In this document: positions 1 through 64,000 of the stretch, piece by piece | How positions within the stretch are numbered: position 1 is the stretch's first letter | How the letters are laid out: the number at the start of each line of letters is the position of its first letter | NCBI GenBank assembly: GCA_051294905.1 | Contig: CM119371.1 | Coordinates: forward strand, 5,272,001-5,336,000 | DNA from: Botryllus schlosseri | Taxonomy: Eukaryota | DNA: 64,000 bases | Direction of reading: 5' to 3' | Made by a program: the position numbers and the translations under genes | Notes under the pieces: model-generated | The model's input: the letters and a program-made list of their open reading frames with translations, nothing else | Told to the model about the DNA's origin: nothing | Databases searched by the model: none

Positions 1-1448
1 GTCTCAAAAATGAGCATGAGAGATACGTAAGCTTACATGGCATGATAGCGAGAGACAAGTAGTAAATATATTCAATGTTGAGGGCGATTACAGGACGGAG
101 CAAGCAGCTAAACATCGTCGTGTTAATGGGTCTTGACGGAGTCGAGTAGTGACAGATGATTTTTACAGTACTGCAATGATACGTTCCTTTACTGAGACGT
201 AATTTTCCAACGCGAAAATTGCAATGACATAGGCGGGGTCGAAAAGTAACATATACTCTTTATTGAGATATAGAACTGCCTGACACAATTATTGGCCTCT
301 AACATACTAGAGTACTAGACAATGTTAGGATAAGAAAATACGAGGCTATTCAAGCCTAACAAAATACACCAACACATTATCGAAACAATGGCAACGCATT
401 AATCTCAAAATATTTTCTTTTACTTAAGTGACGACACGACTAACACTAAGACACAACAAATATACAAATTGTACACAATTTCTAGCCAAAATGCTAGAAA
501 TAACTCAATATTTCCCATTGGTGGCTCGAAAATATCAAGAGTGGCACAACTGCTCACCAAGGGAGGATATCTAACTTCAAACAGGATTCCTGGAAACCAA
601 TATGTACACTTGTACAGGTATGTCATGCTAAAATTGTACTAACCACCTCTGTGTCAGTATAATGCGCGACTCAAGTGGTAAGCAACATACCCTTAGTCCG
701 CTAATATGTACAAGTGTGGCAAATAAAAAGGTACATATATTTCGATCAGTGTGGTACACTGAGCATGATCGACGTATCCTTCAGTCGCGCAGTGCACGTC
801 TACTACTCAATAGCTGAGGGACATCTGCATGCTGTGGTATGTCCAAGGCAGACTTTGTATGGGTCTGGCATGTCTGGCTCTTACTTTCAGGTGTGGTGAA
901 CAGCGTAATATTTGTTTTGGTTCTCGGGCTGGTCTGTCTTTGAACAGATTTCTGGGAATTGTGCTCTCGCAGTACCGTAGCTGGTATTTCGTACGCGGCT
1001 ACGCATTTTGTTGTCAACACTAGTCTGGTCGATTGAATGCTGTAGAGGTCGAGGTCGAGTCGGTCAATTGCGGGTCGGTACCTTTGATTTCGTCAACCGA
1101 AACTCATGCCAGAATTGTTCCCCAAGGATTGAAAACGTTCGATGTCCCTTTCGCTATGAGAGCTCGGATGAACCGGATGCGAATGCTACATCGGAACGTG
1201 CGCGCCAATCTGAAACAGCACACGACAGCCAGCATCACTTTGAAAAGGACTTAAGAACTACGCTCGCTAACTTATAGCGTCAACGACAGACCCAAACAGT
1301 CGACTCTCCAACAGGCCTGGTTCGCATGATATATGCCTAATCGTTGGGCTGAGCAATCACATCTGTGATAGGGATCGTGCACACGATATCGTCACTGGTC
1401 TGAACTATCGCGTCACAGGCACTGCAGGGGCGTCTTACACACGGGAAA

Positions 1449-2714
1449 TTACGGTACACAATTACGGTCACAATAATGAATTTTGGTGCCAGCATGCACC
1501 GCCATATGATGATTGAGGTTGCCCGTAAGAGTAAATGCCTTCCCAAATATATCACAACCACGATTTTTGATGCAAACATGCATATCCATATGTTGCTTGA
1601 GGTGCCTCTTTCTAGTAAATGCTTTCCCACATATATCACAAACATGATTTCTGATACCAGCATGCATATCCATATGAAGCTTGAGGGTACCCTTCTCAGT
1701 GAATGCTTTCCCACATATATCACAAATATGATTTTTTATTCCAGTATGTATATTCATATGACGATTGAGGTGACTCTTACGAGTGAATGCCTTCCCACAT
1801 ATATCGCAAACATGATTTTTGATGCCAGCATGCTTATCCATATGAAGTTTCAAGAAACCTTTCTCAGTGAATGCTTTACCACATATAGCGCATTTATGAT
1901 TTTTAATTCCAGCATGCTTATCCATATGCAAATTGAGGGTACCTCTACGAGTGAATGCTTTACCACATATATCACAAACATGATTTCTGATGCCGGCATG
2001 CATTTCCATATGAAGCTTGAGGTGACTCTTACGAGTGAATGCTTTACCACATACCTCACATTCACTATTGTGTATACCAGCATGCACATCCATATGAAGC
2101 TTGAGGGTACCCTTCTGAGTGAATGCTTTACCACATACATCACATTCATGATTTTTTGTTCCAGTATGCATATGTATATGACGCTTGAGGGTACTCTTCT
2201 CAGTGAATGCTTTACCACATATAGCACATTTATGATTTTTGATGCCAGCATGCATATCCATATGAAGCTTGAGGTGATTCTTACGTATGAATGCTTTACC
2301 ACATATAGCACATGTATGATTTTTGATGCCAGCATGCATATCCATATGACTCTTGAGGTAAGGCTTTTTAGTGAATGATTTCCCACATACATCACATTCA
2401 TGATTATTGATGCCAGTATCCGTATCCATATGACGCTTGAGGTGACCCTTCTTAGTGAATGCTTCTCCATGTAAATCACATTCACGATTGTTTATTCCAG
2501 CATGCACATCCATATGACGCTCGAGGGTACCCTTCTGAGTGAATGCTTCACCACATATATCAGATTCAACATTTTTGATGCCAGCATTCATATTTATATG
2601 TTGCTTGAGGTTACTATTCCCAGTAAATGCTTTCCAATATATATCCAATTGGCGTTCTTTCAAGTTGTGATCAATAGTTGATACTCGATCCAAATCATGC
2701 TTTTCTTTATGACA
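1449..2714 (-). CDS. C2H2 zinc-finger protein, finger-array exon (about 10 intact plus 4 degenerate fingers)
   Basis: ORF 1449-2693 is made of 28-aa CxxC-x12-HxxxH repeats (e.g. CDICGKAFTRKSHLNRHMNIH) with AGIKNH-type linkers. The frame is open up to a pyrimidine-rich TAG at 2715-2717 (minus strand TCTTTTCCGTAG), a plausible splice acceptor. Upstream exons were not identified. Confidence 0.88.
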   Translation of the reverse strand, partial: CHKEKHDLDRVSTIDHNLKERQLDIYWKAFTGNSNLKQHINMNAGIKNVESDICGEAFTQKGTLERHMDVHAGINNRECDLHGEAFTKKGHLKRHMDTDTGINNHECDVCGKSFTKKPYLKSHMDMHAGIKNHTCAICGKAFIRKNHLKLHMDMHAGIKNHKCAICGKAFTEKSTLKRHIHMHTGTKNHECDVCGKAFTQKGTLKLHMDVHAGIHNSECEVCGKAFTRKSHLKLHMEMHAGIRNHVCDICGKAFTRRGTLNLHMDKHAGIKNHKCAICGKAFTEKGFLKLHMDKHAGIKNHVCDICGKAFTRKSHLNRHMNIHTGIKNHICDICGKAFTEKGTLKLHMDMHAGIRNHVCDICGKAFTRKRHLKQHMDMHVCIKNRGCDIFGKAFTLTGNLNHHMAVHAGTKIHYCDRNCVP

Positions 2715-3097
2715 CTACGGAAAAGACTCACCGAGTTTCAGCATTTCAGCATATAAAATTAGTTCGCTTATCGACATCTGCAATGCATGAAAGAGTGGAA
2801 CTATTTTAAACAAAGAGCATTATAAGATTGTAGACGGAGCAATCACCATGACTTCATCAATGATAGTGTAAAAATCATTATATTACATTGTAATGTAGTC
2901 TTATTGTTTAATGTAGGCGGATATCGTCAAGAGCAGTGATTCCCAACCGCGGCCCCCAGCTAGCTTTCTTGCGGCCCCCACAAAAATATTGAGAAATCTA
3001 TTTATGAAAAAAATTATATTTATAAAATACTCTTGCTTGGATTGGAGTCTGGAGTTTTCAATTAGGATTGCAGGAAATTTGTAAGTAGACTGCTAAG

Positions 3098-4272
3098 TAG
3101 GGCGATTTTTTTTTGACCTAAAAAACGGATGATTTTGACCTAAAAAATCTAAATTTTGACTTTTTTTGACCTAAAAATACTGAAATTTGACCAAATTTTG
3201 ACCTCACGTATGCAAATTAGGTGTTTTCGCACATAATGTCAAAATTGTACTGCTTATCTTCATTTCTGGTTGGAACTGTCTGTCCTTACAAAGTAGATTG
3301 GCCTGAAAGAACGTTTTTGGCTCAAAAACTGACACATTTTTACATGAAAAAACTAGTATTTTAACGAAATCTGGCCCTATGAAGAATTGCAGTAGTTACA
3401 TTACGTATTATGGTGGAATAATTAAAACTTGTTGTAGTACAACGAAAGATACTTTCCTACATTCTCGTGTAGAAAGTGTTTGTTTTGTTTGTTTGTTTTG
3501 TGGTATTCATGGTTTGTCAACTACTATGGTCATTTACACCAGGCCGATATTATTCATTATTTTCCGTAACTGCCAACATATAGCATGGTCCACCTCTAGG
3601 ATTTTTTGTAAGACACCGCTTACGCGGATGAGGTGGCGAGGCGGAGCCTAGGTGAACCTCCAACACTTAGCTATCGGAATTATGAAGTCGACCTCGGTCG
3701 GGATCGAACCCACACCCATTGGTGTTGCAGCCGCGGATTATACCACTGCGCTATCTAGGGTAGAAAGTGTCTGTTTTTACTAAGTATAGCTTGCCATGAA
3801 TGGAGAAAGAACGTTCAGCAGCAGCAGTTGTTAGCTGACAACACTGAAGTTGTGTGCACACTGCTTGCTGGCGATGCACCGTGTTGCTTCATTCTGACAA
3901 TGTTGTCTATATCACAATTTTTCAGCTTGCGCTTCTTGATGTAAGAACCATGCGATGCCCAAGCAGTCTTGCTTCAGTTAGGATATTGCGGTACGTTGAC
4001 CATAAAACCATGTCACTATTTGTTTCATTTGACCGTTTATGATTCACAATGAGCAGACGATGGGCCGTTTACAACGGTAGGCCTATCTAGTATAGGCTAC
4101 AGGCTGTAAATTATCAAATGATAAGTTCACAGACAGCGCAAAATCTAAGATACAAACGAAATGTTGAGGTCAAAAAAGGTCTGATTTTGTAAACAATTTT
4201 GACAAATTTTGACCTAACGCTACAATTTTGACCTAATTTTGACTTTTTTGACATGTCAAAAAAATCGCCCTA
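3098..4272. mobile_element. Non-autonomous hAT element with TAGGG termini, nested in 2934-6108
   Basis: TIRs TAGGGCGATTTTTTT..GAC / GTCAAAAAAATCGCCCTA, subterminal TTTTGACC repeats, and an exact 8-bp TSD CTGCTAAG (3090-3097, 4273-4280). Confidence 0.9.
3480..3759 (-). mobile_element. tRNA-derived SINE
   Basis: On the minus strand: A-box TAGCGCAGTGG (3753-3743), B-box GGTTCGATCCC (3710-3700), an (ACAA)n tail, and an 11-bp TSD GTAGAAAGTGT (3469-3479, 3760-3770). Confidence 0.85.
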
Positions 4273-4370
4273 CTGCTAAGATTACGTCACTGCTGTTTCA
4301 ATGCAATGTGCCCTAACTTTCCAGTTGAACGGGCAGTACTAATAGATATAGGTATAGCTATAGGTATTGA

Positions 4371-5662
4371 CCAGACCGTAACTGCTGCACCCCAAGCCCC
4401 CCAATTGGAGGGAGCGAGATCGAAGGGGGACCAAAATTATTTAGTGAATTAGCATAAATTAGAGATTTTTCGCGCAGCGCGCGATTTCAAGTCTCCGAGT
4501 ACCTTAATTACTGGGTACTCTTCGACCAAGATAAAATACGCAAGATTTATAGAAATGGGCATATCGGCGTTGGCCATTACCGCGCCACGACGCACGAAGA
4601 CATATAAAGTTTTAGGCCAGCATGTAACGATTGTAACATGCGACTCCAAGAAGTGTACCAGAACGATCGGCAGCGACAAAACCTTGGCCGAAAGGACTGC
4701 CCTTACGCTGACCGAACACTTTGTTATGTATATTCAAAATACATATAGGTATAATTGACCATAGGCGCCTAAATGACTGGCGCAAAATGTTCCTGTCCTG
4801 GCAATCTGAACGTCACGAGACAAATAGGCTACCATCCCGCAGGGAATAATTATATGCCAGTGAAGAACTACCAATTTGAAATCGTGTGCATCTTTCAGTT
4901 TAGTATGTTTGGGCGATTCTATAATTCTTGATATAGCAGACTGGAGGTCACGAAATAACAAATAACATCATGTAACGAAGTAGTACCTACGGGTCCGCCC
5001 GTCCGAATATGATTAATTATTATTTACGTGCCCTACAGTTTCCAAGACACCTCACTCAGCTCTACCGGTAAATCGGTAATTGATAGCAATATATATATGC
5101 AATTCCTGATCTTATTGACCTATTTTATTTTGAATTATCGAAAATTTTCGCGCTCCATGCTGGCTCACTGAACGGGGATCCTGATTTCGTGACAGAAGCG
5201 AACAACGGCATGTGGGGTCGGTTTATCACCCTATGGGAGCTCAAGACCTAAGTGTTTTGGGGGCCTGACGAAGTGCTGTTTCGTTCCTGCCAACGGGTAT
5301 ACGCCCGAAGATGTTTAATTATTATTGAGTGACACACTACCTTTTCAAGCACAAGTCACTCGGCTCAACTGGTCAATCTGATTACCTGAGCAGAGAGAGG
5401 TTAAAAATTGATAGCAATACATATGAAATTCCCGATTATATTGACCGATTCCATCATGAATTATAGAAATTTTTCGCGCTTGGCGCGATTAGTCGAGAGG
5501 AACTGCCTAAAACGGACAGCCGAGTTACATGATAAATAGTGTTAAACAGCCATCTAGCTTGAGGGGGTCTGGGGGCTTCGAAGTTCTGTTGATCACCCTA
5601 TGGGAGACCCAAGAGAAACTTATTTTTATGGGGGTTGCTGACGAATTGCCGTTACGGCCCTG
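4371..5662. mobile_element. Non-autonomous hAT element; related copies at ~12360-13560 (+) and ~24400-25312 (-)
   Basis: TIRs CCAGACCGTAAC / GTTACGGCCCTG and an exact 8-bp TSD GGTATTGA (4363-4370, 5663-5670). Internal sequence is recognisably shared with the other two copies. Confidence 0.82.
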
Positions 5663-7580
5663 GGTATTGAAAACTAATTTACGGATAGATGTGCAACAAG
5701 TGACTCACGATTGAATACGGCGAGATGCGTACTGCTTAGCCGGCAAAAAGCAGCATGATTGGTAGTCCTATAGCTCGCGACCCAAGCGCCCGAATAATTT
5801 GATATGTCGGTGTTTATCGAAAGCATGCAAGTGTCGCACTGATTCCAAAACTGCGAATTGAAATCTCGCCAGGGCAATAAAACTACTCCGAAATAGCCAG
5901 CAAAGGTTGATTGTTCTGAACAACGGGAGCGCGGCAACACAATGAATGGCCAATGGCGTCAAGCGAGTGATCGGAAAAATGCCAATTTTCATATTTTGGT
6001 GACTATTTTGGGTTCCTTTCATTGCCTAGGTAGGCTATTCGTGCGGCCCCGGCCGTACTCTTAAATTCTAAAATTGGCCCTGCCACCGAAAATGGTTGGG
6101 AACCACTGGTCAAGAGAACTATTGTTATATCAAGTTTAGATTCTGAATCAATTATCAAGATTCGAGATGCAGGTCTTCTTGTTTAATGCAGTCGGATATC
6201 AGCAATGGAATAATCAGTATATCCAGTTTTGATCAATTAAAACGATGAGAAGATAGATATATTGCATTTGCTTCCACTAGCAGTTTAAAGCATATCGATG
6301 TTAAGCATTAAATGCCAAAATAGAAAATAGCTAATATCATCCATCATTGGCCGATGAATTGATCTTGATTTAACTTAGGGATGCATTAATTCGACTTCAG
6401 CATTATAAAATTTATTTTCCTCGATATTGCTTTTTCACCCTCCCGAAACAATCCGCCAATCACCATTTTTCCAAATTAGACTCGAATAGAATTGAAGCTA
6501 TGATAAACAGGTCTTTCCAAATTAGATTACAATTATCTGAATCGGCGAAAACTTGAAATTGAATCAAGTTCCTTTCATTATTAGAGGAACGAAACATTTC
6601 GCTGCACAAGTTGGATTGGCATTAGATTAGTGACATTTTGCTCCAATTAGTCTAATTTAACTAGATCAGGTTGTCCAGGTCTGCTAACAACTATAGACAT
6701 TTACCAACATACTTGAGTCAGGGATATTTTCTGTTTGGTCCTACGTCTGGTGATCAGACAAATTCAAACATTGGTAATGTGATGCATGTTACGATACAGT
6801 GATGACATTTAAAATTAAAATAATATTAGGACGATTGCCGAAGTTCAAGACTTTCACAACAAGTTTCAGAACAATTCAAATTCATTTAGCGTTGAAGAAT
6901 CCATCTTATAAGGGTATTTACAGGCCAAAATCTATGAAGTACTGGTGTATATGGTAGATACGACACATTGATTAGGTAACGATCATTGCTCGTAATAAAT
7001 GCTTTGATGGTAAAGCTCGACTCAATTGATTCTACCTCAAGAAGATTTTTCGCCATTGGAATCTTTCACGCTACCCCATGACGAAGAAGCAGTGGTAAAA
7101 CTAGATCATATACACTGGACTGTAGCAGAACTAGAACATTTTCAACTTTTTTTTCAGATTAGACTAGAATTAGAATTATAGCTAAAGATTTTTTTACAAA
7201 TTAAATTGGAATTATCAAATTCGCAACAGTTGCGAAATTAAATTAAAATCAACATCATAACTTCTTGGTATTCATGCTCATGAATTGGATCTAACTAAAA
7301 ACTAAAACTAGATGGGACACTGTAAAACCCGCAAAACCCACAAAACCTGTGAAACCCGCCAAACCCGCAGCGTGAGTAGCAGGGTTTTGCGGATAAACGC
7401 AGGGTTTTGCGGGTGACAAAGTGGCTTTGGCGGGTGAATAGCAGGGTTTGCGGAGGAATGCCAGGGTTTTGCGGGTGACGAAGTGGGTTTTGCGGTTAAC
7501 CAGCAGGGTTTTGCTGGTGAATACCCTGCTATTCCCCCGCAAAAGCCATCGGCAAACATCTGTTAGATAATCCAATTTCA

Positions 7581-8205
7581 TCATCATCATTGGTTTATTA
7601 CAGATTTTATCAGTTCAATACACCACAAAAAATGCGATACAATGAATAGACAGGAAGATGTCGAAGCGACTTGGATTTGTCTATGGAATCAGACACCCAC
7701 CTTGGCCTAGGCCAGTGGTTCCCAACGTGGGCGATTTGGCGGTCCAGGGGGGCGAAAATGACGAAGGGGGCGATAGGGGGGCGAAAATGGACAAAGGGGG
7801 CGACAGGGGGCGAAATTAGCCAAGGGGGCGATAGGGGGGCGATGACGCGCCAAAACGGCTGACTTTTTTTTTTTTTAGTCATCCACCTAGCAATGCGGAG
7901 AGAAAAACGTTATTTTGAGCTCTGAGCGGAAAAATATGACTTTTTTTTTAGCCAACCCGCCGGTGATTACAGTTTGTATGCCCATTTTTCGGTACACAAA
8001 ATCTGGGGGGGGGGCGATGATCGGTGTTAAGCTTGAAAAGGGGGCGATGGTTCGAAAAAGGTTGGGAACCACTGGCCTAGGCGATGTAAAGAAGAGGCAT
8101 GCACACTGAATGAAAGTAAAGAAGACAGTAGGCTATAGAAAAAGAAAGCGACAAGAATAGGGCGGCATGTCATGGGAGGCGAGATCGATAGGTCAGTCGT
8201 TTCTT
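7581..8205 (-). mobile_element. 3' UTR fragment of a CR1/L2-group LINE, interrupted by a hAT MITE
   Basis: Reverse complement of ~19935-20186, including the AATAAACCAATGATGATGA tail. It is split by the element at 7713-8074. Confidence 0.75.
7713..8074. mobile_element. hAT (Charlie-like) MITE
   Basis: TIRs CAGTGGTTCCCAAC / GTTGGGAACCACTG, internal GGGGGCGA repeats, and an exact TSD GCCTAGGC (7705-7712, 8075-8082). The empty site is visible in the paralogous LINE copy at ~20053. Confidence 0.92.
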
Positions 8206-8306
8206 CTGGAGTTACACATATCGCCTGGTCTTAGAAAAACGTTGCTAGCTAGGTGTCAAGCCCAGTAATCCATATTTCATGGCCTGGTTAAAATTACCAA
8301 CGAAAA

Positions 8307-8520
8307 ATGGCTTGGAATATCGCTAAACCCAATAAATCTGCTAGAGACGGTGTATTTCATTAAAACTCTTAACATACTGTGCGAATATTCGCTGTTTCCG
8401 GAACTTAGCAGCAAGGACAACATCACCTGACAAATTTGGAAGCTACAGTTGTCTGATTCAACCGTGTCCAGAAGAGTAACAGCAATGTCAGTCGATCTTT
8501 TATCGCATGTTCTGAACCAC
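8307..8520 (+). pseudogene. Decayed Charlie/Buster-type hAT transposase fragment
   Basis: Frameshifted peptides MAWNIAKPNKSARDG.. and LQLSDSTVSRRVTAMSVDL resemble the 'IAK.K.P..DGE' and 'LS..TV.RRI..MS.D' motifs of Buster/GTF2IRD2-like transposases. GGCCC subterminal motifs follow at ~9172-9210. Confidence 0.6.
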
Positions 8521-11500
8521 GCTGCCGTGTTTCAGAACATACTTAAGCCTTGCATTGGACGAATCCACCGACTCGACAGACATTACATAGCTAATTATCT
8601 GGGTGCATTTTATCTGAGTGGACATATTTCCAGAGCAAATGCTGGCAGGGCAAACGTGGGGAGGGGACCAGTTAAAAACATCCACTTGACAAAGCTGACT
8701 TATATAACTATATTGGTGCAGGGCTCCAGTCATGGAAGAAAAGGAGGAGAGTTGCTTGGTTTGCTCAGAAATGAGCCCGATCACTGTTGCAAATGGCCGC
8801 TAGGCGATAAGCGGCACATCTTTTTGTTTCGTAAACAACAACAGAGAGCTCAAAGTGATAATGCATGGCCTGCGTAACGAAAAAGCGACCGTAATTTTAT
8901 ATTTGCGCGCTCACGCATCGAAACAGAGAGTTCGGTTCTCTGCTGGAAGGGTTTGAATGTAGGACTTGGCAACGAATGCAATACACCCTCCATGAAGGGA
9001 TTGACTTGCGCCACTGGAAGATACATATTCTCACAAAATACAGCAACTGCAGACTTACGAACGTTGTCCATTAATGCTTTAGAATGCATAAAAATGCCCG
9101 CAAACGACTGGTAAATAGTCTATAGTAGCCTAAATTTAATAGTAGCCCACAAATACACGATAATAATGTTCTGCGGCCCGCAGCGTCTTTTGCTGATAAA
9201 ATGCGGCCCGTTATACGAGTGGTTCTAACTGTGCGAGTTTTGTCACCCGCAAAACCCTGCTATTCCCCCGCGAAAGCCGCTTTGTGACCCGCAAAACCCT
9301 GATAGTTAACCGCAAAACCCGCTTTGTGACCCGAAAAACCCTGCTATTCACCCGCAAAATCCGATTTGCCACCCGCAAAACCTTTCTATTCAGCCGCGTG
9401 ATGTATCAGACGTGCAATGAGATAGATTTTTGTAGTTTATGAGACTGGACGAAAATCCTGGGACCAGAATGCAAGTTTGCGTAAGGGTCCGCCATGTTGC
9501 ATGGTATTCAAATTCATCTTTAACACAACTGACCAAATCTCCATCACTATGATCTGTGGCTACCAAATAGCTGTCTTCATTTGTCCATTTGTCCATTTGT
9601 CCATTTGTTCATTTGCTTTTTATTACATTTTGACAAGAATAGGTTTCAGATGATAGTAAAAGACCCAAGATGACTAATGTGGTGGTTAAAGTTGGTGTGT
9701 TACGACTTAGTTTCCCTAAAGCTCACCAAATTTTCCAGCACATAAAAAAACTCACCATCATATTTAGAGCGAAGTGCACATTTCAGACCAACTTTCATCC
9801 ATATACATTCTGGGTAGTTAAATATACTATTACCGAAAAAGTACATTCTATTATCCAACTGCGAAATGTTCAATAACTGCATGCATGGGCAGTGGGCAAC
9901 TGGCACGGTTACTGAGAGGTTTGGCGCCATCCGAAGGTTTAGGAACGATATCCATATATTTTGAATCGAGTATCAGGCTGTGGAGGATTTCATTGCACTG
10001 TTTAACAAAGCTGTAGGTTGATCACAGTTCACAGACTTCTACCGTGGAATATATTCGACTGGGATCACTAGATTTAATACACTAATCAGATCCCAGTACT
10101 CCATCGTAAAAGCTGCCCTCGATATCAAAGGACAATCCCAAAGACCCAAACCTAGACTTCCGATGTCGACATCGCTACCTTTTTAAATCTCGTGAAATTT
10201 AGCACCTGTATCGATGAGCTAATTCCAAACAGGATCACAGAAGTTACGCCATTTTAAAAATTGACAATTTTCCACTCATTGCGGGTCTGAACAGTACTTT
10301 GTTTTATCAATACATTAATCAAGGTTTAGCTGATGTTGGAAGACAGTTGAGATTTGTCACTTGGATTTCTCGGTAGCTTGTCTGATAGTCTATATGTCAA
10401 AGTGACATTTAAGACCTTACGGCGTAGGGTCAAAGGTTAAATTGAGTGAAAACTTGCTTAATGACCTGGTATGAGTCAAGCATTACAATATTGCTCAAAC
10501 ACATATCAAAATATAAAAACAAGTAGGGTCTCAAGGGGAATTCGTTCAAAGCTGTTTAATTTTGGTCCCAAACCTCTGAAGATATTAAATTGCAGTCTCA
10601 GTCCCCGTCTCTCTCAAACGCACTGCATTTGTGCGCAAAGTTTGGAATATGCTAGACCAGGGGTGGGCAAACTATGGTCCCCGGCCACGTGCGGCCCGAG
10701 ACAACATCTTGTGCAGCCAGTCAAGGCATTGAATATTTTAATAGAAATAATGATAATGCGCAGTTCAAATCTGATCACTAGAGAGACTAGTTTAAACTTT
10801 TTCTTGAGATATTTCATCATGATAATAAGTGATAACCGTATAATATTGCATTTCGAAACATTTCGCTTGCTAAATATCCAGGAAAATCTAATTGTAAATG
10901 AATTAGTTCGTATAACAATTGTGATTTCGGGTTAGAATTCCAACTTTTAGTTCTGTACTTGGAAAACTGATTTTGTGCGTGTTATTTAGATTCGTCCTCT
11001 CATCTATATGCGCAGTTAGGTGCAAATTGTTCCTAACTTCAGCCTCATTTTAATCATAATCAGTTGTTTGAATCAATACGAAACGCGGAAAGTTGAAGAT
11101 GAATGCTTTGTAATGGTTAAAGGATCAACTGATAGGTAGCCTACATCGGTTCCTGCGTCTGAGGTAACACAGTCTAAATTACTTCATTGACGCGCTGTGA
11201 GGTTCGTGACTGGTGAGGCATGGACCCCCCCCACACACACACACAAACACCCACGCAAAGTACCTGATAAAGAGACCCAATATGTGAATACCAAGAACAG
11301 CGGGTATAGGGAGCATTTTCTCTGCGCAGTGATATCCGCTGCAATTCCACATTCTAAAATATAAGTCGTCGGACTGGTCGCTATTGTGCTAAATGGGCAA
11401 GTTTAGACGGATATTAATTACTATCTCTTCAAGTATCGGTATAAATTATCCGAAGCACATGAAAATAGTATCCTTATTTACAGATATTTTTTCAGTAAAA

Positions 11501-13013
11501 AACACTAGATTTGCCTAATTTCGCAAGAAAATACACTAGGACACTAGGTCAAGTCAAAATACACCACATCTAGTGTAAAATCACTAGGAGTGGCACCACC
11601 GACCGCGAACAACGACAACGCAGGCTATGTAAGTATAGCTATCACATACCACAAACACAGCATAAAGGCCACAAAAACGACGATGTAGCCTATGCAAGTA
11701 GCTATCACATGCCACAATTTAACGGAAAGTACATAACAGCTACATAAGTAAGGGACTGAATTTGCTCCGCATTACGTATTGGCGGTCGCTACTATATAAT
11801 TCCTACAGGACTGCTGTATTCCGAAATCCATAGGCAGTTTCGCTGTGTTGCGATTGTCCAATTGTTAGCGAATAGTACATGAGTCAGATTAGTTTGTGCC
11901 TCACCTGGCTATTGTTTCTCTGCGATGGCATTGTTTGTAATAAAACCGAATGTCACCTTCCTTGGCGATTTTGGGGGGGTTCTGGTGCTCTGACACTATT
12001 AATATTTAGATTTTTGGAATGATTGTGACGATCAGACATGGGGTGATTACTTCATGAATGTAATCGATTGCGATTACGATTACTTCAGAATCACGCGATT
12101 ACGATTACGATTACAGCAAAATCAGGAAGTAGTCGATTACGATTACGATTACATTGGAAAAGTAATCATGATTACTCACGATTACATTTATTTTGCTTAT
12201 TCTAAGAACTAAGCTTACGAGATATATTGGAAGACAATATAAGGCCTATTGATTTAACAACTTTCTTTATAAATGATGCGTCAGTTGCTTGTTACGTCAT
12301 AATGTAGTCATTTCCCAACAATCTAGGATTTATCGCACCCAACGATTTGCATTCTTGCCAGCTAAGTCCGTAACTGCCGCAACCAAAAATCACCAATAGG
12401 GTGGGGAGCGAGCTCTAAGTGGAATCAAAAATACTTCGTAAACCAACATAAATTATAGAATATTTTCGAGAGATTTAATTAACTTGAAATTTTTTTCGAG
12501 CTTCGCGATTTAAATGTTTCTAGACTTTTGTGATTCATACCTGTCCCCCTCAAGAAAAAAACATGCATAATTTATCGTAATAGGCATTTGGGAGCCGGTC
12601 ATTACCGCGTCACGACACACCAAAAGACATATGCAGTTTGGGCCAATATGCGACTCCACGGAGTGTGTTACTAAAGAAAGACTTTTCCGAAACTTAGGGT
12701 ATTTGTCCATTGTCAATATCCGCGCTGGGTGGGCGTGACTAATAGTGCTGTCCTTCCAATCTGAGCCCACAATGCAAATGCCAACCGAGGGCACCCACAG
12801 ACGAATATAGACATGACAATTTGTGTGAAAGTCTCACGAAGGTTTTTTTTTTGGTCTGCTATACGTTTGGGCGACTGCAACATCTTTTTATTACTTAAAG
12901 GATCGGAGGTCACGATTTAACAACATACCAGATGGTAATGATTATGAATTACGTCCCCCGGATTTACAAGTAAATCTGACCATCGGGGACTGGAGAGGAT
13001 CAAAAATGATGAT

Positions 13014-13451
13014 TAGGGTTGCATTTAAAACAAACGGTGTTCCAAAACACTTTCTTTAAAACATGTTTTAAGCAGTGTTATAAACCAAGGCCTTTAAAAA
13101 ACAATATTGTGTTTTTTTAGTTATGAAATTATGCCATAATTGTGTGAATACTTTCCAAAAAAACATGCTGTATGGGCCTACGGACAATCACCATCCGATA
13201 TAGCCAACGTATATCGATATGGGATGGTTGAAACCACTAAAATAGTCGGTTCAACAGCAATAGTACATATATTTCGTCACATGAGCTAAATTTACTCTAT
13301 ATTTTCAATTGTCAATGTCAATCCACCAAGACATCAAAATAGAATATTCGTGACGTCATGGCTTAAAGGAAAACAATTAAACATGTTTTAAACAAGGTAT
13401 TTGTTTTAATCATTTTTTTTTAAATTGATTTTCGTTTTAACTGCAACCCTA
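13014..13451. mobile_element. MITE with TAGGGTTGCA termini (nested)
   Basis: TIRs TAGGGTTGCATTTAAAAC / GTTTTAACTGCAACCCTA. The TSD is not clean. Confidence 0.65.
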
Positions 13452-13857
13452 AATACAATGCAATTACCAATATTATTGACGAAATTCAGTCTTGAACTAG
13501 AAAAATGACCATGGGGCCCAAGACTCACGTTTGGAGTCGGGGACGAATTGCTGTTTTGGTCTGATTTTAGCTACAATAACCCACGCGCACACTGTGAATA
13601 AGCGGATGGCTATGTCAGCAGGTCCGAATATCGAGTAAATAAGTGTGAAATATCGATTGGCGCCCGTTTCAAGTAGAGTCATATGAGAATAAGATAAAGG
13701 AAACATAATATTCTACCTTCAACTCAATACAGATACTGCCAGCTACCGTTACTAGAAACGGCAAAGACCGTCTCGGTTATAATATATATCAGCAGCTGTT
13801 GATCTTTATTTGTTCGTTGTGGAAACCGTAATATTTTATTTGACGAGTACAAAAATT

Positions 13858-14858
13858 TAGGGATGGTGTGAACGTGAGGTTCACGTTCGCGTTCTGTGTG
13901 TGAACCTCGAGAATTTAGAGGTTCACGTTCACAACAGAACCTTGGTAGGTTCTGCACTGTGAACCTTTTTGGTAAATTACAATTTTCCATTCATTATAAG
14001 ATCTTTGGTTCAAATTTATTGCATTTCAACTGCGGGCCACTCTATGCATGGCAATGGCAGCGTAGAAAATCAACACTAATCGAGCATGCACCTTGACAAT
14101 TTTAAAAGTTTTACTTGCTTTGTTACAAAAATGTTCTCGAAATATCCAGCTTTCCGTTCGTGAATATTTAGTGACTCTCTGCTGTGAGCTTGACCCACAA
14201 TCGCACAACATCACGAGCGAAATACGTAGTCAGCGAATGATGCTTATTCAACCAATCAATTACATTGATATCGTTTTCTGGTGTAACCTAGCAGGCGTAC
14301 GGGGTCAATTTTGACTTCATATCTTTACTGTCCCATTAAAACCAAAACCGTGCGTTTAAGGTGTTGGCTACTGCTGTATAACTTGTTGTTGTTTGTGGTA
14401 TCGGTAGCCAGTATAGAAACCCGTTTTACACTCTGCTCATTATTAATTATTATCAATGTAGCAATACTCAGACGCCGAATACCGCATTGTCCGGTGAGGC
14501 CTAGACCGTTAAGCCCCAAGCTTATATTCCCTGGTAAGTCCTCGTCGAAAATGTTGACAAAGCGACGGAATGTATTGATTTTATGGGATTATTATATTCT
14601 TTGACTACCGCGGTTGATACATTCAGCAACGTTTGAAACGCCAGTATGTACTTCAGCATTGTGGCATTATGTGGCCCGTGTCGTCGCTAGGTGTCGTGTA
14701 CATTATTATAAGCTATCACTTCATTGAAAGATAGGGTTGGAATTAGCAATATGACGTCGCGTGACGTCATGAGGTTCACGTTCGCGTTCACACAGAACCT
14801 TTCAAAAAGGTTCGCGTTCACACGAACCTGAACCTTTCAGAGGTTCACACCATCCCTA
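13858..14858. mobile_element. MITE with TAGGGATGGTGTGAAC termini and GGTTCAC/GTGAAC subterminal repeats (nested)
   Basis: Perfect 16-bp TIR. The flanks TACAAAAATT / TACAAAATTT look like a degenerate TSD. Confidence 0.78.
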
Positions 14859-16639
14859 TACAAAATTTCAAATCTTTGTATGGTGTACGTTGTACGTACG
14901 TACATGCTACATAGGCCTGCTGTTCGCCAAGCAGCAACGGTCAAACTACGTATAACTAAGAATAACCATTAACCAAACATCAATACATAAGTTACTATGA
15001 CACTAGGCAGAGTGGGGATTATTATCCTGCTGCGAGGTAGTGGCGTCTAAAGTGCATTGATAATCCGATATTCACAGCGGTGTGTGTTATTACAATCACA
15101 CAACAATGTACCTCGAATACCTATTTACTATGTGTGGATACTTCTTACGCAATGACGAGCAAAGCTAATACTTCTGACGTAATAATGAGGAGTAGCGTTT
15201 GAAAATCAGACGTTTGTGCTATCACTAACCTCGTATAATATATGTTCATTGTTCAATAATGTTCAGTTTATGTCATAGTCCTTGTACAAATAAAAAGTAA
15301 TCGTTCTTTCACAAAGAAATCGAATAAATATGGGAAGTAGTCGATTACGATTACGATTACTTCGGATTTTTCTCGAATGTAATCGATTGCGATTACGATT
15401 ACTTCAAAATGCTGTAATCGTCGTAATCGATTACGATTACTAATCGCGATTACCCCATGTCTGGTGACGATAGCATTTGATTGATACCATTTGTTATGAA
15501 TTACGAGATATTTATGATGAATTGCAGGTGAGGCACGACGCGCACGTGCCTCACCTGTGCCCAACTCTCCTTTCGCGCTGTATTTTCAATAAGAATTATG
15601 CAAATTGATAATGTTGGGTGAAAAAATGTTCAAATTTAGTTATTTATGAACATCGATGTAAAATATTGATAATCATCGACTCATAGAGGGTTTTCACGAT
15701 TTTCACTTACTCACCCTGAAGACAGGTGAGGCACTGCCTCACCTGCCTCATTGGACCGCACGTCACTGTAATACTTATTGTATTGAATTCGTTGTTCTAA
15801 TCCGAATCCGAACATCCTAATTAGAGGTCTAATGTACCAAATTATGAGGTTCTATATCAGTGGTCGGGAACCTATGGCTCGCGAGCCATATATGGCTCTT
15901 TTGGGTACAAGATATGGCTATTTGCCAAATATTTATTTGTGTACTTAATTGATCAATATTGCAGCGACTTGTTGGTAAATTTTCATCACGGCTGGAATAA
16001 TTATCCTCGTGACGGTATAAACATGTCTTTGAGAGATAAAAACAATAATGCCGTTTTCATGTTTAGGGGCTTAGTCCCCCTCTTTTCAAAATCATAAAAT
16101 TTAGGTTACTGTCACGCCGGCGGTCAATACCACTCGCGAATTCTATGTACTCGACTCGAAATCTTGAATTGTGCGACACGTTGATTAATCAAAGAGGATA
16201 GCAGACATGGTGACGCCCATTTCAAAACGCAGTTTTGTCTTTGTCTTTTGTCCCACTGTCTTTCTGATCTACGGCGCGAAATGAACTGCCGTGGACGTGA
16301 CATTCACAATTACAAACAACGCCATAGCTATCCACGTTCTTGATTAGTAAAGCTCTGTGGTACCGGCGATAAAATGTATGCGTGAAACGCAACGTTATGT
16401 TACCGCCGAATACCTTAACAATTGAGAAGTCGATAAGTATTTAAATTTTCGGAATCAGGGTGACAGTTACATTCGATATCAGTTATATTAAATTCTAAGA
16501 TACTTACGATGAATTGCGTTATCAATGGTGAGACTTGGCCCGTCTGTGCCTTACCGCTCGTTCCGAGCTTTATTTTCTTACAATGCATACCCGTTTTTAC
16601 AGAGAAAATATGACGCACAAAGGAATCCCATGTAGTGAG

Positions 16640-17840
16640 CAGAGATGCCACTGGGATATTTCGGAAAAACCCAGATGTGGAGGCGAAATAAACCGATAAA
16701 AACCCAGATCCTATATTTCACTCAAAAGACACGAGATAGCTGTGAAAGTGGAGCCTGATAGTCGTCGAATACACTCATACAGTCATTGAAGCCTTTGATA
16801 TTTAATTTACAACAGTTCATAATACACATTTTGCTTGGTTAATACTGCGAATCGCAAAAAAACATGTTGTGTTCCTCTCAACACATCGCAATGAAACAAT
16901 TGTGGCGCACCGTGAATACTTAATAGTGTACCTGTACTAATTATATCATCGCGCTGCGAAAGTTCAATGCAATGCCATCCATTCCCTATTTCTAAGGATG
17001 ATTTCATGTATTTTCAGCGACCTGGATGGATTGAAAGTAGCTTTCGATTGATTAATCCAACGACAATCACTTTTATTTGGAATAAACACAGACCAATGTA
17101 TAGTGAAAATAAATACCGTAACTGCCAAATCATGAAATTCAGGGTTAGGGTTAGGGTTCGAATGTGCTGATATCCAATGCCTCTGATTAACTTGCTAGGG
17201 TGTCCAACTAACTAACTCTCTCTCTCTCTCTGGGTGTTCTCTCTCTCTCTCTCTGGGTGTTCTCTCTCTCTCTCTCTGGGTGTTCGTTCTCTCTCTCTCT
17301 CTCTCTCTGGGTGTTCGTTCTCTCTCTCTCTCTCTCTCTCTGGGTGTCCCTGTTGGAACTATAAATATACTCAGATAACAATAGGATTATATAAGTCGAA
17401 TCATCACTTGGTCTGTTCATGTCCTTGTGCATACCGCATACAGTTACATGATATTTATCGATACATGCCGAATTGTTCACCAAGTGCCGAGTTCTCTACT
17501 GGCAATCGTCCTATATGAACATGACTTTCTGCGACCTGGATGTTACCATTCAATGAAGCTCCATCGCATCAAGCGGAAGCCTCTTATTTTAGTAGTGAAA
17601 TAGATTCTCAACACTTTGTCGTTACAATAACAGCAAAATTCATCGACAATGGCGAACTGAAGTGCGTGGATTTCATGATATTGCGACCATACGAATCTAA
17701 TAATTAATTTTTGAACGTAATACTGACCTGGCGAACTGGATGTTGAAAAAAACCCAGATTTCAAGGATAAAAACCCAGAAACCCAGGTGATGCTCAAAAA
17801 ACCCAGATGTGGGTGGAAAAACCCAGGAGTGGCATCTCTG
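16640..17840. mobile_element. hAT element with AAAACCCAG subterminal repeats, nested in 15858-17987
   Basis: TIRs CAGAGATGCCACT / AGTGGCATCTCTG and an exact TSD GTAGTGAG (16632-16639, 17841-17848). Confidence 0.88.
17215..17348. repeat. Compound microsatellite (TC)n interrupted by TGGGTGTT
   Basis: Five (TC)n blocks, each followed by TGGGTGT. Confidence 0.95.
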
Positions 17841-18169
17841 GTAGTGAGTTCGAATTACTGCTACCATGACGTGTAGAATTTTCAATTGTGACGTAACAGT
17901 TGATTGGCAGGTATGGCTCTTTGGGAGTTGAGATGGAAAAAATAGGGCCAATATGGCTCTTCGGACAAAAAAGGTTCCCGGCCACTGTTCTGTATGAATC
18001 AAACGAATTAATGAAATGTCTGAGACAACAGTAAATTATGTTGATGTCATCCCTAACAAATGAGCTTGAAGAAGGTAAGTTTACCACAGTAACGCTTTTA
18101 CTAAAACGTTTTTTAAGGTAACATGCTATTAAGCGGTAACCAAACCCAGAATCAGCATATCCATGACAC

Positions 18170-18893
18170 CAGGGCCGGCCAACCCGTGGCCCACGGGCCA
18201 CATGTGGCCCGCCAGACAGTATTGAGTGGCCCGCGAGGTAATTTCCGAAATCAGTAATATTATCAAAAATGGATTGCACAGATTGTAAACTTGCAAGGCC
18301 AACCAAAAATTTGATTAGTCTGGCCGCAACTCTTGAGATTTGATGAATAAAATATCAGTTCCGACGCATTGGCAGATCCATGAGCCATTCACATTTTGGT
18401 AGATCTTCGTACACTACAATAAAGCAGAATACTTTGCGATAGATTTATCATAAGTAAAAATCCAATACACGCTTCGCTCAACATGTTGTCATTCGATTTT
18501 TTGCTTTTAATATTGTTACCCCTTTGTGAAAATGAAAGAACGCCTAATGTATCGGATGGAGTGTAACTATATTCGCGATTACGAGACAAAGTGTCATTCA
18601 ACATATGCGACCTTGCGTTTGCGCTTGCAGAAACACCGTCGACTATGAAACCTAGGCCCAAAATGATTGACGCATGTTGGTCAAAGCTTCCGATATCGAT
18701 ATGTCCAGGCGCCGAATAGTCTATTCCTTGCAAACTGAGCCCAGCGATATGCAGCCAGCCCGCAATATAGTCAAGTGACAATATTATTGACCTACGAACT
18801 TCGAAAAATTTTCGCGCTTGGCGCGGCTGGTGGCCCGCGCAATAGTTCGCCAATCAAATGTGGCCCTTGGGCTAAAAAGGTTGGCCACCCCTG
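18170..18893. mobile_element. hAT (Charlie-like) MITE (nested)
   Basis: TIRs CAGGGCCGGCCAACC / GGTTGGCCACCCCTG, GGCCC repeats, and an exact TSD CATGACAC (18162-18169, 18894-18901). Confidence 0.88.
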
Positions 18894-19744
18894 CATGACA
18901 CGATCACTTCTCACTTATTCAAATTTCCAACTTGTCATAAGAATCGGCAAAACCTACTTCCATCCCCAATGTTGACGAATTGATTGAGGATGACCACTGA
19001 CCAGCTAATAAAAAGGCTAACACATGTGCGTTATCATCAAATCAAGGTTTAAATTGTTTTATTCCATATCCATGTATTATCTCCATGTCGCCATGATTAC
19101 TATATAATCATACTATCATACGATCATATTATAATGCGGCCCGCGAGCTGAAAAGTTTGCCCACTCCTGTGCTAGACCCTAATGTCACTTAGCTATCTGT
19201 CAATAACGATGAAGAAGCGCGGTATCTCATCATAACTACAGCACATTCATAATACCTTCGGAAGCCTAAATATATATTAATGATATAAATGTCTGCGCTG
19301 CAGCCAACAGCGCGTGAAAATAAATATCGTGAATCCTAAAACTCGCAGCAATTATTTCTAGAGATCTACCAGAATATTTGGGAAACGAAAGCATGATATC
19401 GCTAGTTATATTCGATTCTGCTCGGGCGTTAATTCATTACTGCGCAATGTGAAGTCTGCCTATATCAGTCATACCATTTGAGCAACCTATTACTACGGCA
19501 TTCTGAAAACTGTACTGTTCAACTTGAAATAGTGTCAACCAGAGTAATAGCGTTCTTAGTCTGAAATGTTACGCCCTATGCGTTCGTTATAGCCTTGGGC
19601 AACGATATCATGATCGCTGTGAAAAATGAAACGAGGCAAACTTCACGATCCGGAAAAGCAGTCTACCGTGGAAAAGTGTAGCGAATGTTTAGGAAATAGT
19701 ACAAGTACAAGTACAAGTACAACACAAGTACAAGCACAAGTACA

Positions 19745-20186
19745 ACACACGCGCGTCCACGTCGTCCAAATATCATATGATCGACCGAAAAGATCATCGC
19801 TCCATCAAATATGCCGGACCTGATGTGTGGAACAGTATCCCGCCGGCCATCCGACAGTCGACGAGCATGTCCACATTCAAGTCGAAATACAAGCAATTAC
19901 TACTAAATAAATACAGTCCATCCTCAAGATTACCGGACCACGACTGACCTATCAACTCGCTTCCCATTACATGCCGCCCTATTTCTTGTCGCTTTCTTTT
20001 TCTATACTGTATTCTTTACTTTCATTCAGTGTGCATGCCTCCTCTTTACTACGCCTAGGCCAAGGTGGGTGTCCGATTCCATTCACAAATCCAAGTCGCT
20101 TCGACATCTTCCTGTCTATTCATTGTATCGCATTTTTTGTGGTGTATTGAACTGATAAAATTGCTAATAAACCAATGACGATGATA
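19745..20186 (+). mobile_element. 5'-truncated CR1/L2/Crack-group LINE (ORF2 C-terminus plus 3' UTR)
   Basis: 19798-19947 translates RSIKYAGPDVWNSIPPAIRQSTSMSTFKSKYKQLLLNKY..*, the typical 'GP..WN.LP..IR......FK..LK' end of CR1-group ORF2. It finishes with AATAAACCAATGACGATGAT. Confidence 0.78.
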
Positions 20187-21617
20187 AAAACCGTCTACAT
20201 TTGAGTTGTATGTCCATTGTCCAAGTATCAGATATTAAACTGAATAATGGTTGTTTGATAATATGTAAGACGCCGAAAGGCGTTATCTTTATTGCTTATG
20301 TATTTTCATCATCATTGGTTTATTAGCAAATTTAGCAGCAGCTTTTTGGGTATATAATGCAATTGGTATATTTGCAGGGTTTATGTTGTTGCTAGACCGC
20401 ACGAACTTACTACAACAGGGGTAGGCAATTATTTTACTCCGCGGGCCAACTGAGAAGTGGATATACGTTGACGGGCCGAGTGAAAAATTTCAACTATTCT
20501 TCAGCGTATTTTGATTTCATTTATAAATTACACTGTTAATAAATGTTGCTCTGGAAATGAGAAATTAACGGTAAATTAAAATATATCTATTTGCCGTCAT
20601 GATTCTAAACAATGTGAAACATGATACATTTCTAACTCTCTTTAAACCCATATCCACGTTCTTCTATTAAGTGGTTCTCCAAGTTTTTTGGAACGCGTCC
20701 CTTTAAGATAGTGAAAAATTTCGCGCCCTCTTCTGATGTCACAAGATCTTAAGAAGTGCAATCAGATTGCTTGCAATCCCAACGGATAGTTTAATGACAT
20801 GGAAGTTTTGATGAGTGGATTCTGAAATATCAGCGGGCAATATAAAGAGTAATAACTGTAGCCTGGGGTAAATCGCGCGGAGCGCGAAAAATCATATTTA
20901 ATATTAACAAAACGAATAACGCGATATTTCAACGGAAATTCTCGAGACTCGTTATATTACGTACAAGGTTGTCAAACTCCTCGTCTCAAATTTTTGAACG
21001 CACCGACCACCACTATCTTCCTCACATGAATCTGATTCCCGCAGCAAACAACTTTACTTCGGGAATGATACCCCAGTGTTCGTGAAACGATTTCCATGTA
21101 ATTTGTGTAGTATTGACATGTCATGAAAATCGCAAGTTCCACTTTTAATTCAGTATAATGGACTTGAAGTGTCGTTTACCTCGAGTCGAGTAGCGACGCC
21201 GACTTTTATTTAACCAGTACTACATGACTCACACTGACCATATTTGGTCAGAAATGAGATAATATAGTGTATCAGCAATGCGAGGGATTCGTCTCACAAA
21301 GTCAAAGTTTTGGTAAAAATGACTGGAACTCGAAATTGAAGAGTAATACCCGAGATATCCAGACAGACAAGACACGCCTAATAATACACAGTATGTTTTG
21401 AATCGAACTTGATTCTGTGGCGAATTGAAACCGACTCGACTTGACTCGAGTGATATCTACAAAAGTGAGACTTGGAACCTCGTAAATTAGTTACAGCCTT
21501 GATGAAAAGACAATCAGTTGCAGAGCTTAGCGATTTCATTTGCTAATGCATAAATTTATTGTAAAAGTCGATTTCGCAACAACACAAAATTGCATCAAGA
21601 ATATCACGAATCATCGT

Positions 21618-21800
21618 CTATAGTAGAGTCGCCAAACACGAGTCTTTCCGAATACACTCTGCGTATCGTAAGCGAGCTCCCATTCGATGATTCCATCTGT
21701 ATTTTTGTAGCAATTCCAATTTGTAGGATGTGAAGTTACGTTGCTGTTCGATGTAAATCACGGTTCTCATCAGAGGACACAGAATCCCTTTTGTGTGGTC
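21618..21800 (-). pseudogene. PLK1-like: PLK1-like terminal exon (polo-box 2)
   Basis: DHTKGILCPLMRTVIYIEQQRNFTSYKLELLQKY..ARLRYA matches the PLK1 PB2 pattern [34 protein letters not shown]. An AG acceptor precedes it. Confidence 0.8.
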
Positions 21801-22717
21801 CTACTCTCCTGCATGATTGAAAACACATATTAAAGCAAAGGTGCTCAATATACTCATGTAGACGTAACCTCGTAAATTTAAAACAAACAAGTAGTAGGTG
21901 GTCAAGGTAGACGGCGATGCTACTCATGTAAAAGGAACTTCCTAAATATTTAACTAATTACAAGTAGAAGTAACGACACAAATTTATACTCAGTTACAGG
22001 CAAAAGTATTCCCACTTCGAACCAACCGCGGTTGAAGCAAAACTACTCACCTTTGATACATTGAATTTTATAAAGTTTAAAGTAGATTTTACTACTGTTA
22101 TAAGTGACATTGTCACAACAGCTAACCAAAAGTAGTCCGTCTATTATGGGAAACAGAATTTATTTTGGTCAATTGCATCTATTGGTAATGTAATCGGTCA
22201 TTTTGTATTGGTCGTGAACATGAATCTTGCCATTTCTGATGTAGCCAACTACGATCAGTTACTAAAAGTATGCGACGTCTTGAACAATTATACTTTTCAA
22301 AACTACTCGATTTGACTACCTTTCCAACCATCCTTCTTTACTTCTACTTCAAGTGGCTTTGACAAGTCCTGGAAATCACTACTCCCACTAGTGATTTAGT
22401 AGAAATAGTATACATGTATGCAATTGGCAGTAACACTTTGATATTACTTGACAGAAGTAGTCTGTAAAACGTACTTTCATTTTCACAAATAACTAGAGTA
22501 GGTTTTACCTACTTGCACTATTGCTTCGAGTAGATATGACTTTAAACTTCTTCCACTTGACAGTCTCAAGTGTGAAAAGTAAGCAGCCTTGTTTAAAATC
22601 TATTAGTTAGAAGTAATGTATTATAAAATCAGTCCGAATAAGTAACTGTTGTGATCCTGCATCATTAGCATTATATTGCTTTCATTTCCCATCAAATCAC
22701 AAATGTATTCAACCCAC

Positions 22718-22923
22718 CTTGGACAAATGCTCGGACATGTTGTTGTGGAAATACGCGAGCAAGATTACTTTCTTGGTTAGCGTGATCGCGTGTTGTTGAA
22801 GTGTGCAGTGAGATTCTGTCGTATCTCTGTCAATACAATGCAATTGCTCGTCGTTGGTGTACAAAAATATTGGCGTGCTATCTTTATAAAGTACTTTGTT
22901 GTTGTTGTCACATCGTAGGTAAC
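22718..22923 (-). pseudogene. PLK1-like: PLK1-like exon (polo-box 1)
   Basis: GYLRCDNNNKVLYKDSTPIFLYTNDEQLHCIDRDTTESHCTL..TKKVILLAYFHNNMSEHLSK parallels PLK1 [51 protein letters not shown]. It has CAG/GT boundaries. Confidence 0.85.
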
Positions 22924-23823
22924 CTGAAATTGGAATCAAATTTATCAAAATTTTGCAGTTATTTAAACGACTGCCATAGTAAGGAAAATATCAAAATTTT
23001 ATTTGAATCAATGAATATTTTTCAGCTATTTCGAGGCCAGCTATACTAAGGACGATGTTGGGATATTTACAGGCATTCCTGAGCAGCGAAATGTTTTGAT
23101 ATGTATCACATAATTGTATATTACATTATTGAAGTTGTATTCATGTTAGTTGGCAAGAGGTGATGAAAACCATTAGTTAGACAAGCAGAAAATCAGCTTA
23201 TCCAATTTGGATTAGAATTACTGGATTCGCAAAATCTATCGAATCGAATCAAATTCCTAATTGGTAAAAAATGTAACAAAAATAGAGTTTCATTTGCATC
23301 ATCAAATCATTCTCATAAGAATGAAAATGTCAAATGCTTCATCACCAAGCTCGGCTCGTTTTGCGCGATACAACTCTCCTGTAGGCCATTATTAATTCGA
23401 TAAGAATTGAACTGAGAACATGGAAAATTTTTACAAATCAGATTAGAATTAGATTACCGGCGTTAGGCTCTAATTATTCCAATTTGACAATTAAAATTAT
23501 ATAGTTGACCAAGTCTGCGTCAAAAGATAACATTAACGATTTCCAGGATAGCAGTAATTGTCGGGCTGGTCACAAATATTCCACAAATATTCCAGTATCA
23601 ATTGCAACCATTGGAAACGAGTAGTTGGAGCGTATTTTTTATAGTTAACGAAAATATACACGTCCCCTTGTTTTCACAATGATTGTACAATTCAAGTGGG
23701 CCTAATGTTGTTTCTAATTAGTAGAATATACAGCGCTATTTCTACTTCTATTTGAGTAGTCAAGAAGACTACTTTATTCGCTTGCGTATTTATCAAATTA
23801 GATTGTAATCTCATATCAGTACC

Positions 23824-23944
23824 GTTTGCATATCCAGACACAGCGACGATACCAAGATTTCCATATCGATTCCAGCGTCATCCATCAGATCCACTCATTT
23901 GCTGATCCAAAGCACCGGTACAGCAGCTGGCTCTTCTGCCTCAT
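23824..23944 (-). pseudogene. PLK1-like: PLK1-like exon (polo cap and start of PB1) with a nonsense change
   Basis: DEAEEPAAVPVLWISK*VD vs PLK1 EEAEDPACIPIFWVSKWVD; the conserved Trp codon is now TGA. The 3' boundary is uncertain. Confidence 0.75.
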
Positions 23945-24302
23945 CTGTCCAATCAAATATAGCTTTCAAATACAGAAATTGCCCACTAAGTCAGTGCTAA
24001 CAATCATTTTGGTGGAGTGTACCTTTTATTCGAATACAAACAATGTAATGACGGTTCTAGATCACATTACAGAGTATTTGGTATTTTTTATAATCTATCA
24101 TATTCATAGCGCATTGTGATAATGCTGTGGGCTGACAACGATTTCACAGAAATGTCATTTCTACTAATGAGGGTACTGCATAGCTTTGCCCTGCATGTTT
24201 CTTATGCTGCGATACGGCCAATCGAGGTTTACAGCCTACCACAGTGGAAAATATTATTGATCATATAATTTTCATTGATAAATTTGCTGCTAGTGTCGTG
24301 AT

Positions 24303-25790
24303 CAATGTTCCCTCTAATTTTTCAAGAGTCTGCGCAAACACGCCAACTCACTGCGCAGGCCCTCGGACAACAGTGCGCAACCACCCTCCAATAGGGTGAT
24401 AAAACTAACTACTGGGGGCTTTGCCCCCAGACCCCCCTACGGCTCTAGGCTTCTTCCGGTACTTATCATGTACAATGGGTGCCCATTTAGTAGTAGCGTC
24501 CCTAAACGCACGAAGCGCGAACAAATTTCTAAAATTCATGATTGCATCGGCCAATATGATCGGGAATTGCATATATATTGCTGTCAATTTTTATCCTCTC
24601 CCTGCTCACATAATCAGATTAACCAGTAGAGCTGATCCAGTGAGGTGTGTTGGAATAGATAGGCCCTCTAAATAATAATAAAACATCTTCGGGCGTACCC
24701 GTTGATATAATGACTTCGTTACATGATGCTATTTCGTGACCCCCTATCTGCTATGTCAAAAGATATTGAAATCGCCAAAACGTACTGAAGTAAAAGACGT
24801 ACACGATTTCAAATTGGTATTTCTTAACTGGCAAATAATGTTCCCTCGATATGGCATTTGTCTTGTTGTGGGACTCGGATCGCCAGGACAGGAACATTCG
24901 GCGCCAGCCATTTAGGCGCCCATGGACATGGACAATTACACATATATTTGTATATATCGAAGTTTTCGGTCAGCACCGGGGCAGTCTTTTTCGCCCAAGG
25001 TTTTCTCGCTGCTGATCGATCTGGCGCACTTCTTGGATTCGCATGTTACATAGCCTTGGCGCGTCATGGTGCGGTAATGGCCGACGCCCAACTGCCCATT
25101 TCTGTAAATCATGCTTAATTTTTGTTGGGAAAGGGTACCCTACCCAATAATCAGAAATCTTACAATAATAAAACGCGCGTAGCGCGAAAAAAATTCCTGA
25201 AAAATTTCAAAAAATACACCATGATTTGTATTAATTCTCGAAATAATTTTGAACCCCCTTCGAGCTCGGCCCCTCCAATTGGGTGGTTTGGGGTGCAAAA
25301 GTTACGGTCCTGAGTATAAATCTTACGCAATGTTGACTATCATTCGTTAGTTTCTCGCAGATTAACTTCGAGCTAGCCCATTGTTAGCTATAACTTTGTT
25401 AAACCATGTTATTCCGCTATTCCCAGAAAATAATGCGCTATTGAAATGATATCAGTATCGCTCACGTGTACGAGGCCATACTTAAAAAATATCTTCCTTG
25501 AGGCGTAGGTGATTGTGAACTCTCATTTCTTCACGGAGCGCAATAGTTACCTTTGCGGGGCGCATGCACCTCGGTTTCAGACTTCAGTGATAACACTATT
25601 TGGCCCTGGCAATGTTCCATCTTAATTTTCACGTATCTGCGCGCCTGCATGGTCCATTGGACAACAGTGCGCAACAACTATGAAAAAAAATATCATTTCT
25701 GATATTTTGTGCGCAGCGTAGATTTTCTGTGCGCAGAGACCGTTTCAGCACTGCGCATTTGCGCACGTGCGCAGCTTAGAGGGAACATTG
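24303..25790. mobile_element. hAT-like element with CAATGTTCCCTCTAA TIRs and TGCGCA repeats
   Basis: TIRs CAATGTTCCCTCTAA / TTAGAGGGAACATTG and an exact TSD GTCGTGAT (24295-24302, 25791-25798). A second internal left end lies at ~25610. Confidence 0.85.
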
Positions 25791-26507
25791 GTCGTGATAC
25801 CTTCATTAAAAACTTACACCAAAAGTTGTCGGAAGCGTTGGGCGTTAATATTACATTCACCATCACCTGTCTTTGTGGAAATGGATTTTCGGCAGTCGTT
25901 GCTATCAAATCGAAGACACGGATTTTCAAGACAATAAATATAGCAGTTAAATTCGCTTCGAAATAATAAAAGTCTACATTTAGTGTGATATTATTTTCAA
26001 GAAAAGTCATTTTGTTGCTGTTTATCGCTAGTCAACAATTAATATTTGCACAAGACAGATGACGGTTGTGCGAGCCGATAGGTGAGCTAAATTTGAACGA
26101 AAACTTGAGGGGGTCCGCGAAGACAAAAAGGTTGAGACCACTGAGGTACAGTGTTAGTGGAAATGACATATATCAAGTCGTGATCAAGCCACGCATTGTC
26201 ACATACCGGAACTAAATAGGTATGGTTGAAAAATAGAAATTATTTAGGGTGGTGTAGAAATGCTGTTATATCATTTGTGGTCGCATATTTGAACTTTCCA
26301 CATTTTTAAAAACGTTATGCCGTCACAAGAGGTGATACTCAGATACTCAACCAGAAGCCGAATAGTAAGATCAGGATGGAATCTGTCAGGTACTCGATTT
26401 AGCCCAGAATTACATTTAAGAACCGTGCGACCTTCTACATTTAAGACCCTTGCGACCACCTTTTTATAAAGATCCCTTATCAATGGTGCTATTGGTGCAT
26501 CAACTCA

Positions 26508-26532
26508 CAAAACACAACCCAGCGACCAGGCG
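26508..26532 (-). pseudogene. PLK1-like: 3' part of the PLK1-like kinase exon split by the palindromic element
   Basis: Reads (A)WSLGCVL followed by a GTGAGT donor (26507-26502), continuing the exon part at 45818-45982. Confidence 0.8.
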
Positions 26533-29500
26533 AGTAGTAAGGGGATCTACTTTTGTTGCAGGCCAATCAAATTTCGCCACGTCGCCCTAATTGCCACGCC
26601 TATATGACGCCCATTGCCGTACCTATAAGACACCCCTTGCCACATCATCCACCCATTGCCGCACCTATAGCACACCCATTGCCACTCATTGTTTTGTGAA
26701 TTTCAATACCGGTTTTCCATGTATATTTAGCAATATGTATTGAATAACTTGAAATGTATCATCACTAATTAATTAATATAAAATGCGATTTTAAGCGCTG
26801 CGACTTGAAAATATTAATATAATAAGTTACTTTTTTGGATATACATAACATTCAGATTACACATAAATTTCGAAAACTATGATGTCAATAGAATACTATA
26901 TTTGCCAGATATTCACAGATAACACTCATCAACGTTGAACTAGGCGCGGGGTTCTATGATGATATATCAAAATTCTACACATCATCACTAATTAATTAAT
27001 TCATATAAAATGCGATTTTGAGCGCAGACAGATCGCGGTTTCGATTGCCGAGGTCTCCGCATTTCATGACCTAATATGAACGCACACTATACAACTGAAT
27101 TCATTCCAATACCTGCAAATTTACTTTGCATGTCGAGTATAAGGATAATTTAATCAGCGCTAAACGCCAACGGACTAGCCGTAGGCGCACAATTCTCGGC
27201 GTTACAATTAAACAAACTTTTCGCGGCAGGTACGCGATTCCTAACGGTTTCTACAGTTTCCACATTTCACGACTTATTTTCTTTGGACGCATACAAGCGA
27301 TTCCCAAGGTCGAGGCTATGGAAACAAATCAAGCATGAGTACGTAAATCTTGAGCTTAGATCTCCGAGATTCTTGTATGCAACTAACATTATAGACAACC
27401 ATTCGACAATATTCAACCAGCAATAATGCTTTCGATATAGTGCATCATGTACAGCGACACGCTGATCAATTCAAATTCAACAATGGGATCCCCCCCGCAC
27501 AATTATGAAGCCCGTTGTTTGCTATAAGCCGGGAAATTAGAGTCGCTGCTTCGCACCATTTTACAGGCAGTCTCAGACACTTTGCTGCATCCGAGCTTCA
27601 TACTAATACATGCATAATTTTTGCATGACGAGAATACGGGTAATACGGTCAATAATTGCCGGAGGCGAGTCATTTAAACCTTGTTGCTAGATAATACCGC
27701 TTTCGGCTACAACAAAGTTGCCCTGCAACAAAAAATAGAAGCCCTAATGATCATGCAGAGGAAAGTTCAATTATACATCGAATTATTCGAATAGACTATC
27801 GACATTGTGTAGGTATGAAGTGAAATAGAACGGAGTTTACGCAAAAGTTGCTATTGATCATAGACCAAGCTTGCTTTCAGAGCTGGAAACTAAATGCATA
27901 TGAAAATTTACCTAGGTTTTCCCCACACGCATCAAATGTAGGCCTACTCAAGTGTTTATGAGGTGGCGAATAGTTCGAAGGTTTTTGGCATGCAAGGGTG
28001 TCACATAGAATTGTGGAGTTTTCTGTAAACTATAATCCAGTGATCGATTTTCAATCACTATATTTTTCATTAATATAAACTAAGTTACTGTTAGTAGGCA
28101 AACCCTAGGAAAGTATCCTCTGATAAAAGCAGGAGTATATTTGTTATCCGTGAAATAAATAGATGGTGCGCAATATGAGCGGTGCTGCGATGACTGACAA
28201 ATACTTTGAATTAATGTATAAAAGTAGCGATTTCGAACTACGTAAAAAGTTAGTCCAGCTCACGCAAGCGACAATTTGCGCGTTCTGAAGCCGTAAATTT
28301 ACTCAACAGCATTGAGATAGCCCTGATTTAAAGAAATTTCATCACACATCTAATGATGGAGCACCTTCAAAACTAACGCAGTCGAATACCGACTTTTACG
28401 CATATCTGTTTTGCATGAACATAGCGTATACCTAAACATAGTCAATTTTAATAACGGAATTACCATGCTAATAATCAAATCCCCAGCCTGAAACTTGGTA
28501 CGCAGTCGTAGGACATTATGAAAATACACCATACCAAACTTCGTCAGACATTTCATGATGTAACACCTTTAAAACTAACGCAGTTCTCTACAGACTTTTG
28601 CGTAAATCTGTTTTTCGGTATGCGATCGATGCATTAATGACTTTAATACTATGTACTTTAAATTATCCACACTTATGAGTCGAAATGTTGTTAAGTAACT
28701 CATGTTTTCAGCATAACCTAAAAGCAAAGTGGACGAATTTCCATGTTGATCAAATACCCCAAACACTGCTTGCTTTCATAGTTAGTAATTAAGCGCATCA
28801 CAGAATTTACCCAAAAAAGTCGGTACTCCGAAAATTTTGTAAAGTAGAGCTTTCGGCGTTGGACTTAAGTTCAAATGAACAAGTGTTCACGTAGGTTCGA
28901 GGTCTGAATGAGTCTTTTAAAGCATATAGAAACGAAAAAACTAATCTAAAAAATTTACGAAGTTTGGATGCGGCATATTTGGCTTTTTTAAAAATTATTT
29001 ATACCCACGATTCGAAATATTGTTAACTAACTTATGTTTTCGACATAAGATAAGCGTGAAGTGTACAAATTTCGATGTTGCGCAAATACCATAAACTTTT
29101 CTTGCTTTCAGAGCTGACAACTAAATGCAACACAGACTTTACGCAAAAAACTTATACTTGAGCACTACGAAATGTACAAGTACTTACCTTTACACGACGT
29201 TTTTTGTAAAATGAATACTAATTTTATTAAAAAATAAAATAGAGCGAAAAACTACATTTTATCCCGGAACGCAACATGAGAAATCGTTTCGATAATATCC
29301 AACATGGTGGTTCACTTCGAGGGTAATTTGATTTAGAAAATATTATACCGACATCGCGGCATCTTTTAAAAACAAAACCATGATCAATGCTTGAGAGACC
29401 ATTTTTGCTATTTTTCATTGACATAAGTCATTCTGGAACGCGAAAACGCATTGTACGATATAGATGAAAATCAAGCAAATCCTAGGATCCTCATTTTCAA

Positions 29501-29659
29501 AGTAGCTTAGATCTCGAAATAAGCTTTGACTCGCTATTCTCCTCAAACCATGGAATTATCACGAGTATCAGCACCTTCGATCACTGAAGAAAAAGATGAA
29601 ATTATATCCGAAGCATATTCCTTGACCAGGAATTTTATCATGTACGAACTCGACGGCTC

Positions 29660-32450
29660 ATGCTAATATGTGACTCCTCACCTTGAAACTTGGTACGTAG
29701 TTGTAGGAATTGTGATTATGCAGCATACCAAATTTCCTCACGCATTTCATAATGGAACAACTTTAAAACTAACGCGGTTCTACATCGACTTTTTGCGTAC
29801 ATCTGTTTTGCGTGGGGGCGTATAGCACGTACCTATACATAGTCAACTTTAACAACGGAATTACCATGCTTAACATTGAATCCCAACTCGAAACTTGATA
29901 CGTAGTTGTAGAACATTATGGCAATGCACCATGCTAAATTTCATCACACATCTAATGATGGAACACCTTTAAAACTAACGCAGTCGAATACCGACTTTTA
30001 CGCATATCTGTTTTGCGTGAACATAGCATATACCTATACATAGTCAATTTTAATAGCAGAATTACCATGTTAAACATTGAATTCCCACCTTGAAAGTTGG
30101 TACGCGGTTATAGGAGATTATAACAATGCACCATACCAAATCCCATCACACATTTCATGATGGAACAACTTTAAAACTAACGCGGCTCTACATCGACTTT
30201 TTGCGTACATCTGTTTTGCGGGAGCGTATAGCACGTAGCCTACCCATACATAGCCAACTTTAATAACGGAATTACCATGCTTAACATTGAATCCCAACTC
30301 GAAACTTGATACGTAGTTATAGGACATTATGGCAATTCACCATGCTAAATTTCATCACACATCTAATGATGGAACACCTTTGAAACTATCGCAGTCGAAT
30401 ACCAACTTTTACGCATATCTGTTTTTCGTGAACATAGCATATACCCATACATAGTCAATTTTAATAACAGAATTAGCATGCTAAACATTAAATTCTCACC
30501 TTGAACGTTGATACGCGGTTATAGGACATAATAACAATGCACCATACCAAATTTCGTCAGACATTTCATGATGTAATACCTTTAAAACCAACGCAGTTCT
30601 ATACAGACTTTTGGCTAAATCTGTTTTTCCGTAGCGTAGCACGTACCTATACATAGTAAACTTTAATAACGGATTTAGCATGTTAATAATCGACTTAGTT
30701 TAAATAAAATACGGAATATAAACTAATCGAAAAATTCGGTAACCAATTTCGCGTAGGCTATGCATGCATACAAATGAGGAAAGTTACATCAACGCGTGTT
30801 AAAGTAGCTTTATCGAGTTATCGAATGATTTTTCCTTACATCAAAACAACTAGAATGTAGAACTAAATTAAAAAACGTATCTAAATGAGCTCCAGGGCAT
30901 TGTGATTATGCTGCATACCAAATTTCATCACACATTTCATGATGGAACAACTTTAAAACTAACGCAGTTCTATAGCAACTTTTGCCTAAATCTCTTTTCG
31001 GTAGCGTGTACATATACATAGTCAGATTTAATAACAGAATTATCATGCTAATATGTGACTCCTCACCTTGAAACTTGGTACGTAGTTGTAGGACATTGTG
31101 ATTATGCAGCATACTAAATTTCTTCACGCATTTCATAATGGAACAACTTTAAAACTAACGCGGTTCTACATCGACTTTTTGCGTTCATCTGTTTTGCGTG
31201 GTGGCGTATAGCACGTACCTATACATAGTCAACTTTAACAACGGAATTACCATGCTTAACATTGAATCCCAACTCGAAACTTGATACGTAGTTGTAGGAC
31301 ATTATGGCAATGCACCATGCTAAATTTCATCACACATCTAATAATGGAACACCTTTAAAACTAACGCAGTCGAATACCGACTTTTACGCATATCTGTTTT
31401 GCGTGAACATAGCATATACCTATACATAGTCAATTTTAATAGCAGAATTACCATGTTAAACATTGAATTCCCACCTTGAAAGTTGGTACGCGGTTATAGG
31501 AGATTATAAAATGCACCATACCAAATCCCATCACACATTTCATGATGGAACAACTTTAAAACTAACGCGGCTCTACATCGACTTTTTGCGTACATCTGTT
31601 TTGCGGGAGCGTATAGCACGTAGCCTACCCATACATAACCAAATTTAATAACGGAATTACCATGCTTAACATTGAATCCCAACTCGAAACTTGATACGTA
31701 GTTATAGGACATTATGGCAATTCACCATGCTAAATTTCATCACACATCTAATGATGGAACACCTTTGAAACTATCGCAGTCGAATACCAACTTTTACGCA
31801 TATCTGTTTTTCGTGAACATAGCATATACCCATACATAGTCAATTTTAATAACAGAATTAGCATGCTAAACATTAAATTCTCACCTTGAACGTTGATACG
31901 CGGTTGTAGGACATAATAACAATGCACCATTCCAAATTTCGTCAGACATTTCATGATGTAACACCTTTAAAACCAACGCAGTTCTATACAGACTTTTGGC
32001 TAAATCTGTTTTTCCGTAGCGTAGCACGTACCTATACATAGTCAACTTTAATAACGGATTTAGCATGTTAATAATCGACTCCCCACCTTGAAACTCGGTA
32101 CGCAGTTGTAAGACATTATGAAAATGCACCATGTCAAATTTTGTTACGCATTTCTTGATTGAACAACTTTAAAACTAACGCAGTTCCATACCGACTTTTG
32201 CGAGTGCGTAGCACGTACCTATATGCATACTCAACTTTCATAACGGAATTACCGAGCTAAACATTGAATGCGCAACTTGAAGATTGGTTCACAGGTGTAG
32301 GGCAGTATGACAATGGAACACATCAAATTTCATCACACATTTCATGATGGAACACCTTTAAAACTAACGCAGTTCTATACCAACCTCGCGTGAATCTGTT
32401 TGCGGGAGCGCAGCACGTACCTATGCGTGATCAACTTTAGTGTTGGAATT
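29660..32450. repeat. Degenerate ~200-209-bp tandem repeat array in the left arm (13 units, plus 2 more at ~28335-28620)
   Basis: An AAAACTAACGC-like anchor recurs at 29765, 29971, 30173, 30382, 30584, 30955, 31151, 31357, 31558, 31767, 31969, 32171 and 32360. Confidence 0.9.
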
Positions 32451-32624
32451 ACATATGTAATTAAGTTTCAACACTTTTACAATGTTTCGTCTTGCTTCCT
32501 ATAACATCCCACTCGAGAAAATGCGTCGTAGGATATAGATGAAACTAGCACCACTCATCAAGACCGCTGAAAACAGTACATTTCAACATTTAGTAGCAGT
32601 AAATTTCTAGTAAAGTACAAGACA

Positions 32625-33389
32625 ATACTGCCAACGGTCGTTCAGATAGGATTCTTGCGATTTCGCACGAGAATCTATAAGCCACTTCCAGTTAGATGTT
32701 TCAAATGCAGCCGATTCGGTCACCGGGCAAAACACTGTAGAAGTACACAACGATGCACTAAATGTGGTGGTAGACATGAGTACTCGGCATGTCAGAATGC
32801 ACCCCGCTGCGTAAACTGCGGTGAAGCACACTCGGCGGGCTACACAGGATGCAGACGCTACAGACATGAGGTACAAGTCAATGCCATTATGGCGAACGAA
32901 AAGGTTAATTATTGGGAGGCGAATAAAATGATACAGACGCGAACGGCCACAGTAAACATACACTCTCCACAGGAATTTCCTCCATTGCCTAGCAATAACC
33001 TCCCACATTATGCGGATCAAACGATACTTCCAGCTGCGGCACTCGCAACATGCATGCGACCGGCTCCTGCTTCGCAAGAGCCAGTTGCCACAATACAATC
33101 CGACACGATAACTATATCAAAAACTAGCTTCTTCAAATTCATCGCAGATGTTATGAAGAATACTTTACTAGATTTCAATCAAGGTAAACAACTCGACATA
33201 GAGGCAATAGTCGCTAAATCAGCAGAAGGGATTTTCGGATTCCCCACTTCAGAATTGACTAGGTTTCCCACCACACAATCGCAACCCGATGGCGTGTTGG
33301 ATCTTACGAAAGCGACGCACCACGATTCTCTTCCACCTCACAATATAGTCGACGAACATTCTCCGGGAAATAAATCACCGCCTTCATGA
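32625..33389 (+). CDS. LINE ORF1 (gag-like), N-terminally truncated
   Basis: Open from the insertion junction (ILPTVVQIGFLRFRTRIYKPLPVR), followed by three CCHC knuckles: CFKCSRFGHRAKHC, CTKCGGRHEYSAC and CVNCGEAHSAGYTGC. Confidence 0.88.
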   Translation: MLPTVVQIGFLRFRTRIYKPLPVRCFKCSRFGHRAKHCRSTQRCTKCGGRHEYSACQNAPRCVNCGEAHSAGYTGCRRYRHEVQVNAIMANEKVNYWEANKMIQTRTATVNIHSPQEFPPLPSNNLPHYADQTILPAAALATCMRPAPASQEPVATIQSDTITISKTSFFKFIADVMKNTLLDFNQGKQLDIEAIVAKSAEGIFGFPTSELTRFPTTQSQPDGVLDLTKATHHDSLPPHNIVDEHSPGNKSPPS

Positions 33390-36300
33390 TACCTTTATCC
33401 ATTTTTCAATGGAACTGTCGTGGTATATATCACAAGCTACACGAATTGAAACACTTATTGACAAACTCGGCTGTGAAACCCGACATTATAGCCATCCAAG
33501 AATCTCACCTAGTATCCAAATACGTGCCTGTTATACATGGCTATTCCCTCGTAAGAAAAGATAGAGACGTTAATGGTGGAGGTGTGTGCTTCTTCATCAG
33601 CAATATGATTAAATTCGTTGAAATTCCTCTCCACGGTTACTCGCCAATTGAAGTGTTAGCAATAGAGGTAGAAGGGACACGCATATACAACGTTTACGTA
33701 CCCCCAGGAAGAGCTATATCACGAGATTTATTCTACCGTATCTTCGCCCAACACAGTAATAAATGCATTTATCTAGGTGATTTCAACGCTCATCATCCGA
33801 TGTTTAAGAGCATTCGCACAAATTCTTACGGTCGTCACCTCAACGCGGCGATGGATCGTTTTGATTTGGTTGCGCTGAACACAGACGTGCCAACCCGAGT
33901 GAACTTTTCCCTTAACGCGACGCAACGGCACAGCATACTTGACCTGACGCTGGCCACTCCCGACATTGCCCACCGAATTTCTACTACGGTCACAGACAGC
34001 CTGCTGGGCAGCGATCATTATATCATTATTAATGAAATCGACACAACTACCGACCGGACCCCTGAATGTCATGTTGAATCGTGGGCTCTGAAACGTGCCA
34101 ACTGGCAAAAATTCGCCGTTCTGTGCAACCAAGAACTTGAAGGATCTGCCCAGAACTCGCTGACGGTGGAAGATTTCACCAGAATACTCATCTCCACAGC
34201 CGCAATCTGTATCCCGACAACAAAGCCCCGTAAGAAGCCCATGATGCCGTGGTGGAACGATGCCTGCTCGCGGGCAATCAGGTTGAAGAAAGCTGCCTTC
34301 AAAAAAATGAAGCTCACATTCCGGGAAGACGCAATAATCTTATTTAAAAGGCGCAGGGCAGAGGCCAGAAAAACAATATTGGAGACTAAGAAAACATTTT
34401 GGCGGTCATTTTGCAACTCCCTTGATAAAAATTGCAAATTATCCAAAGTATGGAGAATAGCCAAATCTATGAATGGTTACAAAACTTGGAGCCATATCAG
34501 CGTGTTGTCGCACAACGGAGCTACGGTTAAAGGAGACATAAATATCGCAAACACCCTAGCAAAACAATTTCGCTCTGTTAGCAGCGATGAAAACTACGAT
34601 CCGACATTTCGAAACCAACGCCTCTCGATTGAGAAATCCTTCCGCGACAACGAAGCAACGGCTGCAGTGCAAAGTAGCTTGTCACCGGTCGATATCAATT
34701 CAGAATTCACAATGGTCGAACTGAAGAATGTTCTCAAAACACGAAAAAGCACAGCCCCTGGTGTCGACAGAGTATGTCAGCAAATGCTTGCAAACCTGCC
34801 TGAAGATTGCTTATCCGTACTGATCGGCATCATAAACGAATCGTGGAGAACCGGCAAATGCCCACAATCTTGGAAGCACGCTATCGTTGTACCAATTCCC
34901 AAGCCTGGTAAACCGAAAGAATCCGTTTCCTCGTACAGGCCCATTTCCCTCACGAGCAATTTATGTAAGAGTGTCGAACGAATGATCAATTACAGATTGA
35001 AATGGTGGCTTGATAGCAAAAAATTACTCCATCCCGCGCTCAGCGGGTTTCGAAGTAGACGTTCAGCAAAAGATTGTATCATGAGTCTACATGACGATGT
35101 CTACAAGTCCATATGGAACCAGCGATCAACAATAGCTGTGTTCATAGACTTAGAGAAAGCGTATGACATGGTTTGGATAAATGGACTAATCCACAAGCTA
35201 CACGGTCAGGGTTTGCGAGGAAACATACTAGACTGGTTGAGGTCGTTCTTATCGGATAGAAAATTTCAGGTTCGCGTGGGGTCTTCTTATTCGGACATAT
35301 TTCCGCTAGAAAACGGTCTTCCTCAGGGCAGCGTTTTAAGCCCGATCATGTACAACCTCATGATGAACGATCTGCCTGATCAAATTGAATCAAGCATCAA
35401 TATATTCGCAGATGATATATGTTTGTGGGAGACTGGTCTCAATATCGAACACATTGCCACTTCACTCCAGGCGTCATTGGAGAAGTTGTCAGATTGGTGT
35501 AAAAAATGGGGATTTCGAATAAATGCAAATAAATGCTCCTCTATGATATTCACCAAAAAACGTAAATTACCAGATGTCCGACTGAAAATAGATGGGATAA
35601 CCGTGCCTATCAGTAATGAATTTAAATATCTCGGGGTCGTATTCGATAAACGATTATCCTATAAAGCGCACACCAATGTAGTTGCAGCGAAATGCGTTGC
35701 GCGATTGAATTTGCTACGTTTCCTAAGTGGCACCACTTGGGGAGCGTCCAAGGAATGTTTAATGACGATTTATAGAGTACTTATACGGTCAGTGATCGAG
35801 TATGGCTTTGAGGCATATATGTTTAGCCCAAAATACAATTCAAACCGTATCCAGTGGATACAAAACGCCGCCTTGAGAATTTGTTGCGGGGCAATGAAAA
35901 GCACCCCGATTTGTACACTCCAACATACAACGAATGAATTGCCGATTCACATTCGCCACCGCAGAGCTTGCTTAATATACAAGTGCTACGTCCGATCTCA
36001 CCCAACGCATCCATGTCGGCCACTATGCGAGAACTCTTGGCACGAAATTTTCCCAGATTCGATCAAGTTTACCACTTTTAATATGTACACTCAAATATCA
36101 AGCATAAGGGGACTTGACATTGCGGTTCCCAGCCCAATTTCCCTTCCACCATGGATTGACCTACCGGTAAAAGTTGATACATGTCTTCGAAGTTTGGCTT
36201 ATCACCACCCTAACTCACCGTTCGGACGTGAGTGTCAAGACTACGTAGAAACCAACTATGACTTATATTTACAAATATATACTGATGGCTCCAAAATGGA

Positions 36301-37126
36301 CAGCGGATGTGGTAGTAGTTTTCATGTCAATCTTTTGAACATCTCCTCGAAATTTCGAATCCCCAAAACAAGATCTATATTTACAGCAGAGTTGTTTGCG
36401 ATCTACAAAGCTCTGGAATGGGTTTCCGGACAATGCGAGCCGCCAAGTCATAATAGTATAGCCATTCTTTCGGATAGTCTAAGCGCTTTGGACGCGATAC
36501 AGCACCGTTCCTCGACTCATCATTTAATTTCCAAAATATTCGATGTATGCTTAGATCTCTTAAAAAGAGAAATTATTATTGCTTTTATATGGATTCCAGG
36601 TCACGAAGGCGTCGGTTTCAATCACGTCGCAGACACCCTCGCAAAGGAGGCCGCCGGGGGCGAAGCAGGAGTCAACGACGAAGAAAGTCTGAAAATAACA
36701 CTATCGGAATGCAAGACTATCATAAACGAGCAATCCGAAAGGTGGTGGACCTCCGAGTTCAATGCGGCAGAGACTGGTTTGCACTATCGACGCTTCACTG
36801 AAGACAAAGAAACCACAAAGGAAATGAATAAGCTGGATAAACAATATAGTACAACGCTATTTAGACTCCAGACAGGCCATTGCAAACTCAACGGACACCT
36901 GTACCGTATTGGGTGCCATGATGATGGACTATGTGAAATTTGTTACTCGGAGGAATCGGTCGAACACTTCTTGATCCAGTGCAGCAGATACGACGACCAC
37001 CGAACTTCACTTAAAAGAGCCGCCGAACAATTAGGCATATGTTTTGTACTGGACAATTTATTATCTGACCCCAGAATGCTTATAAAAGTAGTGGAATTTG
37101 TAAATGCCACCGGGCGAGTCATCTGA
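33386..37126 (+). CDS. LINE ORF2: APE endonuclease, reverse transcriptase, RNase H and C-terminal zinc knuckle (1246 aa, uninterrupted)
   Basis: APE motifs QWNCRG, IQESH, GDFNAH, SDH. RT motifs YRPISLTS, PQGSVLSP, FADD, YLGV. RNase H motifs YTDGSK, AELFAI, SDSLSAL, WIPGH..N..AD.LAK. C-terminal CEIC..ESVEHFLIQC. Confidence 0.96.
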   Translation: MIPLSIFQWNCRGIYHKLHELKHLLTNSAVKPDIIAIQESHLVSKYVPVIHGYSLVRKDRDVNGGGVCFFISNMIKFVEIPLHGYSPIEVLAIEVEGTRIYNVYVPPGRAISRDLFYRIFAQHSNKCIYLGDFNAHHPMFKSIRTNSYGRHLNAAMDRFDLVALNTDVPTRVNFSLNATQRHSILDLTLATPDIAHRISTTVTDSLLGSDHYIIINEIDTTTDRTPECHVESWALKRANWQKFAVLCNQELEGSAQNSLTVEDFTRILISTAAICIPTTKPRKKPMMPWWNDACSRAIRLKKAAFKKMKLTFREDAIILFKRRRAEARKTILETKKTFWRSFCNSLDKNCKLSKVWRIAKSMNGYKTWSHISVLSHNGATVKGDINIANTLAKQFRSVSSDENYDPTFRNQRLSIEKSFRDNEATAAVQSSLSPVDINSEFTMVELKNVLKTRKSTAPGVDRVCQQMLANLPEDCLSVLIGIINESWRTGKCPQSWKHAIVVPIPKPGKPKESVSSYRPISLTSNLCKSVERMINYRLKWWLDSKKLLHPALSGFRSRRSAKDCIMSLHDDVYKSIWNQRSTIAVFIDLEKAYDMVWINGLIHKLHGQGLRGNILDWLRSFLSDRKFQVRVGSSYSDIFPLENGLPQGSVLSPIMYNLMMNDLPDQIESSINIFADDICLWETGLNIEHIATSLQASLEKLSDWCKKWGFRINANKCSSMIFTKKRKLPDVRLKIDGITVPISNEFKYLGVVFDKRLSYKAHTNVVAAKCVARLNLLRFLSGTTWGASKECLMTIYRVLIRSVIEYGFEAYMFSPKYNSNRIQWIQNAALRICCGAMKSTPICTLQHTTNELPIHIRHRRACLIYKCYVRSHPTHPCRPLCENSWHEIFPDSIKFTTFNMYTQISSIRGLDIAVPSPISLPPWIDLPVKVDTCLRSLAYHHPNSPFGRECQDYVETNYDLYLQIYTDGSKMDSGCGSSFHVNLLNISSKFRIPKTRSIFTAELFAIYKALEWVSGQCEPPSHNSIAILSDSLSALDAIQHRSSTHHLISKIFDVCLDLLKREIIIAFIWIPGHEGVGFNHVADTLAKEAAGGEAGVNDEESLKITLSECKTIINEQSERWWTSEFNAAETGLHYRRFTEDKETTKEMNKLDKQYSTTLFRLQTGHCKLNGHLYRIGCHDDGLCEICYSEESVEHFLIQCSRYDDHRTSLKRAAEQLGICFVLDNLLSDPRMLIKVVEFVNATGRVI

Positions 37127-39901
37127 TTGCTTGACAATGTGGACTTTATTATGGGCCCTTGAGTCATGGTGCGAAATGACTTCGTAGTCGGTGCACCAAT
37201 TTTCCCTTATTCAACCAACCAACCAAGACCGCTGAAAACAGTACATTTCAACATTAAGTAGCAGTAAATTTCTAGTAAAGTACAAGACGTGATGATTTCC
37301 GAGTGAGCTAAAAAGTAAGTATTGCAGGTATAGTTTACCTGAAAACCGAATACTCTGAAATAGAAGTAGATGCAGTGTAAATAGTTGATCACTTGATTAA
37401 GTTTAGTGCAAGCAGATAAAACCTATACTTGAGTAGTACAAAATGCACGAGTACTTCGCTATCGCCTCCCTCCACGTAATAAGTGTCTACGGTTTAAGAC
37501 TGCTTTTACCGATACTCGTCCGTTTCAGTTTTAGATAGAATTCGGAAACCAAATAATTTTCATAAACATAAGCTAATTTAATGAATTTACTCGAATGCAC
37601 TATGCTGCGCTGATAAGATTAATTATAATATAATTATCATGTTACAGCGATTTTTCTAGCGTAGAAAATCTTTAAAATGTAGTAAGCAGGCCAAATGAAG
37701 ATATTCGTTGAGCTGAATAAACATAAAAATACTCTAGACTACTTTATCGGTACTTTACAGTTACAGTTTTAGATAAAATTTGTCCCTTTCACCTATAATT
37801 ACAACTCCTCGCTATCTAAACATGTTTAGAATATATTATTTGCGATGATACGAACCCGTGAAGTACTCAAGTTGCTTTTCGTAGGATATAGATGAAACTG
37901 ACAACACTCACCAAGACCAGTGATCCACTGAAAAAAGTACATTGTAGCAGTAAAGTCCTACTAAAGTACAAGAAGTAATGATTTCCCAGTTAGTTAAAAA
38001 GTAAGTATTGAGGTATAGTTTGGTCGAAAAAGCGAAAAACTCTGAAATAGAAGTAGATGCAGTGTAAATAGGTAATCACTTCATTAAGTATAGCGCAAGC
38101 AGGCCAAACCCATACTTAAGTACTGCAAATGTACAAGTACTTCGCTATGTTCTCCCTCCACGTAAAAAGTGACTAGGTTTTAGAGTACTTTATCGGTACT
38201 CGACAGTTTCAGTGTTAGATAAAATTTGGTAAGACTTTAAATTTTAAAGTAGTTTGAGCTTACGTTTGTATCACCTTGACAAGTAACATTATCAGACATG
38301 AAAATGATACTATCACCGAATATAGAAGTTAACACGCGTCAATGTGCTTCGGAATGCACGAGAAATTGCTTACTAAGAGAAGTATATTGTTGTATACACA
38401 ATAGTGGAGAGAATATTTAAAATGTAGTAAGCAGGCCGATGGGTATTCGTTTAGTTGTATAGGCATAAAAAACATTCCCGCGCGCGCGTCTTAGTATTAG
38501 GTGGTAGGGTTAGGAAGTGCTTTGTTTAAGAGCGCGCGGGAATGTTTTTCATGTCTATACAACTAAACGAATACCCATCGGCCTGCTTACTACATTTTAA
38601 ATATTCTCTCCACTATTGTGTATACAACAATATACTTCTCTTAGTAAGCAATTTCTCGTGCATTCCGAAGCACATTGACGCGTGTTAACTTCTATATTCG
38701 GTGATAGTATCATTTTCATGTCTGATAATGTTACTTGTCAAGGTGATACAAACGTAAGCTCAATCTACTTTAAAATTTAAAGTCTTACCAAATTTTATCT
38801 AACACTGAAACTGTCGAGTACCGATAAAGTACTCTAAAACCTAGTCACTTTTTACGTGGAGGGAGAACATAGCGAAGTACTTGTACATTTGCAGTACTTA
38901 AGTATAGGTTTGGCCTGCTTGCGCTATACTTAATGAAGTGATTACCTATTTACACTGCATCTACTTCTATTTCAGAGTTTTTCGCTTTTTCGACCAAACT
39001 ATACCTCAATACTTACTTTTTAACTAACTGGGAAATCATTACTTCTTGTACTTTAGTAGGACTTTACTGCTACAATGTACTTTTTTCAGTGGATCACTGG
39101 TCTTGGTGAGTGTTGTCAGTTTCATCTATATCCTACGAAAAGCAACTTGAGTACTTCACGGGTTCGTATCATCGCAAATAATATATTCTAAACATGTTTA
39201 GATAGCGAGGAGTTGTAATTATAGGTGAAAGGGACAAATTTTATCTAAAACTATAACTGTAAAGTACCGATAAAGTAGTCTAGAGTATTTTTATGTTTAT
39301 TCAGCTCAACGAATATCTTCATTTGGCCTGCTTACTACATTTTAAAGATTTTCTACGCTAGAAAAATCGCTGTAACATGATAATTATATTATAATTAATC
39401 TTATCAGCGCAGCATAGTGCATTCGAGTAAATTCATTAAATTAGCTTATGTTTATGAAAATTATTTGGTTTCCGAATTCTATCTAAAACTGAAACGGACG
39501 AGTATCGGTAAAAGCAGTCTTAAACCGTAGACACTTATTACGTGGAGGGAGGCGATAGCGAAGTACTCGTGCATTTTGTACTACTCAAGTATAGGTTTTA
39601 TCTGCTTGCACTAAACTTAATCAAGTGATCAACTATTTACACTGCATCTACTTCTATTTCAGAGTATTCGGTTTTCAGGTAAACTATACCTGCAATACTT
39701 ACTTTTTAGCTCACTCGGAAATCATCACGTCTTGTACTTTACTAGAAATTTACTGCTACTAAATGTTGAAATATACTGTTTTCAGCGGTCTTGATGAGTG
39801 GTGCTAGTTTCATCTATATCCTACGACGCATTTTCTCGAGTGGGATGTTATAGGAAGCAAGACGAAACATTGTAAAAGTGTTGAAACTTAATTACATATG
39901 T

Positions 39902-42692
39902 AATTCCATCACTAAAGTTGATCACGCATAGGTACGTGCTGCGCTCCCGCAAACAGATTCACGCGAGGTTGGTATAGAACTGCGTTAGTTTTAAAGGTGT
40001 TCCATCATGAAATGTGTGATGAAATTTGATGTGTTCCATTGTCATACTGCCCTACACCTGTGAACCAATCTTCAAGTTGCGCATTCAATGTTTAGCTCGG
40101 TAATTCCGTTATGAAAGTTGAGTATGCATATAGGTACGTGCTACGCACTCGCAAAAGTCGGTATGGAACTGCGTTAGTTTTAAAGTTGTTCAATCAAGAA
40201 ATGCGTAACAAAATTTGACATGGTGCATTGTCATAATGTCTTACAACTGCGTACCGAGTTTCAAGGTGGGGAGTCGATTATTAACATGCTAAATCCGTTA
40301 TTAAAGTTGACTATGTATAGGTACGTGCTACGCTACGGAAAAACAGATTTAGCCAAAAGTCTGTATAGAACTGCGTTGGTTTTAAAGGTGTTACATCATG
40401 AAATGTCTGACGAAATTTGGAATGGTGCATTGTTATTATGTCCTACAACCGCGTATCAACGTTCAAGGTGAGAATTTAATGTTTAGCATGCTAATTCTGT
40501 TATTAAAATTGACTATGTATGGGTATATGCTATGTTCACGAAAAACAGATATGCGTAAAAGTTGGTATTCGACTGCGATAGTTTCAAAGGTGTTCCATCA
40601 TTAGATGTGTGATGAAATTTAGCATGGTGAATTGCCATAATGTCCTATAACTACGTATCAAGTTTCGAGTTGGGATTCAATGTTAAGCATGGTAATTCCG
40701 TTATTAAATTTGGTTATGTATGGGTAGGCTACGTGCTATACGCTCCCGCAAAACAGATGTACGCAAAAAGTCGATGTAGAGCCGCGTTAGTTTTAAAGTT
40801 GTTCCATCATGAAATGTGTGATGGGATTTGGTATGGTGCATTTTATAATCTCCTATAACCGCGTACCAACTTTCAAGGTGGGAATTCAATGTTTAACATG
40901 GTAATTCTGCTATTAAAATTGACTATGTATAGGTATATGCTATGTTCACGCAAAACAGATATGCGTAAAAGTCGGTATTCGACTGCGTTAGTTTTAAAGG
41001 TGTTCCATTATTAGATGTGTGATGAAATTTAGCATGGTGCATTGCCATAATGTCCTACAACTACGTATCAAGTTTCGAGTTGGGATTCAATGTTAAGCAT
41101 GGTAATTCCGTTGTTAAAGTTGACTATGTATAGGTACGTGCTATACGCCACCACGCAAAACAGATGAACGCAAAAAGTCGATGTAGAACCGCGTTAGTTT
41201 TAAAGTTGTTCCATTATGAAATGCGTGAAGAAATTTGGTATGCGGCATAATCACAATGTCCTACAACTACGTACCAAGTTTCAAGGTGAGGAGTCACATA
41301 TTAGCATGATAATTCTGTTATTAAATCTGACTATGTATATGTACACGCTACCGAAAACAGATTTAGGCAAAAGTTGCTATAGAACTGCGTTAGTTTTAAA
41401 GTTGTTCCATCATGAAATGTGTGATGAAATTTGGTATGCAGCATAATCACAATGCCCTGGAGCTCATTTAGATACGTTTTTTAATTTAGTTCTACATTCT
41501 AGTTGTTTTGATGTAAGGAAAAATCATTCGATAACTCGATACAGCTACTTTAACACGCGTTGATGTAACTTTCCTCATTTGTATGCATGCATAGCCTACG
41601 CGAAATTGGTTACCGAATTTTTCGATTAGTTTATATTCCGTATTTTATTTAAACCAAGTCGATTATTAACATGCTAAATCCGTTATTAAAGTTTACTATG
41701 TATAGGTACGTGCTACGCTACGGAAAAACAGATTTAGCCAAAAGTCTGTATAGAACTGCGTTGGTTTTAAAGGTATTACATCATGAAATGTCTGACGAAA
41801 TTTGGTATGGTGCATTGTTATTATGTCCTATAACCGCGTATCAACGTTCAAGGTGAGAATTTAATGTTTAGCATGCTAATTCTGTTATTAAAATTGACTA
41901 TGTATGGGTATATGCTATGTTCACGAAAAACAGATATGCGTAAAAGTTGGTATTCGACTGCGATAGTTTCAAAGGTGTTCCATCATTAGATGTGTGATGA
42001 AATTTAGCATGGTGAATTGCCATAATGTCCTATAACTACGTATCAAGTTTCGAGTTGGGATTCAATGTTAAGCATGGTAATTCCGTTATTAAAGTTGGCT
42101 ATGTATGGGTAGGCTACGTGCTATACGCTCCCGCAAAACAGATGTACGCAAAAAGTCGATGTAGAGCCGCGTTAGTTTTAAAGTTGTTCCATCATGAAAT
42201 GTGTGATGGGATTTGGTATGGTGCATTGTTATAATCTCCTATAACCGCGTACCAACTTTCAAGGTGGGAATTCAATGTTTAACATGGTAATTCTGCTATT
42301 AAAATTGACTATGTATAGGTATATGCTATGTTCACGCAAAACAGATACGCGTAAAAGTCGGTATTCGACTGCGTTAGTTTTAAAGGTGTTCCATCATTAG
42401 ATGTGTGATGAAATTTAGCATGGTGCATTGCCATAATGTTCTACAACTACGTATCAAGTTTCGAGTTGGGATTCAATGTTAAGCATGGTAATTCCGTTGT
42501 TAAAGTTGACTATGTATAGGTACGTGCTATACGCCCCCACGCAAAACAGATGTACGCAAAAAGTCGATGTAGAACCGCGTTAGTTTTAAAGTTGTTCCAT
42601 TATGAAATGCGTGAGGAAATTTGGTATGCTGCATAATCACAATTCCTACAACTACGTACCAAGTTTCAAGGTGAGGAGTCACATATTAGCAT
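39902..42692. repeat. Mirror copy of the ~200-209-bp tandem array in the right arm
   Basis: Reverse complement of 29660-32450. Confidence 0.9.
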
Positions 42693-45600
42693 GAGCCGTC
42701 GAGTTCGTACATGATAAAATTCCTGGTCAAGGAATATGCTTCGGATATAATTTCATCTTTTTCTTCAGTGATCGAAGGTGCTGATACTCGTGATAATTCC
42801 ATGGTTTGAGGAGAATAGCGAGTCAAAGCTTATTTCGAGATCTAAGCTACTTTGAAAATGAGGATCCTAGGATTTGCTTGATTTTCATCTATATCGTACA
42901 ATGCGTTTTCGCGTTCCAGAATGACTTATGTCAATGAAAAATAGCAAAAATGGTCTCTCAAGCATTGATCATGGTTTTGTTTTTAAAAGATGCCGCGATG
43001 TCGGTATAATATTTTCTAAATCAAATTACCCTCGAAGTGAACCACCATGTTGGATATCATCGAAACGATTTCTCATGTTGCGTTCCGGGATAAAATGTAG
43101 TTTTTCGCTCTATTTTATTTTTTAATAAAATTAGTATTCATTTTACAAAAAACGTCGTGTAAAGGTAAGTACTTGTACATTTCGTAGTGCTCAAGTATAA
43201 GTTTTTTGCGTAAAGTCTGTGTTGCATTTAGTTGTCAGCTCTGAAAGCAAGAAAAGTTTATGGTATTTGCGCAACATCAAAATTTGTACACTTCACGCTT
43301 ATCTTATGTCGAAAACATAAGTTAGTTAACAATATTTCGAATCGTGGGTATAAATAATTTTTAAAAAAGCCAAATATGCCGCATCCAAACTTCGTAAATT
43401 TTTTAGATTAGTTTTTTCGTTTCTATATGCTTTAAAAGACTCATTCAGACCTCGAACCTACGTGAACACTTGTTCATTTGAACTTAAGTCCAACGCCGAA
43501 AGCTCTACTTTACAAAATTTTCGGAGTACCGACTTTTTTGGGTAAATTCTGTGATGCGCTTAATTACTAACTATGAAAGCAAGCAGTGTTTGGGGTATTT
43601 GATCAACATGGAAATTCGTCCACTTTGCTTTTAGGTTATGCTGAAAACATGAGTTACTTAACAACATTTCGACTCATAAGTGTGGATAATTTAAAGTACA
43701 TAGTATTAAAGTCATTAATGCATCGATCGCATACCGAAAAACAGATTTACGCAAAAGTCTGTAGAGAACTGCGTTAGTTTTAAAGGTGTTACATCATGAA
43801 ATGTCTGACGAAGTTTGGTATGGTGTATTTTCATAATGTCCTACGACTGCGTACCAAGTTTCAGGCTGGGGATTTGATTATTAGCATGGTAATTCCGTTA
43901 TTAAAATTGACTATGTTTAGGTATACGCTATGTTCATGCAAAACAGATATGCGTAAAAGTCGGTATTCGACTGCGTTAGTTTTGAAGGTGCTCCATCATT
44001 AGATGTGTGATGAAATTTCTTTAAATCAGGGCTATCTCAATGCTGTTGAGTAAATTTACGGCTTCAGAACGCGCAAATTGTCGCTTGCGTGAGCTGGACT
44101 AACTTTTTACGTAGTTCGAAATCGCTACTTTTATACATTAATTCAAAGTATTTGTCAGTCATCGCAGCACCGCTCATATTGCGCACCATCTATTTATTTC
44201 ACGGATAACAAATATACTCCTGCTTTTATCAGAGGATACTTTCCTAGGGTTTGCCTACTAACAGTAACTTAGTTTATATTAATGAAAAATATAGTGATTG
44301 AAAATCGATCACTGGATTATAGTTTACAGAAAACTCCACAATTCTATGTGACACCCTTGCATGCCAAAAACCTTCGAACTATTCGCCACCTCATAAACAC
44401 TTGAGTAGGCCTACATTTGATGCGCCTGGGGAAAACCTAGGTAAATTTTCATATGCATTTAGTTTCCAGCTCTGAAAGCAAGCTTGGTCTATGATCAATA
44501 GCAACTTTTGCGTAAACTCCGTTCTATTTCACTTCATACCTACACAATGTCGATAGTCTATTCGAATAATTCGATGAATAATTGAACTTTCCTCTGCATG
44601 ATCATTAGGGCTTCTATTTTTTGTTGCAGGGCAACTTTGTTGTAGCCGAAAGCGGTATTATCTAGCAACAAGGTTTAAATGACTCGCCTCCGGCAATTAT
44701 TGACCGTATTACCCGTATTCTCGTCATGCAAAAATTATGCATGTATTAGTATGAAGCTCGGATGCAGCAAAGTGTCTGAGACTGCCTGTAAAATGGTGCG
44801 AAGCAGCGACTCTAATTTCCCGGCTTATAGCAAACAACGGGCTTCATAATTGTGCGGGGGGGATCCCATTGTTGAATTTGAATTGATCAGCGTGTCGCTG
44901 TACATGATGCACTATATCGAAAGCATTATTGCTGGTTGAATATTGTCGAATGGTTGTCTATAATGTTAGTTGCATACAAGAATCTCGGAGATCTAAGCTC
45001 AAGATTTACGTACTCATGCTTGATTTGTTTCCATAGCCTCAACCTTGGGAATCGCTTGTATGCGTCCAAAGAAAATAAGTCGTGAAATGTGGAAACTGTA
45101 GAAACCGTTAGGAATCGCGTACCTGCCGCGAAAAGTTTGTTTAATTGTAACGCCGAGAATTGTGCGCCTACGGCTAGTCCGTTGGCGTTTAGCGCTGATT
45201 AAATTATCCTTATACTCGACATGCAAAGTAAATTTGCAGGTATTGGAATGAATTCAGTTGTAGTGTGCTTTCATATTAGGTCATGAAATGCGGAGACCTC
45301 GGCAATCGAAACCGCGATCTGTCTGCGCTCAAAATCGCATTTTATATGAATTAATTAATTAGTGATGATGTGTAGAATTTTGATATATCATCATAGAACC
45401 CCGCGCCTAGTTCAACGTTGATGAGTGTTATCTGTGAATATCTGGCAAATATAGTATTCTATTGACATCATAGTTTTCGAAATTTATGTGTAATCTGAAT
45501 GTTATGTATATCCAAAAAAGTAACTTATTATATTAATATTTTCAAGTCGCAGCGCTTAAAATCGCATTTTATATTAATTAATTAGTGATGATACATTTCA

Positions 45601-45817
45601 AGTTATTCAATACATATTGCTAAATATACATGGAAAACCGGTATTGAAATTCACAAAACAATGAGTGGCAATGGGTGTGCTATAGGTGCGGCAATGGGTG
45701 GATGATGTGGCAAGGGGTGTCTTATAGGTACGGCAATGGGCGTCATATAGGCGTGGCAATTAGGGCGACGTGGCGAAATTTGATTGGCCTGCAACAAAAG
45801 TAGATCCCCTTACTACT

Positions 45818-45982
45818 CAGGCGTCCGCTTCGAAACTGTGTTCATTCTTGCCGAGAACTTCCGGGTCATTAATAGTCGGGGCTGCCGCAAAGAGTATTCG
45901 TTGTGTGGCTGTCGCAGACGACCTTGGTAGCTTGACCAAAATCTTCAAACTTCACCTCATTATTGTTTGGGAAGTCTGTCAG
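45818..45982 (-). pseudogene. PLK1-like: PLK1-like kinase exon (subdomains VII-IX), 5' part, frameshifted
   Basis: NNEVKFEDFGQATKVVCDSHTTNTLCGSPDY(*/fs)PEVLGKNEHSFEADA vs PLK1 [47 protein letters not shown]. Confidence 0.85.
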
Positions 45983-46329
45983 CTGTCAATCAAAATTTCA
46001 CATTCAAGTTACATAAGTACATAAAGTTGTACAAACTACCCATCCAGTTGAATGATGGCGAACTACAGTAACTGCTGCTTTTTTTGAGTAGTTCTAGTTC
46101 AAGTTGTGCATTTCAATAAAAAGGTAGTTGCCGAACAACTAGAAAATGCGTGTCATCTTGATGATGGTGTTCTGTTGTGTGATGATCTTGCAGACATTGG
46201 TAACTCAGAGTCATCACTACCAAAAGACAGTGATATAAGCAGTGGTGGCTTTTGGGGTGGGCGAGGTGGGCGGTCGCCCAGGGCCCCCCCTGGTTGATTT
46301 ACGCGCTTTCGAGGGGCCCCCCTCCTCGG

Positions 46330-47620
46330 TTTACGCGCTTTTTTCTGACTATTTCTCCGGTTTACGCGCTTTTTTCCAACTATTACCATTTTCTAAATAA
46401 CCGTGGAAATCCTTGTATCCATGAAGAATACGGTACAGTACCGTAAAAAGGGGTCAATCATAATTCTCATTTTTTTAGTTATCATTTTTCGAAAAACCGT
46501 GAAAATCCATGCACCCATGTAGAATATGGTCACGTAAACATCAAATGTCTGCGCGCGTTAAAAGAGCTTACTTGATTTCATGAGGGAAGGCCCTCTTACA
46601 TTTATGCGATTTTTGGTTCTCATTTTGCGAATAATCGTGAAAATACATGCAGGCCTACCTATGTAGAATATGATAGGCCAACCGTAAACAGTGGTCGATC
46701 ATTAAATTTCTGCACCGGTTAAAAGAGCTTACTTTTATTTTATGAGGGAAGGCCCTCCTACATTTACGCAATTTATAGTTATCATTTTACGAATAACCGT
46801 GGAAAGACATGTAGGCCTACCCATGTAGAATATGGTACCGTAAACAGTTGTCGATCATCAAATTTCTGTGCGCGGTAAATGAGCTTACATTGATTTTACA
46901 AGGGTGGTCTCCTACATTTACGCGATTTTTGGTTATCATTTTTTGAAAATAGCTGAAAATACATGCAGGCCTAACCATATAAAATATGGTACCGTAAACA
47001 GTTGTCGATCATTAAATTTCCGCACGCGTTGTGCATGCGAGCTTACTTCGATTTATGAGGGGGGCCCCTCCTACATTTACGTATTTTTGGTTATCATTTT
47101 GCGAATAACCGTGAAAATATATGTGCCCATGTAGAATATGGTACCGTAAACAGTTGTCGATCATTAAATCCTGCACGCATTGTACGAGCTTACTTAGATT
47201 TCATGAGGAGGGGCCCTCCTACATTTACAAAATTTTTGGTTATCATTTTGCGAATGACCGTGAAAATATATGTACATGTACTGTACACCTGTAGAATATG
47301 ATACCGTAAACAGTTGTTGATCATTAAATCCTGCCCGCGTTGTACGAGATTACTTCGATTTACGCAATTTTTGGTTATCATTTTGCAAATAACTGAAAAT
47401 ACATGCAGCCATGCAGGCCTACCCATGTAGAAAATGTTACTGTAAACAGTTGTCGATAATTAAATTTCTGCACATGTTATAAGAGCTTACTTATATTTTA
47501 TGAGGGGGGCCCTGCTACATTTATGGAATTTATAGTTATCGTTTTGCGAATAACCGTGAAAACATATGTAGGCTACCCATGTAAAATATGGTACCGTAAA
47601 CGGTTGTCGATCATCAAATT
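46330..47620. repeat. ~150-bp degenerate tandem repeat (about 8 units) inside the hAT element
   Basis: TATGGTACCGTAAACAGTTGTCGATCAT recurs at ~46831, ~46985, ~47137 and in more diverged form on either side. Confidence 0.85.
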
Positions 47621-49350
47621 GGTGATTTAAGTGAGAGAGGCGATCGCATCCGCTAACATAAAATTTTGTCGTGAATGATTATCACTTCCATGATATTTTT
47701 GAATAATATTCAACACCCTTTTCTCAGTGCTTTAAAATTACAATAACATTGACAAGAAACTACTACAGTGTATACAGGAAGTATATATTTTCAGTGACTG
47801 GTGCATCTCATTCATTTTCAGTAATAGGCTAACTCCATGTCAGTAGCCCTAAAACAAATTAATGGGTTATTTCAGTTTTTAGATTTGACAGAAATTTGGA
47901 CCAAGTGATTTTGAAATATATCCGAGTAGCCTACATCACAATTTCAAGTTTTTAAATTCAATATCCAGCTTTCGAAGCCACCGCATGATAAAAAGCAAGC
48001 TTTTCCGGCTCATTCAATTGTAAAAATTGATAGAATTTTTGGTAGGTCTGTACATGAGCTATCTTTTAGAAGTTGATCTAATATATCATTCAAGTTGCAA
48101 TTTAGCTTTTTTGTGTACGGCACTCAATTTTAAAGTCATTGCTAATGAAAATCATTGGAGTATCCCTCTCATTTCTGTCAACTTGAAAATTTTCATCACT
48201 AGTCATCATATGGAAGCTATTACAGGAATGCTGAAAAATGAGTTTTTATTGACTATATAATTTTTAAGTTGTGACAGCAATGTATGTTGTAGGCAGAAGT
48301 AGGCGATTTGGATAATGTTTAGTTCCTCTTAAAACTAGCGCTCGAAATTTTCGTGTGGACAGTGTTGCGCCAACAATATTTGAATTCGACGCTGTGTATG
48401 ACTTGATTTTGAGAATTATTATGAGCCTAGTTCTGACCCCTTACCTCATTTTATTGTCAGGTTCAAGAGCTTCTTCTATTTTATCTTTAGGCGTTTAGAC
48501 GAGGTTGTCTGGCTAAGCTATTTTATGACCGGTACCATTGCAAGCATTCATTGTAAAATTTACCATAAACATGCAGCTGTCTTGGTTAAGTAACTTCTGG
48601 GACAAGTGGTGATTTGTAATATACCGGTATTTGTTCTTTTCTGTAGGTACTTTTGCTGGTTAGCTGTTAGGAATATATTTCACTGTCCAAATATAGTCCA
48701 CGAGTTATTCCTTGTTGAGTGATCCGGTAATAATTCTTGATGACCATAAACTCCTCTTGGTTGAGTCATCTTGTCAAAGATTGGAAGTCATTGTTGTTTG
48801 TTGTTGTTTTGAGTATTCATGAATCATAATGTCTCTGCTTCGGTAAGTTTACACCAAGCCAATATCATTTTGTACCCGTATGATAGTTTCCATTTAGTTG
48901 TTCTTTTTGACTTTTAGTGTCATATTTGCTATCATCATTTTGATTTCTACTTTTTTGTAGAACTAAATGCATCAATTCAATTGTCCGGTCATAGTAGTTT
49001 CTTCATTCATTGGAAGTTTCAATTCTATGGATGTGTTCTATAAACTTCATTGTTTGGTCACCGTAGTGATCGATTCGCTCTTGGTCCTCAGTCAGGGTTG
49101 TAACCGAGTCAAATAACAATTCTACTTTTATATTTTGATCTGAGCCAAGTCGAGTCTCGAAAATATCACGACTCGAGTCATTGGAATCCTGCCATCGTTT
49201 CCTTGAAAATGTATGAACTTTTACTTTTTCAGTTTCCATTGTCACTGTATTTGTGATTACTTTCACGCATGAAAATGACATCTTGAACTTGAATGACACA
49301 GTCGCCTGTGAACAATCACTACATTGTGATTGATTGTAGATACATAAAGG

Positions 49351-49510
49351 ATCGACATTCCACCAATCACCATAGCCTCCATAAAGGTTATGGTATCACG
49401 GAATCTATAGACATGCAATATATAATAGTTATCGATATTCCACCAATCACCATAGCCTCCATAAAGGTTATGGTATCACGGAATCTACAGACATGCAATA
49501 TCTAATAGTT
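49351..49510. repeat. 80-bp near-perfect tandem duplication
   Basis: 49351-49430 is repeated at 49431-49510. Confidence 0.9.
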
Positions 49511-49640
49511 GGAAGGAGAGGGCAGGGGGGTCTGTGTTTATAGATATATGGGGCCCCCCTGGAAGTTTCGCCAAGGGCCCCCCCAATCCTAGGGCCACCA
49601 CTGGATATAAGCATGGGGGGGGGGCCGAAACCGAGAAAAA

Positions 49641-49787
49641 TTCTTTTGCACAACTCGAGAACGATGTAGACAAAATCCTGTTCTTGGAAGAATCTGTAAA
49701 ATCCAACGACGTGCTTGTGATTCAAACTGCGGTGGAGATGATCTCTTGAGATATATTGTCTTTCTGGTGATCATACGCGAGCAATGC
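49641..49787 (-). pseudogene. PLK1-like: PLK1-like kinase exon (subdomains III-V), copy 1, frameshifted
   Basis: [16 protein letters not shown](fs)[31 protein letters not shown] vs PLK1 [49 protein letters not shown]. Confidence 0.85.
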
Positions 49788-51352
49788 CTAAAATTCAGAC
49801 ACGGGGTACTAGTGATAGTTGCGGATTATGAAAAGTGAGTAGTTCTAGTTCTATTCATGCATTTAAAAAACTTAAGTTGCCGATCAACTAGAAAACGAAT
49901 GTCGTCATTTGGTGTGAGTCATGATACCGGTGTTCTTGCAGCCAGCTCAGAGTCATCACTGCTAAAAAAGAAGTACCACCGGGTGGTTTTATAATTGAAA
50001 TGCCGATTCTATCTCCAATATTCATTAGCTCATATAAAATTAAGTATTCCGTATAATGAGTTGAGCCTATTAGTTAGTTAATTAGGGATGTTTACTACGC
50101 TTTCACCCGGACTTGAGAAGAATTGAGTTGCTAAAACTAATCGAAAATGGTCATTCTACTTCAGCAGTTCCGTATGCGTCCCTATGCGGAATGTGTTTAG
50201 AACTAGGCCTAGAGATGAATTGTGTAATCATAAGATAATACTACTTCATGAATGTCAGTAGGTGGTTTATTATAATAAGGTATAATGACAGCCTGAACGA
50301 TGATTGTTTGGCTAATAATATCGGGTCTATAATAGAGTTTGAACTATATCGGCCATGAGAGGCAAAAATATCGGCAATTTTTGTGACGACATGGTAGTAT
50401 GGAAAATATTATTTGCGATTGACATTGGAAATATTCATCTATTTCTCGTAACTTACAAGTGGTCACGTTGGTACTCTAGTATAGAACTAGAAGTGACATT
50501 GTAATTGTCTACTCGAGCATATGCAGAAGTTGCGATTTCAAAGTAGGTACGGTAATAGAGCAAGTATTCTAGACCTGGTTTAGCCGAAAAACTGAACTGT
50601 TACATAGGAGCGTACAGATGCATCCTTTCTCGTATATTTCATTTCAAAGTCTAGCAACGACCACAACGTTTTTTAAATCAATGTTCTGAAGGTTTGAAAA
50701 TGTGCCTTACGCTAATTGCCATATTGTTTCAATATAGGCCAAATATAGCGAGGTTTTCAGTGAAAGTGCTACTTATCGGTATTGGCTCAAAACTACGATA
50801 TCTGTCGGAGTCTAGCTAGGATGAATGAGACTCGAGTACGCGACTAGAATCGTAATACTCGATTCAGCTTTTCCAAATTAGATTACGATTGGAATCACTG
50901 CTGCTATTTTTTATAGTTTTATTTTACCCATATTAGAGTAGAATTAGAATTAAAGCTACACAGCTTTTTCCGATTTAGAATATTACAATGATAGCTACAC
51001 GTTTTTTTTACGAATTGGCTAAACAGTTTTTCTCCAAATCAGAGTAAAATGATAGCTACACACATTTTTCAAAATTAGATTAGAATTAGAATTACTTAAT
51101 TTACAAAACCTTCGACATCGAATGAAGCTCAGTTCATATCAAATCACAGCTCATACACATAAGCACTATAATGACAAATGTCAGCACAGCGAGCCTGGTT
51201 GGTTTCGTACGATACAGTACTCCTGCAGCAATTACAGGAAAGCCAGAAATTAGATTAATGTGAACATAGAATGATTTGACAATTTAGATTATAATTAGAT
51301 GACAGGCATTCGCTTGATTAGTTTTATTAGACAACTACATTACAATTATTAC

Positions 51353-51470
51353 CTCTGTATCTCTGTGAATGATCTTACAATCGTAAGACGTTATTCAGAA
51401 TCTGTTGCATGTAGTAACGAGTCTCTGCTTCTGTGATGGCGCACCTTCTTTTGTAAACTTTCATCAGCGA
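51353..51470 (-). pseudogene. PLK1-like: PLK1-like kinase exon (subdomains V-VIb), copy 1
   Basis: SLMKVYKRRCAITEAETRYYMQQIL..DCKIIHRD vs PLK1 [24 protein letters not shown]..VIHRD. It has CAG/GT boundaries and an internal deletion. Confidence 0.8.
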
Positions 51471-54051
51471 CTGAAAACATAAATTAAAGCTAATTGATTG
51501 ACAGGATGAAAACAACAATACTATTACTTGATAACGTCTAAATCAGTGGTTCTTAACCGTTTTGACTTAGCGAGCCTGTAAAATTTGACAACAATTTTTT
51601 TTGAACCAATAAAACGACAATGTCATTTCCACTAATATGGGTGCATCGCTGTACCTCATGTTAAGTATGTTTCGAAACGACCCATTGAAGTTTGCAGCTT
51701 TGCACAGTGGACATGAGTATCGCAGCAATCATTTTCATCGATCAATCAACTCTGAATCATAAGGAGCGCAGGATTTTGGTGTTGGAGCCGATCGTTTCTC
51801 ACTATTAGTCTGGAATCAAGTAAAAATAATGCGCGATTTAGATTCAAGCACCTTCCCGATTTATTCCGCACAGCTCAAGTGCCAACAATCTTCTTGACAA
51901 CGTCACATACTAGCAAGAGCCCTAATTCGGATCTATCATATCTCTATAATTTGACATGAGTTTGAGATTACCACTGATTCCGAGGTAGTGGCCTGATTTG
52001 TGTCAATGTCATTTGACAAACTTGATTTGCACAGAGAACATTTGCTATTCTTCAGCTGCCGCGGCAGTCATGAATGGTATAAAATCTCTGATTTGTACAA
52101 GTAGGCCTACATGTGAGAGGGAAATCGATTCAAAATGCACTCAATTAGTGATTAGGCCTACATAAATACCAACCCATATTTATAGCAGACTTCAAAGTTG
52201 GATTGGTATGGGTATACCTCTTCAACTGTGCTTCCAACTTTGCCATATTGAAGGCTGGTGATTGATTGCTGCATATGATGGTCGCCTCTGGCTTGTCACA
52301 TATGTCCTTCTGTGTCTCGGTATTAGCAGCACCTGTCACGTAAAGAAATAACCTTGCAATGATAGCACCACATTTGTGATGAGGGAGAGAAAGTTTTTTA
52401 CAGACGTATGACACTTTTAATTGTGGATTGGTAGGTTTTTATTCATCAAAATGACCTCATAAAAAGTCTATACTCTCTATACAAGAAATCGAATTCGCAC
52501 AACTTGTTGGCAGGATACAGGCTACAAGAACACCCGGCTTGACGCTTAATACCCAACACGTAATCCAATCACCAAGATGCTGGATTTTGCCAAGCCTCAC
52601 TGATAATAACGTTACAAGTCTCTGTAATATGCAGTAGCTAAGGCTGGGCACAATTATTCCAGTGGAGTAATGAGAGATGATTTTTTTGAGCACCGAAATG
52701 ATACGTTCCTTGCTACGCAACAAAAATTATGGTTTTGATAGCACTGTTCACTAGCGTTGTTCAAAAGCAACTTTTTTCCAGACTCCGGTGATTCACTCAT
52801 TAAATTGTAAGGTTTCCTATCACATCAAATTTGGCTCAATTCCAACCACCAGAAGCCGCGACATAGCCAAGTAAAATGTCGACAAACACGATGCAAAACA
52901 AATATGCCACAGTTCCAACCCGTAGAAGCTATGTTATTTGAGTTTTTCATCAATAATTGTGGGACTACCCACCATCAACGCTATTTTTGCAAATCCAAAA
53001 CTCCCGACTCCAATAACTTTGCATCTCCCGGTTGGGAGTGAGCGAAAATTGTTATGCATCATTCTTTTAGGCTAATTAACAATTCCGTGGGGTTAACTGT
53101 TAAATTTGAAATTTTATTTATATTTTTTGAATAAATGAGAAAATTACAATTGGCTCTGCCGCGGCTTTCGTTGGTTGAAATTTAGTGTACAGCCTTTTTT
53201 CGGCTACCTGAACAATTTATTCAGTGAATACTCGGGAACCAGAAATTTTTGAACAAACCTACTGTTCACCGTGGAAGCCTTGAAATGTCGAATGGTCATA
53301 TCAGAACATACAAAACATGCAGTACAAAGTTACGCAAGTTAATGGAAATGACATTTCTGTAAAGTTGTGGTCAAACCACAGTATCGTCACAAAATGCAAT
53401 AAAATAGGTGTGGTCGAAAAGATACGAAATCATCTTCAATGTGATGCAGAATTGCAGATATGGCAATATATTTTTGTGGTTGCGTAAAAGGTAGCCTACC
53501 TATCTATACTTTCCACGTCATTCATACTGTTATGACATCATATTGAGTGATACTCGAAACGTCGTCTCAAAATTCCAATATGGATTCCGATACAAATCAC
53601 TCGGGTGCGCTGTCTTCAAAAACGATGCAGGATCAAGGATAATCCCTGAATTATCATCGGAAAACTCAAATAGCTGCGCTTGTACGGCGTGGAATGGAGT
53701 CAAATTTGTTTTGCATCGTTTTTAAAGACAATTTCGCAACAATTTCATGGGGTTGGCGGAAAAATTTGAAAACAATTTTGTTTTGCATTTTTGGGCGAAT
53801 TCAAAATTTTTAAACTGTACGACATCCGCGAATATTGGTTGGAATGAATAAAAATTTGGTGTTCGTCATTTTTTAAGGCAACCTAACGATTTAATCACGT
53901 AGCCAGCAAGATTCAGGAAAAAAGGATATATTTTAACAGCCCTAGTGTATAGTTTTATTCCCAAATTGGCAGACTACTATACTCGGTCAACTCTGGTTCC
54001 GACATTCTTTGCGAAGATTATTTACGAACGCACTACTACATACAATGTCAC

Positions 54052-54171
54052 CTTGCTATCTCTGTGGATGATTTTACAATCGTGGCGATTAACAACACCA
54101 ATCTATTGCATGTGATGACGAGTCTCTGGTTCTGTGATGGCGCATCTTCTTTTGCAAACTTCCATCAGCGA
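54052..54171 (-). pseudogene. PLK1-like: PLK1-like kinase exon (subdomains V-VIb), copy 2, with an in-frame stop
   Basis: Translates SLMEVCKRRCAITEPETRHHMQ*IGVVNRHDCKIIHRDSK; paralogous to 51353-51470. Confidence 0.8.
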
Positions 54172-55232
54172 CTGACACCAAAAATATAAGGTAATTAGAT
54201 TGCTGGAATGAGAAAAAAGTATTATTTGTTGGACACAACTAAATCAGTGGATCTCAACCTTCTGAGTTGAAGGGACGGTCAGATTTGACAACAGTTTTGC
54301 AGACCGGTGAAACTTTCAAACTGGAAACTTCATTTAATATTTGCTTTTTGATACTGAGCGTGTAATAAATAAGGCTGGCTAAAATAGAGTATGTGAGTGA
54401 TTAGATTATGAATCGAGTCATGAGTTTGAGTCACTCATGTTAACATCACAGCAAGACCACAACAATGGATATAATGTCAATTCTAGTTACATTATAAAGA
54501 TTATTTGGCCCTTTTTTGACCATACCTATTCATCCCATTATGGGACAAAGTTTTGGTTGATCACAACTTCACAGACAGTCATTTTCAGTAACGTGAGTAG
54601 CTTTGTACTACAATTTTTCGTATGCTGCGATGCGACCAATCGAGGTTTACAGATTCTCACAGTGAGAAATATTATCAAAAGTATAATTCCCATTGGTTCA
54701 GTTCAGCTTATTGTTAATATAGTTTTCCCGTTTGTGACATGGAGCGTATATTGTCAGTACGCGAAACAATCATTTCCTACTGCTCGACTCAAATGATTAT
54801 AATTGATACTCCATTCAGATTTGAGTCATCAAATTATTGTGCCCAGCCCTAGTGATCACAGTTGTGGCAGTAGAAAATGATCAAATTATCCAAACTAGAT
54901 CGGGATTTGAATTATATTGAACAAATTTTTCCAAATGAGAGTAGAATTAAAATTAGCTAGTTGGGAAGAGAAATCAAGTTCAGTTCAAATCTGAGTTGAT
55001 AATCATAAGCATGAGTATAGTAAATGACTGTTTCACACAATACATATAAAAATAGTGGACTAGCTACATTGGAATTACATTACAAGCTCTTCGCCCTATT
55101 TATCTTATTATATTATAGCATAATAATGATGTGGTTGTCCAAGTCTGCTAGTAGTGAATATGACAGATCTAATGCATTTTCGACCTTCACAGTAAGAGGT
55201 ACATTACATTTGTAATGAGGAAATGCTTTTAC

Positions 55233-55379
55233 CCTTCTTCTGCACTAGATTCTCAAACACGACGTAGACAAAATCTTTGTCTTGGAACAATCTGTGAAAT
55301 CCAACGACGTGCTCGTGATTTAAACTTCGACTGATCTCTCGACACATTTGTCTTTCTCATGCTACTTTACAAGCAATGC
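55233..55379 (-). pseudogene. PLK1-like: PLK1-like kinase exon (subdomains III-V), copy 2, disabled
   Basis: Translates [40 protein letters not shown]; paralogous to 49641-49787. Confidence 0.8.
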
Positions 55380-55924
55380 CTGAAATTCAGATACTGGCTT
55401 TAGTTGCGGATTTTAAGCAGTGATTAGTTCTAGTCATAGTTGTGCATGTAAAAATATTTTAGTATCCGATCAACTAGAAAACATGTGTCATTTGTCGTGA
55501 ATCATGATGCCAGTTTTCCATTGTGTGTTCTTGCATCCGTCTCAGAGTCATCACTACCAATAATGGTGAAGCCGCGGGTCAAGACCTTATTGAGTACTCT
55601 GTAAAAGACTGACTCTGCTTACAGGCGTTCAGATGCATGATTTTTAGCTTATGTTATATCCAAGTATAGCAACGGCTGCGAAGTTCAAAAAAATGCTCTG
55701 AAGGTTTGAAAATATGTCTTAAGCTAGTTGTCATATTATTCCAATATCAACCGAATATATCGTGGTTATCGGTGAAGGTGCTACTTATCGGTATTGGCTC
55801 AAAAATACGATATTGGTCGGGCTCTAGTGAATGAGACTCGAGTACGCGACTCGAAACGTAATACTCGATTCAGAATCCAATCAATCAGGAACTCGATTTT
55901 GCCAAGACCTACGAAAATACTCAC

Positions 55925-56086
55925 TGTTGCAACTCTGCAGAGGACGACTTAGCTGTAGTTGGCTTTCCGAAATCCTAGGCGTCATCGGTTATGGGCAGTT
56001 TATGTGGAATGTTGCCGTTGAAATACTTGCTCACCGACACTTCCTTTACAGAGGATCGTTGGAACGGGTCAATTTCCAACACACTA
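55925..56086 (-). pseudogene. PLK1-like: PLK1-like exon (kinase subdomain XI and linker)
   Basis: VLEIDPFQRSSVKEV..YFNGNIPHKLPIT..TPRI resembles PLK1 [37 protein letters not shown]. It has CAG and GTGAGT boundaries. Confidence 0.6.
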
Positions 56087-58371
56087 CTGAGAAAATCACA
56101 TAGAGTAACTCACACTTTCATAAGATCGTTCGAAAATCAGGATTGGGGGATTTTAAACTATAATTAGAATCAAGATTTGAATTTGAAATAGCAAACCATT
56201 TCCGTATTTGGATAGGAAAAACTTGAAGTATCAGGTTGAGCCGATGTGCAGACTTGGACAACTAGAAAATTTTAAGCTTTTCCAAATTAGACTAGAATTA
56301 GCATCGCAGATACAAAGGTAATTTCCATATTGAAATATATAATTATGATGATATCTACACAACACAGTTATTTCCCAATTAGATTAACATTAGATTGATA
56401 GCTACACATTTTTTCCGCATTAGATAAGAATTAGAATACAAGCTATTCAGGTTTTAGAATAACTGATCTCGTGAAACCTTGGGACATGAAATCAAGTTCA
56501 CTTCATATCAAATCAGAATCCATTTTCATATGCTCAAGAATGGCAAATGTCTGTACAGAAAGCTTGGCTCGTTTCGAGCTATACACATTTCTCCTGTTGC
56601 AATTGTACGTGAGTAGTATGATGTTATTTTCTGGAAAAGTCATTTTGTTGATCTTCTATTAATAGCCTACAGTTGATATTTGCACATGGTAGATAACGGT
56701 TGCACGATATTTGAGGTAAATCTGAGCTAGAAATCGGGGTATGGGGTCCGTCTACTACGGTATTCTACGACTACATACAGTTGAAACACATTGTTTATTT
56801 TTAGTCAATTTCTAACAAAACAATGTAGGCTGAGTAAAAGCACGCATCATAATGGTCAAATGATTGGTTGGTATCGCAGGTCACACCAGCTGGTGACAGA
56901 GTCAAGCTGATGGGAAAAAATTGATTGATCAAGTTACAAAGTTGCTCAACTTGACCAGCAAAAAGACAATTTCGCAAGGCATAGAAGGGCTATTTTCAGA
57001 CGTAAAGGATCAAGTTCGGAATCACGTTGTTTCTAAAAATAACAAGCTGTCTGTATCATCGTTACATGTGAACAAAACTACCAACGGACTAAACCTCATC
57101 TAGTCGATTTTATTCGCGTCAATAACATTGAGACCGTGGTGGATTAATAATCCCCTCGTGACGACTGTTACCGTAAGGCTGTATAGTGATGAAATTGACA
57201 GGTTGCCTAACAACGTTAGACACCAAATTTTGGTCGATTTCGACCTGCAAAAGCTATGCAATCTGAAATCGACATTTCGGCCATTATTCCAAGTTATAGT
57301 ATGTACGGAGCCAATTTCGACACTAAGGGCGGATATAATAAAGATAGCTGATCCGGTAGAACGCTAATCATGTGATTAAAAACAGCTAATCGGTAAGCAT
57401 TTGAGGTGGAGGTAATAAAGTTGGCTGATCCAGAAGAATGCTAATCGTGTGATTAAATACTGCTAATCGTGACGCATAAAGCTGGAAAATGTTACACGCG
57501 ATGGTTAGTCGAGGTGTCCCAAGTTTTTAATCAAGTGGCGTTATCTGTTACATCATAATGCTAAAACGCGTTATAGGCTCTCAGTTGTCAATTTGTTGAA
57601 TGAAACAGCAGCCTGATGATAACGATATATTTCCACTGCAATAGGTAGATTTATCATCATCATGAAATTAAAGTCGTGTTTAATTCGTACGGTACAGCTA
57701 AGAAACGGATTATAGAATATTGGTATCGCTCTGCAATAGCAGGTAGCCTACCTAATTCGTTGATTGTTTAGCGAAGCCATTGCCTTGGAGACAGTCGGAA
57801 ACGGCAAGGTCATTATTATCGGAAATAGTTGTGCGTAGGAATGGTACGCAGTGTACCCAGTTTTGATAGATAACTAGTTATCTATAGCAGTGCTCTTCAA
57901 CCTTTTTCGACGTGGTACACCCTTTTAACGTTTGTTCAAAACTCGTACACCCCTGTTCATTAGGGGTCTTCAAAAATGACTTTTTTCCTCAAATCGTACT
58001 GGCTACTTGATAAAATTGTTAGGTTACCTAACTTAAGCCTACACACCAAATTTGGTTCAATTCCAACCAGTAGCCGCATGGCTACGGAGGAAGAAAGTTT
58101 CTAAAAATTAATAACGAAAAATGTGAAATTTTTTTGTTCACCCCATGAAAGTATTAGATTGTCTATAAAAATGATGTTCGTCAAACTTGGTTCAATTCCA
58201 ACCAGTACAAGCGGAGTTATTGCCGTCAAAAAATTTGGATTTGAATAAAATAGCATTTGGTCACAGAGTCTATTCGCAGCCAGTTAGGCCGCCCGCCACG
58301 CAAATTGGAATTTATTTCGTGTCAGCCCCAAAACAGCATGACATTACAAACGATAATCAACATAAGTGTAA

Positions 58372-58950
58372 CTATAGATAACTAACCTACGGATAGATAG
58401 GCAACAGCCGTCGTCACGCTCTCTTGCCCGGAGGAAATCAGTGCTCAGCAATCTGAACGCAGCATAATTGCCAATTCCATAGCTGATGACCTGAACGCCC
58501 AAATTAAATAGAGTTGATCTTATTTGAAAGCTACTGTCGCGTTGATTCTGAAAATATTCATTAAAAGTTCATTAAGGGAATGGAACCAGCTCGCAATAAC
58601 CTTCAAAGTCTGAAAATCGGCATCGTTGCTAACAATGGCAGAGACGCAGCACAATGACCATAACAATGGGCCTTGCATGGTTGCGATTGTTTACAACAAT
58701 GCAGATTTTCAGACTTTGAGGTGAATTTTGAGTGGGTTCCAGTGCGCTGATCAGATTTTAATATATATTTTCGAAATCAGTGCGATAGTAGCTTTCAAAT
58801 AAGATCAACTTTATTCAATTTGAGCGCTCAGGTCATCGGCTATGGGATTAGCAATGATGCTGCGTTCAGATTGCTGAGCAGTTATTTCCTCCGGGCCAGC
58901 AAGCGTGACGACGGGTGTTGGGTATCTATCCGTAGGTTAGTTAATTATAG
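58372..58950. mobile_element. ~580-bp foldback (palindromic) MITE
   Basis: Imperfect inverted arms of ~270 bp (TAACTAACCTACGGATAGATA.. / ..TATCTATCCGTAGGTTAGTTA), flanked by TGTAA on both sides. Confidence 0.8.
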
Positions 58951-59086
58951 TGTAACAGTATTGAGGAGAGAGTAGGTAAAGCCACTGCTGCAGAAGCGGT
59001 AATTCTGATCAGCGATGATAGCAGGCGCACCAGCCTACTGCGTATCAGGCCTGCCCCACACCACACACAGTCGATAGTGGCACATG

Positions 59087-59659
59087 CAGGGTTGTAATGA
59101 CTCGACTCGAGTCACGATTTTCTGATGACTCGACTTGACTCGAGTCATTTTCTCAAAATGCGGAAATGACTCGACTCGACTCGAGTCAATTTCTGTATTG
59201 ACTCGATTTGGACTCGAGTCATTGTGCATGACTCGAGCCAAGTCCTATGACTCGAGACGCAGACCGCCAAGACCGACATTTCATTGTAATTTCGAAGAAT
59301 AGTATAGTAACCACACTATTTGGATTTCGTCTATTGGTACTGGTACTTGAAAATGCGACCAGAAACTGCTAAAAGTGAGGGAAATTAGTGTATTATAAAT
59401 GAGAACCGTTCGATATCACCAAAGAGAGTTATAAAAGGTGGTTTTAATTTTACACGAACAGGAATCTGAGCAGTCAACACAATGTCTTGGACTCGACTCG
59501 AGTTATAATACCGTGACTCGGACTCGACCCTATTTTCGCTGACTTGGACTCGGACTTGACTCGGTGGTGAATTGAAAATGACTCGACTTGACTCGAGTCA
59601 AAACTATAATACTGAGATTGACTTGTGACTCGGTGCCTTGTGACTTGGTTACAACCCTT
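59087..59659. mobile_element. hAT MITE with GACTCGAGTC subterminal arrays
   Basis: TIRs CAGGGTTGTAA / TTACAACCCTT and an exact TSD GGCACATG (59079-59086, 59660-59667). Related fragments lie at ~20965-21500, ~49093 and ~59891. Confidence 0.87.
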
Positions 59660-62426
59660 GGCACATGGGCTGCAAGAGATGTCAGTAACCTCAGATCGTA
59701 TGCCGCTATACACAGTCTATAATTGTCGCTAATTTGCATCACTAATAACAAAATACTAAATTGCAAATGTATGTCGAAATATTGGACATAAAATCGGCAT
59801 TTTAAAACAAAAGGGTTTCGATTTCAACATGGAAGCTGTTTCGACCCTGGCTGGTTACGTCACTTCATTTATGTGCATTGCGGTATTTATCAGGGTTGCA
59901 ACCAAGTCGCAAGGCTCCGAGTCACAATTCAATCTCACTTTTATATTTTTGACTCGAGTCAAGTCGAGTCATTTTCAAATTAACATGTTTGTTAACTGCA
60001 TACTTTCCAATATCAAACGGAACCATTGGTCTATTGCCGACGGCTAAATGAACAGGAGAAATATTTGCTTATGACATCACAATCAAGCGGTGTACAGTAT
60101 GACACTTGAGATACCATCGTACCATATTGCTCATTAACCTGTGCGTCAACCTTTACTGACCCATAAACCTGCCTTTGTGATAGCTAGCCATCGGCTCATT
60201 GTAATTCGGATCTGGTACACCCCTGTACACCCCATCCGATTGGTAAACCCTTTGCAAATTCTGGTACACCCTAGGGTGTACGACCACCCCGGTTGAAGAG
60301 CACTGATCTATAGTTTGTTCCAGTTACTTAAATCATGAGATTAACACTACCTTTATGCGCTGCGATCAACCGGTTTCCTTAATCCTGGGTTGATAAATCC
60401 TGACGAACGCGATAATCGACTTTACTGCTAATCCAAATTTATTATCTCTGCCTTACGCCATAATCAAACATCACGTTCCAAGCATGCCTGAACATAGAGC
60501 GATGTTTTTTTTCTCATTAAACGTATTTCTGGGTGATTTCAAACAGATCGGTGTATCTATTGCAGCGCTATGATGAAGGATAAAAAAGAAGGCAGCGTTC
60601 TAGTTCCGTAATTAATGAGCAAGACTCCCACCTCTTACATTTTCTGATTACGAAGACATCAAATATATATTTGTTTAGCCAACTGAAAATTTAACGCAAA
60701 CAGGTACAGGTCTGGGGACTGGCAGTCGAGAACCACTGGTTAAGGTGATTGCAATTCACAGACAGCCAAAAATCATTACAATACTACCATGGCACAATGT
60801 TTCATATTGCCCAGCACACTTCTTACAAAAAGGGCATTCTATGATAAAATCAAAGTAAACGTGAATGACGATTTTAAGTCATTATGTGCCTCCATGGTGT
60901 CGGATTGCCACAGAAGATTAGTGCTATGTTGTCAGTGAAATTATTCATCACAAGTTTCACGCAGAATACCATTCCTTACCCAATCATGTTGGCTAGGGAG
61001 TGACACTGGTTTTGCTCTACAGCAAGTGAGTTCTTGGAGGATCAACCGTCACAAATTAAACAATAGATATCTGGGGTGGAGGGAGAGAGGTGAAACCACC
61101 CACCAATAGTGATTTTCCGTACAGCCTGCAGCTATAATTGAGCTCTCGCCAACAGTGTCGGTAATGTCGGTAGCTCTGGGTAGTTCAATTGTTATGTCTA
61201 ATAATTATTCATATCACAATTAACCTCAGTTTGCGTCTTTAGTGAACAGGGTTCATGAGTTCGTCGTAGCAGCTTCAAGGTTTCATCAAACAAAACAAGG
61301 TAAGAAGCACTGCTGTGCAGTGTTGTAGTACTATGAATTACAAATAATCTGAACGAAACAAAATCTCATGTAGGAACGAAATTGTTGACAAGATGCAGCG
61401 AGTGTATCACAGAAATACACACAGAATTTATCAGATATTCAATAGATTTCAAAGCGAAACAGAATAAAAATAATATGTGCTGCGGCTGCCTGTTAATAAT
61501 CTTTTCATCATTAAAGGATAGCGATCAATGATGCGCTAATCACCGGTACCACAAAAATACGGGGATCCATTTCACGTCGTCTTTGTAAGGATGCTGCATA
61601 CTGCTGGAATTAGGAGATACTACTAGCAAATAGCTGACAGAACATCATATCAGACTACAAGGAGCTTCCTATTATAGCTCCATGATTAAATATGAACGAA
61701 TTGAATTCTCACGAGGAAATGAAAATGTCGACAAAATTTCATGAAATGGATGGCAAGAAACACATATTTACAAAATGGCCACAACATTGCAATTTGAAAC
61801 GTAATTGAAAACGACATGCGCAGACTGCTAATTACCAGAGAATATGACGAAGGATAATGCACACGAAGCTTACATTTTAGGTGACATAAACTATAGTATT
61901 ACCTCATCACACTGTGATACAAAGATTTGAACATTCCCTTCAAACTTCTCTGAACAATAGACCCAGCCAAATTATCACAAAGAGGTGTTCATTGAAACTG
62001 ATTCAGGCAGTGAGAAACAAATTTTCAGGCACTAATCCTATGCTGTAATTAAAATATGAAACTGGGAGAGACATTTTAAAACTGAAAAAATCAGGCAAGA
62101 TAAACAACGTATACAGAAATTTTATTGTGGCAGCGATAAATGGACATGGGCCAGAGGCGTTGCAACATGAAGATACAAGTCCACCACCACCACCACCATT
62201 TCTACACACCCGGCACAGAAATCATTTAGCCGGAAAGGTGATTCAAAGATATATGTGTTGAGTACTCGTACAGATTTGATGGCAATATTAAATCGTATTG
62301 ACATGATAGCAGAGTGAATGGACGTCTACTCTAAGTAACAGCATATTTTAGTATAAGGTATTTCTGTCAATATGACTGCATCATGTTCGAGATCATCATT
62401 GCGAGAAGAAAAAGACATGCGCTCCG

Positions 62427-63527
62427 CTACTCTACTGTATGTGTATTTCCATGTCTTTTCAAGCTACCAAACCGGGTAAACGCTTTTCCGCACGTCTGGC
62501 ATGAATAATTTTTGACTCCCGTATGTGTATGTACATGTCTATTCAAGTTACTAAGCTGGGTAAACACTTTTCCGCAGATCTGACACGCATAGTTTTTTAC
62601 TCTAGTATGTGTATTTTCATGTGTTTTCAAGTGACTGAGCTGAACAAACACTTTTCCACAGATCTGACACTCATGGTTTTTGACTCCAGTATGTGTATTC
62701 CCATGTCTTTTTAAGTCACCAAGCTGGGTAAACGCTTTTCCGCAGACCTGACATGCATAGTTTTTGACTCCAGTATATGTATTCCCATGTCTTTTTAAGT
62801 CACCAAGCCGGGCAAAAACTTTTCCGCAGATCTGACATGTATAGTTTTTGATTCCAGTATGTGTATTCTCATGTGCCTTCAAGTGGCCGATCTGAGCAAA
62901 CGCTTTTCCGCAGATCTCACATGCATAGTTTTTGACCCCGGTATGTGTATTTTCATGTCTTTTCAAGCCACGAAGCTGGGTAAACGCTTTTGTGCATATC
63001 TGACATGCATGGTTTTTGACTCCAGTATGTGTATTTTCATGTTGTTTTAAGTTACCAAGATGGATAAACGCCTTTCCACAGATCTGACACTCATAGTTTT
63101 TGACTCCAGTATGTGTATTCTCATGTGTTTTCAAGTCTCCGATCCGAGCAAACGCTTTTCCGCAGATCTGACATGCATAGCTTCCAGTATGTATATTTCC
63201 ATGCATTTTCAGGTCGCCAACCCGCACAAACGACTTTCCACAGATGTCACAGTCGTGGTTTTTGACTCCAAGGTGAACAGTACGTGTATCCGCATGTCTT
63301 TTCAAGTGACCGATCGGATTATACCCTTTGCCAATGCCCTTGCGTTCATGATTTTTCAAATAAGTGTGCGATATTAAATGTTTTTTCAATAAAGTGATTG
63401 CAGCAAAGGTTTTTCCGCAGATCTCACATTCGGTATTTCTGTCTATATGGTGGAATCGCAAGTGAGCTTTCAATCCGTCCTTACAATGGAAGTTCTTTCC
63501 ACAGATCCAGCACATCTTCCTTGTCAT
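62427..63527 (-). CDS. C2H2 zinc-finger protein, finger-array exon (about 11 intact plus 2 degenerate fingers)
   Basis: Tandem CxxC-x12-HxxxH repeats (e.g. CQICGKAFIHLGNLKQHENTH) with TGVKNY/H linkers. The true start may lie in upstream exons. Confidence 0.9.
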   Translation of the reverse strand: MTRKMCWICGKNFHCKDGLKAHLRFHHIDRNTECEICGKTFAAITLLKKHLISHTYLKNHERKGIGKGYNPIGHLKRHADTRTVHLGVKNHDCDICGKSFVRVGDLKMHGNIHTGSYACQICGKAFARIGDLKTHENTHTGVKNYECQICGKAFIHLGNLKQHENTHTGVKNHACQICTKAFTQLRGLKRHENTHTGVKNYACEICGKAFAQIGHLKAHENTHTGIKNYTCQICGKVFARLGDLKRHGNTYTGVKNYACQVCGKAFTQLGDLKRHGNTHTGVKNHECQICGKVFVQLSHLKTHENTHTRVKNYACQICGKVFTQLSNLNRHVHTHTGVKNYSCQTCGKAFTRFGSLKRHGNTHTVE

Positions 63528-64000
63528 TCTTCTGGATTATCTGTATATTACTTTACTTCTTCAAGCATCACACATCAAACGCTCTCTGCTTGAAAACGAG
63601 TATTCAACGATAGCTTGGAATGAGCTATTACATAGTAATATAATTCCTATATTATAGCAACCCGGTCTAAAATACAGGAGGTATTAGCAAAAACGGACCA
63701 GTGTAATAAATAGCAATACCCCATACGATAATCTGCAAGCCTTCAGCAAATCACAAATTTTGCATAATCACGAACACCAAAATCTATCACGTTGCACAAC
63801 TGATGAATTATTATAGAATACTGGTGCACCAAAATCAACTGTGCATAAACAACAGCGTCAAAATTACAAAAATATTACACTGGTCAACACATTTTTAGGC
63901 AGACAAACGTAAGAGTGGTTTTGGGGGTTCTGAAGGGCACTGATTCCAAATATGACCTTGGTTTTTTTCAAATTCGCTATTGTTGTGGAGATAACCCATG

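Follow-up and report, generated by a model that had tools for sequence, protein, structure and literature searches.

A gene-less 14.6-kb palindrome with Maverick/Polinton-type ends inserted in a PLK1 exon remnant of Botryllus schlosseri

Giant palindromes in genome assemblies are commonly suspected of being artefacts or the scars of rearrangements. Among mobile elements, the non-autonomous Polintons, which carry Repbase names such as Polinton-1N1, have Polinton ends but no mobility genes and depend on a helper. For the vertebrate Mavericks, the excerpted text of PMC8097293 gives the terminal motifs as (AGT)2//(ACT)2 or (AG)3//(CT)3, the first of these being the commonest, together with a target-site duplication (TSD) of 6 bp, and it puts intact elements at 12.7-24.6 kb with TIRs of 46-1,447 bp; similar general Maverick/Polinton features are given in the excerpts of PMC10748475 and PMC3014272. 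A further system that bears comparison is that of the AAV snapback defective genomes, in which, according to the excerpted text of PMC8235507, one genome end is copied back to give a self-complementary, helper-dependent molecule.

The window analysed here is the whole 64,000-nucleotide stretch of Botryllus schlosseri DNA (positions 5,272,001 to 5,336,000 of contig CM119371.1), and it contains a palindrome of 14.6 kb with 7.3-kb arms that are 0.3% different and a 33-nt loop. We consider it probable that this is a palindromic element with Maverick/Polinton-type ends and without recognisable genes of its own, likely integrated with the aid of a helper into a likely dead PLK1 exon and likely entered by a LINE at a later time. 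The element, its TSD and the parts of the palindrome are positioned as follows.

26533..45817, no strand assigned: whole element, 19,285 bp (14,620 bp if the nested LINE is left out), with AGTAGT and ACTACT as its ends
26527..26532, plus strand: left copy of the TSD, CAGGCG
45818..45823, plus strand: right copy of the TSD, CAGGCG
26533..32623, plus strand: outer part of the left arm, differing from 39729-45817 by 16 mismatches and one 2-bp indel
37289..38492, plus strand: inner part of the left arm, running on to the centre
38493..38525, no strand assigned: central unpaired loop, 33 nt
38526..45817, minus strand: right arm, 7,292 bp, unbroken
29658..32439, plus strand: tandem array of ~202-bp units in the left arm, mirrored at ~39900-42694 and containing an internal duplication of 1,039 bp

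When the arms were compared with one another, 22 differences were found over 7,291 bp, and these are evenly spread, with 1-5 in each kb bin and the innermost lying only a few bases from the loop. Within an arm, the copies of the 1,039-bp duplication are 12-13 mismatches and 2 gaps apart, as against 1-2 between the mirror arms. An older age for the inner than for the outer parts of the arms was considered and rejected, the former having 5 mismatches over ~1,200 bp and the latter 17 differences over 6,091 bp.

Open reading frames of more than 100 codons are confined to the LINE nested in the element. Eighteen read-through frames covering the left arm and the centre (with X at stops) gave no Pfam match above the cut-off, either to Maverick genes (polymerase B, retroviral-like integrase, ATPase, protease or capsid) or to any other family. 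The same scan returned two unrelated matches below the cut-off, at E 0.01-0.02. No Rfam match was obtained over 26000-46500, and the arm sequence has no match elsewhere in the window. As no remnant of a Maverick gene was found, the link to Mavericks is drawn from the 6-base terminal motif and the length of the TSD.

The retrotransposon that interrupts the palindrome, and the repeat that surrounds it, comprise the following.

32624..37223, plus strand: 5'-truncated non-LTR retrotransposon, with the end of a zinc-knuckle ORF1, ORF2 and a short CAAC-repeat tail
33374-37126, plus strand: ORF2 frame, open over 1,250 codons, with endonuclease, RT and RNase H
32559..32623, plus strand: first copy of a 65-bp direct repeat, arm sequence duplicated around the LINE
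37224..37288, plus strand: second copy of the 65-bp direct repeat, 1 mismatch from the first

By the domains and the simple-repeat tail seen in it, this LINE is a candidate member of the RNase H-bearing I group. It can be seen that the 4.7-kb LINE is present in the left arm only and that the right arm is uninterrupted; its insertion therefore probably postdates the last copying of the arms, and it probably arrived at the present site.

The DNA on either side of the element, and at several other places in the window, is related to PLK1. The remnants identified, with residue numbers of PLK1, are listed below.

45824..45985, minus strand: 5' part of the PLK1 pseudo-exon, residues ~156-203, with a +1 frameshift near 45870
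26508..26532, minus strand: 3' part of the same pseudo-exon, to residue 212, including one TSD copy and ending at a GTGAGT donor-like site
49642..49764, minus strand: exon remnant, residues ~64-106, frameshifted and without a GT donor
51350..51494, minus strand: exon remnant, residues ~107-149, with a frameshift and a stop
54046..54210, minus strand: exon remnant, residues ~107-150, with an in-frame stop
55234..55359, minus strand: exon remnant, residues ~65-106
23856..23951, minus strand: exon remnant, residues ~369-400, with an in-frame stop
22709..22924, minus strand: polo-box exon remnant, residues ~397-467, open frame
21660..21803, minus strand: polo-box exon remnant, residues ~509-555, open frame

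PLK1 was the top PDB match both for 38 codons at 45872-45985 (E 4e-4) and for the piece at 49630-49755 (E 8e-11), and a homolog search returned three of three candidates, two of which are named insect PLK1/polo proteins (P0002 and P0003). Overall, eight clear PLK1 remnants and a ninth, weak one were identified in the window, all on the minus strand, with two exons occurring twice and the order scrambled. Stops or frameshifts are found in five of the eight main remnants, whose two polo-box pieces have open frames; several splice signals remain intact, and two of the remnant exon borders agree with borders seen in P0001, an unspliced gene call. Once a 3,364-bp hAT-like insertion is discounted, only 284 bp separate the hit exon from the next one upstream, and the catalytic-loop (HRD) exon is therefore missing there; no match to PLK1 residues ~213-368 was found in the stretch from the hit exon to the polo-box exons. 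The possibility that the exon at 49642-49764 is carried inside a transposon was rejected, as the hAT-like element ends at 49603. With PLK1 as best match, polo-box pieces, intron-bounded exons and disabling lesions, this material has the features of an unprocessed PLK1 (polo) pseudogene. It shares with unprocessed duplicated PLK1 pseudogene fragments the intron-flanked remnants with stops and frameshifts, and here the exons are repeated and disordered.

The initial annotation of this stretch had placed the insertion in a Polo-kinase exon. The sequence that was hit is indeed PLK1 exon sequence; however, it is one of several scrambled remnants and not part of a single interrupted gene. The further claim that the exon has a frameshift and stop of its own was borne out, since the CGSPDY and PE motifs are separated by 7 bases in place of the 6 required, giving a +1 frameshift, and two stops lie in the upstream frame. 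The suggestion that the gene was probably already dead is likewise well supported by the stops, frameshifts and disordered exons nearby, and we infer that this PLK1 copy was, very probably, already dead when the element inserted. The PLK1 remnants make up 1,319 of the 44,709 host bases in the window (~3%), and since the target is one of several such remnants in this fraction of the host DNA, neither targeting nor knockout is implied.

The value of the hit exon lies in what it reveals about the insertion. The CAGGCG direct repeat is 6 bp long, the letters of the flanks read directly allow no extension in either direction, and a 6-bp direct repeat is expected by chance with P ~3e-4. The empty site was modelled in silico by deleting 26533-45823, that is the element and one CAGGCG copy, and was then examined by tblastn. 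Both named insect PLK1 proteins aligned gaplessly through the junction, with the alignment at the restored junction ending at residue 212 of P0002 (E 3e-6) and at residue 211 of P0003 (E 7e-6), whereas in the filled site the reading frame meets a stop immediately past the junction. When junction offsets from -30 to +30 bases (61 registers) were scored against P0002 and P0003, the best was offset 0, at which one TSD copy is kept, with scores of 81 and 79; against the same two references the runner-up scored 61 and 59 and the filled site 40 and 38. At offset 0, 13 of the 23 residues are identical to those of P0002. As a control for chance, we scored the 7 codons available at each of 127,970 positions on the two strands of the window; just one position does as well, and this is the true left flank. 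PLK1 similarity stops at the GTGAGT donor-like site in the left flank (minus strand). The flanks themselves lack mirror symmetry (23 of 100 bases match), and the symmetry of the palindrome ends at the ends of the element. We conclude that the target lost no bases and that exactly six were duplicated. Because offset 0 is best and a single position in the whole window offers an equal continuation, the event was an insertion without loss of target sequence, and not a local fold-back or an assembly artefact. The coding exon thus acts as a base-pair ruler, by which the 14.6-kb palindrome came as a discrete integrase-type insertion, and the PLK1 target, being ordinary pseudogene debris, has no biological weight beyond this role.

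These results bear directly on the account of the insertion that had been proposed initially. The flank sequences that it quoted and their coordinates are correct, with the right flank on the minus strand and the left flank running into GTGAGT, and the flanks joined in silico did give a contiguous tblastn alignment to PLK1 proteins. The gapless alignment across the junction, with offset 0 the best of 61 registers, supports the proposed clean integration with a 6-bp TSD and no loss of target bases, and the rejection of a local inverted duplication or a breakage-fusion-bridge product holds, since the flanks are collinear, carry a direct repeat and show no mirror symmetry to one another. The statement that excision restores the reading frame needs to be narrowed: local contiguity is regained over ~22 codons, but the exon is still +1 frameshifted, a lesion that the initial annotation gave in its text though not in its title, and around it lie PLK1 pieces in scrambled order that contain stops. 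It had also been proposed that the protein match fixes the element ends and the TSD independently. The match does set the net inserted length, but the identity of the TSD bases comes from the direct repeat and the symmetry of the arms, and the two lines of evidence are complementary, not wholly independent.

The abundance of the arm sequence was assessed in sequencing runs. Part of the region 42800-50300 is contained in 21 of the 24 runs listed, and four of these were compared, all as contigs: X1, which was the best match and is possibly the source sample, two runs from studies with the same organism label and one with another label. Runs with small word shares (metagenomes and organism D) were left out. 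In all four runs the arm depth, taken as the median of 12 arm bins summed over contigs, was 44- to 232-fold above that of the PLK1-exon bin, figures that are not copy numbers, and the arm is repetitive along the entire 3 kb examined. This shows that the arm is a repeated sequence. Among 40 of the 327 variant rows there were 16 arm positions at which most contig depth in X1 has a letter different from that of the window; at 14 of these positions the window letter is found in both arms, and at the other two the left arm has the majority letter. The two arms of the present copy therefore resemble each other more than they resemble most other copies, a pattern that is also explained by gene conversion after insertion or by a small, young subfamily.

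No empty allele and no second junction were seen in the contigs of the four runs, which were examined at the right junction and for 24 of 1,955 loose ends. An X16 contig over 45840-46072 has 1 difference and ends 17 bases before the TSD, and an X1 contig over 45848-45985 has 10 differences and possibly derives from a paralog; both contigs are compatible with an empty as well as with a filled site. Nor did a helper Maverick with these termini come to light among viral and metagenome contigs: an 18-mer from the element terminus gave 0 matches in the former and a 20-mer gave 0 matches in the latter, sets in which the host is probably absent.

Several other histories could in principle have produced this arrangement. 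A real Maverick-ended insertion may have become, or remained, palindromic only after integration, and not while the free element replicated, if its coding core was deleted and its arms underwent gene conversion with each other in the chromosome. Close inverted repeats that convert one another would also yield shared private variants, and one locus cannot time them. However, the differences between the arms are not in tracts but are spread evenly almost up to the loop, neither the LINE nor its 65-bp duplication was transferred to the other arm, and the arm is high-copy along the whole 3 kb examined, so that we regard this history as unlikely. Slightly harder still to credit is a non-autonomous DNA transposon of the foldback type, mobilised by a cut-and-paste transposase from a different superfamily and resembling a Maverick at its ends by coincidence. 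The lack of any Maverick coding remnant would agree with such an origin, as would the long arms and internal tandem arrays, which resemble those of foldback elements; it is the exact (AGT)2//(ACT)2 motif in combination with a 6-bp TSD that speaks against it. In the P and MuDR groups, the TSDs of foldback elements are 7-9 bp long. A Ginger DNA transposon is ruled out by the AGTAGT...ACTACT ends and the 6-bp TSD, as the excerpted text of PMC2836005 gives TGT ends and TSDs of 4-5 bp for that group.

The remaining alternatives concern the locus more than the element. That the element disabled a functional PLK1 paralog, with the other lesions arising later, might be thought from the two open polo-box remnants and the several intact splice signals, but the hit exon is frameshifted and its neighbours are disordered and have stops. 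In addition, the arms are only 0.3% apart and the TSD is perfect, yet the hit exon is identical to insect PLK1 at 13 of 23 residues where the two insects are identical to each other at 19 of 22, and we consider a knockout very improbable. We give next to no credence to a local inverted duplication, a breakage-fusion-bridge product or a fold-back artefact of long-read assembly. A near-perfect hairpin is the shape that such events and artefacts give rise to, but the flanks here are collinear halves of one exon and not mirror images, a direct 6-bp repeat is present, the arm sequence is foreign to the local host DNA and occurs as a repeat in other runs, and the arms differ at 22 places as well as by a one-sided 4.7-kb LINE.

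For the Maverick-ended, helper-dependent element that we favour, the following course of events may be envisaged. A helper Maverick would provide a protein-primed polymerase and an integrase in trans, and because both ends of the palindrome would present the same terminal origin and integrase substrate, these enzymes should be able to act on it. The arms would be made, or re-made, as mutual copies during replication of the element, by fold-back or panhandle copying; such copying is suggested by the shared variants that distinguish the present copy from most others and by the even spread of the differences. The target would have been struck by chance among the PLK1 debris, and the LINE would have inserted into one arm after the arms were last copied. 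We are evenly divided over a more specific idea, that of a snap-back satellite of an animal polintovirus that became integrated here. Its genome, self-complementary and at 14.6 kb of a size to fit a capsid, would derive from a single end region that was copied back, and its arms would be re-synchronised at each round of replication by a helper. If this were true, the interrupted exon would prove that hairpin-shaped molecules are genuine integrase substrates, and the mirrored variants of each copy would then be a fossil record of Maverick replication, a process that to our knowledge has not yet been observed directly.

How, then, does the element relate to those already described? Like the non-autonomous Polintons, compared here by their names and general description, it has Polinton-type ends and no mobility genes. 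With the Mavericks/Polintons themselves it shares the (AGT)2//(ACT)2 ends and the 6-bp TSD, and its length of 14.6 kb without the LINE falls inside the range of intact elements in the excerpt of PMC8097293, but it has no polymerase, integrase, ATPase, protease or capsid gene. Moreover, its 7.3-kb arms are five times as long as the longest TIR of the intact vertebrate Mavericks in that excerpt (1,447 bp; PMC8097293), and they are separated by a 33-nt loop and no unique core. Since the ends and the TSD agree with those of Mavericks whereas the gene content and the TIR size do not, the element is not an autonomous Maverick. The excerpted texts of PMC6431247, PMC11296320, PMC5499653 and 10.1101/2024.01.15.575659 make no mention of a palindromic Polinton, and no description of wholly palindromic Maverick satellites was found in the accessible portions of the open-access literature, although long-TIR non-autonomous Polintons may be covered by the 2006 Polinton paper or by Repbase. 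The likeness to AAV snapback genomes is a structural analogy only, as AAV is a single-stranded, hairpin-primed parvovirus, whereas the element described here is 14.6 kb long and is integrated in a chromosome with a TSD. We conclude that this palindromic variant of Maverick-ended elements is unusual and apparently undescribed, and that the locus gives support to a class of Maverick satellites that lack genes and are palindromic throughout.

The LINE (the non-LTR retrotransposon nested in the left arm of the palindromic element) is enclosed by a direct repeat:

32559-32623 and 37224-37288: direct repeat around the LINE, 65 bp each

This duplication is unusually long, and CAAGAC is found at both its start and its end. 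The presence of this motif at either end suggests, on the sequence, that there was microhomology at both ends of the LINE. The central loop of the palindrome (38493-38525) contains a G-rich, telomere-like stretch with TTAGG and TAGGG words; beside it, where the stem ends, is a run of GC dinucleotides.

Further repeats were found around the PLK1 debris, the scrambled polo-kinase pseudo-exons:

1449-2714 and 62427-63536, minus strand: C2H2 zinc-finger tandem arrays, 84-bp units, open
46085-46225, 49836-49967 and 55421-55560: ~140-bp repeat, copies of ~70% identity
46240-49603: non-autonomous element, hAT-like, 3,364 bp
58371-58951: small fold-back, arms of 270 bp, 83% complementary, spacing 41 bp

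The zinc-finger arrays, of 421 and 369 codons, respectively, bracket the debris, and each copy of the ~140-bp repeat, which showed high depth in other sequencing runs, lies immediately upstream of a different PLK1 exon remnant. The hAT-like element has a 10-bp terminal inverted repeat (first letters CAGTGGTGGC), is flanked at both ends by a perfect 8-bp direct repeat, GATATAAG, and contains a 154-bp tandem array; in contigs it was seen at high depth with varied left flanks.

Runs under four other organism labels (X5, X6, X17 and X18) contained 0.24-0.28 of the words of 42800-50300. Of these, X17 was aligned, and its contigs covered the hAT-like repeat as well as the arm of the palindrome; this could therefore reflect related organisms, mixed samples or differences in labelling.

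What the first reader, a model, noticed from the sequence alone, without database searches (positions are those of the whole stretch)
26533..45817. A ~14.6-kb all-palindrome, gene-less mobile element with Polinton/Maverick ends and a 6-bp TSD
Seen: once the LINE (4665 bp including one TSD copy) is subtracted, the element is 14,620 bp, made of a 7296-bp arm, a 33-bp loop and a 7291-bp inverted arm. It starts AGTAGT, ends ACTACT and is flanked by CAGGCG on both sides. No arm ORF reaches 100 aa and none resembles pPolB, integrase, ATPase, protease or capsid. Known: Polintons/Mavericks have 5'-AG...CT-3' ends that often begin with short repeats such as (AGT)n, 6-bp TSDs made by a retroviral-type integrase, and TIRs usually no longer than about 1 kb around a gene-rich core. 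Inference: this is a non-autonomous parasite of a Polinton whose 'TIR' is the whole element. It may be a snap-back (copy-back, defective-interfering-like) replicon that was integrated as a unit by a helper integrase. I cannot establish from sequence alone whether such a family has already been described.
Basis: partly seen in the sequence, partly recalled or inferred. Interest (0 to 1): 0.92.

Follow-up and report, generated by a model that had tools for sequence, protein, structure and literature searches.

The report
Gene-less palindromic transposon with Maverick-type ends
A 14.6-kb stretch of non-coding DNA that reads almost the same on both strands is inserted here like a transposon, with the end letters and 6-bp target duplication typical of virus-like Maverick/Polinton elements, and it may be a fossil of how such elements copy themselves.

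Summary
The element spans 26533-45817. Without a LINE (plus one copy of its target duplication, 4,665 bp) it is 14,620 bp: arms of 7,296 and 7,291 bp and a 33-nt loop. The arms differ by 21 substitutions and 2 indels. It starts AGTAGT, ends ACTACT and is flanked by CAGGCG on both sides.

None of 139 stop-free frames of 28 aa or more in the uninterrupted arm gives a credible Pfam match.

(AGT)2//(ACT)2 with a perfect 6-bp duplication is the commonest end signature published for vertebrate Mavericks (PMC8097293). The TIR length here is about 5 times the published maximum.

New here:
- The arm sequence is very repetitive in the host's sequencing runs, and pieces occur under two other species labels. 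This is one member of an abundant family.
- The two arms share bases that nearly all other copies lack, so they come from one arm.
- The turn-round lies at a 5-bp inverted repeat (TCTTA/TAAGA), a fold-back signature.
- The unmirrored flanks and the one-armed LINE argue against an assembly artefact.

Not testable here: a helper Maverick with the same ends, other copies with their duplications, and whether the palindrome formed before or after integration.

Verdict: a new variant of a known kind; interest 0.62.

The parts
26527..26532 (.). left copy of the 6-bp target-site duplication CAGGCG
   Evidence: identical to 45818-45823
26533..26538 (+). terminal end motif (AGT)2
   Evidence: the commonest vertebrate Maverick end motif in PMC8097293
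26590..26700 (+). five subterminal direct repeats, about 23 bp apart (CCATTGCCrYACCTATAnGACAC-like). I infer they are binding sites for the end-recognising protein.
   Evidence: TRF period 23, 4.3 copies; motif positions 26591, 26614, 26637, 26656, 26679. Function inferred only.
26533..32623 (+). left arm, outer 6,091 bp
   Evidence: 99.7% reverse-complementary to 39729-45817
29659..32439 (+). satellite block in the left arm: 202/411-bp tandem repeats with a 1,385-bp higher-order duplication (29658-30695 = 31043-32080, 98.65%). A related 290-bp piece lies at 28334-28624.
32559..32623 (+). first copy of the LINE's 61-65-bp target duplication (part of the left arm)
   Evidence: Base 32591 (T) is not among the arm differences, so it agrees with the right arm.
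32624..37223 (+). secondary insertion: 5'-truncated non-LTR retrotransposon. It has a partial ORF1 with three CCHC knuckles, an intact 1,250-aa ORF2 (endonuclease, reverse transcriptase, RNase H) and a (CCAA)n tail.
   Evidence: best database relative only 41% identical
37224..37288 (+). second copy of the LINE target duplication (1 mismatch, A at 37256)
37289..38493 (+). left arm, inner 1,205 bp, ending in CCCGCGCGCGCG-TCTTA
38494..38526 (.). 33-nt asymmetric central loop, bracketed by the 5-bp inverted repeat TCTTA (38489-38493) / TAAGA (38527-38531)
   Evidence: (DNA fold -86.4 kcal/mol, z = -23.6)
38527..45817 (-). right arm, 7,291 bp, uninterrupted mirror of the left arm. It holds the mirrored satellite block (about 39900-42673) and the mirrored subterminal repeats (45661-45760).
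45812..45817 (+). terminal end motif (ACT)2
45818..45823 (.). right copy of the 6-bp target-site duplication CAGGCG

Best explanation
This is a real, integrated, non-autonomous mobile element, one member of an abundant non-coding repeat family of the host, which is an invertebrate and probably an arthropod. Its ends carry the signature of integration by a Maverick/Polinton-type (retroviral-like) integrase: (AGT)2 ... (ACT)2 termini and a 6-bp target duplication.

The palindrome arose in one step from a single arm. A truncated linear copy ending near the short inverted repeat TCTTA-33 nt-TAAGA folded back on itself, or the polymerase switched strands there, and was copied back to the terminus. 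That gave a dimer with two identical, functional ends. The dimer (14.6 kb) falls within the published 13-25-kb size range of full Polintons. A helper's integrase then inserted it as a unit. Later a LINE landed in one arm.

Shown: the anatomy, the end signature, the lack of genes, the repetitiveness of the family, the common origin of the two arms, and the order of events (palindrome first, then LINE).

Inferred: the helper, formation before integration, and any role of the 23-bp subterminal repeats as protein-binding sites.
For: 1. AGTAGT...ACTACT ends and CAGGCG on both sides. PMC8097293 (passages) names 5'-(AGT)2//(ACT)2-3' with perfect 6-bp duplications as the commonest vertebrate Maverick end type. 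It ties the end repeats to jumping-back in protein-primed replication.
2. Total length 14,620 bp lies inside the published Polinton range of 13-25 kb (10.1101/2023.08.22.554363) and 12.7-24.6 kb (PMC8097293).
3. The left and right flanks are unrelated apart from the 6 bp, and the repeat stops exactly at the termini.
4. Arm differences are spread evenly (21 events, KS p = 0.39), as expected if the whole palindrome formed at once.
5. At several places where both arms agree, nearly all the family's depth in run X1 reads another base. For example 27801: 9,539.4 of 9,563.1; 28673: 13,178 of 13,178; 37598: 39,730.4 of 39,735.9. None of these is an arm difference. The two arms are therefore each other's closest relatives.
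6. The centre is a 5-bp inverted repeat with a 33-nt spacer beside a (GC)n run. This is the classic fold-back geometry.
7. The family is abundant. In X1, 53,955 contigs were laid, of which 32,674 are only 90-99% alike. Summed depth is 7,572-81,067 in the 24 arm bins against 262-697 in the six LINE-only bins. Pieces 97-99% alike occur in runs labelled as two other organisms.
8. 0 of 139 stop-free frames match a protein family credibly.
Against: - No autonomous Maverick/Polinton with these ends was seen. None lies in the window, and the genome could not be searched.
- The published end motif is documented for vertebrates, while this host has no CpG depletion (observed/expected 1.03) and is not a vertebrate.
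- Mavericks are usually low-copy (median 8 per vertebrate genome, PMC8097293) and their TIRs reach at most 1,447 bp. Here the family is very abundant and the repeat is 7.3 kb.
- No other copy with its flanks could be recovered, so the 6-bp duplication rests on a single insertion. A 4-bp reading (AGGC) is not strictly excluded.
- No empty-site contig was among the 15 joints shown (134 were not shown).
- Nothing here tells formation before integration from formation in place.
- The depth figures are summed contig depths, which the tool says are not copy numbers.
Confidence: 0.45

Rival explanations
1. Palindrome made in place. An ordinary non-autonomous element with much shorter TIRs inserted here and made the 6-bp duplication. 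Later a break inside it was repaired by fold-back at the TCTTA/TAAGA repeat, or by copying the other arm. This replaced one half and stretched the inverted repeat to the whole element.
For: Keeps the termini and the duplication. The centre has fold-back geometry. Fold-back repair at short inverted repeats near breaks is established in cells (PMC3834830, PMC6103520, PMC11724301: search listing and abstract starts only). Even spacing of the arm differences fits any one-step origin.
Against: A fold-back at a chromosomal break normally yields a dicentric or acentric product, not a neat replacement that ends exactly at the opposite terminus. It would need a second, precise template switch back to the right flank. 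No trace of a former, different right half remains.
Confidence: 0.15
2. Core-less derivative of a long-TIR Polinton. The parent had multi-kb, satellite-filled TIRs, and deletion of its gene core left TIR-loop-TIR.
For: TIR-only Polinton insertions are reported in C. elegans (Polinton_CE_TIR, 10.1101/2024.01.15.575659, passages). The (GC)n runs at both inner arm ends could have mediated a deletion.
Against: Published TIR lengths are 46-1,447 bp (PMC8097293) and 100-1,500 bp. No remnant of any core gene is left in the 33-nt loop.
Confidence: 0.15
3. Foldback-type cut-and-paste transposon of another or still unknown DDE superfamily, comparable to Drosophila FB/Tetris or Galileo. Its 6-bp duplication and AGT ends only mimic Mavericks.
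For: Long inverted arms built partly of tandem repeats and lacking genes. The family's abundance is more typical of cut-and-paste non-autonomous families than of Mavericks. Possible further fold-back joints in other copies: 28241>44708 and 29498>43128, with only 21-27 letters on the shorter side, so weak.
Against: The known foldback families make 9-bp (FB) or 7-8-bp (Galileo/P) duplications (recalled). Of the superfamilies I can recall with 6-bp duplications (Polinton, IS3EU, Dada), only Polinton has AG...CT ends. The exact (AGT)2//(ACT)2 motif has a 1/4096 chance.
Confidence: 0.2
4. Not a mobile unit: an assembly artefact (fold-back chimeric read, or a mis-join of two family copies) or a plain inverted segmental duplication.
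For: The family is highly repetitive, which invites mis-assembly. No long read or single contig spanning the stretch was available (no listed piece spans it).
Against: A fold-back artefact would mirror the flanks too, but the flanks are unrelated except for CAGGCG. A LINE with its own target duplication sits in one arm only. The arms differ at 21 substitutions and 2 indels. The two arms share bases that nearly all other family copies lack, which argues against a join of two unrelated copies. The matching 6-bp duplication has a 1/4096 chance.
Confidence: 0.05

Closest known systems
Maverick/Polinton virus-like transposons (e.g. the vertebrate elements of PMC8097293; general description in 10.1101/2023.08.22.554363)
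   Same: End motif 5'-(AGT)2//(ACT)2-3', perfect 6-bp target duplication, terminal inverted repeats, total length inside the 13-25 kb range.
   Different: No pPolB, integrase, protease, ATPase or capsid gene. The inverted repeat is the whole element (7.3 kb per arm against a published maximum of 1,447 bp). The arms carry a 202/411-bp satellite. The family is highly repeated, whereas Mavericks are mostly low-copy. The host is not a vertebrate.
TIR-only Polinton remnants in C. elegans (Polinton_CE_TIR; 10.1101/2024.01.15.575659, passages read)
   Same: Polinton-derived insertions without the gene core.
   Different: Those are single or partial 744-bp TIRs at a rearranged locus. They are not a complete two-ended 14.6-kb palindrome with its own target duplication.
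Foldback (FB) elements and Tetris of Drosophila (recalled, not read here)
   Same: Works alike: long inverted arms built partly of tandem repeats, little or no unique centre, no genes in most copies, mobilised in trans.
   Different: FB makes 9-bp duplications and belongs to the MULE-related group (recalled). The ends differ.
Galileo, foldback-like P-superfamily element (title and abstract of PMC10990002 seen in the listing; duplication length recalled)
   Same: Very long TIRs and many non-autonomous copies.
   Different: 7-8-bp duplication (recalled), TIRs up to about 1.2 kb, encodes a P-like transposase.
Snap-back/hairpin defective genomes of protein-primed linear replicons (adenovirus incomplete particles with long inverted repeats; hairpin derivatives of yeast killer linear plasmids). 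Recalled; my search found no open paper to cite.
   Same: One genome end duplicated in inverted orientation, giving a replicon with two identical origins that depends on a helper.
   Different: Those are free molecules. This one is integrated in a chromosome with a target duplication, and no replication was observed.

Membership tests
Polinton/Maverick (as a non-autonomous derivative) | 6-bp (5-8 bp) target-site duplication | tested here: met
   CAGGCG at 26527-26532 and 45818-45823. One insertion only.
Polinton/Maverick (as a non-autonomous derivative) | 5'-AG...CT-3' termini made of short repeats, such as (AGT)2//(ACT)2 | tested here: met
   AGTAGT / ACTACT; motif as given in PMC8097293
Polinton/Maverick (as a non-autonomous derivative) | Terminal inverted repeats of about 50-1,500 bp around a unique core | tested here: not met
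   Inverted repeats are present, but at 7,296/7,291 bp they leave only a 33-nt loop
Polinton/Maverick (autonomous) | Encodes protein-primed PolB and a retroviral-like integrase (plus capsid, ATPase, protease) | tested here: not met
   0 of 139 stop-free frames of 28 aa or more in the right arm match these or any other family credibly. Not an autonomous member.
Polinton/Maverick (as a non-autonomous derivative) | An autonomous element with the same termini in the same genome | not testable with these tools
   No genome is held. Terminal 23-mer absent from the three public collections scanned.
Foldback (FB) / MULE-related | 9-bp target duplication (recalled) | tested here: not met
   The direct repeat at the borders is 6 bp. 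The bases outside it differ.
Foldback (FB) / MULE-related | Long inverted arms containing tandem repeats, with little or no centre | tested here: met
Galileo / P superfamily | 7-8-bp target duplication (recalled) | tested here: not met
   6 bp
MITE | Small size (under about 800 bp) | tested here: not met
   14,620 bp
Fold-back assembly artefact / plain inverted duplication | Symmetry continues into the flanks, with no insertion signature | tested here: not met
   Flanks unrelated apart from the 6 bp; LINE in one arm only

The most novel reading that the evidence does not exclude
The element is an integrated snap-back (hairpin-dimer) defective replicon of a Maverick/Polinton. One end of a linear, protein-primed molecule was copied back on itself at a 5-bp inverted repeat. 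That regenerated two origins and two integrase sites at roughly unit genome length (14.6 kb, so possibly still packageable), and a helper then inserted it. It would be a genomic fossil of the free linear replication intermediate that has been proposed for these elements but, to my knowledge, not directly observed. It would also be the founder type of a helper-dependent, gene-less lineage that outnumbers its helper many times over.
Probability: 0.3. Interest if true: 0.85.

Novelty: new variant of a known kind. Interest (0 to 1): 0.62.

Why it matters
How Mavericks/Polintons replicate is still a model: excision, protein-primed copying of a linear molecule, then integration. Non-autonomous relatives are scarcely documented. 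One paper notes their apparent absence in the lizard (PMC3014272).

A two-ended palindromic dimer that was integrated as a unit can only be made easily from a free linear intermediate. If a helper with the same ends exists, this element gives a testable handle on that step. It would also show that Maverick machinery can drive a high-copy, gene-less parasite.

Independently of that, a 7.3-kb near-perfect hairpin is a potential fragile site. If transcribed, it is also a source of double-stranded RNA against its own family.

Tried and rejected
- Other copies in the window: none. 0 BLASTN hits of the element outside 26533-45817 at E <= 1e-3.
- Public collections: the terminal 23-mer gave 0 matches in metagenome, viral and prokaryote-genome contigs. 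A 29-nt satellite pattern gave 0 matches in metagenome and genome contigs.
- Earlier notes of this scan: nothing for this genome or for look-alike sequence. A word search returned only unrelated Polinton notes.
- Rfam and tRNA scans of the window: 0 matches.
- Nested TIR elements inside the arm: only 6 short, weak inverted pairs, none with a clear insertion signature. One is an inward-facing partial copy of the terminal motif TTTTGTTGCAGG(G/C)CAA about 1.2 kb inside each end. Its meaning is unknown.
- Host identity: the zinc-finger and LINE proteins have no close named relative (best 42-48% and 41%). The atlas hints conflict: Arthropoda for the LINE and Chordata for the zinc-finger protein. 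CpG observed/expected of 1.03 argues against a vertebrate. Left as an invertebrate, probably an arthropod.
- Expression: no RNA holder listed, so no statement is made.
- Empty-site allele: none among the 15 joints shown (134 not shown), so no conclusion.
Stop-free frames were scanned instead.
- Literature: searches found no paper describing a palindromic, snap-back or all-TIR Polinton/Maverick derivative. Repbase and Dfam could not be consulted, and Kapitonov & Jurka 2006 is not held. A prior description cannot therefore be excluded.
- Rejected reading: two family copies inserted head to head. That does not give one shared 6-bp duplication or arms that share private bases.

Full report
**Observation.** The window reads ...CAGGCG|AGTAGTAAGGGGATC... 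at 26527-26547 and ...GATCCCCTTACTACT|CAGGCG... at 45803-45823. An inverted-repeat search finds collinear blocks of 558, 5,539 and 1,262 nt at 99-100% complementarity.

One arm is interrupted at 32624-37223 by a non-LTR retrotransposon. Its 1,250-aa ORF2 matches Exo_endo_phos_2, RVT_1 and RNase_H. ORF1 is 5'-truncated but keeps three CCHC knuckles, and the element ends in (CCAA)n. It is flanked by a 61-65-bp target duplication with one mismatch.

After removing 32624-37288 (4,665 bp), the arms are 7,296 and 7,291 bp, the loop is 33 nt (38494-38526) and the total is 14,620 bp.

The arms differ by 21 substitutions (12 transitions, 9 transversions), a TA indel, and a GCG indel in the (GC)n run beside the loop. 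My first alignment carried one duplicated base at the LINE joint, which produced a spurious 1-nt indel. One search is the corrected count.

**Not an artefact.**
- The flanks share nothing but the 6 bp, and the element has no match elsewhere in the window. A fold-back read or a mirrored assembly would mirror the flanks as well.
- The LINE, with its own target duplication, lies in one arm only.
- Where both arms agree, the rest of the family often reads another base. In run X1, 9,539.4 of 9,563.1 depth units at 27801, 13,178 of 13,178 at 28673 and 39,730.4 of 39,735.9 at 37598 read otherwise. The two arms are therefore each other's nearest relatives and are not two unrelated copies joined by an assembler.

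**Content.** In the uninterrupted right arm, 0 of 40 stop-free frames of 45 aa or more gave a credible Pfam match (two rows at E 0.03 and 0.14). 0 of 99 frames of 28-44 aa matched at E <= 0.01.

Reading inward from the terminus, each arm holds:
- five 23-bp-spaced subterminal repeats (26590-26700);
- about 3 kb of unique-looking sequence;
- a 2.8-kb block of 202/411-bp tandem repeats with a 1,385-bp higher-order duplication;
- 1.3 kb up to the centre.

No clear nested TIR elements were found. Rfam and tRNA scans are empty.

**Host.** Two C2H2 zinc-finger ORFs lie at the window ends. CpG observed/expected is 1.03 at 39% G+C, which argues against a vertebrate. The LINE's nearest atlas clusters are arthropod. 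Protein searches gave no close named relative. I leave the host as an invertebrate, probably an arthropod.

**Family size.** No genome is held. One search of public runs and one lay (Logan contigs only, four runs) were possible.
- In the best holder X1, 53,955 contigs lay on the 20-kb stretch: 21,281 at 99% or more, 19,774 at 95-99% and 12,900 at 90-95%.
- Summed contig depth in X1 was 7,572-81,067 in the 24 arm bins against 262-697 in the six LINE-only bins. Two flank positions read about 47-57.
- X5 gives the same picture: arms 3,252-33,276, LINE 322-1,152, and a flank piece at 59.7.
- The tool warns that these sums are not copy numbers, so I use them only qualitatively. Thousands of distinct diverged contigs cannot come from one locus. 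The arm sequence, terminal bins included, therefore belongs to an abundant and partly old repeat family.
- Runs labelled as two other organisms (X13, X9) hold pieces 97-99% alike (for example 26971-27447 with 2 other letters). No contig there covered the two flank positions the output tabulates (26342 and 26353), and none ran over the ends of the stretch.
- Flank sequences of other copies, an empty-site allele and contigs across the centre could not be read from the output. 134 joints and 1,545 loose ends were not shown.

**What the ends say.** Passages of PMC8097293 state four things about vertebrate Mavericks:
- Their TIRs span 46-1,447 bp.
- Intact elements span 12.7-24.6 kb, and copy numbers are mostly low (median 8).
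- The end repeats are expected to serve jumping-back in protein-primed replication.

10.1101/2023.08.22.554363 gives 13-25 kb, TIRs of 100-1,500 bp and duplications of 5-8 bp for Polintons in general.

The element here meets the end motif and the duplication exactly, each with a 1/4096 chance, and its length falls in the range. It fails the gene content and the TIR length. Of the other superfamilies that I recall making 6-bp duplications (IS3EU, Dada), none has AG...CT ends. FB (9 bp) and Galileo/P (7-8 bp) do not fit the duplication. These figures are recalled, not tested.

**How the palindrome formed.** Folding the central 198 nt as DNA gives one hairpin (-86.4 kcal/mol, z = -23.6). Its stem runs through CCCGCGCGC and then TCTTA/TAAGA around a 33-nt loop. 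A short inverted repeat with a spacer of a few tens of nucleotides at the centre of a large palindrome is the known signature of fold-back priming or strand switching at a DNA end. For this I saw only titles and abstract starts (PMC3834830, PMC6103520, PMC11724301). The arm differences are evenly spread (KS p = 0.39), as expected for a one-step origin rather than a gradually growing inverted repeat.

A truncated linear molecule that keeps only one terminus would regain two identical termini by such a fold-back. Recalled parallels are the adenovirus incomplete genomes and the hairpin derivatives of yeast linear plasmids. An integrase that recognises those termini could then insert the dimer with one duplication.

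I cannot separate it from three rivals:
- fold-back repair in place after an ordinary insertion (0.15);
- loss of the core from a parent with very long TIRs (0.15);
- a foldback-type cut-and-paste family of another superfamily (0.20). The high abundance of the family makes this one more plausible than it would otherwise be.

An artefact or non-mobile duplication gets 0.05.

**Order of events and age.** The LINE's target duplication is arm sequence, and the LINE is absent from the other arm, so it came after the palindrome. Arm divergence is 0.29% (21 of 7,288), so the palindrome is young or is kept alike by conversion.

**Comparison and novelty.** It works like a foldback element: long repeat-bearing inverted arms, no genes, trans-mobilised. 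It carries Maverick-type ends. It is not an autonomous Maverick, because the defining genes were tested and not met. At most it is a non-autonomous derivative.

My searches found no description of a palindromic or snap-back Maverick/Polinton derivative. The closest is the TIR-only Polinton remnants in C. elegans. An earlier, unchecked note of this scan mentions Polintons with long repeat-filled TIRs in another genome (e1-1168274). Repbase and Dfam and the founding 2006 paper could not be read, so prior description is possible.

I rate it a new variant of a known kind, with interest 0.62. The most novel reading, a genomic fossil of the linear replication intermediate, gets probability 0.3.

Noticed in passing
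window 32559-37288: The LINE inside the left arm made an unusually long target duplication of 61-65 bp, and it ends in a (CCAA)n tail instead of poly(A). ORF2 is intact (1,250 aa: endonuclease, reverse transcriptase, RNase H), while ORF1 is 5'-truncated. Its best database relative is only 41% identical, so it is a poorly represented lineage. Its depth in the runs suggests a few to a dozen copies.
   Followed up: partly
window 27717-27737 and 44619-44634: About 1.2 kb inside each end lies an inward-facing partial copy of the terminal motif TTTTGTTGCAGG(G/C)CAA. It could be a relic of a shorter ancestral element, a second protein-binding site, or chance.
   Followed up: no
window 46472-47620: A separate array of diverged tandem repeats (about 74-84% alike, offsets of roughly 140-160 bp and multiples) lies about 650 bp right of the element. 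It is unrelated to the element's own 202/411-bp satellite.
   Followed up: no
window 1449-2714 (-) and 62427-63536 (-): Two single-exon-looking C2H2 zinc-finger ORFs (421 and 369 aa, 11 or more fingers each) lie at the two ends of the window. The region between them is almost free of long ORFs.
   Followed up: partly
window 26750-26784: All four runs laid hold a contig of the subterminal region that skips 33 bases here (letters between not known). It is therefore a common length variant of the family's end region.
   Followed up: no
window 29184 and 29663: Several contigs in runs X1 and X5 break away from the arm at these two points with consistent other sequence (20 and 9 contigs in X1). In other family copies the 480-bp segment between them lies in a different context, so the family is modular.
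   Followed up: no

Follow-up and report, generated by a model that had tools for sequence, protein, structure and literature searches.

What kind of mobile element consists almost entirely of one inverted repeat, and how do its two arms stay alike? The question is raised by a locus in the genome of Botryllus schlosseri. We analyzed a stretch of 64,000 nucleotides of contig CM119371.1 (positions 5,272,001 to 5,336,000 of the forward strand of assembly GCA_051294905.1), which is termed the window here. Positions 26533-45817 of the window are a mobile element whose two ends read AGTAGT and ACTACT, with a copy of CAGGCG directly outside each of them. To our knowledge, replication of Mavericks/Polintons has never been observed, and its mode is deduced by analogy with adenovirus and phi29. 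We consider it likely that the element is an old, decayed copy of a non-autonomous Maverick/Polinton family of about 270 whole palindromes, which is moved by a helper and has its arms equalized at a hairpin stage.

The palindrome in the window

The window element is a real 14.6-kb mobile element that forms one giant palindrome. The left junction reads ...CGACCAGGCG|AGTAGTAAGGGG and the right junction CCCCTTACTACT|CAGGCGTCC..., with the two copies of the 6-bp TSD CAGGCG at 26527-26532 and 45818-45823. An earlier reading of the locus, made from sequence only, had named these ends and flanks, and the sequence bears them out at both junctions. The left arm contains an insertion (32624-37288) with two frames of 272 aa and 1,250 aa. 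Because the second frame has Exo_endo_phos, RVT_1 and RNase_H domains, the insertion is assigned to the LINEs. The LINE itself, with a gag-like frame and an APE-RT-RNase H frame, lies at 32624-37223 on the forward strand, is found in the left arm only and has the 3' end AACCAACCAAC. It is flanked by a direct repeat (first copy 32559-32623, second copy 37224-37288) with a start-to-start spacing of 4,665 bp. At 65 nt this repeat is of unusual length, and its two copies are 98% identical.

Removal of the LINE in silico leaves an element of 14,620 bp with arms of about 7.29 kb each, and together with the arm alignment this agrees with the palindrome length given by the sequence-only reading. Global alignment of one arm with the reverse complement of the other showed that, across about 7,288 bp, the arms differ by 21 substitutions and a single 2-bp indel, and the 21 differences are evenly spread along the arm. 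The paired segments comprise 558 nt (100% complementary), 5,539 nt (100%) and 1,262 nt (99%), and the pairing is broken in the left arm only. The left terminus (26533-26568, forward strand) is composed of AGTAGT, a 24-nt block with hypervariable sequence among family members and an invariant CCAATC. Subterminal short repeats with CCATTGCCAC-type motifs follow (26569-26717, forward strand), which are common to the Maverick G000:C1:23798357-23816022, and then a subterminal segment that is peculiar to the palindromic family (26718-27512, forward strand). In this segment, positions 186-707 show 98.7% identity from copy to copy.

At the centre, a conserved hairpin-turn stem has its left half, AAAAACATTCCCGCGCGC, at 38468-38485 (C1:5310468-5310485, forward strand) and its right half at 38532-38549 (C1:5310532-5310549, reverse strand). 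The global arm alignment leaves a loop of 46 nt unpaired between them (38486-38531); the loop of 33 bp counted earlier differs only in how partial pairing at the centre is treated. This loop holds TAGGGTTAGG, which is similar to the host telomere repeat. The right arm runs without interruption from 38532 to 45817 (reverse strand) and terminates in ...CCCCTTACTACT.

No frame of 100 aa or more is present in the window arms, the longest being 90 and 95 aa. The earlier reading was right on this point and missed a Bcl-2 remnant of 47 residues in each arm. The remnant of the left arm (29523-29663, forward strand; tblastn E 2e-20) comprises residues upstream of the Met and about 38 codons from it, and that of the right arm lies at 42689-42829 on the reverse strand (tblastn E 2e-20). 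A 202-bp satellite array with a 411-bp higher-order repeat occupies 29659-32439 in the left arm and is mirrored at 39900-42673 in the right arm. This 2.8-kb satellite severs the Bcl-2 gene after about 38 codons, with the same break in both arms, and sister copies of the element have the gene intact.

A palindrome family and its Bcl-2 genes

The terminal motif CCAATCN7GCCACGTC has 313 forward and 314 reverse matches genome-wide, and the centre motif of the hairpin turn, with at most one mismatch, has 275 forward and 270 reverse matches. Reversed-pattern controls gave 0 matches for either motif. The centre-motif matches are mainly plus/minus pairs about 60 nt apart, and in elements with arms of equal length they fall midway between the paired termini. 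Since the same architecture is found at hundreds of loci and the controls are empty, a chance origin is excluded. From the motif counts we estimate about 270 whole palindromes, which by simple arithmetic take up about 4 Mb or about 0.8% of the assembly. The size peak of the terminus pairs at about 15 kb is modest (11 among the 42 pairs listed measure 14.6-15.9 kb), and roughly half of the palindrome length is unrelated stuffer or satellite.

We opened 13 palindromic copies, picked as best matches to the window terminus or as one large pair. All 13 are palindromes that share one conserved centre motif. The 6-bp TSD is perfect in 12 copies and has one mismatch in the remaining one, and all the perfect TSDs are different. 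Likewise, 12 of 13 copies have AGTAGT...ACTACT ends, one right end being AATACT. The TSDs at these 13 copies support the earlier view of insertion as a single unit for each copy. The sequence-only reading had also proposed to look for other copies with different TSDs, the absence of which would have counted against it, and many were found. In four copies, self-alignment over the full length gives 99.5-99.8% identity, others have arms of 3.2-7.6 kb that are 99.4-100% identical, and the loops of six whole palindromes are homologous. Two copies at different loci and with different TSDs are 99.85-99.89% identical, and such a near-identical pair is indicative of recent movement.

The sequence-only reading called the element gene-less. 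This applies to the window copy and not to the family, most members of which carry two Bcl-2 genes, the loss of the pair being confined to the window copy. At least 150 Bcl-2 frames were scored in the genome, mainly in convergent pairs, and 138 of these 150 have no stop. The domain of a sister copy matches PF00452 (E 2e-21; 76.9 bits, cut-off 31.4), and BH1 (ENWGRIV, with the NWGR motif) and BH2 (NGGW, with the GGW motif) are present in the alignment. The cargo of the better-preserved relatives is a mirrored pair of genes with a predicted anti-cell-death (Bcl-2) function. The frames of the family have a dN/dS of 0.31-0.47 and, judged by these ratios, the gene pair of most members is under purifying selection. 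Another Maverick lineage carries a Bcl-2 gene that is a homologue of the cargo. Through this family, one animal genome holds at least 138 intact Bcl-2-like frames, and a non-autonomous parasite of a virus-like element is shown to be able to retain a selected gene for a predicted host interaction.

A Pfam scan of 69 frames (8 + 52 + 9) from arms and centres of copies detected no transposase domain, and no pPolB or rve integrase domain was found in the arm frames scanned. By its predicted gene content the family is non-autonomous, since pPolB and integrase are missing. A Polinton with matching ends, which the sequence-only reading had suggested to search for, exists in the same genome. This 17.7-kb Maverick (C1:23798357-23816022), of which 10.4 of 17.7 kb were read, has the TSD CAAAGA and a TIR of about 140 nt and starts with AGTAGT-N24-CCAATCCCAGAAGGCCACGTCGCCTTAATTGCCACGCCTA, as the palindromes do. 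The terminal 140-180 nt or so are common to both, including an identical run of 42 nt after the variable block, within the first 75 nt or so. The ends, the 6-bp TSDs and this common terminus support the proposal that the window element is a non-autonomous relative of Polintons/Mavericks. The Maverick has a polymerase frame of 1,294 aa without stops, of the protein-primed type, and further frames for an rve+Chromo integrase, an A32-like ATPase and a BIR/IAP protein. Terminus-sharing Mavericks of 17.7 kb are apparently autonomous, judging by these frames. With the polymerase protein P0001 as query, 35 of 354 candidates were scored as matches; these fall into three lineages, and two copies of the 61% lineage sit within palindrome-type terminus pairs. 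P0001 has B-family polymerase motifs by eye, and PF03175 is found in the atlas clusters nearest to it (score 0.97). A 17.8-kb Maverick nested in copy C1d has a 443-aa frame whose nearest atlas clusters score 0.98; PF21738 (DJR-like) occurs in just 14-24% of the members of these clusters, and recognition is below the usual level. No protease family matched the Maverick frames in Pfam. Outside the terminal 140-180 nt or so and the Bcl-2 gene, there is next to no similarity between the palindrome arms and the two Mavericks compared, and a derivation of these arms from a single Maverick end is accordingly hypothetical.

Mirrored variation between the arms

In 12 copies, both arms of which were compared, 73 variable columns are symmetric and 5 are asymmetric. 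In three regions, the left and right arms within a copy differ at 2/288, 2/1,906 and 3/6,227 positions, while the copies differ from each other by 59.9%, 7.8% and 1.3%, in the same order. Differences between copies are mirrored, and therefore one arm templates the other. The templating step most likely takes place in a single-strand hairpin stage of replication. The 24-nt block by the terminus differs at 60% of positions, next to sequence that differs by 1.3% between copies. This hypervariability is an unexplained signal at a place that would be expected to serve as a replication origin or to bind the integrase.

We propose that the palindrome would provide sequences in cis only, namely the origin, the integrase ends and perhaps a packaging signal, and that the proteins for its replication and insertion would come in trans from a helper Maverick. 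The single strand released by protein-primed strand displacement would snap back into a complete hairpin, instead of the panhandle or racket expected with short TIRs. At this stage mismatches between the arms might be corrected or one arm might be recopied, and therefore the palindrome would be perfect at the start of each new insertion. From then on the arms would drift apart; those of the window copy differ by 0.3%, and one of them has received a LINE. The window Bcl-2 gene was probably broken by the satellite array earlier than the most recent equalization of the arms, which would be why the lesion is identical in both arms. A copy-back or defective-genome origin together with a hairpin replication stage is the best reading of these data.

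An unlikely, but serious alternative keeps the same class of non-autonomous Maverick and has the arms kept alike by intrachromosomal gene conversion rather than by hairpin replication. Large sex-chromosome palindromes have their arms kept alike in this way, and a short spacer favors conversion from arm to arm. The mirrored variation would be expected from it, as would arms that are 99.4-100% identical across all 13 copies. However, the window copy has retained its evenly spread 21 differences and a 4.6-kb LINE in one arm only. Among the arms aligned, divergence is highest in the three copies that have taken up most inserted DNA (WIN, C1c and C1a) (0.3-0.56%; the 0.2-0.5% of whole-element self-alignments counts loop and gaps and is not comparable), a pattern that looks like decay after insertion. 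Moreover, the mirrored changes extend to the 2.8-kb satellite array and to whole modules, and mirrored states are inherited at new loci.

It is very improbable that the element is a Foldback-type transposon of another superfamily (MULE/FB, P/Galileo-like, hAT or other) with coincidentally Maverick-like ends. Drosophila FB has a 9-bp TSD and a MULE-type transposase partner. Foldback-like elements are known to have TIRs of great length that contain tandem repeats, as well as non-autonomous copies that are nearly all TIR. One of them is Galileo, whose TSD of 7 bp, according to the excerpted account (PMC3573991), differs from the 6 bp seen in 12/13 copies here. Against a Foldback also stand the (AGT)2//(ACT)2 ends, the first 75 nt or so, which recur in an element encoding pPolB and an rve integrase, the homology of the cargo to a Maverick Bcl-2 and the lack of a transposase domain in the 69 frames scanned. 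The least credible explanation is an assembly or foldback-read artefact with a second arm nonexistent in the organism: perfect palindromes are a known failure of some long-read libraries, but matching 6-bp TSDs and unique DNA lie at both ends at 13 loci, about 270 centres and about 313 terminus pairs occur across the genome, the arms have real substitutions, the LINE sits with its own flanking repeat in one arm, and nested insertions of other copies are also one-sided.

Returning to helper-dependent palindromes with a hairpin stage, we tentatively consider a possible extension, namely a satellite-virus-like Maverick lineage rather than a set of dead deletion derivatives. Its hairpin genomes would be remade from one arm in each cycle by the protein-primed polymerase of the helper, would be held near the helper-capsid size of about 15 kb by stuffer satellites and would provide the infected cell with a selected pair of anti-apoptotic Bcl-2 genes. 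Joined to this, the founding palindrome may have arisen from a broken Maverick end that was healed by telomere addition and folded back; we propose this because the conserved loop still contains TAGGGTTAGG. Read-through transcripts might also fold into perfect dsRNA of several kb, from which small RNAs that control the helpers could be made. With 7-kb arms that change in concert around a fixed hairpin turn, the roughly 270 family members offer a natural experiment in Maverick replication, and the family predicts a single-strand snap-back intermediate that is open to direct search.

Comparison with known systems

In the excerpted description of vertebrate Mavericks, (AGT)2//(ACT)2 is the commonest reported end motif, lengths are 12.7-24.6 kb and TIRs 46-1,447 bp (PMC8097293), and Polinton TIRs of 100-1,500 bp are given in part of another source (PMC10748475). 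The palindromes resemble these Mavericks in ends, 6-bp TSD and a length of about 15 kb. They also share a Bcl-2 homologue with Mavericks/adintoviruses, for which Bcl2 and IAP homologues are noted in an excerpt (PMC8502044). Unlike Mavericks, they have no pPolB, integrase, ATPase or capsid gene, and the inverted repeat takes up their entire length, with about 7.3 kb per arm, far above the TIRs in these excerpts. The conserved central hairpin turn also sets them apart from the Mavericks compared, being absent from the one fully read and from the 10.4 kb of the other.

Palindromes are reportedly found in the DNA of incomplete adenovirus particles and are said to be seen with phi29 in vitro. The palindromes described here share high symmetry and a presumed helper dependence with snap-back or copy-back defective genomes. 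A definition of snap-back genomes is contained in the part of PMC13506859 consulted, and AAV snapback genomes are described in that of PMC8235507. Derivation from one genome end is supported here only for the terminal 180 nt or so and Bcl-2. Unlike snap-back genomes, the palindromes occupy about 270 germline loci as integrated copies, are inherited as a family with one fixed turn-around point and carry a selected gene pair, with about half of their length being unrelated stuffer or satellite. The suggested fresh snap-back product does not hold, and the palindrome is inherited, because the hairpin-turn sequence and the loop are conserved family-wide. We rejected a de novo template switch for each copy, as turn and loop are the same in 13 copies and the turn recurs at about 270 sites. 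A single ancestral template switch may have founded the palindrome.

The '2-TIR' copies of FB/Galileo are similar in being nearly all TIR, with tandem repeats of about 200 bp in variable number (PMC3573991, excerpt). For Galileo, mosaic or chimeric copies are also described there, with TIRs of up to about 1.25 kb and 95.2% identity in the longest copy (PMC3573991). FB/Galileo have a P or MULE transposase and a 7- or 9-bp TSD, unlike the palindromes with their arms of about 7 kb at 99.4-100% identity. Membership in a Drosophila-type Foldback group was rejected, given the 6-bp TSD and a Maverick as partner. Transpovirons are small, linear, TIR-bounded parasites that, in the excerpted source, are thought to be derivatives of polinton-like viruses lacking the morphogenesis module (PMC5499653). 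The palindromes likewise appear as gene-poor derivatives of polinton-like elements, whereas transpovirons keep a helicase, are non-palindromic and parasitize giant viruses of protists.

The palindromic element and its family

At position 26533 of the window CGACCAGGCG gives way to AGTAGTAAGGGGATC, and at 45817 GATCCCCTTACTACT gives way to CAGGCGTCC; these are the two junctions of the element. A repeat finder returned inverted arms of 558 nt (100% complementary), 5,539 nt (100%) and 1,262 nt (99%), which jointly cover the interval, leaving out only 32624-37288 in the left arm. This stretch, present in the left arm only, is a LINE, and its target duplication is unusually long. It carries two frames, one of 272 aa and one of 1,250 aa, the latter with endonuclease, RVT_1 and RNase H domains, it ends in AACCAACCAAC, and it is bounded by a 65-nt direct repeat with one mismatch (32559-32623 and 37224-37288), far above the usual length of LINE target duplications. 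Removing the insertion in silico leaves 14,620 bp with an unpaired centre at 38486-38531. Aligned over about 7,288 bp, the arms show 21 substitutions and a single 2-bp indel, spread evenly, and their longest frames are all below 100 aa. The junctions, the pairing of the arms, the length and the frame sizes therefore bear out the figures of the sequence-only reading for size, arms and ends, and the lack of any arm frame of at least 100 aa. Frames with 9-10 C2H2 zinc fingers each lie near both window ends (1449-2714 and 62427-63536, both on the minus strand), and the element may be located in a zinc-finger gene cluster. Directly to its right is an array of repeats of about 150-160 bp (46367-47651) with the common motif CCATGTAGAATATGGTACCGTAAACAGTTGTCGATCAT.

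The element belongs to a large family. With its first 600 nt as query, 47 matches were found among 40 scored candidates of 912, in +/- pairs 12-34 kb apart. Thirteen palindromic copies were opened, ten pairs and then three more. Four of them can be aligned over their full length to their own reverse complement (99.5-99.8%); the remaining ones have arms of 3.2-7.6 kb with 99.4-100% identity, broken by one-sided insertions or deletions. The expectation that further copies would have different 6-bp duplications of the target site (TSDs) held: AGTAGT...ACTACT ends with a perfect TSD occur in 12 of the 13, the thirteenth has one TSD mismatch, and none of the twelve perfect TSDs is repeated. Genome-wide, the subterminal motif CCAATCN7GCCACGTC has 313 forward and 314 reverse matches, and a 33-mer of the subfamily of this copy (up to 2 mismatches) has 64 and 70; the control gave 0 in both cases. 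Among the 42 +/- terminus pairs listed the spacing ranges from 3.9 to 34.2 kb and is densest at 14.6-15.9 kb (11 pairs), and each of the three larger opened copies (the window copy and the sister copies C1c and C1d) holds a nested transposon. The family has moved recently, since a pair of copies from separate loci shows 99.85-99.89% identity.

Two pairs on contig 1 (C1) may be nested or composite palindromes: at each end of C1:3645197-3665905 the terminus motif appears twice, at a distance of 120 nt and in mirrored arrangement, and C1:40580318-40602659 contains two hairpin centres. A separate dispersed repeat with AGTAGTTATGTTGTAAAGAGCCACAGAGAACCAAT at many loci, for example C1:209900, 3965010 and 10383035, is either a chance fit to the end pattern or another element family. 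About one third of the sampled words from the junction stretch also occur in runs that bear the labels of three other organisms, and the terminus may be common to related species; none of the runs listed as containing the stretch was of RNA. Read mapping with three DNA contig sets and one RNA run gave short contigs only, none of them crossing a junction or the centre or joining the two flanks as an empty site; the RNA mapping comprised 66 reads, from about 3% of the run.

Cargo and terminal sequence

The sequence-only reading had called the element gene-less, which does not hold for the family, since five opened sister copies (C10a, C17a, C6a, C3b and C1d) carry an intact Bcl-2 family gene of 172-211 aa in their arms. 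The frames match PF00452 at E 2e-21, contain the NWGR and GGW motifs and point towards the centre. Pairwise comparison gives a dN/dS of 0.31-0.47, with dS between palindromic copies of 0.10-0.55. Across the genome there are at least 150 matches (150 scored of 419 candidates) at 75-100% identity; stops are absent from 138 of these 150, and the matches are mostly arranged as convergent +/- pairs. A word-based homologue search with the Bcl-2 frame returned 61 candidates, 0 of them at E<=0.001. In the window copy remnants of the gene are found at 29523-29663 and 42689-42829, consisting of upstream residues and about 38 codons, and in both arms an array of a 202-bp satellite (29659-32439 and 39900-42673) starts exactly where the remnant breaks off. 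The Bcl-2 cargo itself is not new, because Bcl2 and IAP homologues are noted in adintoviruses in PMC8502044.

Between AGTAGT and CCAATC lie 24 nt (26539-26562 and 45788-45811 in the window) that are hypervariable and mosaic. They differ between copies at about 60% of positions, against 1.3% in the adjacent 500 nt. Nearly every element listed (the window copy and about 45 more) has a 24-mer of its own, short blocks recur in varying combinations when the listing is read by eye, and C17a and C1d have one 24-mer in common. For contig 1 the listing comprises 32 pairs: the 24-mers of the two ends coincide in 26, deviate from each other by 1-2 letters in 5 and are discordant in 1. The 24-mer is stable over short times.

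Helper Mavericks in the same genome

A Pfam search for the A32-type ATPase led to a 274-aa frame present in multiple copies, one of them within C1d, a 34-kb palindromic pair with a nested element of 17,829 bp (C1:20441537-20459365). This nested Maverick has AGTAGT at its start and, separated from it by a 25-nt spacer, CCAATCA; its TIR measures 238 bp and its TSD is AATGTT. It codes for Bcl-2, an integrase with rve and chromodomain, an ATPase, a BIR/IAP protein and a 1,309-aa protein in which B-family exonuclease and polymerase motifs are recognizable by eye and whose nearest atlas clusters carry PF03175 (score 0.97). The nearest clusters of a further 443-aa frame partly carry a double-jelly-roll domain, which makes it a candidate double-jelly-roll protein, as a lead only. 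With the 1,309-aa polymerase as query at least 35 places were found (35 scored of 354 candidates), in three lineages, whose identities are 98-100% (with a single match at 91%), 66-67% and 61%; the frames are mostly uninterrupted. The genome thus holds at least three Maverick lineages, many with uninterrupted frames; copies of the 66-67% lineage have 1-2 in-frame stops each, and terminus pairs of the palindrome type enclose two copies of the 61% lineage.

Direct profile searches missed this polymerase. PF03175 against the genome gave 9 candidates with 0 significant and no match in the control, hmmscan of both halves of the 1,309-aa protein missed PF03175 as well, and the sole phmmer result from the PDB sequences was a C2H2 finger at E>=0.057. 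The genome search is a false negative, because a polymerase with clear B-family motifs is present in at least 35 places, and it is no evidence that Mavericks are absent.

The nested Maverick in C1d was rejected as direct master of the palindromes, because it shares little with them, only the Bcl-2 gene (77-82% at the nucleotide level) and a segment of about 90 nt, and has a terminal spacer of 25 nt, not 24 nt. An apparently autonomous Polinton with a matching terminus, which had been named as something to look for, was found at C1:23798357-23816022. This element of 17,666 bp, read in part, has the TSD CAAAGA and a TIR of about 140 nt. It starts with AGTAGT-N24-CCAATCCCAGAAGGCCACGTCGCCTTAATTGCCACGCCTA, a 42-nt run being the same as in the palindromes, continues with the same family of CCATTGCCAC repeats and contains BIR, ATPase and rve+Chromo frames. 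IAP (BIR) genes are present in both Mavericks read, and Bcl-2 also in one. We have shown that the palindromes, with the ends and TSDs of Mavericks, consist of cis sequences only, and that helpers with polymerase and integrase reside in the same genome. According to PMC8097293, published Mavericks have (AGT)2//(ACT)2 ends, a size of 16.9 +/- 1.7 kb and TIRs of 46-1,447 bp, and the helpers agree with them in ends, 6-bp TSD and size; general Polinton ranges are found in PMC10748475.

Symmetry of the arms and the conserved centre

Left and right ends were compared within and between 12 copies, C1c being left out since one of its ends is rearranged. Left and right differ within a copy at 2/288 sites in positions 7-30, at 2/1,906 in positions 31-185 and at 3/6,227 in positions 186-707, against 59.9%, 7.8% and 1.3% between copies. 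Of 78 variable ungapped columns in positions 31-707, 73 are symmetric and 5 asymmetric. The set of modules and the amount of satellite also vary among copies, and the arms within a copy align without large gaps. A mutation arises in one arm, yet the arms match, and information must therefore pass from arm to arm while the family spreads. The main rival explanation has the arms equalised in the chromosome, by gene conversion. However, the window copy shows that transfer is inefficient once the element is in the chromosome, because its arm differences are spread evenly and its LINE is kept in one arm only. Among the arms aligned, divergence is greatest in the three copies whose inserted DNA is largest.

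The palindrome axis of six whole copies reads AAAAACATTCCCGCGCGC, a loop of 33-46 nt and GCGCGCGGGAATGTTTTT, and the six loops are homologous. The centre motif is present in 13/13 opened copies and, in equal-arm elements, at the midpoint of the terminus pair. It occurs genome-wide (up to 1 mismatch) 275 times forward and 270 times reverse (control 0), mostly as +/- pairs about 60 nt apart, and these counts imply about 270 palindromic members in the genome. Neither the Maverick that was read completely nor the 10.4 kb covered of the second contains the motif. Since the centre is conserved across copies, the palindrome is an inherited family trait and no fresh accident at each locus, and an independent snap-back event for each copy was rejected. 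The loop contains TAGGGTTAGG and further TTAGG-like words (38486-38531 in the window; also in the sister copies C3b, C5a, C1b, C6a and C10a). The host has TTAGGG as its telomere repeat: (TTAGGG)n gave 11,434 matches including the end of contig 1; (TTAGG)n was rejected in this role with 25 matches. The presence of TAGGGTTAGG may be fortuitous, or it may go back to a broken end that was healed with telomere repeats.

We favor equalisation of the arms during replication. Helper proteins would use protein priming to copy the element starting at its ends, and the displaced self-complementary strand would fold into a full hairpin. In the model of Kapitonov and Jurka, short TIRs reportedly give a panhandle or "racket". 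Mismatch correction or recopying inside the hairpin would then make the arms equal, and the integrase would insert the duplex, giving the 6-bp TSD. No account of non-autonomous Mavericks with a palindromic or foldback structure came out of our literature search, which is not proof of absence. Palindromic defective genomes occur in adenovirus and phi29. Snap-back genomes are defined in PMC13506859 and, as PMC8235507 on AAV snapback genomes illustrates, palindromic defective genomes are already known in other viruses, AAV among them.

Follow-up and report, generated by a model that had tools for sequence, protein, structure and literature searches.

Foldback transposons such as Drosophila FB have long inverted arms, which in classical foldback elements consist partly of tandem sub-repeats, and FB itself lies between target-site duplications (TSDs) of 9 bp. 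Yeast killer-plasmid hairpin plasmids and the snap-back incomplete genomes of adenovirus are extrachromosomal by-products of laboratory culture or infection in which a protein-primed end is inverted around a turn-around and a helper supplies polymerase and terminal protein. Hairpin tips are also found in parvoviruses and poxviruses, where they occur in flip and flop orientations. For Maverick/Polinton elements, the protein-primed model of replication rests on gene content and on a reiterated end motif; to our knowledge, their replication has never been shown.

According to the portions of PMC8097293 consulted, the Maverick end signature is 5′-(AGT)2//(ACT)2-3′ together with a perfect 6-bp TSD, the repetition of the end motif is tied to jumping-back in protein-primed replication, and the inverted repeats of vertebrate Mavericks measure 46-1,447 bp. 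Excerpts of PMC4196379 give for Polintons a 6-bp TSD, a terminal tandem repeat of 1-3 bp and a single-stranded, racket-like intermediate. The rDNA of Tetrahymena is a ~21-kb palindrome with a 28-bp non-palindromic spacer separating the short inverted repeats that formation of the palindrome requires (PMC5182062, in part), and snap-back defective viral genomes of RNA viruses consist of one end plus its complement and depend on a helper (PMC6140465, in part). No description of palindromic or foldback derivatives of Polintons was found in the open-access literature.

The locus studied here lies in a 64,000-nt stretch of the Botryllus schlosseri genome (the window; contig CM119371.1, positions 5,272,001 to 5,336,000). 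Like Mavericks/Polintons, its element has (AGT)2...(ACT)2 ends, a 6-bp TSD and terminal inverted repeats (PMC8097293 and PMC4196379, in the parts describing element ends), but it is devoid of polymerase, integrase and capsid genes, its likeness to an autonomous copy does not extend past that motif at the ends, and its inverted repeats are 7.3 kb long and meet at a 33-nt loop. It fits the Maverick/Polinton class by its ends only, as a non-autonomous member that has none of the genes of an autonomous one. Its family resembles the foldback transposons in having long, nearly meeting arms with tandem sub-repeats, mostly non-coding copies and arms that change in lock-step, and differs from FB in its 6-bp TSD, Maverick-type ends and conserved clamp-and-loop centre. 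With the yeast hairpin plasmids and adenovirus snap-backs it shares the inverted duplication of a protein-primed-type end around a turn-around and, as proposed here, helper dependence, although it is chromosomally integrated, diversified and represented by hundreds of candidate copies. The Tetrahymena rDNA is likewise a giant palindrome centred on a short non-palindromic spacer, but it is a host minichromosome whose spacer is mostly unconserved, as far as the sections seen of PMC5182062 describe it, whereas the foldback family is mobile, with TSDs and a conserved loop core. Snap-back defective viral genomes offer the same plan of one end plus its complement, with helper dependence being a proposal in our case, although they belong to the RNA viruses (PMC6140465, the part available). 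What is new here is the occurrence of Maverick-type ends together with the conserved apex of a giant foldback family. We consider it somewhat probable that this apex is a conserved turn-around of a non-coding, giant palindromic family with Maverick/Polinton-type ends that depends on the autonomous Polintons of the genome.

Results

Architecture of the window element

The element occupies 19,285 bp (26533-45817) and consists of two ~7.3-kb inverted arms and a 33-nt unpaired, G-rich loop, with positions 38461-38556 forming the axis. The palindrome proper is ~14.6 kb, a 4.6-kb LINE being a later insertion in one arm. Its parts outside the apex are:

26527-26532, no strand: target-site duplication, left copy, CAGGCG, the same hexamer standing beside both ends
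26533-27513, plus strand: left terminal module, which opens with AGTAGT, the (AGT)2 end motif; ~1 kb common to other subfamilies
26533-32623, plus strand: left arm, outer part, with inverted repeats I1 and I5 and direct repeat families D4, D6 and D9
32559-32623, no strand: 65-bp duplication from the LINE insertion, copy 1, single in the uninterrupted right arm
32624-37223, plus strand: non-LTR retrotransposon, 5′-truncated, left arm only, with a (CAAC)n tail
37224-37288, no strand: 65-bp duplication from the LINE insertion, copy 2, likewise single in the uninterrupted right arm
37289-38476, plus strand: left arm, inner part, with a ~687-bp internal repeat and I2, D18 and D20
38532-45817, minus strand: right arm, uninterrupted; the plus strand terminates in ACTACT
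45818-45823, no strand: target-site duplication, right copy, CAGGCG

The arms are complementary at 99-100% in all three aligned pieces (26532-27089/45261-45818, 27085-32623/39729-45267 and 37224-38485/38532-39793). Long inverted arms that nearly meet and contain tandem sub-repeats, as expected of foldback structure, were thus found; arrays of a ~202-bp tandem unit and a 1385-bp higher-order repeat lie in the outer left arm at about 28228-32388. All reading frames in the uninterrupted right arm are of 95 codons or fewer, the arm has no coding capacity, and the element has no genes of its own, the sole genes present being those of the inserted LINE: a CCHC ORF1 (32655-33389) and an ORF2 (33386-37126) with Exo_endo_phos, RVT_1 (3e-42) and RNase_H domains.

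The termini read 5′-AGTAGT...ACTACT-3′ with the TSD CAGGCG on both sides. This single TSD around the whole palindrome bears out the proposal that what is integrated is the dimer in its unfolded state, and the end motif with its 6-bp TSD agrees with the published Maverick signature (PMC8097293, in the part on ends), which supports the proposed protein-primed type of outer end.

Structure and authenticity of the apex

The apex comprises the following features:

38420-38597, no strand: conserved apex module, ~178 bp, with ~62-bp stems, G+C clamps and a loop of TAGG repeats; its left boundary, 38419, was placed by the loose end of a read
38477-38485, plus strand: left G+C clamp CCCGCGCGC, after which an additional GCG (38486-38488) makes up the bulge
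38489-38493, plus strand: left half of the mini-stem, TCTTA, 5 bp, subfamily-specific
38494-38526, plus strand: G-rich loop, 33 nt, unpaired, containing TAGGGTTAGG, with the core GGTGGTAGGGTTAGGA at 38500-38515
38527-38531, plus strand: right half of the mini-stem, TAAGA; the right clamp starts at 38532

The layout of arms, GCG bulge, TCTTA and 33-nt loop is as the original prediction had read it, and folding of 38441-38580 as single-stranded DNA reproduced exactly the stem, 3-nt bulge and open 33-nt loop, with a 5-bp mini-stem. The predicted energy was -49.2 kcal/mol versus -13.7 +/- 2.7 in 200 shuffles (0/200 as good), and the loop folded alone by the single-stranded DNA method gave no structure. 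The prediction also had mismatches clustering near the tip; two are present, lying 22 nt and 26 nt away from the clamp, but they are private to the window copy, and most other copies pair there. Similarly, the 3-nt bulge exists in the window copy but reflects a (CG)n difference in length, which ranges between 1 and 3 nt among copies, the clamp length stepping by CG from copy to copy. The loop repeat had been called telomere-like, and TTAGGG is indeed the host's own telomere repeat, an array of which occupies the end of contig C1 (3741 forward and 7693 reverse matches vs 0 for a reversed control).

The palindrome could in principle be the product of a fold-back chimeric read, or of a chance template-switch junction peculiar to this copy. 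Chimeric long reads are known to show themselves as near-perfect palindromes with short spacers, but 40 other near-identical apexes were scored in the genome, the LINE, bearing a 65-bp TSD of its own, interrupts just one arm, and a 6-bp TSD surrounds the whole element. The apex sequence is also present in three other sequencing runs, in which a contig under a second organism label (organism B) extends from the left arm across the loop, and another (X8) covers the loop and right arm. The likelihood of an artefact or a one-off junction is therefore negligible. No RNA dataset was among those listed as containing the sequence; one raw RNA run contained 9 reads at 90-95% likeness, which originate from other copies.

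That the stem-loop functions as RNA transcribed from the element, such as a hairpin RNA or a precursor of small RNAs, is very improbable. In Rfam it gave only sub-threshold matches to two miRNA precursor models, which could be read in favor of such a role, but the scores (30.2 and 24.9 bits vs gathering scores of 100) are as low as expected for any long hairpin, and the palindrome spans the whole 14.6 kb, beyond the size of a precursor.

Ends shared with autonomous Polintons

The same contig carries an autonomous Polinton of 18,263 bp (G000:C1:5923771-5942033), which encodes a polymerase (PF03175, 32.6 bits) and an rve+chromo integrase and has a 443-bp terminal inverted repeat (TIR), the ends AGTAGTGTAG (AGTAGTG) and the 6-bp TSD GCCGAG. 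The scan of this copy found polymerase, integrase and a weak match to an ATPase, while 5 of the 8 ORFs had no Pfam match. A whole-genome profile scan with PF03175 gave no match, a false negative, since a protein query found at least 38 polymerase copies; all 38 scored (from 436 candidates) were 92-95% identical, and 34 of these 38 had no internal stop. The Polinton and the foldback element agree in end motif and TSD length, and the foldback copy on C17 has the first 10 nt of its end in common with the Polinton end. Beyond end motif and TSD length, blastn and tblastn of the foldback arms against this one autonomous copy found no match, and the local alignment score of 23 lay within the range of shuffled sequences (maximum 29). 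No nickase or resolvase for the tip was found in the foldback element, which has no genes of its own, or in the one Polinton copy scanned.

Among the 12 end pairs considered, 8 have a perfect 6-bp TSD (6 by script; L027/L026 and L019/L018 by eye), one matches at 5/6 positions and 3 were not assessable. By script, AGTAGT stands at both ends in 8/12 pairs, and one more pair has AGTAGT / AGTATT.

These ends bear on the possibility that the family is an ordinary cut-and-paste foldback transposon like FB, mobilized by an unidentified DDE transposase and resembling Mavericks at its ends by coincidence. Arms built partly of tandem sub-repeats and the absence of any Polinton homology past the end motif would suit such an element, but the 6-bp TSD and AGTAGT ends fit both the Maverick signature (PMC8097293, as excerpted) and the Polinton of the same contig, one foldback copy has 10 terminal nucleotides in common with that Polinton, and no transposase gene was found in any of the 5 foldback elements whose sequence was read completely or almost completely. 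We regard this explanation as improbable. Given its Maverick-hallmark ends, the foldback element may instead be a parasite of Polintons.

Conservation of the apex

Genome searches, in each of which 40 matches were scored out of 640-1290 candidates, found at least 40 other near-identical apexes (40/40 scored at 97-100% identity, of 643 candidates); judged from such sequence matches, candidate foldback copies number in the hundreds. Among relatives found through their ends rather than their centres, the apex module lay on the axis in 6/6 (4 sequenced, 2 judged by coordinates), these six being our choice among the end pairs listed. The G+C clamp and TAGG-rich loop are kept in 21/21 aligned apexes from several subfamilies, every loop (21/21) having 3-5 TAGG on one strand and a core identity of 0.87-0.91. 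Identity between groups runs at 0.80-0.84 for the stems and 0.87 for the loop core, against 0.48-0.57 for the flanks. Subfamilies cannot be aligned beyond the ~1-kb ends and the ~178-bp module. Positions 1-981 of the window arm match the C10 and C9 element ends at 93-94% identity, with unrelated interiors; apart from the apex and three short stretches, the window and C10 arms have nothing but their ends in common.

The central position of the module in all six end-found relatives, together with the 21 aligned apexes, argues for a defined, inherited site, and the equal alternative once allowed for, a chance template-switch junction, is contradicted by the same six relatives and by the near-identical apexes elsewhere. 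Unrelated centres or non-palindromic relatives, which would have spoken against a defined site, did not appear in the window family; a second Maverick-ended family does have unrelated, larger centres. In this second family, which carries the autonomous Polinton's own TIR, inverted repeats are symmetric about the midpoint in 6/10 elements, the centres measure 340-868 bp, and the window apex was at the midpoint of 0/10. Since this family attains a near-palindromic architecture with other centres, the apex is not a requirement for it.

Conservation of the module could be mere descent. The family may be a passive relic of one ancestral snap-back or inverted duplication, in which the apex is an inherited spacer of no role, the arms are matched by chromosomal gene conversion or template switching, and insertion still proceeds via Maverick-type ends. 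Several observations are in keeping with this: the unrelated centres of the second family; the differences among copies and subfamilies in bulge length and in the TCTTA/TAAGA mini-stem; the persistence, unconverted, of insertions confined to one arm in the window copy and in others; and the case of Tetrahymena rDNA, whose short inverted repeats still function after replacement by unrelated sequence and whose spacer is mostly unconserved (PMC5182062, in the part seen). On the other hand, the unpaired loop core (0.87-0.91) is conserved like the stems (0.80-0.88), identity just outside the module falls to 0.48-0.70 and alignment fails, the module is central in every end-ascertained element, and outside the tip no asymmetry turned up that several copies had inherited. 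On balance we judge a passive relic unlikely, and favor an apex that serves as a conserved turn-around.

Identity of the arms

Left and right arms within one copy diverge by 0.04-0.3%, and at distances of more than 60 nt from the clamp left and right differ 62 times over 42,077 nt. Inherited left/right asymmetry is limited to the tip, where loop and longer clamp are coupled in 12/12 copies; the comparison of left and right arms found none elsewhere that several copies had inherited. Gene conversion of the ordinary kind, acting on inverted repeats that lie close together, could explain this identity. Near-identical arms, and subfamilies that can be aligned only at their ends and apex, fit a non-coding fold-back parasite of Polintons.

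Discussion

If the apex is a conserved turn-around in such a parasite, linear DNA copies would be made by the protein-primed polymerase of Polintons, priming at the AGTAGT ends, and new copies would be inserted by the retrovirus-like integrase of the same elements. A displaced single strand of the palindrome would fold into a 7.3-kb hairpin with the apex as its loop, and copying or repair of this hairpin would keep the arms alike. Retention of the G+C clamp and of an unpairable, telomere-like loop might reflect the need for an open-centred turn-around or the loss of perfect palindromes.

More tentatively, we propose a specific form of this cycle, a snap-back satellite of Polintons whose heritable unit would be one 7.3-kb arm plus the apex. 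The helper polymerase would copy it from the AGTAGT end round the clamp and loop and back, the second arm would be remade in each cycle, and the helper integrase would insert the unfolded dimer, the TAGG(G) loop being kept open or else bound and protected like a chromosome end. If true, this would account for the identical arms of giant foldback elements and tie foldback architecture to virus-like elements. The retention of only a Maverick end and a fold-back apex across a family of hundreds of candidate copies points to what the minimal cis-acting parts are, and the family provides a natural substrate for asking about single-stranded fold-back intermediates of Polintons.

Two smaller observations concern orientation. 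A left/right difference ~235 nt from the apex, which at first appeared to be common to the window and C9 copies, was rejected as inherited asymmetry because the two copies have different bases there. Flip and flop forms of the tip were not seen, orientation being undefined for a symmetric element; in tandem pairs, both loops lie on one strand in 8/8 cases.

Structure of the palindrome and its apex

The apex, a GC-clamped stem-loop with a G-rich loop at 38461-38556, lies at the center of a giant palindromic mobile element (the foldback element) that starts with AGTAGTAAGG and ends with its complement.

Features of the window element
26533-45817: whole element, 19,285 bp, large inverted repeat with the apex as axis
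26527-26532 and 45818-45823: target-site duplication (TSD), hexamer CAGGCG, flanking both sides
32624-37223: 5′-truncated non-LTR retrotransposon interrupting the left arm; endonuclease, reverse transcriptase, RNase H
38486-38488: bulge GCG, 3 nt (single-stranded DNA fold)
mini-stem TCTTA/TAAGA, 5 bp (single-stranded DNA fold)
38494-38526: open loop, 33 nt (single-stranded DNA fold)

Without the retrotransposon the element measures 14,620 bp, or two arms of ~7.3 kb, which contain ~202-bp tandem units arranged in a 1385-bp higher-order repeat; the longest reading frame of the uninterrupted arm is at most 95 codons. The insert terminates in a (CAAC)n tail and is flanked by a 65-bp duplication of its own (32559-32623 = 37224-37288), a stretch that is single copy in the right arm. 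This target duplication (spanning 32559-37288) is unusually long, and the ORF2 of the retrotransposon is open over 1246 aa. Just beyond the right end of the element, ~150-160-bp repeats with a common TGGTACCGTAAACAGTTGTCGATCAT core cluster at 46367-47651; 84-bp tandem arrays lie near both window ends (1384-2691 and 62348-63235; 13 and 8 overlapping registers listed), and at 9239-9397 a short run of 21-bp tandem repeats contains many CCCGCAAAACC-like units.

Re-reading of the sequence bore out the base-level description of 38461-38556 in the original prediction. As single-stranded DNA, 38441-38580 folds into a long stem, the bulge, the mini-stem and the open loop at -49.2 kcal/mol, versus -13.7 +/- 2.7 in shuffled sequences (n=200; 0/200 as low), while the 33-nt loop folded by itself forms no structure. 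Two stem mismatches are private to the window copy. The term telomere-like, used for the loop repeats, is apt because TTAGGG is the telomere repeat of the host. An assembly artefact is ruled out, because contigs of other runs also contain apex sequence (one of 320 nt covering 38250-38553, from a run that carries a second organism label, and one of 115 nt from run X8 covering 38481-38595) and because the retrotransposon, a LINE, is present in one arm only.

Maverick-type ends and a candidate helper

A genome search with a 261-bp apex sequence yielded 643 candidates at first look. All 40 places that were scored are 97-100% identical to it on one strand and 87-88% on the opposite one; each of our genome searches scored ~40 places out of many hundreds of candidates. 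Copies read over a span of 10 kb are palindromic throughout it (99.5-99.6%). Relatives of the terminal 269 bp occur as +/- pairs, 10-34 kb apart. Perfect 6-bp TSDs flank 8 of 12 end pairs (six by script; L027/L026 and L019/L018, fetched stretches, by eye), one further pair matches at 5 of 6 positions, and three were unusable, one end being truncated, mutated or mispaired; a scripted search detected AGTAGT at both ends of 8/12. Vertebrate Mavericks are described as having conserved 6-bp end motifs, most commonly 5′ AGT twice and 3′ ACT twice, with perfect 6-bp TSDs, and the repetition in the motif is expected to permit a jumping-back step in protein-primed replication (PMC8097293). The ends of the foldback element are Maverick/Polinton ends, and by them the family belongs to the Mavericks/Polintons as a non-autonomous form.

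A gene-bearing Polinton resides on the same contig as the window:

G000:C1:5923771-5942033: autonomous Polinton, 18,263 bp (sequence read)

Its terminal inverted repeats (TIRs; 443 bp, 99.5%) end in AGTAGTGTAG and its TSD is GCCGAG. It encodes an rve+chromo integrase and a polymerase of 1214 residues (PF03175, 32.6 bits; cut-off, 25.8), and contains a weak match to an A32-like ATPase. The first 10 terminal bases of a foldback copy on contig C17 match those of this Polinton, and past the end motif the foldback arms have nothing detectable in common with the one autonomous copy compared. Querying the genome with the polymerase protein scored 38 places among 436 candidates, all 92-95% identical and 34/38 without an internal stop. 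A Pfam-based genome scan with PF03175 gave zero matches despite these at least 38 close genes, and is judged a false negative because the protein query found them; a family scan of this genome that comes back negative calls for caution.

Conservation of the apex module

Four sequenced relatives found via their ends have the apex module at the arm junction (4/4), allowing for one-arm changes.

Relatives with the module at the arm junction
C10 element: 239-bp duplication in one arm
C12 element: left arm with a 5.5-kb insert, right arm with 1.25 kb of additional sequence
C9 element: 4.4-kb insert in the right arm
C3 element: ~3.6 kb between apex and right arm

By coordinates, the apex match lies 118 bp and ~560 bp off the midpoint of the end pair in the C8 and C6 elements. 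When 21 apexes drawn from several subfamilies were aligned, a common module of ~178 bp (38420-38597) emerged, outside which the subfamilies are unalignable.

Identity between the two main groups of apexes
Stems: 0.80 and 0.84
16-nt loop core: 0.87
Flanks directly outside the module: 0.48 and 0.57

A clamp of G+C only adjoins the loop in 21/21 apexes. The original prediction had called for a check on whether other copies conserve the loop, and they do: besides the core identity of 0.87, all 21 loops carry three to five TAGG on the same strand, with 14-23 G versus 2-4 C, and a two-tetrad G-quadruplex pattern fits 15/21 by sequence. The TCTTA/TAAGA mini-stem is confined to one group, and the bulge comes from unequal (CG)n lengths and differs in size between copies. 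Outside the apex, the arm of the window copy shares the first ~1 kb (94%) and three stretches of 93-288 nt with that of C10, and nothing else. Because other arm sequence is largely unshared between subfamilies, the foldback family preserves two things, its ends and its apex. The apex might be a passive relic, merely an inherited central spacer without a role of its own, which we consider rather unlikely; we lean toward the apex being the turn-around of non-coding palindromes that have Maverick-type ends and depend on Polintons.

The C10 subfamily has an open 220-codon Bcl-2-family frame once per arm (Pfam Bcl-2, 2e-21; best solved relatives Mcl-1, 1e-11), which may be, judged from its sequence, an anti-apoptotic cargo gene carried symmetrically.

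Bcl-2-family frames (G000:C10 ~28.606-28.610 Mb)
L045:4598-5257 (+)
L045:7440-8099 (-)

Lock-step arms and a proposed hairpin intermediate

More than 60 nt from the clamp, left and right arms differ at 62 positions in 42,077 nt (0.15%; 12 copies), versus 6% between subfamilies at the ends, their interiors being unalignable: the two arms of a copy evolve in lock-step. The sole asymmetry common to copies is the tip, with the loop and the longer clamp on the same side in 12/12. Eight extra differences fall within 60 nt, in 3/12 copies, whereas the distal rate predicts ~1 (P ~1e-5, Poisson arithmetic on the 12-copy counts). A site ~235 nt from the apex differs left/right in two copies; inherited asymmetry was rejected there because the two carry different bases.

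Because a retrovirus-like integrase acts on free linear DNA and catalyses insertion but not excision, new copies would have to arise by replication. If the turn-around reading holds, the foldback intermediate would take the form of a 7.3-kb hairpin, the apex forming the racket head; its arms would pair, and repair or re-copying would then erase arm differences everywhere but at the tip. The nearest mechanistic parallels are adenovirus snap-back genomes and the hairpin or palindromic-dimer forms derived from linear killer plasmids of yeast; foldback transposons have the same build. The Kapitonov-Jurka model invokes a single-stranded intermediate that its TIRs fold into a racket (summary in PMC4196379). 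The Tetrahymena rDNA palindrome is a close parallel, although its 28-bp center is described as mostly not conserved, unlike the foldback loop (PMC5182062). The open-access literature searched yielded no description of palindromic Polinton derivatives.

Apexes 5.4-10.4 kb apart are on the same strand in 8/8 pairs, flip and flop being indistinguishable in a symmetric element. On C9 a further close pair, the ninth, has its apexes on opposite strands, but one copy matches the query at 99% and the other at 84%, and the two belong to different subfamilies. The C13 pair has arms cut near arm position 2100, with the terminal module, the ~1 kb shared at arm ends, missing. In the same-strand pairs, truncated units are duplicated directly in tandem and do not form mirror-image concatemers.

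Direct tandem duplicates of truncated palindromic units without the terminal module (periods 5.4-10.4 kb)
G000:C13:14011123-14021766
G000:C5:24804886-24811966
six other pairs

A second family with the TIR of the autonomous Polinton

Elements with the autonomous Polinton's own TIR (90-97% identical) appear as pairs 7.8-19 kb apart.

Second-family elements
G000:C15:753707-767608
G000:C6:17224689-17238501
G000:C15:5777570-5790975
G000:C3:33194504-33208379
G000:C13:20194753-20207983
G000:C11:1164401-1176615

At 6 of 10 midpoints, inverted repeats are symmetric about the predicted position within 14 bp; they reach within 170-430 bp of it and enclose a non-palindromic center of 340-868 bp, in elements of 12-14 kb. 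Because their arm lengths are equal, these elements are probably palindromic over their full length. The apex module was found at 0/10 midpoints, and a match to the Polinton interior in 0/10 midpoint stretches. Four of the ten stretches have a center in common, at 80-96%, and three of these four are among the six symmetric ones.
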